A DNA stretch of 59,125 nt, filler included, from Sphacelaria rigidula (taxonomy: Eukaryota): the NCBI GenBank assembly GCA_964200075.2. It is 10 parts of 10 records of this genome, joined end to end, with 100 filler letters (N's around TTAATTAATTAA, not from the genome) between each part and the next. Parts side by side here need not be neighbours in the genome. Positions count along the whole stretch, not along the records: positions 23,693 to 29,515 come from CAXNAA020024192.1; 9 more parts are not named here. One strand, 5' to 3'. Below, one piece after another: positions 1-59,125 of this stretch. A program made the translations under genes and the position numbers. Within the stretch, counting starts at the first letter, position 1, and every line of letters begins with the position of its first letter. Under the pieces are notes generated by a model. It had not been told where the DNA came from, did no database searches, and saw only the letters and a list, made by a program, of their open reading frames with translations.

Positions 1-61
1 GTCCGCTCCTGCCTGTCTTTTCTTGGCGTTTGGTTTGTGTTTTCTGCCCGCCGCCGCCGGG

Positions 62-106
<45 letters not shown>

Positions 107-362
107 ACCGTAGAGAGTGTCTATTGTACCCTCAGTGCGATGGTCTCGGTGAGTAAAAACGTCACGGGCCAGACGAATAAAATCGTGATACGATTCATAT
201 CCGACATTACTACGAATCAATGGTACGATTCGTACACGAGCTGTGATTCGCACATGTTTTGGGTTCGTGATTCGCGCGATACTACTCGGAGTGTATACAT
301 GCCCAGTTCGTGGTTCGTGCGGTGCATCATCGAATGTTCACGTTCCTACTCCATTCGCATGA

Positions 363-1756
363 TATGAACCATAGGTACATGTGTCCCACCGTCGATTCGC
401 ATGGTATGAATCATATGTGCATGTTTCCCAATTCCCATTCATGCAGCATGAATCATAGCCCACGTGTCCCACCTTCCATTCATACGTCATGAATCACAGG
501 TACACGTTTCTCCCTCCCCATTCATGCGGCTTGAAAAATACATACATGTCTCACACCTTCCACTTATCCGAGATGGATCAAGTCTCCACGTGTCCTATTT
601 CCTATTTTGCGCGGCATGACTCATGCGTACATGTTCCCCACCTTCTATTCATATGACATGACTAATCACAACATGCTATTTCACAGTCACCAATCACCAG
701 TCGTTTCATCGGGCTCGACGCCTTGTGGCGCGATGGTTTTGCAGGTGGGGTGGGCAAATAAGAGCGTACCGGTCGTGAACCTTATGGGAGCCAAATCCCT
801 ATAAGCCTAATTTCAGACACTGTACTCAGACGTGGCACATCAAGCATAGTACTACACACGAGTCTGCGGACCCAGAGCGGTTTTTCTTGTCGTATATTCC
901 CCGAGCTACGTTATTAACAACCTTTGTGGTTCCATTTGTGGCTGCGTGTTGTGTTCGGTGGTATGGTTCACTTGAATATACTGTGTACAACACCACGAAC
1001 ACCTGTGAAGTAGACAGCACAAAAACGACTCGTCCCTGCATGTCCGCGGGAGTTTTCGGTAAACTCCGCCAGCGTGCACTGCGGTTCGCGGACAGTGTCG
1101 GTACCACAGCCTGGCACAGCGGGCATCTGCGCGCCTGCAGCGATTCTTCTAGCTTTCCATTTCCCCGAGATGAGCTGTTGAGGGCCTTTCTGCGGTTTCA
1201 TGCTTTGTTCTTCGATGCAGTTGACCTGAAAATATAGAACAAAAAAGACAGCTTCAGACAGCACCAGTACTGCAACAGTCCCCCCGCACGTTCGCGTGAG
1301 TATTCGGAAATACTCCGGCAGCGCCCGCCTACTGCAGTGAGCGGACAGTTGCAGTACAGCACGGCACAGCACAGCACAGTACAGTACAGCACAGCACAGA
1401 TTTGTACTGTGTAATCTGTACAGCGGACAAAAGACAACGGCAGCACAAAAGTTTCCGTTCATACGGCACGAATCATATAGGTACATCGTGTATGTGTCTC
1501 CTCGGTTTATGGAGCATTCAAGGGTCAGACTACATGTTCCTCACGTTTCCTCATACGAGGTGATTCAAGCGTACATTTCCCCCCACTCCCATTCGTGTAG
1601 ATTAATCATACGTGCACGTTCTTCGCCTTCCATCCATGCGAGGTGAATCAAGCACACATATTTCCCAAGGTCTGTTCATGCAGCATAAATCATACGTACA
1701 TGTTTCCCACCCTCCATTCATACGAGATGAATCAAGTGCACATATTTCCCACCAAT
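363..1756 (+). repeat. Degenerate ~42-bp minisatellite (ATGAATCAT..GTACATGTTTCCCACC.TCCATTCAT), interrupted by ~800 bp of unrelated sequence (~670-1465)
   Basis: Units start at about 363, 405, 447, 489, 531, 573 and 616, and resume at about 1468-1756. Flanks are rich in the inverse motif TGATTCG. Confidence 0.75.
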
Positions 1757-3088
1757 GATTCACGCAGCAGTCATGATTCGTACATATTACGCACTCATGA
1801 TTCGTGTGACACTACTTGAAGTGTATACGTATTCCGTTCTTGATTCGTGCGGAATGACCCTCCGCGATTCATACCGGATGACTCTTTGGTACATGATTCG
1901 CGTTGACATTCATAGAGAGTCAACCCGTATGAAATCTACACCGTCCGAACCGTGGAGAACATTCTGTACTTTTTGTAGTTGCAGTCAAGAATCACTTCCA
2001 AACGACGAAAATAAATGGCCATCCCGTCATTCTCTTCACGCTCTCGTCTTCAGCTGCTACAAGAAACAGGCTCTGTCGCGGGTAGTCGAACAGTCCCCCC
2101 TCTCAGCGTTCTCAGACCAAACACTGAAGTCCGATCGTCACTCTGTGTCATTTTTAGTTTTGCCAGTGATCATGATGTTCTTGGTTCAATAGATGAATCC
2201 ATTGGGGCAGTGAGACAGTTGATGAATCATCTGGCCGGCCGGTTAGGTCATCCTTTCAACCGGCATCATTTTTTCTGTGAAACTGACTGCATGAACCGGA
2301 CCACCGACAGTGGCGATTGTACGGGCGACAACTCAGGGGACAGACCAATTTCGCTGGTTCGGGATCACCACATCTACGATTTCTGAAGCCTGAGTGCTCG
2401 AAAAAGAGGCAACAATTGACCACGGGTCAAACACATCTCTGCGCAAATTTCGCGCTACAACATGTGCTTTGTGCGCGCGTATCCAGGGGGAAACGCTGAG
2501 AGCAATATCCAAGGATCGATTCGTACGGTACGAATGAAATATACTTGAAAGCAAGACACTTTCAGACAAATCATTATTCGTTCGACCCTTTTGTCTATAT
2601 ATACAAGCCGCACGGGACCCGGGGCTGCGCCCCGGTCCCGTCCGTCTTTTTCGAGGGTCTCGGTATTCTTGCCTTGCCAAGCACTCGTGAGAATAGATCC
2701 TCTCTCGAAATGTTCACGCCGGAAACATTGCAGGACCACCGCGATCGCGCGTCCGTTCGAACGGTCGCGAACGCATGTGTACCCCCGCAAAAAGTGTGGC
2801 ACGAATCCGCTAACTAGCATTGGCTGGCCCGAACAGTCATCTCCCGGGGCGGGTGCGGAGGAACTTGCACACTAGAATCAGCATTACATCTCGTGAACGC
2901 CTCCTTACAAAGTATGCTGTACGCTCGTGAGTTCGAAATATTAAATATATATATATATATACGATATAGATATAACTCTCTGTTAGCGTCATATTGATCT
3001 ATCTATTTATCTATATATCTACATATTCGTTTGGCTTCTGTTTTTTTCTGTTTTGTTCCTGCCTTGTTTTTGTTTTTTTGTTTCACAG

Positions 3089-3184
3089 GCCCAACACCAG
3101 CGATGGGTATGGGACGCTGTTTTCTCAGCCGATTCGTCCTACATCATCACAGCCTCTTCAGACGAGAGCGCTAAACTGTGGGAC
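3089..3184 (+). CDS. LST8: TOR complex subunit LST8 (WD40), penultimate exon
   Basis: cag|[32 protein letters not shown]|gtaagt matches the LST8 motif HQRWVWD..FSADS.Y..TASSD; phase 0/0. Confidence 0.92.
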
Positions 3185-4433
3185 GTAAGTTTTCACTTCC
3201 CTACTTCGCATGCTGAAACGTACCCTTGGTGCATCGGATATCCTCACGCCGCATGCCTTGACAATCGTGGAGATGGTTTCGACAACCCCACTGGCGTATC
3301 ACGACCCTCTCAGTAGTTGAAATTCCGATAGCCTCTTCCTGATCGCTTGCTCAGCACCGCGTTTCTCTCGGGCGATACGTGCGTGAAGAAAGAAAAACGA
3401 CGGGTTTTCAAATTGTTGCAGAGTACAACAGCGTGTGTGCTTGCCCATCCCCAAGAGCAACGGGGTCCAGGTTTGCATATTCTTAACACTCGTCACCACT
3501 CCTCTGTGCCGTTACACGGCTACTGTAACAATAGTAGCCCCTCATTCAGGAAGGGCGTATTCACCACTTGTTCGATGAAGACATTTCTCGTAAGCATATT
3601 ATTTCAAACGAATGCTGACGCCAACCCCAACCCCAACCCAAGGCATACCGAGAACTCTCGCGCGAGGGGGGTACGAAGCGTTCCCCAGGCAAAGTGTGGC
3701 GTTGCCAGACCTCGAACCTTCGCCGTAGGCGCCGATTTCGACGAAAACACGTTCTGCGCACGCCATTAGTAGCAGTTGGAGCTGTCAGCCTCACTAAAGA
3801 TCCGAATATCGGCGTTCATACTTGGATCAAGTAATAATATTCCGGGAAGGTTCCTATGGAAGAAGTGGTGGAACAAACACTACGGCCATACTATGGCCGT
3901 CCGGGGGAGTCGAAAGTGTTCGAAACATGTCGCTACTCGTATGGGCTTTGAGTTGCTTACTAGGGTTTAGTGCGTGCTCGCCGTGTGTTGCGGTGCGGTT
4001 GTATCATCTACCGTGAGGAGAAAAAATACTGCACAGAAGTGTGGATCCTGTGCGCTCTCTATTATAGCGTGACTTTGGTTGGGTCAACGTTCAAGAAATT
4101 GGGCCACCCCTCGATTTTGATACTTTTTTGTTTTTGTTTTTCCTTCTCTCTTTTCATGATTAAAAGTGTGGGAATGTCACCACTTTATTTTCATTGAGCA
4201 GTGTTGCCTATTTTGCGTATTTTTTATTTTGTCATACCTCGGGTACAACACGTCTGTTATAACGGCCATACGGACGCATGAACTCGTAGCGAAACAGTAA
4301 ATTGGCAGCAATAATAGCATCCTTCTCAAATCGGAACCGAAAAAAATAATAATGACCCCGCTCTTGGCCTCGGAACCGCCCACCCGCCCCCGTGCGATCG
4401 TCGTGTGGCTCTTTTTCTCTTCTTGTCTTGCAG

Positions 4434-4532
4434 CTTCGGAATGGGCACGTGGTTCGGAGCTACATCAAGCACGACAACGCGGTCACGTGCGTGGCTCTCA
4501 ACGACACCACCCCCTCGACCGCGGCCAGCTGA
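4434..4532 (+). CDS. LST8: LST8 terminal exon
   Basis: Polypyrimidine tract and cag|LRNGHVVRSYIKHDNAVTCVALNDTTPSTAAS*. The C-terminal CVALND motif is typical of LST8 and is in phase with the previous exon. Confidence 0.9.
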   Translation, partial: LRNGHVVRSYIKHDNAVTCVALNDTTPSTAAS

Positions 4533-5764
4533 TGACCGCTGATGGCTGCTGATTTGATGTAGCGGATGATGGCACATGACCAAATCGTGCAAACACGTCA
4601 CATCCCTGTACCGGTAGCATATCGAAGTATTTAAAGTTTCCGGTGTGAAGATTTATGATATGATCAAGGTTGCTGTAAGTCGTACAGCGTTCACTCCTGC
4701 ACACACTACCCCCCCTCCCCTGTCTCCTCCCTCTCCCCCCGTATGCCCCCCGCGTTTTGACCGACGGTTCGGTCGGCGGGAGTATAGCCACGTCGGAGGC
4801 GTATGCAGAACAGTGTAGTACGCCGGCGTTGTCTTCAGTGCGAAGTAGATGATTACTTATTTTGTGACGCGGCACTGAATGATGATCGGCAGGATGCACG
4901 AATTCGCGTCAATCCTGGAATATGACCTAGTCACGGAGTACAACGCAGTGGGATGCGCCAACACCGAGGGGATGTCAGCGTCAAAGTCGAGTGTGGAGAG
5001 GGTTGGTGACTTTGGCACCAGGTGTTATACCGCCCCCCCTCACCATGAGATGGGCGTGTGTTTTGTTAGCTGTGATCTCCCAGTCGTCATGTGTATCGAT
5101 TGAAAAAAAACAGCGTTATGTTGTTCTGTGGTGTTTTACATGTTGCAAAACTTGGGGGTGCAGCACACAGCATCCCCTTTTTTTACTGTTTTTTTCGTTT
5201 CTCTCCCTCCGCTCCCTCCACCTCCTTCTCTGAGCCGGAGTGGTGAGTGCTTTTGATCCACTCTCGCAGAGTTCACGGGCGAGAGTGTTTGTACAACAAC
5301 TGTGGTTCCCAGATAGCCGAGACGTACCCTACTTCCACGGCATTACTTTTTGGACGGAACTTCTCGCCTGTAGTGCTCTGGCAAAGGCCCGTCCAAGTTC
5401 GTTTTTGGGAAACAAATGTAATGTCTGTCTACCCATATCTAGTTCTTTCGAAGGCTCTCTGTCTTTCGTGTAAGGCTAGTAGGAATGCCGGTCGAGACAT
5501 TTTCGAACGAAATCTCCGGTCAAGAGAGGAGGGACCAGGGGGCATCCGGACACACGGAAGTACAGCGTTCTTCGAATATGTTGTCAATTGTATGTCTTTG
5601 TTTTTGCATCGAATCTAGTGACATGTGGTATGTTGGTCGTAGGATGGGATATTTTTTCCTTGATATATACATATAGATGTATACTTTATCTGGTATTGTT
5701 AATTGTTGGATGTTGATTTATTGGTGATGAAACGTATACCTTTGGATTTTGGATTCGCGGGACG

Positions 5765-5823
<59 letters not shown>

Positions 5824-5923
5824 NNNNNNNNNNNNNNNNNNNNNNNNNNNNNNNNNNNNNNNNNNNNTTAATTAATTAANNNNNNNNNNNNNNNNNNNNN
5901 NNNNNNNNNNNNNNNNNNNNNNN
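5824..5923. other. Artificial contig linker (44N + TTAATTAATTAA + 44N); also at 11747-11846, 17670-17769, 23593-23692, 29516-29615, 35438-35537, 41360-41459, 47282-47381, 53204-53303
   Basis: Identical 100-bp spacer with stops in all six frames. The intervening pieces are 5823 bp (x5) then 5822 bp (x5). Confidence 0.97.
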
Positions 5924-6810
5924 CAAAAACGTCATTGGGCACCATTGCTGAAAGTGTGAGGAAAGCACTGTTTTAGGCTCGAACCTCATCTCGGAGTTAA
6001 ATCTCACTTCGCACAGTTTGTTGTTGATTGCTAACTGATAAATGATACTCCACAATATCACGATCGAGACTCTGATGTCCGCCTGTATTTCTGCATTCCA
6101 ATACCGTCAAAGGTAACCTAGCTATGCGATCAACATGAATTTTATTCGGTGCCAATCCCGTAGCGGCACTGACTAGATTGTTGTAGTTCATTTGGACAAG
6201 GGGCAGATGCAGGTCCCTGTCCATCTGTCTTTCATTCGCCACAGCAGCAAGCATCTGTGCCATCGTATGGTTCACTCGTTCCGTTCCAACATTTTTGGAA
6301 GGGTGATACGAACTAGTAAAAGTGCGATGGGCACCCAAAAGGTCACTGACTGCGGCCGAAAGTTTGCCTGAAAAATGCGGGCCGTTGTCAGACAGTAATC
6401 GTTTGGGCACATCCCACTATGGGATGTACATGTATACAAGAATGTTGGTGGTACCTTCCGTGTAATAGCTACTAGCAGGGACAGCGTGCATCACTGCATG
6501 CCGGCTAAATCTATGTGTAAACGACAAAATATACTTATTACCACTATCCGTCGGGAGCAAAGATCCAAAATAGCCCCACGAAACTACTTCACCAGGCCCG
6601 TTTGGGAGTGGCATGGAAACAATCGGCCAACGAACTGTTTGACGTGAAGTCTTGCGCGCTTGACACAAGAGACAACACCGAACCAGCCAACGACAACACT
6701 GATTCATACAAATCCACCAACGAAAACGTTCCAACAGCTGGGAGGTCCTGATGGCGCCCAAATGAGTCGATGCCTGTGAATGCCATTCGTGTAGAACCCA
6801 TGGGCTGTGA
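5924..6810 (-). mobile_element. Degenerate Ty3/gypsy integrase fragment
   Basis: HHCC zinc finger (H..ASTHLG...CLLCQ) and core motifs (LLSDNGPHF, SSYHP, GTERVNHT), with stops and frameshifts. Confidence 0.88.
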
Positions 6811-6923
6811 CAAAACCACGCCTTCACGTTGAGTATATGGTGATGATCGGATGATGGCTTGAGATTTTTAGTGATGACATGGATCATGACATGGACACAG
6901 GGTTGTTACCCTGATGTGGTTTA

Positions 6924-6940
6924 TGGAGCCGGCTGACAGG
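6924..6940 (+). promoter_or_regulatory. Putative primer-binding site (tRNA-Thr-like) of the downstream gypsy element
   Basis: TGGAGCCGGCTGACAGG; its reverse complement CCTGTCAGCCGGCTCCA reads as a tRNA 3' end with U discriminator + CCA. It lies upstream of gag. Confidence 0.5.
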
Positions 6941-8333
6941 CACTCCGGGAATGATAAGGGTGTTGTGAAGGCTGACAACTGAGACCTTGAGGCCAGTGGA
7001 ACTGGGGAGTCCCTCAACAGCATTTGGACGCTGCAGTACTAGCAACCTGCTGGCGTCTCAATACCGATATTAGTGCTAGTCGTGCTAGTCGTGCTAGTCG
7101 TGCTAGTCGTGCTAGTTATGCTATCGTTAGGAGACTGCTCGAAAGTTTTCAGCAGGGAGGAGTCTGGACAGCTTGTGAAAGCTTAGGGCATATAGCTTCA
7201 CGGACGTGTGAGGAGGTTTCAAGCTGAGGTAGCTGCAAAGGCGGCTGGCCCGTGATTGATCCAGACTGGAGACTCGCTGGAGCTGCGCGCAGTGGGTGTT
7301 TATAGGACCCCAGGGCTGTGTGGAGCGGCGAAGAAGGCAGGTGTGAATAGTGAGTTCGAGAAGGTTCAGAAACCTTCGATTGTCCGCTCGAGAGTGTCGA
7401 CTATCGAGGTACCGGCGATAGAGCCAGTGGAGACGACTGTAACCCGGTCGTTCTAAGGGAAGAGTTGCGGCCGCCCAGTTACGGGAATATGTATTACGAG
7501 GATGCTTCTCGTTCGTTCTACACGAAATACGTGGAATACAAGAAGAGAGTGGAACATGCGAATGCGGAGGGTGCGGTAAGGCATTAGGTGGTTTCCATGG
7601 CGCAACTCGTGCCTATCCCCCTCCAACGCGTCTTTGCGAGAAGATTCCATGAAAAACATACCATAACGACGCTGCAATTGGCCGCGGCGATAAAGAAGCA
7701 TGCAGGGCATGCGGCGGGAGCGGAGGTAGAGCTAACACAGGCGTCCGCGACCGTGGCGAGGGCTGTCGCAATGAAACACAAGGGGAGGACCATGGGTGAG
7801 GAGGTGGAGCCCATGATGGGTAAGTTGGAGACATACTTCCAGGAAAATCCCAACATAGAGATGGTTTATCGTTCCTCCGATAGGAAATTCCGCCCAGGGC
7901 CTGCTGCGGTGATCACGAAAGCGATGGTAGAGGGTCTGGCACCGGCGGAATTCAAGCAGGCCGTGCGGGTGCAGTTACAGCACGAAAAAAACTAGAAGTC
8001 AGACCCGTATTTAGTTATGGATACCGTGGTGGCTGAAGCTCAGGAATGGCGGCGGGTCGAAGTATTCGGAAAATCATCCACTTCGTCGCCGCAGTCTTCG
8101 AGCTCGCGTAACCGCGGATCAAAACCCGCAGTCAGTACCGCCGCCAATATTACTTGCTATCAGTGTGGCCACGTAGGTCACATCGCACGGAAGTGACCAA
8201 CGCCTTCTGAGGGGGAGTCTGGGCAGACGAATGCCGCGTGCCCTCGCAATCACAAAGGAGGGAAAAGGGAAAGTAATCGGGGTGGTGGCGGAGGCGGATC
8301 CTCCAGCGGTGGAGGTGTACAGTCGAGTTTCCA

Positions 8334-8383
<50 letters not shown>

Positions 8384-11300
8384 GGCAGCGGCGTCAGCAG
8401 GGGAGCCTGCCGGATTTCAGCTAAAATCAGGATCCGCCGCTACGTCGGCCGGAGTACCGCTGCAATTTGGTTCTGCGGGCGGGGCTTCGTACCCGCCGGC
8501 GGTGCCGGTGACCCCAGCGGGGGCGTCTATGCCTGCGCCGCGCGCGCAGCCGTGACACGCAGTGGGGATCACGACCAATCAGTCGGCTGAGCAAGTGCCG
8601 GTCGAGTATCAAGACAATTATATCCCTGCAGAGTTCTATCTCCCCGATCAACGGGCGCGGGGAGCCATATCGGTCAACGCGGTGTTGGATTCAGGCGCCC
8701 ACTTCACGAGCGTGTCGGTGTTGATTGTGGAGAGATGCTGGAGCGTCTACTCTCCGGTGAGCAAATCCGAATTCCGTTCTCGCTCGGGGCGCGGCAGGCC
8801 ATCACCGCATCAGGCCAACGTATAAAAATGTGACGGAGTGTACGATTCCCCTACAGTTGGCGTTCCGGACTACCTGGGGGCCGGCGAAAGTACCCCCGAT
8901 ATCGTTTGCGATCATGCCGGGGACGAATGGTGTCGTTCTGTTGGGCTTACCGACGCTTCGGGGACTCGAAATCGATCCGTATGATCGGCTGTTAGAGTCC
9001 CTAAAAACGCAAATGCCGTCGCCCGGTTCGAGTGTCGAGACGCCTGCTTTTTTGGCAAGTCGCAGAGTGAGCTTGTCGGTTGATGCTCTCCAGGAGGCGG
9101 GGGGGCAGGTGTCCGAGGAGCGTTATGAGGCGGAGGAATGCTTGGTGAAGCGTGGCCCCGATATATTTATGGAGTCGGCGAAAGAAGAGTCCGAGCGAAA
9201 GGCTGCGCTTGAGGAAAGCGTGACGGATTCTGTGGAAAATGGCTTCAACGTCTCGAAAGCGGAGTGCTTGTGTGGCATATTGTATCGCCACGTGAACGCG
9301 TCTCGTCGTGCGCTGAGGGGTGATCCCCCTGCGCCCGTGGAACCCATGAGGGTTACACTGAAGCCAGGGGTGGCCGCGGTGAAGGCAAAACCGAGGAGGT
9401 ATGACCCGGTAAAGTCCACTTGGTTGGCGTCTTGCATGGGAGCTCTTGTGGCGTTTGGGTTGGCGTTCAGGAATCTACAGGCGGTGTGGTCCAGTCCAGC
9501 GATGACGGTGCCGAAGGACTCTTTCCGTCTTGTCAGCGATTACGGAGCCGTCAATGATCAGGTGGAGAAGCCGCCGGGTGTCATGCCCAATCAGGAATCC
9601 GACATGATAGACCTGTTGAGTTCGCGATGTTTCGGTAAGTTGGACCTCCTACAGGGGTACTGGTAGATGCCGTTGGCCGAAGAGGCGCAAGAGATATTCA
9701 CAATCACGACTCAGTTTGGCATGTTTACCCCGCAACGAGTACCGCAAGGCTTGTTGAATGCTACTTCCTTCTTTCAAGGAGTCATGGTAGACCTTTTAGA
9801 TGGCTGATATGCAAGATTTGGGTGGATAATGTATTTTTTTTCGCGGATACAGAAGGCGAACTGTTGGATACGCTTGATGCAATCTTGGCTCGCTTAGAGA
9901 GTGTTGGTCTGTTTGCAGCTGCCCACAAATGTACCTTTTTTGCTAGTGAACTAGTGTGGTGTGGAAGAGTATACTCACACGGCCGCGTCTCGCATGACCC
10001 GGTCTGCTTGCAAGGGTCGTCTGACATGCGGTGCCCAGAAACAGCAGTAGAACTAATGCAATTCCTGCATGCAATGAACTGGTTGCGTACCTCGTTGCCA
10101 CTTATGGCCGAAGTAGTGGCGCCCTTACGCGTTTTCCTAGAATAATTAATGGGGGGGGGGCTGCAAGGCGCACGAAGCGGGTGGCCAAAAATCGCGTTAT
10201 TCCATCCGCCTCGAGGACGGAGGGCAGGCTGCAGGCATGGGCGGCAGCGAAGGATCTGGTGGCTCATGCCGTGACGCCATTCCATCCCCGTCCCGGCTGC
10301 CAGGTGCTGATGTTTCCGAATGCATCCGAGTGTCATTGGGGTAGTATTGTAACGCAGGTGCCTGATGCAGAAATGCAACAACGGTTGCCGGCTGAAGACA
10401 TGACGCATGAAGTGCTGGCTTTTCTGAGTGGTGTTTTCAAGGGTTCACAGATGCGTTGGGCAACCATTGACAAGGAAGGTTTTGCTGTCGTGGGCACTTT
10501 TCGTCGTCTGGAGCATCTATTGTGGAATGGCGTACACATTTTCACGGATCACCGAAATCTAGCGTACATTTTCAACCCGGAGGCATGCGTGACGTCTGCG
10601 TCAAATGCGTTGGCACAGCGATTGGAGAGGTGGAAAGGTGTATTAGGATAGTATCGGTACAAGATTTGTCATATTTCGGGTGAACGTAACTCGTGGGTCG
10701 CGCTGGGTAAATACTCCCACTTTGCCTGCGCGCGCCGTGGCTGTGTATGGTCCATGCGAACCTGATGACTCGATGCCGTCCAAATCTGTCCCCCAAGCGC
10801 AACGAGAAGACCTTGGGACCGAAGATGCGGATATGCAATCTTTCGAGTCGGATGTTGGTACTGCTATCTTGGACAATGAAGGTCTGTTTCGTGTGCATGT
10901 GCGTGGCCGAAACGTTTTGTGGATTCCGAGTTCTGACAAGCAGTTGCAGGTACGTCTGATGATTTGCGCGCACATGCGCGACGCTGGGCATCGAGGTGTG
11001 GATGCGACGCTCGTGCGCTTGCAAGAGGTTTGTGTCTGGCAGGGGATAGAAACTAATGTGCGCGAGTTTGTCCGCCAGTGTCTCCACTGTGCTGACTCGA
11101 GGGCGGGAGATGTTGTTCCCCGCCCGCTCGGTGAAAGGGTCCATGGGATCACGACGAATAGAGTCGTTCATTTTGACTTCTTGCACGTGGCCGAGAGTGG
11201 CCCGCTAGCTTCCCAAGGTTTGTCGGAGGATGCTGGGTTCCGATACATTTTGGTAATCATGGATGATTTGAGCAACTTTATGGCTCTGGAACCAGTAGCA

Positions 11301-11746
11301 GTGTGTACTGCTGAATCGACTTCTGCGTCTTTGCTGAGCTGGTGCAAAACTTTGGGGGTGCCCGGTGTGTGGGTGAGTGATACCGCCACGCATTTCAAGA
11401 ATGCGATCTTGGCTCGGTTGCAAGAGGTTTTGCGCGTTGATCACCGGTTTGCGGTAGCGTATTCTCCGTGGTCTAATGGTACGTGCGAACGCATGGTAAA
11501 ATAAGTAGTTCGTGCTCTTCGTCCTATTCTTCTCGAGCAGCGTCGAGAGGCGACCGAGTGGGTGGATGTGTTGCCCGCTGTGCAATGGGCGCTAAATACA
11601 GCATATCGCCGTCGATACGATAGTACGCCGTATCACGTGATGTTTGGCCGTGCCCCTCGGACGTCTTTCTCGGTGCTGGCGTCCTCGTCGGCGGGGGAAT
11701 GGAAGTGTGATGTTCTGGACGATGTTCAAATTAAGAGTGCATTGAA
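6924..11746 (+). mobile_element. Degenerate Ty3/gypsy LTR retrotransposon internal region (gag-PR-RT-RH-IN), truncated by the contig end
   Basis: Zinc knuckle CYQCGHVGHIARK* (8155-8196), (CAG)15 at 8338-8382, protease AVLDSGA (~8680), RT (KLDLLQGYW, WVDN 9819-9830), RNase H (IFTDHRNL), integrase HHCC and VSDTATHF/NGTCER. The PR-RT-RH-IN order is gypsy-type. Many stops and frameshifts. Confidence 0.93.
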
Positions 11747-12357
11747 NNNNNNNNNNNNNNNNNNNNNNNNNNNNNNNNNNNNNNNNNNNNTTAATTAATT
11801 AANNNNNNNNNNNNNNNNNNNNNNNNNNNNNNNNNNNNNNNNNNNNAATACCGACTGTACCATCATGTACTACCACAAGGCATTATCATGTACTGTACTG
11901 ATGAAGTGTCCTACACTGTATTACCCTGGGGTATGAAGGTACGACACTGTACTCGAAGGATTGTTTGGTTGTTTACCGCCTGCCTGCTCTTCGGCTTCGT
12001 TCACGAGAACGAAGTACCACACTCATGCAAAACATGACCGTCTGTGTACAGAACCGTTGGACAAATCTGTGATACTGTACCGTCTGTGCCATAAAATGAT
12101 AACCCCGATTTTGAGTACACGAATTTGAGTCCCCCGGTTTCTTCAAAATCGGGGTCCAAAAAATCGGGATTCGTTTGCCATAAAAGTGGGTCTAAAAGTG
12201 GGTCATAAAAGACGGTTAAAAAAACATCCCCGGCGTGACACTGTGATCAAAACCTTGTCAAAACACTTGTTATTTTCGTCATATGAAAAACCGTTCCGAT
12301 ATCTGCGCAGTACTTCTCACTTCTTCTGTTGTACTGTACTGCACAGCATCTTATTAA

Positions 12358-12458
12358 CCCCCAGACTGCTAGGGTAGTCCATCTGGATCATGCACACTTT
12401 TTTCGAGAGAAATCGATGCCGATTCAACAGATGACCTACTCTTCTCGCCGTCTGAGGG
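12358..12458. mobile_element. 101-bp piggyBac-type MITE; related copies at 41531-41635 and 47382-47482
   Basis: TTAA|CCCCCAGACTGC ... GCCGTCTGAGGG|TTAA. The copies share the internal GTAGTCCATCTGGA and CAG.TGACCTA motifs. Confidence 0.75.
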
Positions 12459-14684
12459 TTAACGGACACCTTCCGTGGTCACTGGTCAACTCAAGAATCC
12501 AAATAGAAATCGCGAAAAAAGACCCAGAAAAATTATCAATATAAATAACACAGGCGCGACAAAATAAAATGTAACACTAAACCCCATAAGATCCGGTGCC
12601 GCGGGCGACCATTCAGACTAACAGAGACTGAGCCCAATACTCCCACCCGACAGGCGAAGCCAAGCAGAGGAACTAGACTCAAACTGAGAAACTACTGGTG
12701 TATTGTTCAATAACACAAGACAGAAGAACTAGAGAACGATTTTAAAATATCCGTAACTTGGAGTATGGCAGACTAGTGCATGGTTCGAGTATGACCAGAG
12801 TCTCGGTATCCACGTGCAGGCGGCTGTTTCTGGTTTTTGGCGCAAACGTCCAAACCGCTGGTTGCAAGGTCTGTCCGGGGTAACCATCAAGCGAGAGCAA
12901 AACATCAGAGGTCGACAAGCACCACCGAAGATATATCATGTCTGCACAGTTAGCTTCGAGCCGTCAGCAGGTTAGAATTGCCTTTGTCAATGTCGCTTTG
13001 TGTGCCTGTGCGCACGTGTGTTCGTAATTGAGGTCATATTTTTGTTCTGTGAAGTGAAGATCATGCGTACCAAGCTCGTACGTTGTTCACCTATAACTAC
13101 GGTTGGGTGTGACAAGTAGAGCTCTTTGCACGCGAGGCATATATGAGGCCTAGTTTAATTTACACCGCAAATTTGGCGCAAAAAGCGACATGAGTGCGCG
13201 CGGCTCGTCGCCGCACTCTGCTGTCCTGCAATGCAGTGTCCTACCTGCTCTCATAGACCATTTAGTTTCTGAACACGAGGCGGTATTGCGCATGATGCGG
13301 TCTATCACTTGTACCTTCACCGTCGCCCTCTTGCGTTTTCGCCTTTAGGATGGGTTGTGAACAGTTCAAATATCAAATTCTTGCGCGCAGGGCTAGATTT
13401 GACGTAGCGCGCAGGGCTAGATTCGGACAAGAGGTAGGGGGCATGTTTGCCTAAATGCTCACGACTGACGATACAACCACTCATGACTCATCTACCGCTA
13501 CAGCTGCTGCTGCTGCTGCTGCTGCTGTGCGCTGACACCGAAATGTGACCATACTTTGTCGGTGCTGTACTGCTGTACGGTGCAGTCAGTACATCACTGT
13601 GCGCCTATGTTCGAACTCATGGATGATCGTTTGCATGCCGCATGTGCAGCCAGGTCATGGCTGCAAACTCTTTAACCAACTCCCCTGCCTTGCTGCAATA
13701 CACAGTAGTCTCAAATTGAACGGGCCCTGGTACCTCAGCACCGTTTTTCGTAGGCCCCAAAACGCAAACGAAATCTCAAAATGGGGGCAACTCCGGAAAA
13801 TCTTTCGCCGTCACATCGGTCTGATTTCTCTAACCCGCACATGACCCCACTTGATTGTCTTCAAGAATGTACAGCAGTGTTTCCCTTCAATGTTTATGGA
13901 CGCGGTGTTTTTGAAGGTTAGACGCCAAGAAAATCCGCACCTCGCTTGTGATGACGCCGAAACTTGGAGGATGTGTTGATTTTCACTAGGGCAAAGTGTC
14001 GGAGCCGCAGCTGTCGCTGCACAAGGAGCTGAGGGCCCGGTCTGCATTGAAACGGTGGATATCATTCTCACCAGATTATATTTTTCTTCATCACCTGCTG
14101 TCTGATGACGATTATAGTACGTACAATTTCGGTCGGGCTCGCAGACCGCAACGGATCCTCCCGGCTTCATCGTCAATCTTCGCCCAGTTAGAGATGAATG
14201 CTCGCAGAAAACCAGAAAAGAAACAGCATCTAGGCCCCACCATATATGTGAGGGTCTAGGCTGAACGTTTGCCGGTCCGAAAAGCTCGACACGTCAAGGG
14301 TAAGCTTCTCTCACGCGACCGCTGCGTCCTGCCATGAACCCTTTCCCACGTACCCGACAAGTGGGCAACATCCTCGTACAGACCGTAGCAATGCTAGCGG
14401 ATTCAAAATCCTGGCAGTCTGGCAGCCGGCAAGGTAGTTATGGCAGTCTCCTAGCGATATCAACTTACAGTGCATTGGAGCAGAGTTCGCAGGTGAAAAT
14501 TTTGGCGATTGCCTCACCTGCAGTTCGCTCACATGTTGCGGATTTTTCCACTATCTCACCGCGCCCGATTCTATGTGAATATGTACCAGACGCTGGACGA
14601 AGATCTACAGTCAGTACGAACACGGTGTTGAAAGTGTACTGCGCACAGTATAAAATATATTGCCGATTATAATTTGTGTAATTC

Positions 14685-15539
14685 CAAGGGGCCCCACATC
14701 GGGAAATCACGGCACCAGGGTCCCCCTTGTCGCCAAAACCTCATTCTGATGCAGGACGAGGGAGGGGATACCCCAATTTTGATGGGGGGTACCCCCTTCA
14801 TCGTTGGATGACGGCGATGGTACTTGCTGTACTGAGATGATGAAAATAAATAATGAATAATAAATAAAAATGCTCATAAAAAACAATATAACACTCCCTC
14901 TGCAACCTATCCATGTGTTGTGTAGCGGTGCAGCATGATGACGACACATAGAGATGTAGGTTGGATGAACGTCGCTGTCTGCTCATACACGGGCAAACTA
15001 CGTGATCATATAAAATTCACCTACCTTTCATTATAGAATATCGTTAGATTTCCGTGCCGGTTGGTGATCCCGAAGTCAGGCTACATCACGAGCACAGCAT
15101 GTATGTTGCACAAGATATTACGTATCATTCGGTAGCAGCCCAGAACTACTCGTCGTACACCGCTCTCCTCAGCATGGCGGCCTTACCACTGCAGCAGCTT
15201 GGCGGAAGAACTATGTCGGTGACCGCCGGTCTCGCCGAAGCTAGCGCACTCAATACTCATCTCATCCAGCGGTCATCGCGACTCCAAAGTCATTTTCTAG
15301 CCGGCAAATTTGCTCCCCTACGGCCACAAGAACGACTAACCCGCCAAACCTCCTCGGTTTTGGGCTGCTAGTGTCAAGGAGGACCCTAGGTGATACGATT
15401 GATCGTTGAATTCCGTACATTTGTTGAGAAACGGGAAGAATAAGCTTTTTGCACAGCTGATGTGGTCATTTCTTCATTCTCCATCCCTTGGGGGGGGGGG
15501 GGGGGCTGGTGCCGTGATTTCCTGATGTGGGGCCCCTTG
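14685..15539. mobile_element. Non-autonomous TIR element with 33-bp TIRs and a 7-bp TSD (P-superfamily-like)
   Basis: TIR CAAGGGGCCCCACATC(G/A)GGAAATCACGGCACCA with 1 mismatch; GTAATTC at both 14678-14684 and 15540-15546. Confidence 0.82.
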
Positions 15540-17557
15540 GTAATTCTCGTACCTCAAGTCGGTAAATGCAACGCTACACTTGGAGACAACAGTGTGTAAA
15601 AACCTCCAGGGTGCGAAATGCTACCGGCTGCCTTCGCGCCATAGCGGCTGTGGTACCATACAGCTTCGCCCAAGATACAGGCAGCAATTACAGCAGCAGA
15701 GGCGGCATTTCACTCCTGCGTGCGCAACCCGGGGCAAACGCATGCTGTAGCTGCAATACGGAGAGCTTTACAAAATGTGTCGTTGCGATATAGGCCGTAG
15801 CTAGGGGTGATATCCCGCGTGCATGATGTGGCGAAATACATAGCACAGCGCGAAATCAATGCAGCACAGGTATAGGCTGAGGATGTGGCGTTCTGCGGTG
15901 TGCTTTGTCACCCTGCACCCTGCCGCTGTGCAGTGAGTAGGTAGTACCACCGAAGGCGTGTTGGTACGCAGTGACGAACACAGCAGCAGTTTCATATTAC
16001 ATCTACAAGAGACAAGGATGTGTGTTTCAAGACCGATGCGCGCAGAGTGGGGCCCGCATCTAGAGAACCCTGAACCAACCCGCCCTGTTCTAGCGGATAC
16101 AGACATATTTCCAGCAAAAACCGCTTGCGACATGTGATGTAACGAATCTCATGCGTCATGCAGCTTTCTCCCATGTGGAGCATCGCCCGTGAAGCGAGCT
16201 GTCAAAGCTAACAGTGCCCAACCCTCTTCCCACAATGACCTCATGTCTGAGCTTGAGATAATTAAAACTGCAGAACGTGACTTCAGCTGGTAAAATATAC
16301 ACCCCACGGTGACGAAAGTGTCCGTAACATTGAAAAGGAATAACACGGTGTACCTAAGCTTTTTGTTGAAGGAAATCTGCTGTGAAAAAATGAGCAAGTG
16401 AAAATCGCCGTAAGCTACACAACGATATTCGAGTCAGACTCAGTTTTCAAGTGAAAGAAATGTGATGTCGGTTCAGCAAATGGGCACTCCTGACCAATCG
16501 AAGGGCTAACCCTTTCAGCGCCCGGCGGCCCACTGCGATTTAGAGTCCCACCAGTCTTTTGGAGAGCGGCAATAGCAATGAAAATTGCTTGGATCCTATT
16601 GGTCGAAAATAAAATAATAACTAAATTATGCGAAATCCTGTTGGTGCCGGAGCGTTGTGCTATGGTCTTCCTCGTCTACGCTATGAATATACTCCGTAGG
16701 CCTGTCAGGAACCGCACCAGACCGCCGCCACTAAAACGGCCAACCCGTTGATGATATCGGAGAGTTCGGGATCTTCACTGTAGAAGTGATACACATTTTA
16801 AAAAAACGCACAATGTGGCGCAGGCCATGCCTTGGCGACACAGGAGGGAAACGCAAAAAAGGAATTTGAACAAAAATTTGCCTGCCCACGAGTATCATTT
16901 GGGATTCGTCGAGTATGTCCTGTGGCGCCGATACAAGTGGGGTAAAATAGTAGGCTCAATCACGGATTGTTCACCGATCCACAGACGTCGGAGAAAAGCG
17001 TCTCCCGTGATAGTGTCGGATGAAACGAAACGATGGAGAAGAATCTTCCGAATACCCGGGCTGGAAATAACCCGTCCGATCCGTCTGTGGCCATCCCACC
17101 CCTTTTAGCGCCTGCGGCCAACTGGCGGATCTGACAGTACCGCCGAATATAGGGGATGGCAATAATCAAAGCGTAGATATCCACTGATTGGCCGTCCGGG
17201 CTTGACAGAACTCCATTCGAGTGCTTGTCTTGACCTACAGGATAACAGCCCCGACATGGCTGACAGGGCGAATTGGGGGTCTTTGTAGGCCGTGTCTGCC
17301 GAAGGCTCAGCCATAAAATACCCGCCGATGGAACGATGGAAGCAGGGGTTCGTGGGAATGGCAAAGCTCACCGCTGCGGTTCCATGCGTGTTGCTCGTGT
17401 GTGTGTGTGTGTGCGTGTGCGTGTGTGTGCGTGTGTGTCAACTTGTGCCGACCCTGCTCATTCAGCTGTGGGAGAGAATGCTCCGCAGGTATGATCTTTC
17501 GAGCAGAATAAAAACGACACCTCACTACACCCGCACCTGCCGCCCGCAGCACGGACG

Positions 17558-17594
<37 letters not shown>

Positions 17595-17855
17595 ACCCCC
17601 CCCCCCCCCCCCGACCCCGCCGCGAGGGGAGGGGTCGGAAGCGCGGGAGGCGGGTGTCCTACAAAAAAANNNNNNNNNNNNNNNNNNNNNNNNNNNNNNN
17701 NNNNNNNNNNNNNTTAATTAATTAANNNNNNNNNNNNNNNNNNNNNNNNNNNNNNNNNNNNNNNNNNNNACCATGTGGTTGACACCCTTAGCTAAAGGCA
17801 TTGGAAGCACCGCGGAGTTTCTTCTTCGGGAAGTATGTCGCCCCCCCCCCCCCCC

Positions 17856-17927
17856 GTGCTTCGTCCCGGCTTTGTAGGGATGCGAGGTCAATAGGCTTAT
17901 GTCTGTGGCATGCATAATCATGAGTAC
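17856..17927 (+). mobile_element. C-tract-associated retroposon family 1, short 5'-truncated copy; other copies at ~21900-22200 (+), ~25485-25592 (+), 27203-27650 (+), ~54366-54460 (-)
   Basis: Shared core CCCGGCTTTGTAGGGATGCGAGGTCAAT...ATCATGAGTAC followed by a C-run; variable 5' ends. Confidence 0.75.
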
Positions 17928-18478
17928 ACCACCCCCCACCCCCCCTCCCGGGCAGAAATATGTTGGGCTCGATTCTCCGGATAATTCACAGTTTCTTCAC
18001 AATTTAAGACAGCACATATCTTCTCAGCGGTGTGTGAAGTGTAGTCGGAGATCACTCAGAGGCATTCGGACATGGAAGCGTAAGTATTCTTGCGAAGGAA
18101 CGCTACATCGGGTAGAACTTCAGAGTCCTTGCAAGCGTATTTTTTTTATTCACAACCATTTGCCGGGACGATGGCTAACCGGAGTGCGTTTAACGAACGC
18201 GCTTGAGCGTCATGACTTCATTTGGAATAATTTCTTCGGCTCTTCCTTTACGTCGGGGAACCTGACGCACTAGTGACCAGCTTCTGCTTGCTCTCGAGAA
18301 TTACCCCCAATCATCACATGGCGTGTATGCCGTTGTCGACAACGTCTGACCTCATGTAGAGTTGTATCGATTTTGTTTTATTTCAAAGCCCCTTTTTTCC
18401 CGTCATACTTCAGTGTAGCAAGCCCATGACGCAACACAATGTTTCAACGTTGTGATTGCAAATTTCTACATACTGGTT

Positions 18479-18729
18479 GCCCCGGTGGCTCAGTTGATAA
18501 CCTCGAAACCTTACGACGGTCGAGACTTGGGTTCGAATCTCGGCGAAGTCACACGATCTGGGCTTTTCCCTCACATCATGCCCAACAGTGGAGAGCGACT
18601 ATTGTCACACAAAACGCGACGTCACGGTTGACGAGGGAAAGGGACCGCTGAACCCTTAATCCCTCTCGCGATACCGGGTAGGTGAGCACCGCGTGCAGAA
18701 TAGATGGGATGGCAAGACACGCTCACACA
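18479..18729 (+). mobile_element. tRNA-derived SINE
   Basis: A box TGGCTCAGTTG and B box GGTTCGAATC. Body and tail (GACGAGGGA..GGGACCGC, GAATAGATGG.ATGGCA + CA-rich tail) are shared with ~52030-52272. Confidence 0.65.
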
Positions 18730-19252
18730 TGCATGGGTTGATTTTGCTATATAGGCTAAAATTAGCTGACTGTACTCATTGTTGACGATACACGAAGGAG
18801 GGGCAGTCAGGTAGTGCCGTGTATGCCACGGCATATTTGTTTTTCTCCGACCCCTCCCCGTCCTCGGAACGCATCCGCAGTCTCAAGCTATCATCAATCC
18901 ATGTCTATCTCCCCCCCTGCTACGGTACGACGGTGGAATGACTCTTCAGTACAGACCAAGAAAAAGTGCCGAGCATTCTAGTGTACCGGAAAACATTGAG
19001 CGGAAGCCGTACCTTACCGTACCTTGAACTGACCACCCTTGACCACTCCTACGCGGGTATATGGTGAAGGCAGCACCCAGTCGTCTAACACACAACACAG
19101 GATTTGACGTTATGTCAGTTAGTCTACATACATTGTGTTACTCCTTTTGTGGTTCCCTTCTGTTCTGTTTCGCTTATTTTCTGCTGCGAGTGTTTCTAGT
19201 GCCCTCGCTTTGCTTTGGGTACGTCCTATATTATATTGTAACCACTCGGTGC

Positions 19253-19635
19253 GCCCCGGTGGTCTAGTGGTCCGACTGTGAGCACTAGAGTGAACAAAAC
19301 GTGGGTTCGATTTTCGCCAGATGCCTTGAGTTTTTCCTTTGATACGGTATCTGATTACCACCGTTGAAAGCGCGAGGACTTGAGTAGACGGGGAAGTAGG
19401 GGACTGAGTTTTGTTTTACGAGAGTTGACACGGTGCGGGAGTGCCGACCCAATCCGCGAGACCAGTGTGCAAAGCGTTTGCCGGGTGAGAGATGGGTTGA
19501 TCCCTTGAGACCACGGAGTCGTCCTGAGGAAGGGGAGAAGTTGAGAGTGCGACAAAAGAAAAAACATGGCTGGGTATGTGAATGTGGAGTACGACATGGT
19601 CAATGTGCGACGACTAAACCATTTCATCACACACT
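19253..19635 (+). mobile_element. tRNA-derived SINE (second family)
   Basis: Starts GCCCCGG TGGTCTAGTGG (A box), has GGTTCGATT (B box) at 19304 and a CA-rich end; no full cloverleaf. Confidence 0.55.
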
Positions 19636-19852
19636 CATAAACAGCACGCAGGATCACACACACTGATTGGCAAAGCCTGTTTGATCGCGATCACCTTAAA
19701 ATGGGGGGTATTGGTATGGTGGGTGTGTTATGCGTTGGGATCTTGCATTTTGTTTCGACCGCGATTCTGAATAAGAGGGCAAAGGTGAAAGCATTTTAGA
19801 AATATGAGTTTTCGTGACTCGTTCTACACGGTGTTTTTGTCGATGACACCAG

Positions 19853-19982
19853 GTGGTTAGCGAATAGCCGCTTGCTGCAACACCGGTCACACAGCGTGGA
19901 GCAAGAGGTGGAGTGGATGTATGCGTTGGATATCCACAGCAACTCGTTCTTCCCTCTCTTCGTACTGCTGTATGTCGTACAG
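19853..19982 (+). CDS. UNC50: UNC-50 family (GMH1) membrane protein, internal exon
   Basis: cag|g WLANSRLLQHRSHSVEQEVEWMYALDIHSNSFFPLFVLLYVVQ|gtgcgt matches the UNC-50 motif VEW.Y.FD.H.N.FFP.F..LYV.Q. Confidence 0.9.
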
Positions 19983-20889
19983 GTGCGTATGTCTCTATAG
20001 ATTATGACAGTACATGATGTATATGGTAACATAGAAGGACAGACCAGGGTTATCTGCCCACAACATCTCTTTCATTCTTCTCTTGGTGCTGCCGTACGCC
20101 GCACAGGTGTGTACTCTTCTTTGAATTGTGATACTTTGTGATTTACTTCCCTAAACCATGACAATATATGATGCAGGCGAGTGTTTTATGTCCACTGAAA
20201 CTCTCTCGCTCTTCTCTTCGTACTGCTGTACGCCATGCGGGTGTGCGTTGAAATGCGAGGTTACCCCGTACTTCACCCAATGTATGTCGCTGACGTCACT
20301 ACACTCGCCTCCGGCGGGTTATTGCCAATACCGGCGATTATTCAGAGCGAATACGAGGTCGGTTGGATGTCACGCTTACAGTGATTTCAAGAGTTATGGG
20401 TCCGAATGGGGGGCCTTACGACCTAAAGTCCACCCGACAAAAGGAATAGTAATGAACATGGAGGAACCATGAACACGTCAGTAGGTGGCCGAACCTGTGC
20501 CGAGGCTCTCACGGACAGAACACACACGTAATCACTTATTAACTTGGTTTACTATGGAACAGCTGTAGCACTCGAGGTCGCGCGGTTCTCGACACAGAAA
20601 GCAAGCCGGCCCACGGCACTTCATAGCCCTCCGCATATGCACAACAGCTAGGGAACCTGTTCACACATTTTGCTCAAGTCGCGACATTGGACCGGAAAAG
20701 CCCCCCAAAAGCCGGAAACGGGTTACTTTCGTATATTACGGGTTTTTACGGCTTAGTATCACCCGCAAACGCATCAAAGTAACTTGCGGACCTAGCTTGG
20801 GTGTGTGGGAAGCGCACGCAAGAAGCCGGAGTCCAATCCTCCTCTTCGTTGCCAAGACCTAAGCGTTGCACGATCAGCACAACAACATA

Positions 20890-21445
20890 CAGTAGTGGGC
20901 GGTCCAAGTATTCAAGTGTGTTTTGGGGTTTTCCCCGCGTACTACTCTTCGATAAATCTCGTAATTGCTAGCGTCGGCAGATTTTGACACTAATAAACAC
21001 ATCATCTTCGGAATACAGTGCCCAAGTCAGTATTAGTTGGTGTTATCAGGCGGAACGAGTAAATGCCCCCGTTCATCAGGAGGGTGTTATTATTGACCGT
21101 GAAACACAGGTTTTCGGCCCTAGTGCACTGAGTAGGCAGACTATAAAAAAAATGAAACTGTACATTTCTTTGAAAATATGATCGGGACGGGCTCGATCGA
21201 CCGAAAAATACAGAAGAGTAACAACCTGGGCTGAAACGTGGCAGGACCCCCGATGACCGGTCAGCCCGTAAGCCACTCAATATTGAGTACAGGTGATTTT
21301 TTCTCCTTGGAATGTGGAGCAGATACCAATATCTTCAGATCCCCGATTTGATGAGGGATGGCGAGCGAAAAAAGTCCAAGAAAATCCACAATTACGAAAA
21401 AATCACAAAATGCCACAAAGTGAATAGTTAGAGCACCCACTACTG
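20890..21445. mobile_element. ~555-bp Tc1/mariner-type MITE (copy 1)
   Basis: TA|CAGTAGTGGGCGGTC...CCCACTACTG|TA; homologous along its length to 24504-25056 and 50572-51127. Confidence 0.88.
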
Positions 21446-22213
21446 TAGTGCAACAATAGGGGCACAGCAACATCACAAGCAGCATTTTCTATCCTCCTGT
21501 TGTTGTGACCCTGTGTACAGGTGTACAACAACGTTAGTCACACGCTTGTTGTAGAATGTACTACAATAATAGTTTAATAGTACATTTGTATGAGCGTGAG
21601 CGTCCTTTCGAGGTGACGCGTGTATTTTTTATTGATATGGTTCGCCCGATTACGATCCAGTTATTACGCACCCAGCGGTCGGGGCGAACTTTCCCGATGT
21701 ATAGTACGCCAAATCGGCCCCCACTCCGACCCATAGCAGTGGTGTCGATACTCTCAACAATTCAGACATTGTTCAAGCGCCCGTCCTTGATTGTGTTCCT
21801 CGGTTGAACTTTTGGCTTATTTCTGGGACAGAACCCCACCGAGTTCCCTCTTTTTGTTGTGGTCGCCATCGTTCTCACCTACTCTCTCCACCCCCATGGT
21901 GAGATACCCATGAGGCAGTCAGTGTGACCCGTCGCTTGTGTCTGGAAGTGGCGATTCACTAGAAAAGAAGGTAACTCGGTCGAGGATGTCAACCATATGC
22001 AAGATAATTAGTACGCTTCGGACCGAACAATCTTAGTAGGATACGGGTCATCCTTTATGCGGCTCGCCGAACACGCCACGTCGCCTCGTGCTTGGTGATT
22101 GCGAGGCCTGGTACGGCGAAAATCCGGCGTGCTTCGTCCCGGCTTCGTAGGGATGAGAGGTCGATGATGTTATGACTACGGCATGTAGAATCATGAGTAC
22201 TTCACCCCCCCCG

Positions 22214-22281
<68 letters not shown>

Positions 22282-22590
22282 TCTTCTNNNNNNNNNNGTT
22301 ATTGTCTTGCTTTTCGTAATTATGGGTACTCTTCTCCCCCCCCCCCCCCCCCCCCCCCTCTCCCACGCTTCTGTGCCGTCTGCCGTAAAACTTGTCTATC
22401 TCTCTTTGCCTTTGCCTTTCTGCTTCTGTCTGCTTCTGTCTGCTTCTGCCTATTTGCCCTTTTTCTCTTTGTCTCTACCGCCCGTCTGTCTTTGGCCCTG
22501 TCTCTTGTCCATGTGCTGCTGATGTGTTGTGACGGCGCTGATGGAACAAAACACCATATAAACAATCATGGATGATGACGACAACAACAG

Positions 22591-22705
22591 TTGTTACTGC
22601 TTCCGGTGCTGCTGGGCAAGTCCTTATGGGCCATGATCCTGTCGAACGCACTCTATGCCCTGGGGTTCTCGGTCTATTTTTACGTCACACATCTCGGCTA
22701 CCGAT
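22591..22705 (+). CDS. UNC50: UNC-50 family protein, next exon
   Basis: cag|LLLLPVLLGKSLWAMILSNALYALGFSVYFYVTHLGYR t|gtaagt. In phase with the previous exon and matches the UNC-50 LSN.LY...Y.Y.TFLGY region; same contig. Confidence 0.88.
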
Positions 22706-23472
22706 GTAAGTCATCATCCACATATAACACATTCTCTGTACAGCAACCTCGACCTGTCGTTAGATATGTGGTGACCGACAGTTGTGGGAGGCAGCGTAGT
22801 ATTCAAAATGGCGGCAATATCTCTCTTGCGGTTTTTGGCAAGGGCTTGTCGGGTTTGTTTCCGCCTGACTGGTGCAAGTTCCCGGCCTGGCTTAGGGCCG
22901 ATAACAATTCACTCCCGTGTTGAGAGTGTCTGTAGAAACATATATCATTTTGTCGAACTTTCGTTTCTCTTGTTTGGCAAATAAGTGAGCTCCCCGCCCT
23001 GGACCCCATGATTCTGATTGTCTAATGGCGCTAAACATTATTTCATGCTTTCAAAAAAGTCTCGAAAGACGCAAGAGTTCATGTTTTCGAAATCGCCATA
23101 TTATCTTTCACTCTGTCAGTTGGCATCAGTATGACGGGGTTCGGGATGAAGACGAATGAGCCATATGAGACAAAACACCGGCTTGATAAACATTTACAGT
23201 TTTTTTCGCAAACACTCGTTTTTCATTTGTCGTGTACCCTTTTATTTCCGTTTTTGCACCTTTTGTCTGTGGACTCTAGCCATCATTATTACCCAAGGTT
23301 AGGGGCATTTGTAGGTGGAGTTGCGGGTCTGATTGCCGGACTCTGTGATGGTGACCTCCATGACGAGTAGAGCCGGTTTTGCTACTCTGGTGGAGAGCGG
23401 CTATGGTCCTGTTCTCCTGTACAATGCTGAGGGTTAATATATGAATAAGTAAAGCTGCTGAAGTCCATGTGA

Positions 23473-23592
23473 CCGTGATGGGAGGAGTCCACATGGCAAT
23501 CTGATCTTGAGTGACAGAAGTCTACAATGAACGTTCATTGTAGACTTCTGTCACTCAAGATCAGATTGCCATGTGGACTCCTCCCATCACGG
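23473..23592. repeat. 120-bp perfect spacer-less palindrome at the contig end
   Basis: Two 60-bp arms centred on AACGTT (23530-23535); the right arm ends exactly at the contig terminus. Confidence 0.9.
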
Positions 23593-23966
23593 NNNNNNNN
23601 NNNNNNNNNNNNNNNNNNNNNNNNNNNNNNNNNNNNTTAATTAATTAANNNNNNNNNNNNNNNNNNNNNNNNNNNNNNNNNNNNNNNNNNNNCCGGCCCC
23701 CTCCAGGTTGCGGTGGGGTGGGTGGGGGGGGGGGGGGGGGGGGGGGTATTTTGGGGCATTTCTTCCACGAACCTCCACTTCAAATAGTCGTTGAAAGCAG
23801 CAACGGTTGTTCAAGAGCGCTTGTTACCTTTAGATATAACGCTTATTGATACCGATTGACTCCGTTTTGACCTATATACAAGTGCACCGCGAGTGTGTTA
23901 GGTCGTCTGACACACCCGTGAGCCCCTCTTCTCGTGGAAGCCAATATCCCCCCCCCCTATCGTAGC

Positions 23967-24033
23967 TGCTCCGTCTCGAAAGGGATGCGTGGTCAATGGT
24001 CAAATGACTAAGGCAAGCAACAAATGAGTACGC
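23967..24033 (+). mobile_element. C-tract-associated retroposon family 2 (LINE-like 3' end) with a 19-bp TSD
   Basis: CCCCCCCCCCTATCGTAGC at 23948-23966 and 24034-24052. The insert reads APSRKGCVVNGQMTKASNK* then GTACG. Confidence 0.85.
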
Positions 24034-24503
24034 CCCCCCCCCCTATCGTAGCGTACCCCCGTATCGTAGCATGGCTCTCACGTCCACGTCGCGTCTCTAC
24101 ACACTCCGTACCCTTTCACCGGGTGAGGAACTGCAAGCTGCACCCACCCACGTCTGGGTTAGATGAGCCACACCCGCTGTCCGCACGCCTGTGTCTTGTA
24201 TACATATTATACCTCTAACGGCTTGTACGGATCTGCTGGACCGGTGCGCTATACCGCAGGGGACAAGGAGACGGACGCTGCGGCTGCCGCTGGTAACTGC
24301 TTTCATTCTCATGTTTAGCACACTCTGGATGATGGCAATGCTTTCTATTGTCAAAAAGTGTACTGCGTACAGTATCGACTATTGCGCTTATTGCAACAAA
24401 CAATGGAATCCATATTGTACGCAGTACATTTTGTGACAAAATACAATTTTGTCATTATCCAGGGTGTGACGTTCAGCGCCCTCGTTTATATTCTTATATA
24501 ATA

Positions 24504-25056
24504 CAGTGGTGAGCGGCCTAACTATTTGGGGGTGTTTTGGGTATTTCCTCACGTATTACTCTTCGGTAGAACTCGGAATTGCTAGCGTCGGTAGATTTTG
24601 GTACAATAAATAGATCATCCTCGAAACATAGTACCCACGTCAGTGTCAGCTGGTGTTACCGGGCGAAACGAGTAAATACCCCGTTTATCAGAAGGGTATT
24701 ATTGACCGTGAAACACAGTTTTTCGGCCCTGGTGCAATGGGTAGGCAGGATTTCGAAAAAATAAAACTGTACATTTCTTGACAAATAAATATGATCGGGA
24801 CAGGTGTGATCGACCGAAAATACAGAGGAGTGAGAATCTGGGCTGAAACGTGGCAGGACCCCCGATGACCGGTCAGGCCGTAAGTCACTCAATATTGAGT
24901 GCAGATGATTTTTTTTCTTGGAATGTCGAGCGGTTACAAATATCTTCAGATCCCCGATGTGATGAGCGGTGGCAAGCGAAAATCGCCCGAGAAAATCGCC
25001 AATTACGAAAAAATCACAAAATGCCACAAAATGATTAGTTAGACCGCCCACTACTG
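24504..25056. mobile_element. ~555-bp Tc1/mariner-type MITE (copy 2)
   Basis: TA|CAGTGGTGAGCGGCCTAACTA...TAGTTAGACCGCCCACTACTG|TA. Confidence 0.88.
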
Positions 25057-25729
25057 TAATACAACAGTGATTCGAGACAGAAGCTGCGGCGGACGTGATA
25101 TAACTGTGACAATAATAATCTCTATTTCACACGAAAACGGAAAGAAATAGTTCGGTGGTTGTAGTGCGTAACGTTTTGGTACAACGTTCCTACACACATA
25201 CACAACCGTCACCATCTCTTCGCATCAACCTGTAAGATGACGTCACCAACCCCCATCCCCCTCCACAAGACTATACTTGGATCATGACACTGATTCAATC
25301 CACTACTCGCGTATCTAACCCGTTGACACTCCGGAAAATATTCAATATTTAGTAGTTACGATAGGAGAAAAATGGACCGCGTAAAGCGTAGGTCTATTGC
25401 AACTACAGACCACACCTCGTCTACAGTGTACACCCTTACCTTATAAGGAGCGGGGGTCATGAATACGCCCCCGCTCCCGCCTTCATGATTGATTGCGAGC
25501 CTGGTCCGGCGAAAACCCGGCGTACTCTGTCCCGGCTTTGTAGGGATGCGAGGTCAATGATCTTATGACTACGGTATGCAAGATCACGAGGANNNNNNNN
25601 NNTTTTTTGGGGTGGGGGGGAAATATTTTTTTTACTATCTTTTTTAAAATCACAGTATCCCCCCCCCCCCCCCCCCCCAGCCGCCACCTTTATAAAAAAA
25701 ATACACGTACACATTACCACAGACGAAGA

Positions 25730-25990
25730 CATTTTCTACGGTAGCCCCCCCCTGAAAGAGTGCCTGGTTTGGGGAAGCAAAATCTTCACGTAAATCGAAC
25801 TGCAAAAACCCGAGCACAACGAGCAGCTGGGAATTTCTACGCTTGGATTCGTTGTCGCCGATGTCGCCCATATAAGGCGCTTCATCTAGCCTGAACCCGA
25901 ACATCAGGCGTTGTATGTCCATATTTTTCGTGACACTTTTGGGCTGATTTTTTTTGGGGGGGAGGGGGGCTATCGTAGTGTCCGAAGCTA
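25730..25990 (-). repeat. Unclassified dispersed repeat; other copies at ~32280-32540 (+) and ~51130-51290 (-)
   Basis: Shared sequence translating as IQRLMF.FRL..AP.MGDIG.NE.K..NSQL. Confidence 0.65.
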
Positions 25991-26033
25991 CGCTGGCAGA
26001 ATCAGCAATCGAGTAGCTGTTTCTACCACTTGC

Positions 26034-26180
26034 CTCGTCAAGTTCTCTTCTCCGTCTCCTCGACTCCCTCACGGTGACCTTGGCGCTCGCGATGAGCCGC
26101 TCCGTCGCTGCCTCCCAACCCAAAATGTGCCTCTGCTCCTCCGTGAGAGGCTTAGGTTCGTTCGCCATTGCATATTTCAA
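26034..26180 (-). CDS. DGD: Digalactosyldiacylglycerol synthase exon (C-terminal part of the GT domain)
   Basis: ttttccag|LKYAMANEPKPLTEEQRHILGWEAATERLIASAKVTVRESRRRRRELDE|gcaagt. Carries the DGD motif EP.PLT.EQR..LSWEAAT.R. The 3' boundary assumes a GC donor. Confidence 0.85.
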
Positions 26181-26481
26181 CTGGAAAATCAAGGCGATGT
26201 TCCCCCCCGCCCCCCAAAGAGAGAGAAAGAGAGGGAGAAACAAGTGCATGGTGAGGTGGATAAAAGAAAAAAATACAAACATATATTGATTGGAGTGGAC
26301 GGAGATTTAGATAATCAATCTTCGTCACGCGGGACAATTATAAAACCGGGGGCAGAAAAAAAAGAAAGGAATAAAGTGCAACTATTATATCATCATTCTT
26401 AGGTAAATTAAAAATAACAAAAAAAAAACATGGATGAAAGGTGGGGATTGATGGTCATGCTGGAAAATGACATGCTCCTAG

Positions 26482-26516
<35 letters not shown>

Positions 26517-26811
26517 AAAAATCATGGCTGCGAAGCGCTGCAGTCATTACCCACTTGTTCCACGCGTGCGTCAATGCAAGGGTTTCAAAACTAAATCCTT
26601 CAATGTAGGGAGTGCCTCTGCGTCACATCAACATCCCGAAAATTTTACCGTCTGGGTCAAAGCCTAGATAGTAGGGGTGGTTTCTCAAAAACACGAGGGG
26701 AAAAAAGAGGGGAAAAAAATAACAATAACAAATAAATAAATCTTGTTTGGTTCGCCTTTACGCATTTCTTTTCAGACTCGACGATACTTGACCACAATGA
26801 TAGATCGGAAA

Positions 26812-26850
<39 letters not shown>

Positions 26851-27202
26851 TGAGGCCCGCCAAAAAAACTGCAAAGGCTTTTTTCCCTTCCTTTTCTCAT
26901 CATGTTTTTAAAGACATGCACAGGTACCTACTAAGTTAGGCCTTTGGATGATGACCGCAAGTGTGTCGAGATCTTTACGCCAACAACGAGCACTTGTGCA
27001 TAAAAAAACCAAGTCACGAAGTAATCCTCCCATTGGCTCCTTCTCAACTATGAAATCACTGGAACATGACGATATATACCACACATCGCATTCAAACTCA
27101 AGCCCAAAAAATGTCGTAAGAGCAAGGGGTTGGTGAGTACATCTCACACCTGACACGTGAAATTTCTCAGTTCCGGAGTCATCCCCATCCCCCCATCACA
27201 AG

Positions 27203-27650
27203 CTAGCCAATCAGATTACCGGTTATTTTCTCGCTAGCGTTTTTTTTGCGGTAACCATGATGGGTGGTCGGGCTAGATAATATTGTGCGGGGCGGGAAAA
27301 TCTCAACTCCACGCGAAGGGGATGATCGTACTACGTGGGGGTTAAACCGCGAGACACTCGTGAGGCAGCGTATGAGTCGTTCCTGTCTCTGGAAGCGATG
27401 ATACCATAAAATGAAGTAACTCTTTGTAGACTGTCATCCACATGCAAGACCATCAGTACGCTTTGGGTCGTACAATCTTCGCGTGATGCAGGCCACCTCC
27501 CCATGCGACTCGCCGAACACATCACGGCGCTTCGCGCTTGGTGATTGATTGCGAGCCTGGTCCGGCGAAAACCCGGAGTGCTCCGCCCCGGCTTTGTACA
27601 GATGGGAGGTCAATGATCATATAACTACGGCATTCGAGATCATCAGTACA
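27203..27650 (+). mobile_element. C-tract-associated retroposon family 1, longest bounded copy
   Basis: Flanked by CCCCCCATCACAAG (27189-27202) and CCCCCCAACACAAG (27652-27665); homologous to ~21900-22200. Confidence 0.7.
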
Positions 27651-28419
27651 CCCCCCCAACACAAGACAAGGATTCAAGATTATTACAGTCTCGTGGGACA
27701 CGAGGGGGGGGGAGGCGGGGAGGGGACGGTGATCAACTCATGACAGAGCTTGCTTTCACGAAAAGCTGAGGCTTAATAGCACACCCTCACCTCCCTGTTA
27801 CTTCACACGGTTGCAAAAAACAAACAAACGTAAAAGCACTCTGAGTGAGTGCCTTTCTGCTGCTGCAGCAGCCGCTGCTGCACGAGCGAGAACACGTAAT
27901 TATATGCAACTGATTTTTCCCTTATACCATTTCGACAGGGCTAGTAGTGCCGCGTGGTCTCCAGGCAAAATTCCGAAACTCAACCGTATCACTTGTCTTC
28001 TTTTTGGGGGGTTTACTGCAGCAGTTCGATTCTTGTGCTCCCCCCTCCCCGCCTCCCCTCCTGAACAAGGATAAAAAACCCTACAGTAGATGGGTGAAAA
28101 AATGCGGGGCTGTGGTGCACTTTTTCCCTTCATGGGCTTCCCCCTTGTAAAGAGTATGACAACATATGTAGAGAAAATACCACAGTGTATGTAAAAGAGT
28201 GTAACAATACATGAACATAATATGACTGTAGACATACTCCCCCTGACACACAAGTTAGCTCAATTACGTTTACACGGGTCCTTAATCGTGCCCGACGCCG
28301 TTGTCAATGGTATTTTTTTTTAATATTTTGTCATTTTCAAGTTGAAACTTTTCCTTTTTTTTTTCGCGCAGCCTCCTGCATGGGCAAGCGGCGCAAAAAA
28401 CACACAAACAAAATAAAAA

Positions 28420-28740
28420 CACCGCAGTGCTGCCTTCTTCGTTGGAGTAAGCAGCGACGGCCGCCCGCTATGAGTTTTGTTTGAGAGGTCAAGCTCCTGG
28501 GTGTCTGCGATCTGTGCTTTGCAGCTTTTCCACGGCTGTGCAGGTATTCAGGGCCAACACCATAGCGCTGGGCGAGGGAACCTGCAACGCCCTTGGGCAG
28601 CCTTACTTTGCCTCGCGGAATGGCCAGCGCTACCTCCATCGCCAGGGCATAGCGGCGGCCCAATCACACCTCAACGCCCTCCTGGCGGCGAAGGGGGGTT
28701 CTTACGGTCTCTATCGTGGTTGTGCCACGAAGGGGGGCGG
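28420..28740 (-). pseudogene. Fragment of a Tc1/mariner transposase N-terminal HTH region
   Basis: RLPKGVAGSLAQRYGV, then after a frameshift WKSCKAQIADTQELDLSNKTHSGRPSLLTPTKKAAL (HTH followed by a GRP linker); no DDD/E domain. Confidence 0.6.
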
Positions 28741-29151
28741 TAACCGTGCTTTTCTTCAAGAGTTCTCAAAATCGTTCTCAAAATCATTCTCAAAAATATT
28801 CTACAAAAATTCCCAAAAAATTGGCCAACATAGGGTATTTCGACTCCACAGATTCTGAATAATAGCAACACAGTTTCTTTTCTTTTTTTTTCATGAGCAT
28901 CTCCGTGACTGTCGCTTTGCTATGAACCTAACTATAGCATCGCACGCTCTTCCATTCAAAAGATATGATCTGCGCACCATAATCCAGCTACCTTACGTGT
29001 GAGATGAAGTATGTGAAGAGTATGACAATACACGTGAAGAGTACAACATACGTGAATAGTGTAACAGTATATGTAGAAAGAGTATGACAATATATAATAT
29101 ACGTATTGCAGATATGCACGCACACACACAGCACTGCTGCCTTCAACTCAC

Positions 29152-29382
29152 CTGCTGGTTGAACTGTCTCTGATTGGAGAAGCGAAGCGTATTGGGGAAC
29201 TGGTAGAAGAACTCATTTGACGGATGCTTGGCAATGATGGCAAACTTCCCCATCGCCAACGCCTCCGCCACGGTGGTGCACAGCACTTCGCTCTCGCTAG
29301 GGTTCACGAAAATTTTGTATTGCCCCAGCTCCGCGTGATCGGTAGCCGGGAAAAACGTTACGCCCAGATTCATTTCCTCCGC
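29152..29382 (-). CDS. DGD: Digalactosyldiacylglycerol synthase exon (GT4 domain)
   Basis: cag|AEEMNLGVTFFPATDHAELGQYKIFVNPSESEVLCTTVAEALAMGKFAIIAKHPSNEFFYQFPN...QQ|gtgagt; DGD1/2 signature. Confidence 0.94.
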
Positions 29383-29676
29383 CTGATATGTATATTGTTA
29401 CCAATTTATTTTGTTTTTTGAGGGAGGGGAAGCGCAGGACGGGGACAGCGGGGGAGGGGGGGGGATACGGTGGGGATAGACGGGGGAAAGACAAGAGGTA
29501 CAGGAATGGGAGGGGNNNNNNNNNNNNNNNNNNNNNNNNNNNNNNNNNNNNNNNNNNNNTTAATTAATTAANNNNNNNNNNNNNNNNNNNNNNNNNNNNN
29601 NNNNNNNNNNNNNNNAAATCATTTCGGATCATCCTTGAATGCCCGCTTTACATTTGGGTATGGTTTAGCATGCCAC

Positions 29677-29707
<31 letters not shown>

Positions 29708-29709
29708 AC

Positions 29710-29975
29710 TTGAACGAAGATGGCAAGGAATCGTTTGGTGCACTAGATAGAAGAGAGAAAACGATGGCTATACTAGAAAATATATATGGTGGTCGCAGAC
29801 GGCGAAACGGGACGGGGATAAGATATGTAAAAAGATTTTTTGTGTAGTGTATGGAAGAAACGTAATGAGCATCCAAATGTTGAGAGGTCTCTACTAGGAG
29901 TACAAACGGTGCTCCGTCTCGGAAGGGATGCGTGTTTAATGGTCAAACGACCGAGTCAAGCAACAAATGAGTACG
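29710..29975 (+). mobile_element. C-tract-associated retroposon family 2, longer copy (LINE ORF C-terminus-like)
   Basis: Degenerate coding FGALDRREKTMAIL...CSVWKKRNE...GAPSRKGC...SNK*. Both flanks are (C)n followed by (AC)n. Confidence 0.75.
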
Positions 29976-30239
29976 CCCTCCCACCCCCCCAACACACACA
30001 CGTCCGCGCATACGTGACTGCTACGGTACCCTAGATACTTGAGTTCCAACTTTGGTGTTTGTCTCATGACTTCCCTGTTTCTTGGCGCCCTTGTCATGCC
30101 ATACATCCTACTTTGATTATGTCAATGGTTCAATGTGTTGTGTGTGCTGAAGGTCCTTGTTTCGTCGGGTACGCTGTGGCGATGTGGCTTCTCTGCCCCC
30201 CCCCCCCCCCCTCGCCTCCTCTTTCCATCGTGATTTTAG

Positions 30240-30375
30240 ACCTCGCGTAGAGGCAGTGCTTACGGAGGTGGTTGACGTGCTGGGAAACGTGAAGTACCTG
30301 CTGGAGAATCTGGACAAGTTCACGAAGAAGGAGAAACTCAAAGCTGCTTTAAGCCAAAAGCCCATTTCCTTCGAG
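30240..30375 (+). CDS. Aldehyde dehydrogenase, family 3 (fatty/coniferyl aldehyde DH-like), internal exon
   Basis: ttttag|a PRVEAVLTEVVDVLGNVKYLLENLDKFTKKEKLKAALSQKPISFE|gtaaga resembles the ALDH3 N-terminal region preceding the EP.GV motif. Confidence 0.7.
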
Positions 30376-33035
30376 GTAAGATGCGGCTTCGATTTTTTCC
30401 TCGTGTTTGTGTGTGTTTTTTTTTTAAGTTATGCAATATTCGTATCAGTGGTGATATAAGGTAGCGAGAAGCATGCTCTAAGGCCTACCATGAGGTTATA
30501 GTGAGTCAACATATCACCACGGAGAATCAATGACTTGTTGAAAACGATTTTCTCGGGTTTTTGGTTGCCGAGACTTGACTTGATCGCTGTGAACGCTTGA
30601 TTTCTGAACTCTGGGGTCGAGAGGTATTGTATTCGTGCCCGGAACAAAATTCGTGAGCATGGACAACATGATTCAAATACGTCGAAGATCAACGTTAGAC
30701 GACTCGCGGGGTTAACCGGTCGTCGAGGGACCGATGAGTACACATCGACGAGGTTCTGACTGGTGGACATTTCCGCTCGATTCGAATCAATCCCGATAGT
30801 TGTTGGTGAAGAGTCGTCCGCGCTCTGCCGTTGTCATTTGTAAGATACAGCCGAAGAACCGCCTTTTGAACCAGAATACAAGTTTTGGCGCGCCTTGTGA
30901 TGATGCGAAGACGGGATTTCTAGCCATGTCTCCTCGACGACGACCCCACCAACTTGAAAAGTTTTCCACGCGGGCGACCTGCTTCATTGTAAATTGTTTC
31001 ACCGATTCCTAAACCTTCAAAAATGGAAATGAAGATGTAGTGACAGAAATGAATACCTTTTCATACTGCTTTTTTTTCTGGCGCCTGAAGTGCAAACCGA
31101 TCGAGATCGCATATTTTGGCCCTTCGATAGCGTGGTTCGGGTGAACGGACGGCAAGGCGGGTGGGTTATCCCACCTTGGAGTAACTTGCCCGTATATCGA
31201 AGAGTATTTCAGCACGCGTTTACGTCTTGGTTTACTGTGTCGGTCGGTTCGATTTTTTCTGCTCCTTCCATTTTTTTCATCGAGTGTTTCCGGTTTATTT
31301 TTTCTTGGGGTACGTTTATCATGCGACCGGCTGGATCCCGGGGGGGTCAGTTGAAGTGCGACAAAATCAATCAAATCAATCAGTCGACAATTTTGTTGAG
31401 ATGAAGGTGAACTGTGGGTTGAGCACATACGCTCTTTTTGGCTTTACTAGGTGTAGGTGCTGTTGTTTGTTTGTTTGTTACCTTCAGCTGCTATTTCAAC
31501 TTGTTTCATAAACTTCTTGTATCTGTGGTACAGGCCTATTATTTGACAATATCAATCAAAATATATATTCAAATGTCGTCATTAGTTTGGGTCATTAACT
31601 TCGGCTTACTTATCAAGAGTTTTTTTGTAGGGTAAAATATTCATTTTGTGTTCGACGTCAAGATCAGAAAAAACTCCCTGTTGATTTCTTTTTTCAAGTA
31701 GTGATGTTATCGCAATAACATAGCAATGTTGTACATGTATATACTCAGTCATTTGAGGTCTTTCGTAGGTTCGATTGTGCACTTGCGATAGTTGAAACTG
31801 CACACCGATAAAAAGCGCAGACTTTGTGTGCACTTTCGTGAATATATATATATATATATATAAATATATTTTTTATATGTTTTCATCGAAGAAACGAGGA
31901 AACCTGTAGAGTAGTCCACCTCCAGTACACGTACGTGCAGGTTCATGATGATCTACAAGTGGAAATATCTGCTGTAGGCGTTTTCTATTGGTTGACGGAC
32001 TTGCGAGTCTGATCGGCACACTATGTGGATTTGAACATCACATGCTTCACGCATGTAGTTACTTCCGATAACGAAGGCTGTGTGTTGATGAAGAACAACT
32101 GTCTTGAAGTCTCCAGGCCCTAGTGAGGGAGGAAGCCCTTGGAGCAATCTTGTGACCTTGTTCTGAGTCCAGAAGGGCTCTATAAACCTCACCCAACACG
32201 TACCCGGCCAATGGGTTCTCGTGCCCATCACCCGGAGGCTCAACTTGACCACCGTGAGGCGGTCACGATATTTTCTGGGATAGCCCTCCTCCCCCCCCAA
32301 AAAAAAACAAACAAACAGCCTATAACTGTCACGAAGGAAAGAGTCATACAGCGCCTGATGTTTCGTTTCAGGCTGCATCAAGCACCTCTTATGGGCGACA
32401 TTGGAGAAAACGAACTCAAGCATGGGAATTCCCAGCTCGTTGTGCTCGTTTTTTTTTCATTTTGATTCACGTGTAGATTTTTCCTCCCCAAACCAGCCAT
32501 TTTTTTTTCTCGGAGGAGGGGGCTATCGCAGAAAGTGTCTGATATGGGGTACGCGCCTCTCGAGCGTTCGAGAAGGCTTGCTCAAGGCGGTGTGGGAGTC
32601 GAACCCACTATAATAAAGTCCTCTGTCGAGTTGACGCAGTGCACACCCCGACCTACAGTTGCTCGCGTCAAATTCGGACCTAAAAGGTTCGTACGTCATT
32701 GTGTATTGTGCACGACTTCATTTTGTCTTCACCCAGTGTCGAGCTGCAAGCACCAAAAACCGTTAACACCACAGAATAACTGGAATCCTCTCAGATTGTG
32801 AAGCAATTCATTTTGGGGTGGTGGCGTAGCCCGCCTCTCGCCTTCTATTTACCCGGGAAACGGTGAAGAAATAAATACCCACGTTCGATCGCTTTGTGCT
32901 TCTGACCCCATGGGAAGTGGTGTTACGCGAACTAATCGTTCAAACGTTGACTACTGTTGTAGCTTATCCACCGGTTGCATCACGTGCGCGAAAGACTTGA
33001 GTGTTTCGTAGGGACTGATGCCGTGATAGAGGGGG

Positions 33036-33185
33036 GGGCGTACTCATTTGTTGCTTGTCTTGGTCGTGTGACCATTGATCACGCATCCCTTTCGAGACGG
33101 AGNNNNNNNNNNGCACCGTTCCTACTCCTAATAGAGACACCTCCAACGTTCCGGCGCTCAGTACGTTTCTTCCATATATTACACA
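33036..33185 (-). mobile_element. C-tract-associated retroposon family 2 copy with a 12-bp TSD
   Basis: TGATAGAGGGGG at 33024-33035 and 33186-33197. The minus strand reads CNIWKKRTERRNVGGVSIRSRNG[gap]PSRKGCVINGHTTKTSNK*. Confidence 0.82.
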
Positions 33186-33716
33186 TGATAGAGGGGGAAG
33201 GGGGGTGACTCCACGGGAAACAGGGGTGAGGTGTGTCGGACGACCTAACGAACCGCGGCGCGTTATATTTGTCTAGAAACGATGTCTTACTGGTAGTTAG
33301 CGTGTTCGAACTAACGTTGCTGCTGTCAACAAGGATTTGAGGTGGAGAATTTCGTGGGGGGAACGGCCTTGGCTACCCTCCTGCCCTTCCCCCCTATCGT
33401 GATATCACTCCGGGCTCTTGAAAAAAATACGCAAATTTCTAGCTCAATGCCGTTCGAAGCACACGAGGAGTATAGCGCGCTGCGACGTGGTATTGTCCGT
33501 TGTTTCGGCGCAAGAAATCTCACGAGGAGTTCCTTTTTTACCGCGAAACGGACCATTGTTTCGACGATTGCCATGAGTAGTCAACAACATGTGAGAACCG
33601 AAGTCCTTCAATTCGTGTGTGATGCCAAATCACCCAGTAGCGTCAGCACGGTTGAGGGCAGAATGACTTGCCCTTTGAGCGCCGACGACCAGAACGTTTT
33701 GAAGCCTCCGTGAGTA

Positions 33717-34612
33717 CCGTAATTGCGCGAGTCATCCACCCCTGTGCGATCGATTTTTAAATGATTCCTAACTTTGATTTTTATCGCACAGGGGTGCGAT
33801 GACTCCGACCCCTGTGCGGAAAATGAGTTAAATGATTCGATTTCCCATTCTGACGCACAGCCCTGTGCGATAAGTCCGACATGTGCGATTCTGAACAAAT
33901 CAAACACCCTGCCATGCTGTGTTGTGAACGCACACCCCTGTGCGGTGACTCCGACATGTGCGATTATGACAAAATCAAACACCCTGCCATGCTGTGGTGT
34001 GAACGCACACCCCTGTGCGGTAACTCCGACATGTGCGATACGGAGCAAACCGCACCCCCCACTGCTGTACTGGTGGCGCACCTTTCGAACCTCATCCCTG
34101 TGCCATAACTTCACCATGTGCGATACAGAACAAATCCCTAGTGGAGTTGTGGTGTTGTGTGCGAAGAGAGGATAAAACTGCGGTTGGTGTAGGTAGATAT
34201 TGAGTTGTAGGCTGTCGCTTCGTAGCATGAGGTACGGTAGGTTGGCACCGCATCGTGAAAGTCGGGTAGTGTGGTCCTTTTTTTTTGAGTGCGGTAGCCG
34301 TTTAAAATGAATAACTCAAGAGTACAAGAGGTTTTATATGTATGCACCTGCTTAAAACAGCGGTGAGCCCCGTTTACAACCGCGAGACAAACGGATTGTG
34401 GCAGATTTTCTATCCCGGGGCCACACGCTGCATCATGCAACCTCACGCTCGAAGATGGCACCAATGTCGGAGTCATCGCGGGTGCGATGACTCCGACCAC
34501 TATGCGGAAAAATAATTAAATGATTTTCAACTTGAAATATTAACGCACAGGGGTGCGATGACTCCGGCATGTGCGATGACCCCGACCTGTGCGATGACCC
34601 GCACAAATACGG
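33717..34612. mobile_element. Non-autonomous Tc1/mariner/pogo-type element with subterminal GCGATGACTCCGAC repeats and an internal 75-bp tandem
   Basis: TA|CCGTAATTGCGCGAGTCATC ... GATGACCCGCACAAATACGG|TA; 75-bp units at 33901 and 33976. Confidence 0.8.
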
Positions 34613-35828
34613 TAAGCGAACATCATGTCTTCCTCTTTTTTTCTTGAATTTTACATATCCATGCATACACCGTGGCCCGGTGTGGAATGGCCACGGAGTC
34701 CAGTCTTCTCATCGGGCGTGCGTGGTCGCATTCGCGAAATGTGTTCATTTGTTCACTCAAGGTATTGCGCATCGGATACTTACTGACCATGGATCATCCG
34801 AGCATGGCTACACGCACCAATCAGCTGTAATTTCACCACCGGCCATCAAACGTCAGACACGATGCACACTCACCGACCAACCTTATCGATGAGGCCCCAT
34901 TTCCCCCGAGAGAACGTCTTAGCTAGTAGCAAGACGTGATGTAATCTCAAGAGAGTGATGCTTCAATGTGGTGGTGAGTCTTCCGCAACAGGTTTTGATA
35001 CACGGCAAGTCAATGACAGGTCTGGTCCTATTTCCTGCACAAGTAAAAACGCCGAGCACGTCGGTAAATATCTGTGTGCACATGGAAATAAGGAGGCGCA
35101 CTGGCGCCGAATGGGGCTCATTTTTCTCGGTCGTTTTCTTGGATTAGTACCGAAACCAAGCCGGAATCCTCCAGGAGCAAACCGTTTTGGAAGTAAGAAT
35201 AAGTGTATTTGCACACCAACGTTTCTTATGCTATTACATACATAGGGATCAGCGCCCAAATAATATGTAGCTTCAAAGGGCAGCTCCACCCGTGACGCTG
35301 TCGTGAGTATGGCCAATCTTGACGGAATGAGAGTTTTTGTAACAAAAGCTCCACGTCCACACAGATTGGATGCTCTTTTTTTTTTTCCTCACACTTTGAA
35401 CCCCTCCCCTTCCTCGGGATACTTCCGTGGCATCTAGNNNNNNNNNNNNNNNNNNNNNNNNNNNNNNNNNNNNNNNNNNNNTTAATTAATTAANNNNNNN
35501 NNNNNNNNNNNNNNNNNNNNNNNNNNNNNNNNNNNNNCAAGGCGCCTACAACATTGGATCACCGACTACTGCTCATACTGCGGGATACACGCGACATCGT
35601 GGACGCAGGTTGCCCAAGATGTGTCCGAATGGTCTCGAGTTGAGAGGAGGAGGCCAGTTTGTACATGACAGCTTGGACCAAAGCACGCCAAGCTAAGGAG
35701 TTTTTTGCTGTACTACCTCCAGAGCTCCCTCAGTGCCGACCGAGGACCTCCAAAAAGTAACCTGTAGTCCATTCGGGCAGTAGTACACTTGCTGCCGTCG
35801 TTCTCCGAACAGCTGTGATAGTCGTATA

Positions 35829-36271
35829 CTTCCTCTGTCCCATAAGTAAAGGTACCTACTTTTTTTCGCTTGTTTTTCCAGGAAAGCATGATAGACCCGG
35901 GACCATAAAAAATTGAGAAAAATGAGCCAAAAAATGTGAAAATTGCGAAACCACCATTGATTTTGGACATTTCCGTGATATCAACCTACGCACGCCCCAT
36001 CCAACATTTTGTTAGCATGTAATTGCTAGTGCTCGGCGTGAAAACGTCCAAACTCGGGCAATGATGAGGGGGAACTGGATCAAAAAGGGTCAAAATGGGG
36101 TATATTTCGACATAGTTTTAGAGATGAGAACAAGTATTTTTTTGTTTTTTTTCCATCAGCTTCGTCTGCGCTTTGCCTATCTAACGAATCCAACCACAAC
36201 ATCGTCGCCACCACTGGCATACCTAAACAATGTATCGCCGTTAGGTACCTTTACTTATGGGACAGAGGAAG
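35829..36271. mobile_element. Stowaway-like MITE
   Basis: 30-bp perfect TIR CTTCCTCTGTCCCATAAGTAAAGGTACCTA; TA on the left, CA on the right (mutated TSD). Confidence 0.82.
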
Positions 36272-36487
36272 CATGAGGGTGCCTGGGGTTGCTTTTTTGT
36301 TTTGCGTTGAACCCGAACATGGTGGCCATACTAATCTCCTCGCGTCACCTGTCTTTTTCCGTTTGTCTTTTATTATCTTCTCTTTTCTTTCGGTGTACAT
36401 TTTTGACAGATCTGGCGTTTGTTGTTTGTTTGTGTGTGTTTGTGTGTGTGTGTGTGTTTTCTTCTCTTTTCTCTCTCGGTTGAACTC

Positions 36488-39450
36488 GGGGGAGGTACTT
36501 CTCACCGGTTGTTCGTGGCGTCTCTCTTCTTATTTTTTCTTTGGTAATGTGTTTTGTAAGGAGTAGCAGGGACGGTGTTGGAAAGGCGAGCCTACGTCTG
36601 TGACCATGGGCTCGCGAGATCGGACTAATGTGCGGAAGTAGTTAGTAAGGCGTCTTGCTGGTGAGCCTGCCTTCGTCTTCCCTTTAACCATCACTCCGTA
36701 CATGACGATCTTGGGCAGGCGTTCATCGTGCATGCCCACAACGAGGCCGGCGTGTGGGAGGGCTCGTGTCATCACGGTGGCCTCGATGCACTCGCAGCTA
36801 CTTCTTTCGAGGACCTCGTGGTATGGCAGCATGTGGTAGTCAGGGGCGCTGCGGCTTGAGATATGCTCATTGAGGCATCTCAGCAGGAAACCTCCATGGG
36901 CGTCCCGTAACGCGCCGAAATTATCGTGTGCAGTCGTCCAGGTCACGCAGTCGTACAGCATTACCTCGATCACTTCAGTCTTCAGGAGTCAAACCTTGGT
37001 GGTCAGGGCGATATTCGGGTTGCCGTTTATCACTTTGCTGTGTTTGCTTGTAGAAGCACGTCCAGGTCTGGCCAATGCGGCTGTGCGTTACAGGAGTAAC
37101 ATCGTCGATGCTGCTGAATATTTCGCCAAGGCAGAGGACATACTCAAATTGCTTGTATGTTTGACCCGCTGTCTCCACCTCGACCGCATCCGCCTCCATG
37201 CTCGGGGAGCGCATGTGCATGACGACCGTCTTCTTCTCCGCCACGACGAGGCCAAATGCTGTACATACTTCGACGACGACAATCACCATTGCCAGGCGTA
37301 CGTAGACCGCGAGGCGATGCCAGCATCGTCGGCGTATAGCGTTGTCCTGAGCTTCCCACCCCTTTCAGCGATGGTGATAAAGTCCTGCGCCGCCGCTTTA
37401 TTGATGGAGAGGCGATGGAACGTCACCGTTAGCGCTGCTGCGAACAAGATGCTGGACAGACCGGGGGAAATCGTACAGCCTTGGCGGAGGCCCTGGTTAA
37501 CGTCCAACCACTCAGATGTCTCGCCGCTGTTAAGGTGTACGCATGCCCGTATGCCGTCGGGGTACTGGCGCATGATGGAAATCATTTTGGCGGGAATACC
37601 GTAGGGTGCTAGAACTTACCAGAGAAGAGGGCAGTCCACTGAGCCCCATGGATTTTGGAGGTTGATGATGAAGCACATATACAGAGGAAGATGGTTCTCC
37701 GACCAGTTCTGGTAGCCTGTGCACAACGAACATCATGTCGACTGTCGACCAGCCAGATCGGAAACTGTATTGCGCTTCTGGGAGGATCCCCTTCCACTCG
37801 TAGTAGGCGCTGAGGCGAGTCGTAACTATCTTGAGTACCACCTTGCCCGCGTGGAACCCGAGAGAAATACCGCGGTGGTTGCCGCGTTCGTAGGGTCCCG
37901 TTCCTTGAAAGAGCGCTACTTACTGACGCCACACAGTGAGCAAGATGTTGTGGTGGCACTTCGTTATGGCAGAGTCTTCGGTGCGGCCGAGCGTTAATAG
38001 TTCACCACAGATGCTGTCCGCCCCAACGGCCTTGCCGTTTGCCAGCTTGCTTCACTTCTTCCATCTATGGCTCGGCTGCGAGTGGTGCGTGCTCCAGCAT
38101 CTGTTCGACGAGATCGATGACAGTGGTCGATCGTAGGCCAGGTTGCGTTTAGCAGTGTTTTCAACCATTCCTTCCATCGTTGCAGGATGGCGTGCTCGTC
38201 CCCGCAACAGCTCGCCAGTCGCGCTCCTGACGTATGTTGAGTCGCACTGCTTCTTCCCTTCTAGTTCCAAGGGCTTGGTGTACTGGTACGGTCCTGCTAT
38301 TCTCCATTCCCTGTTTCGGTTGGTGGCTGGGACCAGACGATGGTCCGATTTCATCTTGGGGTGCACAGTGATATTTCGGATGAGCCTGAGGTTCTGCTCA
38401 CCAATAGGATGTAGTCCAGGCGCCAGCGGTGTTTGGCCTTCAGTCCCGCATACGTGTATGCGGTCGAGCTTTCCCCGCGAGAGCTGTTCGAAAAGATATG
38501 TCGGTGATGGCCATTTTATGCTCCGCAGCGCATTTTAGTTGGTGTCTACCATTATCATTCAAGGTGTCTCTGCCGTACTCCCCCCATACCCGAACGTCAT
38601 CCGTCCCTCCTTCTTCGCTATTTCTGGCACGAGCGTTGGCATTCATCATGAGAACCAGGTGCTCGTTGGTTGTTATTTCAACGATGGAACCGAGGGTTTC
38701 CCAGAACTTGGTCTTTTCAGAGTCTTGTGCTGTCTCAGTAGGAGTATACCCTACGATGAAGATTGTTGCAACTCCCACGTGATCGACGGCGATGGCTTCT
38801 GGACCCAGCGTGTTGGTGATGGACTCCTGAATGGCAAGGTCGACTCCGAGCATTTCCGGTTTACACCCGTCTCCGTTGTAGTGGCATCGATGTATCCTGC
38901 TGCTGGTGCGTGGAGGGTTGTATGTCCATCGCGACGGGTTTCTTGAAGGGCGACGAAATCCCAGTTGCATTTGGGCGCAAAAAGCAATAGGTCCTCTGCG
39001 TGGCCGGTGCCGTTGGGACCTTCCTCGGTAATGGTGCGTACATTTCAAGTGGGCATTATCAGCTCTTAGGATCGAGACACCACCCTTGCTGCAGCGCGAT
39101 TGGCGCGAGCCTGCACCTTGACTGCTCGCCGAGCTGGTCTTCCCCTTCTTCTCTTCCTACGTAGTTCATTATCCCTTTCCTTCTGGGGTTTGATCCAGCA
39201 TTCGTGGGACACTCTGCGTTCCCACGTGTTTTTCTGCCCACGCTGGTTCTTGCCTCTTCGTTACTGCGCGAGATTCAGCGGGCCCCGCGCACGTCGACCT
39301 CCACCAAGCCGATCTTTACCCTTACACGCATACCCCTGGCTGCCCTTAGGCAGCAATGTTTTCGGCGGTGACGACGATTAGTCGAATCAGCGGCTCCCAC
39401 CGGCTGGAGTAGGGCGTGTTCAAATATCATCGCCGTGTAAGAGCAAATTC
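36488..39450 (-). mobile_element. Degenerate LINE (RTE-like): APE endonuclease + RT
   Basis: T*NVRT (~39050), WDFVALQETR, MMNANAR and SDHRLV (APE); LPEAQYSFR..STVDMMF, QGLRQGC.ISP and LYADDAG (RT). Many frameshifts; ends approximate. Confidence 0.9.
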
Positions 39451-41969
39451 ACTGGTCAAAACCACCATATGGTGTAGTAATGCCAGCGCGATGGGCATTC
39501 AACCCCACACCACGGTGGCGCGGAGCAGTTCGACGGTGGGAATTACTCTCCGCACAAGCCGAGCGTTGTATCTTTGCAGGGGCTGCTGACTTAGCTGGCT
39601 TAACCCGGCCTCGGTAGTTCGGGTCGACGGTGGGGGAAGGGTATCGACTGTATCACGAGTGGTGAACACCGTATGGCTTATGCGTTCTGGTTTTTTATTG
39701 ATTGATTGTCGAGCTTTTACTGTGCGTGCAGGAGCACTTTGGCAGTACGAGTCAACCAGCTCCCGCACGGACGTGGTACAGAGTAGATTGAAAGCAGGGG
39801 TCATTGATGCTCCGTACTAGCTATGCTGTGCCTTCCTTGGGCCACTGCCGTCAGCTGGCCCGATCCGGCCTTAGCTGCTGGGGGCCGAGGCCGGGGAAAA
39901 GGATATGTGTCCCGAACCACCCCTACCCCCCTCCAACATGCACAATGATCTGTAGAAGTTGGGATCCCCAGTTATTATAATGGGGTACCCCTACACCGTA
40001 AATACTCGCCGGAAATTTCAACAAGGGCGGCGATGTGGATATCGGATTCTTCGCGAGAGCGCTTTCACAAGATCATTGTAACTTCATTGCACCCACGACT
40101 TCACTTACGAAGACTGACGGCTTATCGATGTGGTGCGAATAACTTCAAAACATTCCCAACATCAAATAGCAATTACAAGTGAATTCTGGGGGAACATTTT
40201 CCCCCTCGTGTTCTTCCTGTCACTGGCGATTTGACGTGGATCAGTTTTCACATCAACTGTTTGGACTAAAAAATCCAACAACCGTCTTTTGAAAACTAAT
40301 GTCAACATACAGTGGGCTGTTTGATTCGTCAGCCGGCAGCTATCACTTCGGGAGTCGAAACAGACCGAAAGGAAGGTGTGGTATAATTGATTAATTGAAA
40401 TTTAATCACGCTTTCCCGAGGTCAGTACCATACCGTAGAGTACAGTTCAACAATAGTGAGATACAGAGAACACTGCAAGTAAGCGTACAGGACAGTTCTA
40501 TCACTACAGTAGGTTATACGAGCGTGTGGTGTGAATGTACATAGCACAGGGTGTGTTCCTCCATGACATTGTCTAACTGAAGGATCACCGAGCAGCTCCT
40601 GGCGTGTATGGCGTATCAAAGCACAAATATTGGTTTTTACTCTTCGAGATCGAGGTTCGTTTGCCACTTGGTAAGAGTGGAAACTTTATCGAAATATTCA
40701 ATTTCGAATAACCCTAACCCTAACCCTAACCATAGGGCTTTTCAAATTCCGATGCGGTCCTATAAGCACACGGTCCTCTCACGCATTACAATGACGGGGG
40801 TGGGACTTGAGTGTCATGATTTTGCACCTAATACTCGCAGCGTTCGAATTTTGTGATTCGGTGTGTTTAAATGGTTTGACTAAAAGAGTTCGGCGTTGAT
40901 CCCGCTTGCTTGCGAAACCGGGGGGGTTTTGGTTCTCGATTTTACACTTGAGAATAATGTTGTAGCAGGGGGGCTGGAGTGCTGTTGAACATTTCACTTG
41001 ATAGTGTCTTGATACTCAAGCAACAATACGAGCTGGACCAGCAGAGAGGCGGATTTGAAGTTTGCAGGCGAGTGCGCCGGCCAATATTTAGAGTTGGAGC
41101 GTAAAATTCGGTATGGGCAATGCACAGGGTATAAAACAAAATATTGAATAAGCACCAGAGGTTGTTTTTGTCGTGAGTTAAGGGTGATATACTTAATAAC
41201 TCACGAAAAAAACAACTTTTAACAACCGATCCTAATTTTTGGGGTTGAAACGAAAAATGAGGTTGCAGTGAGTCATCATACAATAGGGGAGGGGGGGTAT
41301 TTGGTTGCACGAAAAAAGAGGCTCATAAGTGTGTCAGACATCCTTCCACAATTCAGTTGNNNNNNNNNNNNNNNNNNNNNNNNNNNNNNNNNNNNNNNNN
41401 NNNTTAATTAATTAANNNNNNNNNNNNNNNNNNNNNNNNNNNNNNNNNNNNNNNNNNNNCTCTGGTGATATCGTCATCGACACGCGTGTCCACCGCATTT
41501 CGTTGGGTGCACCTAGCCAGAGTTACTTAACCCTTGGACCGCGGTGCCCGTAGTCCATCTGGACCACGCGTGTACTTTTTTCAAGTGGATATTGATGCTG
41601 ACTGAGCAGGTGACCTACTCTCGCGGTCTAACGGGTAACTCCTGCTGCGGAGGTTTGGGAAGGAAGATACTTTCGCTCTCTTACTCTTTCGTATCTTCCC
41701 TGCAATAGAGAAATGGGACTTCAACCTCATTTTTTGTTTCAACCCCAAAAATTAGGATCGGCTGTTATTTCAGTACATATCACTTGTTTTCCCCTGTACT
41801 GGACGCTGGCTTTATTCTTTTAACGCCATCACCAGCAGTAGCCACGCTTGCCAGACACACCCGATGTGCACAGCTCGCACAAAGAGATGCGCACAGCTAG
41901 ATCTACTAGCACATAGCCTGGGGAGGAAGCATTGACTCATGAGCGGGCAGTACGGACCAGCGCTTTCCG

Positions 41970-42034
41970 GTAAGGTGCGTGGGCGTTGTCGCACGATTGA
42001 AACGCGGACCGTCTCTCCCATGAGGAAAAACGGC

Positions 42035-42070
<36 letters not shown>

Positions 42071-42219
42071 GTCGGCACTGGCTGATTAAGACCCACCCCC
42101 AGCCGCGTACATCTACTGGCAGTAAAGATGCTGCTGATACTGCTGCTGTTGCTTCTTCTCCTTCTCGTGCGGAAAGGCGGTCCGCGTTTCGACCTGCGAC
42201 AACACCCATACCCCCTTGC
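41970..42219 (+). ncRNA. Candidate microRNA-precursor-like hairpin
   Basis: ~100-bp imperfect stem. TTGAAACGCGGACCGTCTCTC (41997-42017) pairs with GAAAGGCGGTCCGCGTTTCGA (42172-42192) with one mismatch and two G:U pairs. Confidence 0.45.
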
Positions 42220-42392
42220 GCGTGGTTGCTGCCCTCCTTGAAGTCGCTGGTCTGTTCGCGTGCTGTTTCACCGTTTTTGTATCACTTGTTTCCCACCCTA
42301 GCATACTCGATTAAGACGGCGCGTGATTTCTCGTGATAGTGAAGTTGTGAGTTGCGAACCGTCACTTCACTATCACTATCACGAAATGATTA

Positions 42393-43363
42393 CAGGCTGG
42401 GCGGCCCAAGAAGCCACCAGGAATGTTGAAACGCATTTCCTGCGCTCAACTTTGGATCGTTTTCGATGAAATTTTGACACGATGTACAGGATATGTGTGC
42501 GAACACCCCACCTTTCACCCCCTGTTTTTTTTCTTCTTCTTCGTGAGTTATTGGCAATTTTGTTCCGTAAAAACTGTTCTGAAATGTTGCTTCGCCAATA
42601 ACTCACGGAGAAAAAAACAAAAACAGGGGATGGAAGGTGAGGTGTTCGCACATACGTCCAGTACATCGTGTCAAAATTCCATCGAGAACGATCCAAAATT
42701 GAGCGCAGGAAATGCGTCATTCCGTCGACAAGCGGTTACCATAGTATACGGATGTGGACCAGTTACGAATAATTCAAACGCATTTATCCTATTCAATTTC
42801 AAGCTGTTTTCGATTTAATTTGGACACGATGCACAGGACGTATGTGCGAATACGGAACCTTTCCTCCTATATTTTCTTTGTTTTTCTGCGTGAGTTATTG
42901 GTGATTTTGTTCCGAAAAAAAATGTTCTGCAATGTTCCGTCGCGAATAACTCACGAAGAAAAAAAAAAAAACACACGGGAGGAACGAAGGGGTGTTTGCA
43001 CTTACTTCCTGATACATCATGTCAAAATTTCATCGGAAACGACTGAGTATTGAGCTCGGGAATTGTGTCACAACTTGTGCGGCACCACGCGGCACAAAAT
43101 TGGCTGTAGGCGAAATTCCAATCTCAGTCGAATTATTTTGGCTAATTCCGCCGCACGCAGTACCCTCAACTCTCTACACATTCGCACTTGATCACAGTTT
43201 GGTATTTCGTTTGATGAGACCTTATCGGATCGCAGTGCTACATGGATTTGAAGACGCACGTTGACTGCCGATTACCACGATGTGTCATAGTGGGCACAAC
43301 TCGCGATACATCGTGAGTAGGAACGGGGTGAAGGAAAGTGAGCTTCTTGGGCGGCCCAGCCTG
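42393..43363. mobile_element. Tc1/mariner-type non-autonomous element with modular internal inverted repeats
   Basis: TA|CAGGCTGGGCGGCCCAAGAAGC ... GCTTCTTGGGCGGCCCAGCCTG|TA; relative at 48364-49498. Confidence 0.85.
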
Positions 43364-44329
43364 TATCATTGATTTAAATTACACACGCGGAGGGCGTTAT
43401 TTTCGAGCAGCACGCGCACTAGCGTTTTCCGTCTTGTCGACATAGTGCCAGCGCGTTCGTGCACCAAAGCGCTGTACTTCCTTGTGGCAGCCCGTCACGG
43501 TAGTGCCCCTCATGTTTCATCACGCCTTATTCGAAAACGCCAAGAAGAGATGCCAGCGAGTCCATCGTTGTTGCACTTGGATTGTGGTGAATCAGTTGTT
43601 TTTCGATAGAATCCCCGCATGCCGCGTGTTGTACCAAATAGTATATACCGTACCAGTTCGAAAACGGATATTGTGTGTATTATATATACGCCACCGACAT
43701 GCTCTGGTTATCATGGACTGTGTACGAGGCGCGGGAAGCGTAGTTTTTGTCAAGGAATGCAAGAACGCAGCCATACTGCAGTACAGGCAATATGAAACAT
43801 GTGATTCGAACGAGACACAAGATGAAGCATTTACATTATGATAAATACCTGGGCGTTTTGGTACTGGAACGAGTCCACCAGTCACTCCACTGCCTACCGT
43901 ACGAAGGTAGCAAGGGTTGGACGAATCATTGATTCGTCCGGAAATTATTCGATTTTTAGTGTAAGTGATTCGTATCGTATGCATCAATGCTTAGCCTTTT
44001 ATTTCAGCGTCGCTACCCAGGTACGCGTAGCCCAGGCACGTGGAACGGCACAAAAGTTGCGTGGAGACCTGTTTGACCAGCTGTCGACCTTTTCCTTTAT
44101 TTCGGGCAATCAGGCCTGAGAAATCGTGGCTTTGGTGATTCGAATCGGCGATGATTCGTTCGGACCGTAGAAGATAGATACCACGTGTAAATTACACAAC
44201 AAGTTATTGGCAGACCTTCTCACGTTAGAGTAGAAGGGCCCAGCCGAGATCACTCCGGTTTCATCGCCGAAATCCGGGACCGCAACGTCATATTGTATCA
44301 CAATCACCGAAATAAATTGATATTGGAAG

Positions 44330-45060
44330 CGCCCTGAACACAGGGCAATCTATCACAACACAGTACCGGAGATACCGTACCTTTTATTGTTCGGAAGACA
44401 GCCCAGATTACCAATCGACATCATACTCGGCATACCCGAGGAGAGCCAAGCCGCAACACCCGATAAACTTTCCGAAGAGACACGACAAAACTCATAGTTT
44501 GGGTTGGTAATTGCGAGACAAGCTCTACGAGAAAAAGCATACGAGCAAGAAAACAAGAACAAATTAGAACCGTTCCCAGTGTTCAAATCCAGTCAAAAGC
44601 CCCTCATTTACCGACCATACCAGGATTCAGAAGGGCCGAACCCGAAACTCCAATTGCCATGGAGAGGGCCTTTCATGATAACTGAGAGACTATCGCCGGT
44701 TGTGTGCAGAATCAAGATAGGCGACGACTCTGAAGAAATGTCAGTACATCTCGCTCACTTGAAGAAATATCGTTCACGAGAAACGCCACCCGTATCAGAT
44801 TTTGATACGTCGAGTGAGTTGTTCATAGGCAAACGGGTACCTCTACCAGAGAGACCAACCAGACGAAACATTGCCTACAATAGAACGTTACGCTGTCGGG
44901 AAAGTGGTGGCCTACGCTCCAAGACCAAGTCGGAGAAGTCTTCATAACCATAAATATCGGTTGAGACTCTAAAGCTACGGCCCAGCAGCTGACCTAACCT
45001 ATCGAGCTGACGAAACACCACAAGGTAGACATCTCATCGATATACACTGTCATGACAATG
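44330..45060 (+). mobile_element. Ty3/gypsy integrase C-terminus + chromodomain-like remnant
   Basis: LLLFGRQPRLPIDIILG, PKLQLPWRGPF (GPY/F motif), VHLAHLKKY, then KYRLRL*SYGPAADLTY; frameshifted. Confidence 0.75.
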
Positions 45061-45713
45061 AGTTAGCAAAGCGCTCACATCCGGAGACGAAATCCAAATA
45101 TACCGGTAGACGGAAACGGATGTGACTGTTCAACAGACTGTTCGAGCGTCCTAGCAAAACACAGCAATAGCCAGGGGTCACAACCCGGAGATCAATGAGA
45201 GTCATGAAAAATCAATGACGTTACAACAATGCAGACATGAACGGAAGAATATCTGACATGCCAGCGGTGACGAGGGTGCAACTTCCCAAGGAAGATAGCC
45301 TCTCAGCAATGGGGGCAGTTGCTGAAAAAAAGCAAATATCATTTCGATGATGTTTCATCAAAGAGCACAATGCTCGCAAGAAAACATCATACCCACCGCC
45401 TTGTTACTAACGCGAGGACTTTGTCCTACTTCGGTGTCAGTGGCACCGAAGGCAACCCAGATCCCGCGCATGAATACCTCAAGCGCCCGTGGACCGGTCA
45501 GTGTCCAAGTGCCTGGTCATGTATACCTAACGGATGTAGTCAGCACCAAAGTGCAAACTTATCCCGTAAAAAGTGTACCGCACAGGCCGCAGTTACATGA
45601 CACAACATGACAAGAAGCAAGGGTCATTTTGACGATGTTCAGCCAAAAGAGCACAATGCTCACAGGTGCAAAACATGTTAAAAATAAAAAACAAAATGCA
45701 CACACAAAATTAA

Positions 45714-46755
45714 CCCTTTTGGGACCGGGCCCCCACTAACACAGGGTTGACCCTGTGTTAGTGGAATAATAAAAAATATGTCTTCGACCGACCTACCCAA
45801 TCACAGCGAGGCAAAAAGTATCGACCAGACCCGAACGACAAGCGCGGGGATTGTTGTCGGATGTGACACCACTGGAAAAATCGTGTGGGGCCCTATCCCT
45901 GGCCCAGATAAGCTTTCCCAGGTTTCCAAGTGCAGGGCGGTCGCAGCTTGGTTTTATGGTATCACTTGCACTCAGTATACCGTTCCCGAGTTTTTCCGGA
46001 GCATTTTTTGGGTCCCAGATCTATACTGAAACGTACTTATTTACGCTAACACAGGGTGGGCCGAGAAAAACCGGGAAGGAGTGTACATGCTACCATGTGA
46101 TCATTTTCACCACGCCCTAAAACCAGGTGGGCTGTGGAAAGACAAAATGATCTACTGTCATGAGTTTTGCTTATCCCTCTGGCGATGACTTGCAGGGTGC
46201 AGTGAACAACTACGTAGTGGATGGGGATCAAGAAGCTGTATATAGGCAGTTGATCACGGTAGCCGAAAACTGCCCAGAACGTGCAAGGGCGTATGCAGCG
46301 GCAGCTGTGCTCCAGTCGGAGAGGGGTATTACACTGTACTGTATACTGTACCATTGTATGCATGAGCGCTGCAACGTTGATTCCCTTCGAAGAGAATTTG
46401 CCGCATGCAACAAGGGGGGAAATGGCGGCCCACCCCGACAACAAAGGGCTGTGTGGCAAGGTGATGGGGACTATAGTATCATCCAAAGCCACAAGTGGCG
46501 GGCGGCCCGCCGGTCGCCGCATCCTGTTGGAAGCTAGCTCTGTACCACGACTCATACTGCTTGCTACATCAGATGTACACCACCTAATGCGCACCCTGCA
46601 CCTGAAAATAGTTCGGATAAAACTTTCGGTCTTCGTCATAACCCTGCGGTAATATACACGGATTTTCAGCAACACGCCACTGTTTTGTGCAGACGCCAGG
46701 CACGTCATTCCTGACCAGCCTACTTGGTCGTTCTGGAGGCCCGGTCCCAAAAGAC
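45714..46755. mobile_element. piggyBac-like non-autonomous element
   Basis: TTAA|CCCTTTTGGGACCGGGCC ... GGCCCGGTCCCAAAAGAC|TTAA (16/18 TIR match). Confidence 0.72.
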
Positions 46756-46859
46756 TTAAGGCCCATTCCGTGAAATTCTCTTGATTTGTTCCTGTTGGTT
46801 TCCCTCCGATCATGGATCAGTAGGGTTGGGGACTGGACCAGTATCTACTGACAGTATTC

Positions 46860-47064
46860 CAAGGGTAGATCGAGTAGAGTACACTCAATTGCGGGGTATT
46901 TTGAAAGCCGTACTTAAAGTACACAAATTGGGGGTAGGGTTTCCGGGATCGCTTTCCAGTTAAATTTTGGGTACAACTCCCAACACTCTACCCTGATTTG
47001 AGTACCCCAAGTACATCTTTCAAAATACCCCGCAATCGAGTATACTCTACTCGACCTGCCCTTG
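46860..47064. mobile_element. 205-bp foldback MITE with an 8-bp TSD (hAT/P-like)
   Basis: Long TIRs CAAGGG(T/C)AG(A/G)TCGAGTAGAGTA.ACTC.ATTGCGGGGTATTTTGAAAG; flanks CAGTATTC / CAGTATTT. Confidence 0.8.
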
Positions 47065-48063
47065 CAGTATTTCTGTACTGGCAGTTTCCCTGCACTGCGT
47101 CAGAGCTGCCAGTACAGCCAGTGCATACCCATCTTACGTGCGTCCTATATTATGCCTCCTTAACCACATGGAAACTCACCGAAACTGCGCCGCATGAGAG
47201 GCAGAAGAGGAGAGAGGTTGAGAACAGGGCACACACACACTAGAGGGGAACCACAAAATCGATGGACCAATATGTCACTAGNNNNNNNNNNNNNNNNNNN
47301 NNNNNNNNNNNNNNNNNNNNNNNNNTTAATTAATTAANNNNNNNNNNNNNNNNNNNNNNNNNNNNNNNNNNNNNNNNNNNNCTTGGACCGCGGTGTCGGT
47401 AGTCCATCTGGACCACGTGTACTTTTTTCAAGTGAATAATGATGCCGATTCAGCAGGTGACCTATCCTCGCGGTCTAACGGTCAACTCCGCCTGCGGAGT
47501 TTTGAGGAGGAAGATACTTTCGCTCTGTGTTACTGTTTCGTATCTTCCCTGCAATAGAGAAATGCGACTTCAACCTCATTTTGTGTTTCAACCCCATTTT
47601 CTAGGATCCACTGTCAAGTGAGGCAGTCCATCGTGCAGCCCGGAGTACGGGATCTTGCCGAGTTGTAGCGCGTTCCGGTGGGCTGTTTTGGATGTGCTCG
47701 TGCGACCGTTTTTTGCCATTCATTCAACTTTATATCAGCTTAGGTCATCGTACTTTGAACGTCTGGTTACCTCCGTCATATCGTAGGGCGCGACGCGACG
47801 ATGATCTGTTTGAGCATGAGAATAAATATGCAGCGGGCGGGGATACGAAGCACAGGGCACCACGAGACAAGAACAAACTACATAGCCCATGCTCAACTTT
47901 TCATGCTCAACGTGCGTATGGTAAGTAGACGACAGAACAAAAGAGCGCAAAGAGCCGAAGCAGCATACCATCATAGTACACTGTACATGCTCTCCAAGCA
48001 TATCAGTGATACCCAGTTGTGAACTTCAAAAGCACTCTGTCTACTTCATAACTGTACTAAATG

Positions 48064-48337
48064 GAGCTATGCTACGGTAGGGGCCGCACTTTTTTAGCGA
48101 AAACGTTCCCCGGGGTTGCTCGGGGTGTTGTCGGATTATTTAGGGAATCGACATCATTTTTACTTGAAAAAGACTGAAAATGATGCCGGGTCACGAAACG
48201 GCCCCTGCGTGCGAACACTATGTTTGTGGGAGTCCAGTCCCCGGAGGTTTGGGTTGCACAGTAAGCCCTATATAATTTGGTTCCTACAAAAAAGAGGCCC
48301 GAAAACAAAAAGTGCAGCCCCTACCGTAGCATTGCTC
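48064..48337. mobile_element. Sola-like MITE (GAG..CTC ends, 4-bp TSD)
   Basis: AATG|GAGC(T/A)ATGCTACGGTAGGGGC.GCACTTTT ... |AATG; another left end at 56868. Confidence 0.75.
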
Positions 48338-48363
48338 AATGAAGCGATCTTGCAGCCAAGATA

Positions 48364-49498
48364 TAGGCTGGGCCGCCTAAGAAGCGGACATTCCTTTAGC
48401 CGGTTCTAACTGACGATCTATCGCAAGTTGTGCCTACTACGGCACATCGTGGTAATCTGCAAATCAACGCGCGTCTTTCACTCCACGTAGCACTGCGATC
48501 TGACAAGATCCCATCAAAGGAAATACCAAACTGCATTCAGCTGCGAAGTGTAGAGAGTTGAGGGTGGCATGTGCGGCGGAATTAGCGGGGGGAAACGGTT
48601 GAAATCGCATTTACGGTTACAGTCGGTTGTGCCGCGGCCGCAAAGTGATGGTGCTGCACTAGTTAGTTGTGGTTGTACAACAAGGCATATCGTACTGTAG
48701 GCGCGCAGTGTCTGAGATGGCACGCAGACAAGACCTCCAGCGCGCCGGGGCGTCGCGCTTGTAGAAAACGTCAAAGTCCCGGCTGAGGTTATTGCACTCT
48801 AAAAGCAAGTGGACCAATTCTCGATAGAAGAAAGCGATTTCACTGCTCAATTTGAAGTCTTTTTCCATGAAATTTTGACACAATGTACGTAGGGTATATG
48901 TGGAGCCCCTACCGTTTGCCCCTCTTTTTAATTTTTACTTTCCTCGTATGTTATTGGTGATCTACATTTCGGAACAGTTTTTCCTGGTACAAAAGCGTCG
49001 ACAACTCATTGAAAAATAACAAAAAATTCAAGGGGGGACAACAGGGACTTCACAACATACATCATGCGCATCGTGTCGAAAGTTCGTGAAAAAATACTTG
49101 AAATTGAACAGCATAACCGCATTTCAGTTTTTCGTGGCTGGTAATTCTCCACGTAGGAACCACTCTTGGACCCGAATACGCGATTTAGCAGCTTAATTCC
49201 AGGTCGTTTTCCATGAAAGTTTGACACAATGTACAAGATGTACGTGCAAAGACATCTCCATTTGCCCCGTACATTTTTCTTTCTTTCTCCGTGAGTTATC
49301 GGCGACCAAACATTTCAGAACAGTTTTTCGGAACAAAATCGTGAACAACTAAAAAAAAAAAATGTACGGGTCAAACGGGGGCGTTTTCGCACATACGTCC
49401 TGAACACTGTGTCAAAATTTCATAGAAAACGACCCAAAATTGAGCTGCTAAACCGCGTGTTCACATCCCCCTGTCCGCGTCTTGGGCAGCCCAGCCTG
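48364..49498. mobile_element. Second member of the CAGGCTGGGC TIR family
   Basis: TA|TAGGCTGGGCCGCCTAAGA ... TCTTGGGCAGCCCAGCCTG|TA; internal modules homologous to 42393-43363. Confidence 0.82.
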
Positions 49499-49648
49499 TA
49501 TGCGGTGGAAGGGCAAATTGTGAACAGGCACACTATTTACTCTATATAAAAGCAGTAACATTATACCGGATCAGACTCACACGCCAGAAAAACCTCCCCT
49601 CCAAAATTTTGTGTTGGGAGCATGCCGGGGTTGACTCTACACAAGCAC

Positions 49649-49707
49649 GGTCAGTACACCGCATTGTGGCTGTGGAAACCCAAGTTCGATTCTCGGATTG
49701 GACACCA
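49649..49707 (+). pseudogene. 3' 59 nt of mature tRNA-His(GTG), including CCA
   Basis: GGTCAGTAC-A-CCGCA TTGTGGC TGTGG-AAAC-CCAAG TTCGATT CTCGG-ATTGGAC-A-CCA. Anticodon GTG at 49666-49668; the 5' acceptor strand is absent. Confidence 0.8.
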
Positions 49708-50529
49708 TGTCGCGGTTCGACACTTACCGTCTGGAGGTGTAAGGTGCCACTTCGTGGGCACCTGCGCCGTCGCGCCCACACACAATCAAGTGTATCGACC
49801 CGTCGAGCTCGACTTTACCAGGTGCGGAGTCAACCCACGTTCGCAGCGTCGGGCGGCATACCCGTGAGCCGCGCAGACGCTAGAACAACAAATAATGTTG
49901 CGTCGAGGTCAGGCTTACGTTGTGAAAAAATCAGAGAGCCCTCTGATATCGCAGTCCGTGATGGCGTAGATGCTCTTGTATTATCGGTGAACAGGCTAAC
50001 TGCTGCTTTGCGAGTTGAGATGCTAGTCCAAAATGTTGTAACACATGAGGGCAGACAGCCTACTTCTACCACACGATGTAGTATGACCCATCAGGTATCA
50101 AGCATGACAAAGTATGACACATGGAACTTAGTCGACTGAATAATTACCAACAAACCCGTGACACTTACACGAGGCCTCATGATACGCTTTCTGCAGTAAC
50201 TTGCTAGCCACTGAAGCCTCTGATATCCCTGAGCAAAATATCGACGTGTACAGTAGCTATAAGTGCAGGACAGTGTTACGGGCAACCCCTCCCCATTAGA
50301 TGAAAAAATTGTCAAGTTATAGCGAATCTTAGAGCTCATTCATTCTCAACCATCGCTAGATTCTGAATCTCGTGGAATCCCTGCTATTTGGTCTACGATT
50401 ACTTTCTTCGACGGATCTTGACGTTCTTGCGATCCTACCACTAGGCGTGCGCGTCCCCGTTCGGCGCGACTGACTGCCGAGTCTTTGGGTGAAGTCTTAC
50501 TCAATCTTGGTTCGAGTGATGTCGCGACA
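49708..50529 (-). mobile_element. Single LTR (TGTCGCG...CGCGACA) with an adjacent PPT and tRNA-His PBS; probably carries a nested repeat at ~50155-50340
   Basis: 7-bp terminal inverted repeats. The minus strand reads TTTTTTCTC-GGGGGGGC|TGTCGCG...CGCGACA|TGGTGTCCAATCCGAG. Confidence 0.65.
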
Positions 50530-50571
50530 GCCCCCCCGAGAAAAAATCCTGGTTTGAAGAGGCATAATCTA

Positions 50572-51127
50572 CAGTAGTGGGCGGTCTCACTATTCATTTT
50601 GTGGCGTTTTGTGCATTTTTCGTAATTGGCGATTTTCTTGTGCTCTTTTTGCTTTCCACCGCTCATATCATCGGGGATCTGAAGAAAACTGTATCCACTC
50701 CTGATTCCAAGAAAAAGAAATAATCTCTACTCAATATTGGGTGACTTACGGGCTGACCGGTTATCGGGGATCCTGCCCAGTTTCAGCCTAGGTTCTTACT
50801 CTTCGGTATCTTCGGTCGATCGAGCCTTTCCCAATCATATTTGTAAAGAAATGTACACTTAAGTCTTATATTTTTACGAAGTTTTACCTTCATTGCGCTA
50901 GAGCCGAAAAATTGTGTTTCACGGTCATTAACACCCTCCTGATAAATGGGGGTACTTACTCGTATCGCCTGATAAAACCAACTAACATTGACTCGGGCAC
51001 TGTGTTTCGAAGATGATCTGTTTATTGTACCAAAATCTACCGACGCCAGCAATTTCGAGTTTTATCGAAGAGTAGTACGCGAGGAAAACCCCAAACCACC
51101 CCAAAATAGTTAGACCGCCCACTACTG
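50572..51127. mobile_element. ~555-bp Tc1/mariner-type MITE (copy 3, inverted)
   Basis: TA|CAGTAGTGGGCGGTCT...AGACCGCCCACTACTG|TA. Confidence 0.88.
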
Positions 51128-52231
51128 TACGTGCGAGCACACGAAGCAGCTGGAACTTCCCACGCTCGGGATCATTTCCGCCAATCAACATCGTCCATCT
51201 GAGGTGCTTCACGCAGTCTGAAACCAGCCATCACGCGCTGTATGGCCATTTTTTCAGTGAGAGACAGTTTGGGGCTGGTTGCGGACGAGCGTGATCGTGG
51301 CAAACAGTGTTTTCGTGAGGTTGAAAGTAGAGCACTGATTGTAAGTGGCTTTGATATTTTGCTTTAACTTAGCTAATTTTTCATTCCGTGTGTGCTCTTC
51401 TTTGCCTGTACCACTGGCGTGTACTTACAGCTACACGTCGATATCCTACTCGGGCATATCAAGGGCTTCAGTGGCAAGCAAGTCCAGAAAGCATAGCGGG
51501 CCTCGTGGAGGGGCATTTCGGAACTGAAACGATTCATTCCCTAATTGACCGTTTTTCACTCTCAGTTCTGTCCTTTACTTTCAATCTCACGAGAACATTG
51601 TTGGCATCACTCGTCGTCATTATTTCCTCTGCTTGAAGCTGTGACCCCCTTTTTTTCTTTGCCACACTTTGAATCCCTTTTCTTCTTCGGGATGAGTCCG
51701 TACTCAGTTACTCACGCTTTTGACAGTGGAAATCAGATTATTCGAAAAACAACCCAGCGCCTTAGGAATCGAACCGACGTTCTCTCCACCTTAATGATGG
51801 CAGTCGGGCAATTATCAAATCAACCCGACGCGGCGGCCGTAGTGGAACGGAATCTAACCTAGCGAGCTTCCCCTTGGCTTCCCCTGCTGTGGTGTGGATT
51901 GCCAAGCTCGACGGGTTGAAACATTGCTACTCCGAGGACGTGCGGGATGGCGGGCTCCGCCCTACCGATCCCCTTCGCCTACGGTGCATGGTTTGTGTAC
52001 CTGTCCTGGGTACCACAAAGAAATTTGACTTGACGCGGTCGACGAGGGACATGGGGACCGCCGAGCCCTCTCGCGATAAAATCTAAGGCGAACATCGCAG
52101 AAGAAAGGAGGAGTGCTGGAACAAGTAAGCAAAGATCCCTTTCTGTGTTGATCTTCCTCCTGCGTGACATGGCTGGTACGTCCGCATATTATACCGAAAG
52201 GTGTGGACTGGCGTCCGGAATAGATGGTATG

Positions 52232-52276
<45 letters not shown>

Positions 52277-53399
52277 CGCCGAAGGTACAGCTGCATACAT
52301 TATGGACTCGCCTGGATGGGCTAATGTCATGAGGCCAAGAGGCGGTCCGGGATTTCTACCTTCAAACAGTAGTACACCCGTGGACAGATAGCACCCTTTG
52401 GGGCGCACTGTGCAGGGTCTGTACAGGGGCCTCCACAGTCTTTGTGAAAAAAACTGACAGTGAAATGCAAAATCTGTACCCATCGCAGCGTTTTGAAAGG
52501 GTTTTCCCCAGGGTTGGATTTGCAGCTCTGTGTAGGCACGTCGGCAAAGCCCTGCACAGTCATGTGGTAGTGTTTCGGTGAAAAAACCTCAAGTTTGTTT
52601 TTCGAAAATTCCAAATATTTTGGTACAAAATCTTTAAATTCATATATCTTCAATACCTTGTCCTCCTGTCCGGGGTAAATTCCTCTTCACCCAATTTGAA
52701 TCGAGCGAAAAGGAACTTATTTTGGGCAGCAGGACAAGCTAGATCAAAAACAGATCCTCTTCTCGCCCAGTTTATTTCGGCAAAAAAAATGGTTTATTTA
52801 CAAGAGCAGAAGAAGTTGTTCAAGATCGATTCTTTTTTTGCCCTTTTTTGAGATGAGCGAAAAAAGGATCTATTTCGAACAGCTTCTTCTGCTGCGCAAA
52901 TCCCATGTACACTGGCAGATTCGGAATTTGAACAGCAGAAGAAGCTCGAAATAAGTATTTAGTTTTCCCTCCAATTCCATCCAGAGATAAGGGAAAAGAA
53001 ATCTATATTGCGAGCAGCGTCAGCTGCTGGGCAAATCCCGCATACTGCATCGTCGCCGGCGCATGGGATCCGACACGAAGAAAAAGTTGCTGAAAGGTAT
53101 TCATCCTTATTTTTCCCCCCAGTCCATGTAACAGCCGATTTATATTTTGGGGTTCATACAAAATATGGGGCTGGAGTGGCATATCTGTCTTGCACGGAAG
53201 ACCNNNNNNNNNNNNNNNNNNNNNNNNNNNNNNNNNNNNNNNNNNNNTTAATTAATTAANNNNNNNNNNNNNNNNNNNNNNNNNNNNNNNNNNNNNNNNN
53301 NNNCTCCTTCTGTTGAAGACGGCGGCTGCGGGGGGGACTGCGGGGGCGCCCCCCCCGACCCTTGGCGAGTTTCGATGTTTTGCCCCCCCCCCCCCCGCG

Positions 53400-55850
53400 T
53401 CAACACGCAGTAATAGTGTCGTGGATGTTCCCTCAAAGACTTGAGATTGGACCAACTTTTTACCTTGGGTAAAAGCGTCGACCGCCGCTTTCACCTGCAG
53501 TAAGCTGGCTGGAGAAGAGGGTGTGGCATGGCCGGTGCAGCGGCTCCGGACCACACATCTCATTCGGTGATTCGTTGTCCGGATTGGAGGTCGAAGCCGT
53601 GCAGTTCAGCTGTCCACATGCTCAATGGATCGCTTTGGCCCATAGCTTCTTGATCTTCGGAAGCTAAACATGACCGAAACATTCCTCCCTTGGCCCTACA
53701 TGTTTTTTTCGAGGCTCATGTCGGGTACTCATGTCTCTTGACTGCCAAAGTTTCGAATCGATCAGGGACCGTGATGAACTGTGGTATCCCTGAACATGTA
53801 AAAAAATACTCTCTCAATCGAAAATGTTTTTGTTTCAAGTTTGACTATTGACTACCATGCCGCCGGAAAACCGTGAGCTTGCACGCTGGCGATAAAACTA
53901 TTCCAAGCCATGTCCGAATCTGACTTTCTTGTCAAGAAATATAGCCAGGAATTCCGGCTATAATCGTCCTCGACCCTTTTGGAACCCATTGACGATTTTT
54001 ATTTTTATGAGGCGGCATCATTTTCATTCATTTCAATTCAAAATGATGTCGGTTCACAAGAACAAAAATTGTCGATGGGTTCCGAAAGGTTTCACAACAT
54101 TGAGGAGTGCTTCGTCCCTACAACGGCATTCTCTAACCCTCCTATAATAGGTCCACGAACACTCTGACCTAGTTTGGTCGAAGCTCTTTTTCCAGTTTGG
54201 CGAGGAATACCTTTTTGTGTATCCTTTTGCGATCGAGCAACCAGTACATGCTTGCATATCTCCCTCGGGCGCAGATCCCCAAGTTGCTCGCGGTATATTT
54301 CAACAGTTGTTCATTACCATGACCGTAAATAACGTGAAACATAATTATGGTTGAGGGGGGAGGGGGTGTGCTCATGGTCATGTATGCCGTAGTCACAAAA
54401 CCATTGACCTGGCATCCTTACAAAGCCGGGACGGAGCACGCCGGGTTTCCGCCGGACAAGGATAAGGGGGGGGCGTACTCATTGGTTGCCAGGGTTTGTT
54501 ACCAGTATAGAGGGTGGGGGGTTGTTTGGGGGCGTACACACTGGCAACACAGAAGCGTTAATTTTCTCCCGTAGTCGACATTTATATGGCCACTACCATG
54601 CCGTCTTGGTTTGCAAGCGTCATACACCCATTAAATGTAGTCATTACGTCTTCTGTGCTTCCCAAAGAATCCCGGCTCTCGCCATCGAATTCCGCACCTG
54701 GTCAAAACACGATGTTTCCAAGGTCAGCAAGCGGCGTATATTACGTCTCGCAGATATTCTACCTGTTTGTCCTCTTCTGAAAAGAAAACGAGAGGTGAAT
54801 TACCCCTTCAACGGAGCAGACACGCCGCACCCCCTATTCCAGCAACACTCGAAAATAATATAGTGTCAGATTTATGATGCATCGCAATGAATCGGTCAAG
54901 TGGTACGGAGCACCGGCATCACTTTGTCACTCTTTATGAAAGGACCTAAAAATACAGGCTGCCGATGCCCTGAGCTGAACAAGCTCACCACTGTCATTCT
55001 TGAAAGCCGCCTCGGGTTCCTGGGATGGTACCCTGATTACTAGAGCCTGACAGTCACGGACTAGATGCGGAAGACCGCAGCGGTAACATTTCTGACGACA
55101 TTCTGCCCCCTTTCTCGGGTCTGTCCTTCGTGGACTGAGAGTTAGATGTTGTTATTAATCTGAGTTTGCCCTTCCCGTCTTCGCTAATCCTGGCTTAGAC
55201 AGCTTTGCCACTTCTGTGATCCCCAATTTTGCCCTGTGCGGTCAATTCCGTGTACCTATCCATCACATGTCTTGCTGTTGCTTCCTTGTTTCTCAAGTGG
55301 TGGATGCCTCAAATTTTGACGGAAAAGCGCCGTACTCATGCGGCGGTAGCTCTCGAGGAAGTCGCAGAACATATTTGTCTATCCCTCTTCCGTCACGCAT
55401 AGCATGAGCAATATCCCAATAGTCTCCTTCACTTCGGAGAAGAAGACGTAACGGTCGTGTACTTGGTTCAACGTCAGAGTTAGATTGATTTTGAGCACCA
55501 GTTGAAGGAAACATATTATCGTTCAGAGCACGCCACGCTTGACCTGGGGATGCAGTGTTCGTTACTGTTGTTCGGACGTTCTCACCGTCCATATATTTGA
55601 GCGGGTCCCAGCAGGCTTTGTGTCTGCTTCCATTTTCGGACGGTGTACCTTCGTTCTACCATGTGAGACATGTCAACTTCCATGTCGACAATCAATATGT
55701 CATCCGTTGTCATGTATGCCTGCAACAAACCACACTGGCGTGCAATCAGAAACCATTCTTCCAAGCAAGGAATTGTGTCACGCTGTAGCCAAACTTTCAG
55801 ACTCTTGGGCAACTGGGATAGCCTACCCCTAAACGACGGCATATTCGTGT
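53400..55850 (-). mobile_element. Highly degenerate Ty1/copia remnant (gag, PR, GAG-pre-integrase, integrase)
   Basis: FHVIYGHGNEQLL..TA..LG, CTGCSIAKG and TKLG/RVFVDL (~54150-54345); gag-like AWRALND at ~55530. Boundaries approximate. Confidence 0.65.
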
Positions 55851-57285
55851 CCCCACGTGTTGTTTTAGGCCCAACAAAATCCCATTCCCTCCCACCACTC
55901 AGCTGTCCAACTGTCGGGCCCTGGCCTAGAGGGCCAGTCAGTCCATGGGGGTCTGCGGTCCGCGGATCCTCCGTTCATCTGCTGAAAGCGCCTTGCTCGC
56001 GTCCTTCAGCAGGTCGCACTCGAGATGCTCTCGGTTCGCCAACTCGTGCGGGGGCCTCCTCGCGGCTTTTTTCTTCGCCGCTGCCCCCCCACCCACCCCT
56101 TGATCCTGACCCTATGTAACCAGGTCCCTCAAGTCTTATATGCTGTCTCGTAGGTGATGGTTCTCCTTGAGAAGCCATGATTCAAGGTGTCTTAAGGTGT
56201 AAAAGGACAGCTACTCGCTCCTACTTCACACCCGGGCGTAAACATTTTGTCACAGGTGATGAGCTGTACTATCAGCCTGCTGCGCTAGCGTATCCAGCGA
56301 TCAGTGCCTGCCCCGGGCAGGGCGTTCTCAATGAAGGACAAGATAGTGCTGGGGAACGAAAGGAAGGGAACCTAGGTGGAGATCACCGCTTGGCCCACCC
56401 GATCTTTGTTTATTAGGAATCTATCTCCGTCTGAGACGTTTCAACTCTTTATTCAGAAAGATTTCGGAACACAGTATAGTAACGAGATTCATCTAGAAGT
56501 CTCGTATATCATAAGCGTCCAAATATGATATACTACAATACCAAGACATTCACCGCGTTATCGAGATAAAATCGCACAATACCTTCGACGATAATGTTGA
56601 TGTTGTAGCGGTAACTGATCGAATCCCCTACATGACCCCACCCCTTGCCTAGGTTCCGCGCACCATCATTTCCTTTCTGCCATGAGTACCTGTGCGCGTA
56701 CATGGCGACGATTGTAGTATGCGGCGACCATCATGCCGCAGCAGAGGTTTATTCGTGCTCACGACGATGATTCCGTTTGCGCCGAATTTTGATCAATTTT
56801 TTCGAAGGGGGAGGCGGACGTGTTGACTGTGTGATGCCGCATTTGCCACCCTCCCCCGATACATGACGAGCAATGCTACGGTAGGGGTACACTTTTTCGC
56901 GAAATATTGTCTAGTTCAGGGGTTCCTAACGATTCTAGATGCACAAGAATATGGGTCAGGGCATCCTCGTTTGCAAATTCATTCGGGATATCCCCAGCAC
57001 ATTGGAGTAGTAATTCTGGCGTACTTTTACATATTTTCATCGGTCATGTTTTGCATGAGATAAAGGGCTCCTAACAATTCTTACCTCAGAAAATATTTGT
57101 GTACCCCCACCGCAGCATCACTCTGACGCCCAAACACAAATTTGTCCCATTTTTTTCGCGTTCAAGTCTACAAGCGCAGTCACCGCCCTGCCTACAAGAG
57201 TGATTGCATCTGTTGCAACTCAACTGTGAGCGCGATAATCGCCGACGCAGACTAATCGTTTTTTCCGCAAAACTATTCACAACAG

Positions 57286-58120
57286 GTATGACGAGCAAAA
57301 ACGACGACTGAAGCTGAGCGGTCTGAGACGCCGCATCTACCTTGTCGAGGGCAACCTCAGCCACCAAGACAAGCTCGCCCCGGCCGCCCTTCGAACGGCC
57401 CTCGCCACCTCTCAAGCGTGCGGAAGCCTAGCCGTCGTTCGATGCGCCAGCCTTCGCGATACGGTGGACTTTCTAGCACGCACGCATCGCCACATAGCTG
57501 CGTTACTCAAGCGATCATCGTACCCCGCCGGAACCATCGCGCACGATCCAGCAAGCGCTGGCTCCGCGTCGTCGTCGCTTTTTGACAACGTTCCTGAGAT
57601 CGGTCCTGGAAGCGGCACCAGTCCTCTGGGCGGACGGGACGGTTTCTGTGGTGGGAGACGGGGAGCGAAAGCAGCGGAGGTCGACAAATCTCTTCTCAGA
57701 CCAGCGATGACATACGACGAGTATGCATCGCGCTGTGCAAAGCGAGCGCCCACCACTACAGCCCGCGATATCTTGGGCGCCATGGTACGCCAGGCCCCCG
57801 GGTGTAGCGCAGCCAGAGCGAAGGCCGTGGTGCGAGCGTTCCAGTCTCCCCTTGGGTTTCTGTTGGCCCTCGAGCGCACAGGGGGCGGGGGTGATGATAC
57901 CGTGAAGATAAAGAATGGAGAGCAATTGCTCGGCGAGTTGAGGTGTAGCGGCGGAGCTGGCACAAATAAGTTGCCGCAGCCGTTAAGACGCTTGCTGTGC
58001 CGGTTGTTTATTGGAGAGAGTGTACTAGTGGTTGGGGGTCAGGGTAGTAGATGGAGTGAGGGGGGTGGCAATGGCGACAAGGATTGGGACGTGGAGCCGA
58101 TGAGTCAGGAGAGTTGCTAA
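57286..58120 (+). CDS. MUS81: Crossover junction endonuclease MUS81, terminal exon
   Basis: acag|g YDEQKRRLKLSGLRRRIYLVEG (ERCC4 domain, RY.EQK.RL...G....YLVEG). Open to TAA at 58118-58120, with a C-terminal HhH (QAPGCSAARAKAVV...KLPQPLRRLLCRLF). Confidence 0.92.
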
Positions 58121-59125
58121 TGTTGAAATGAGCGACTCCGATGCCTCGTTGTGGTGCTTTTTGTGTTGCAGATTGTTTTCACCAGCGGCAGCAGCTGTGG
58201 TTGTACCGTCCGCCAGTGCCTGACCTTGTATAGAACCTCTGTTTGGGCCTGATTTCTGCTTTCTGTCGACATTAGTTCAGCAGAGAGTTGGAGTTATCTA
58301 GAAAAGCATATACTGTTCCACAAGCTTTTGTGTCGCATAGTTGCTGAAGTCATTGAGTAACCGCCTTTTTCAAGCGTCGTGGACTTGCGTCAACGTCAAG
58401 GCTTGCCCTATATTTCCCGATAATTCCAAGGAATTTAGTGAGATCAACCCTCATTTTTCCCGAATTGACTCCTTGGACTCGAGTGAAAGCGCATCCTCAT
58501 TTTTCGGTTGACTGGTGGAACTTGAAAACATGAAGTTATCGTGATGATGACTGATGGGTACGATGGAAGGACTCAACAACACAGCCGTTTTAAACAGTGG
58601 ATGGTCTACCGATCCGTAATCTGCTTCATGGTTTGCTCTTTTCTCTCAAGTTCTGCGTGTCACAGTCGTTGCAAATATTACATATTTTGTTTCGTCCTCA
58701 TCGACCCAGACTCGTCTCTCTTTTTTTTCCGAAAGATTTCCTCATGTTTTAGAGTACGGTGCATCCTTGTTTTGTTCAGATGCCTCGGACATGTGTCATT
58801 AGGTCCTTCACATTTTTTTTCTGAATGACTGGCCTGTTTGTAGGCCTCGAATCAGATCCACCTTTATTTTTCCGTCATGACTCGTGGGGGTTGATTCGTA
58901 CTCGTCCCATATTTTGTCAAAATCAGATTCGTTCTTCATTTTCCCGAACAACTCTTTATGTGGCCCGTGACGCTTCCCACGCACTCGTGCGATAACACGG
59001 GATCTTACAAGTTGGGGATGGATCATTTATTGGATATGAGAAACATTCGCTCGATACAACACAGAACAGTGTTTTCGTGAGATTGAGAGTAGATGATACG
59101 ATTGAGAGTGAAAAGCGGTCAATCA

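Follow-up and report, generated by a model that had tools for sequence, protein, structure and literature searches.

From the perspective of its mobile elements, the window (the whole 59,125-nucleotide stretch of Sphacelaria rigidula DNA that was analysed) contains three truncated copies and a stub of a LINE that ends at a run of C, several copies of a shorter non-coding partner (family 1) and the MITE-like host repeat in which the first LINE copy sits. The features discussed below, including the target-site duplications (TSDs), are the following.

23712–24077, no strand assigned: host MITE-like repeat, about 250 bp when empty, with TIRs that contain G/C tracts and a left end that is degraded here
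23948–23966, plus strand: 5' TSD of copy 1, the 19-bp C10-TATCGTAGC, which is the original C-tract of the right terminal repeat of the host MITE
23967–24032, plus strand: copy 1, the 65-nt LINE 3' unit plus a terminal G, encoding the final 19 codons with their stop and belonging to the 64–67-nt peak class
24033–24052, plus strand: 3' side of copy 1, a C11 run and the 3' TSD copy (24034–24052), identical to the 5' one
24053–24070, plus strand: additional GTAC-C5-G unit in which the target tag occurs a third time (read by eye), possibly a second, tail-only insertion
29710–29975, plus strand: copy 2, a 266-nt 5'-truncated LINE flanked by C18(AC)8 on one side and an imperfect C-rich/(AC)n stretch on the other
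33039–33185, minus strand: copy 3, a truncated LINE of about 147 nt with an internal 10-N gap, in a copy of a similar host repeat
41265–41350, minus strand: paralogous host-repeat end that is empty and has one C-tract
54371–54461, minus strand: family 1, non-coding partner with the LINE 3' module and C-tail
54474–54492, minus strand: LINE 3'-end stub with C8 after it, adjoining the family-1 copy
near 17855–17925, 22096–22200, 25486–25590 and 27542–27650: other family-1 copies

All four LINE copies listed in an earlier note on this DNA were located with positions agreeing to within 3 nt, the 3-nt error being the 3' coordinate of copy 3. The 18-nt 3' end that they share matches the 244-Mb genome (G000) exactly at 4449 sites, against none for the reversed control, and is therefore not a product of chance. 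The reading frame described in that note (...APSRKGC..NG..TK.SNK, then the stop) is kept in the copies, with GTACG after the stop codon, so that the 3' UTR is only 5 nt long, and the C-terminus encoded by copy 1 is identical to the end of an intact relative, P0002, in 19 of 19 residues. The C-led direct repeats claimed around the copies are exact in copy 1 (19 bp) and in copy 3 (12-bp CCCCCTCTATCA, at 33197–33186 and 33035–33024) and imperfect in copy 2, while no convincing TSD was found at the locus of the stub (~54492–54474).

Other features were observed in the window alongside these copies. MITE-like repeats with C/G tracts in their TIRs also occur at 25727–25974 and 32279–32540, and a repeat of about 570 bp is present in three copies that are 82–84% alike (20887–21455, 24501–25066 and 50569–51132). 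Degraded LTR-retrotransposon-like pol fragments at 7588–11504 (plus strand) and 5997–6905 (minus strand) show RT, RNase H and integrase motifs in their ORF translations. A different degraded APE-RT LINE, perhaps of an RTE family, lies at about 36500–39200 (minus strand) and gives weak tblastn hits to P0002 and P0027. The exon of an ERCC4-domain gene, presumably MUS81-like, at 57239–58120 (plus strand) matches only Ectocarpus, Pylaiella, Laminaria and one unlabelled eukaryote, which places the host among the brown algae. Finally, the N-runs at 29516–29615 and 41460–41360 that enclose TTAATTAATTAA are scaffold gap markers and not biology.

Each of the window copies is a 5'-truncated insertion of a LINE of about 5.8 kb from a brown alga, with a single ORF that comprises an APE endonuclease, an RT and a CCHC motif (CxC...E...H...C). 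With a 267-nt copy as query, 3766 first-look candidates were retrieved and 40 scored, among which 30 loci share the 3' end and reach between 250 and more than 1750 nt upstream. Extension of the longest copies, which the earlier note had proposed, led upstream through the RT and an APE-like region to a common 5' start. In degraded copies, Pfam reports RVT_1 (E 1e-11) and, below the cut-off, Exo_endo_phos_2 (E 0.0026). One locus (L041) spans about 5.8 kb and the other long copies carry indels. Six copies have this 5' start in common, each with a C-rich stretch before it, and after it come 7–12 units of a 63-bp tandem repeat (seen in L049, L057, L051, L041 and L047), possibly a promoter array. 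No intact ORF was found in 28 long stretches of the S. rigidula genome, all of them degraded, the longest stop-free piece being 330 aa; intact relatives encode a single ORF of 1328–1360 aa with APE and RT domains and the same C-terminal peptide.

The fixed 3' end, the variable 5' truncation, the TSDs of variable length (8–20 nt) and the union of APE endonuclease and RT in one ORF are those of a LINE, and neither LTR nor TIR is present. The canonical (CAA)n tail of the RTE clade (Ectocarpus RTE-1/2) was not found, nor was the GIY-YIG nuclease or pseudo-LTR of Penelope-like elements, in place of which there are an APE-type domain and a LINE RT. The sequence beyond the C-run is unrelated between copies, so the consensus does not continue there, and an origin of the copies as the internal part of a larger element or of a TIR was ruled out. 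Ectocarpus proteins (CCAP 1310/34) are 64–71% identical and form two sister clusters. In a tree of 29 hits, which held no named RTEX reference, the element is separate from proteins with C-termini that we take to be RTE-like.

The molecular aspects of insertion were read from the first 100 of the 4449 exact matches, of which 7 lay too near a contig start and were dropped, leaving 93. In the 90 with a clean 3' flank, the next base is G in 73, a C4 run follows within 12 nt in 81 and an A5 run occurs within 20 nt in only 2, which agrees with the proposal of a LINE that lacks poly(A) and ends at a C-run, and not with an L1-type poly(A) tail and T-rich nick. A TSD of at least 8 nt, with at least 3 non-C letters, is present in 22 of 72 scorable copies, a 10-fold excess of C-led target duplications over 20 shuffled pairings (mean 2.05, maximum 4); with a threshold of 12 nt, there are 11 copies against 0.1. 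The other 50 of the 72 have no TSD of at least 8 nt, a count that weighs against the model preferred below, and these copies may be old, nested or inserted in C-only targets. Within the 30 nt upstream, 47 of the 72 copies have a C5 run, compared with a background of 3.4%, and 3, 4 and 2 copies have G5, A5 and T5 runs, respectively.

That the C-run is joined directly to the element and opens the TSD, as the earlier note held, is borne out by these junctions; that it is nothing but TSD, with no tail, is incomplete. Among the 22 TSD-bearing copies, the target carries a run of at least 3 C in 21, and the 3' segment has at least 3 C more than the target in 5 (in the extreme case, 14 against 3), so that both a C-rich target and some C supplied by a template tail contribute. 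In 10 of them the target has the longer pure C-run and in 8 the two runs match to within 1, and most copies therefore need no tail beyond what pairing would use. The same counts bear on another explanation, in which the endonuclease itself would be specific for G-tracts or G-quadruplex-prone DNA, the 3' C-run would be mainly copied target and tail pairing would be secondary. This explanation, which is compatible with the preferred model and which we regard as quite possible while short of an even chance, accounts well for the C-run in nearly all targets, for a 3' run no longer than the target run in 18 of 22 copies and for two loci, L065 and L096, with almost no C after the element end. It accounts poorly for the copies with surplus C and for the relatives described below, which switch tails freely while keeping the protein. 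At the 5' junction of L065, ten extra bases resembling TTAGGG telomere repeats lie between the TSD and the 61-nt copy, and the junction of L096 shows a short duplicate of the 5' bases of the element.

Paralogous sites in the same genome reveal the state before insertion. The part of the host MITE to the left of 23948 has 1531 first-look candidates in the genome; 25 of the 40 listed were taken and, after removal of the window copy itself, 24 were read by eye at the tract equivalent to that at 23948. Fourteen are empty, with a C-tract present once and running straight into the terminus, 7 have been filled independently with this LINE family or with family 1, and 3 are unclear. The C-tract thus precedes the insertion and is a hot spot. 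The further proposal that the element could be generating the many C/G tracts of this genome did not hold: of 45,686 C/G runs of at least 10 nt, 2272 (5%) directly follow the end common to both families (control, 3), and C-tracts are built into other repeats. This 5% is a lower bound, given that 5' TSD copies and decayed ends go uncounted, and the element does not emerge from it as the main source. What the element does is duplicate and lengthen tracts.

Family 1 is about 440 nt long, with 2909 exact matches in the genome. It carries A in place of G before the C-run, and its 3' end is closer to that of a second LINE family (L149). Its homology with the LINE begins at a defined base, which coincides with a boundary found by counting 5' ends in the LINE copies. 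In 80 copies with a usable 5' end, 12 end at 19–58 nt, 13 at 59–63, 30 at 64–67 and 22 further upstream; expressed otherwise, 30 of the 52 copies that reach 64 nt stop at 64–67 nt, and the per-base truncation hazard is 0.144 at the peak compared with 0.001–0.007 below 59 nt. Genome-wide counts of 18-mers fall from 4449 to 3380 over the 47 nt from the end and from 3380 to 1273 in the six nt further upstream. The most frequent upstream loose ends in Logan contigs of two further organisms are at 65 and 63 nt from the end and have C-rich flanks (146 and 124; 63 and 43). In RNA contigs (X15) the final 65 nt are covered more deeply, a depth that cannot show expression, and a raw-read run from a distant organism (X21, 54 reads) was uninformative. 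Taken with the shared boundary of family 1, the excess at 64–67 nt points to a 3' recognition module of about 65 nt within the coding sequence that would have been inserted alone.

A peak of this kind could in principle arise from short-read assembly or from the calling of boundaries, since the genome is in 27,214 contigs, 7 of the first 100 matches lie too near a contig start and collapse could steepen the drop past 67 nt. Copies of 19–58 nt are, however, equally detectable and yet rare (12 in 40 positions, against 30 in 4), a TSD sits at the boundary in 16 of 40 short copies, the 18-mer drop is steep over 6 nt and slight over the 47 nt before and the same boundary recurs in the contigs of both other organisms, which together make an artefact very improbable. 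A separate mini-SINE, propagated from few master loci and not a repeated product of the LINE RNA, is a rather unlikely origin of the class. It would fit the lower divergence of short copies (means of 1.7 and 4.3 differences in 41 nt for short and long copies, n = 43 and 20, p = 7e-5) and the tandem joints reaching back 65–75 nt in other organisms, but young long copies may have collapsed in the fragmented assembly and so produced the age gap, one C/T variant segregates among short (12 of 44) and long (5 of 22) copies alike and no shared head or promoter lies upstream. A separate subfamily for the short copies was rejected, no diagnostic base having been found.

In its predicted secondary structure, the 65-nt unit of L146, L148 and window copy 2 forms two hairpins within a closing stem of 6 bp. 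The GUGCUC/GAGUAC stem closes the minimum-energy fold in these three and in three family-1 copies, whereas window copy 1 and L149 fold otherwise, L149 favouring another pairing, and the folding z-scores of the module are weak (-0.2 to -2.2). The first hairpin stays paired in five lineages that differ by one two-sided and three one-sided changes, its loop measuring 4–13 nt (by eye); the closing stem shows no covariation among the sequences compared. An HDV-like ribozyme was ruled out, by eye and against the topology of such ribozymes, as the cause of the boundary, because the only partner of the 5' strand is the extreme 3' end.

The stem has a bearing on how the RNA might acquire its C-run. CCA-adding-type enzymes can make poly(C), and the RNA could be cut after the unpaired G/A that follows the 6-bp closing stem and then be C-tailed by a host nucleotidyltransferase, with the 65-nt class resulting from a cut at the 5' base of the stem. 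Such a pathway would fit a stem that leaves G/A-CCC unpaired and a truncation peak that lies at its 5' end. Against it stand the absence of covariation, the divergent folds of L149 and copy 1, the weak z-scores and the lack of a tRNA-like elbow. Genomic C-runs, moreover, suffice as a template, and family 1 keeps the stem without showing the peak: none of 30 family-1 copies (L226–L255, with lengths inflated by C-runs settled by eye) has its start at the corresponding base, which also counts against a simple module-boundary rule. Enzymatic tailing is therefore judged improbable.

The tails of relatives offer a different perspective. Of 80 metagenome loci listed, 35 that reach the C-terminal region were examined. 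The three closest relatives listed (88, 75 and 51% protein identity to P0002, the last being the second family, L149) end TGA-GTACG-C8-10, and the tail of more distant relatives is (CT)n, (CTA)n, (ATTT)n, (TAA)n, (TTCA)n or (GAA)n, in several cases after the same TGAGT. With tails so variable, the C-run looks like the one-letter case of RTE-type microsatellite tails. Distant relatives with non-C tails (L151, L164, P0008 and P0012) have a similar C-terminal VNG-type peptide and, close to the end, the corresponding DNA motif, a hint that the 3' signal may in part be older than the C-tail.

The earlier note had attributed insertion at C/G tracts to target-primed reverse transcription, and the C-led TSDs, the 5' truncation and the pre-existing C-tract uphold this. 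The model that we favour, and consider highly probable, is that the copies are 5'-truncated insertions of an RTEX-type LINE made by target-primed reverse transcription through pairing of a C-tail with a G-tract. The protein encoded by the ORF would bind a folded module of about 65 nt that overlaps its own last codons, and nicking by its endonuclease would fall on the G-rich strand, within or next to a G-tract. The C-run of the RNA, probably transcribed from the tail of the source copy itself as with RTE-type microsatellite tails, would pair with the freed G 3'-OH and prime reverse transcription. A second nick a few bases past the tract would generate the TSD, slippage in the C:G hybrid may alter the length of the run and the 65-nt class would be the module inserted alone. 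Besides the copies that have no TSD and those whose C-run calls for no tail, the weak z-scores of the module, the closing stem with no covariation, the different pairing of L149, the missing peak in family 1 and the lack of an intact ORF in the 28 long stretches weigh against this model. A bolder extension, which we put forward tentatively and think rather unlikely, places the whole cis-acting signal within the last 20 codons and makes a protein-protected, C-tailed 65-nt RNA with a defined 5' end the commonest inserted product. Such a discrete RNA could arise, for example, via ribosome stalling and 5'–3' decay, which would explain the missing peak in family 1, as family 1 is untranslated.

If so, nature would have supplied, in this unit, a minimal template for reverse transcription that is primed on G and targeted to C-tracts, as well as the seed of the partner SINE-like families, and a self-sufficient template of 65 nt would be useful for LINE-based gene insertion. 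A LINE that primes on G rather than on T/A also provides a clean natural test of the RNA tail against the nuclease in the choice of site, and this test can be run because public data contain intact relatives. In genome annotation, the C-run copies of 20–70 nt, which number in the thousands, are easily mistaken for simple repeats and masked.

Several known systems share parts of this arrangement. In human L1, to which PDB matches were obtained, a homopolymer tail pairs with a complementary nicked target and the TSD begins with the homopolymer; L1 differs in its use of A/T and polyadenylation, in its two ORFs and in its relaxed RNA recognition. Among RTE-clade LINEs and SINEs with microsatellite-like tails, the first TSD base is the repeated base of the 3' tail, and tail pairing or tail-guided cleavage has been proposed (PMC6007223). 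Those tails are given, in the part of that source available, as A- or T-rich, such as (CAA)n and (GTT)n (PMC6007223), whereas here a pure C homopolymer overlaps the target over a long stretch. In the stringent LINEs ZfL2-1 and ZfL2-2, the ORF2 protein recognises a 3' stem-loop that is also present in partner SINEs (PMC4176376); the candidate module described here differs in being almost wholly coding sequence, and its recognition by the protein is predicted. The Chlamys Penelope-like elements, with an unrelated GIY-YIG nuclease and RT, show an insertion bias to (C)n and (CA)n and are a precedent for C-tract targeting (PMC8557442).

The closest counterparts are RTEX-1a, -1b and -2_Ec32 of Ectocarpus sp. 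7, with a single EN-RT ORF and lengths of 5511–5867 bp (Dinatale et al. 2025, PMC12477816). RTEX-1/2_Ec32 are tabulated with "(C)n 3'" or "(C)n termini/TSD" and C-rich TSDs (PMC12477816, supplementary table MOESM3); a discussion of the C-tail was not found in the main text as available, the supplementary entry being its only mention there. A literature search that was thin on subscription journals and Repbase Reports returned no other C-tailed LINE, no such truncation peak and nothing relevant on slippage or microhomology in RTE elements. The C-tail and C-rich target were hence already on record for Ectocarpus, and the novelty claimed for the family does not stand, the earlier note having itself named a prior description as grounds for refutation. 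The accessible part of the Ectocarpus account (PMC12477816) gives no target analysis, empty sites, mechanism or 65-nt class, and neither a study of the mechanism nor a 65-nt class was found elsewhere in the literature searched. The element appears to be of the kind annotated as RTEX-1/RTEX-2, an assignment made by description and by homology to Ectocarpus proteins. It differs in its species and in the age of its copies, which are old (about 80–85% alike), and resembles the published families in its brown-algal host, its single EN-RT ORF, its 5.5–5.9-kb length, its (C)n 3' end and C-rich TSD, and its two sister families with thousands of mostly truncated copies. The non-autonomous RTEX-N1/N2_Ec32 have 60–100 bp of 3' end in common with their LINE (PMC12477816). 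RTEX-N1 (604–607 bp) and RTEX-N2 (188 bp) differ in length from family 1 (about 440 nt) and RTEX-N may be in tandem; by description, family 1 is likewise a non-autonomous partner with C-rich TSDs, joined to its LINE by a common 3' end of about 60 bp.
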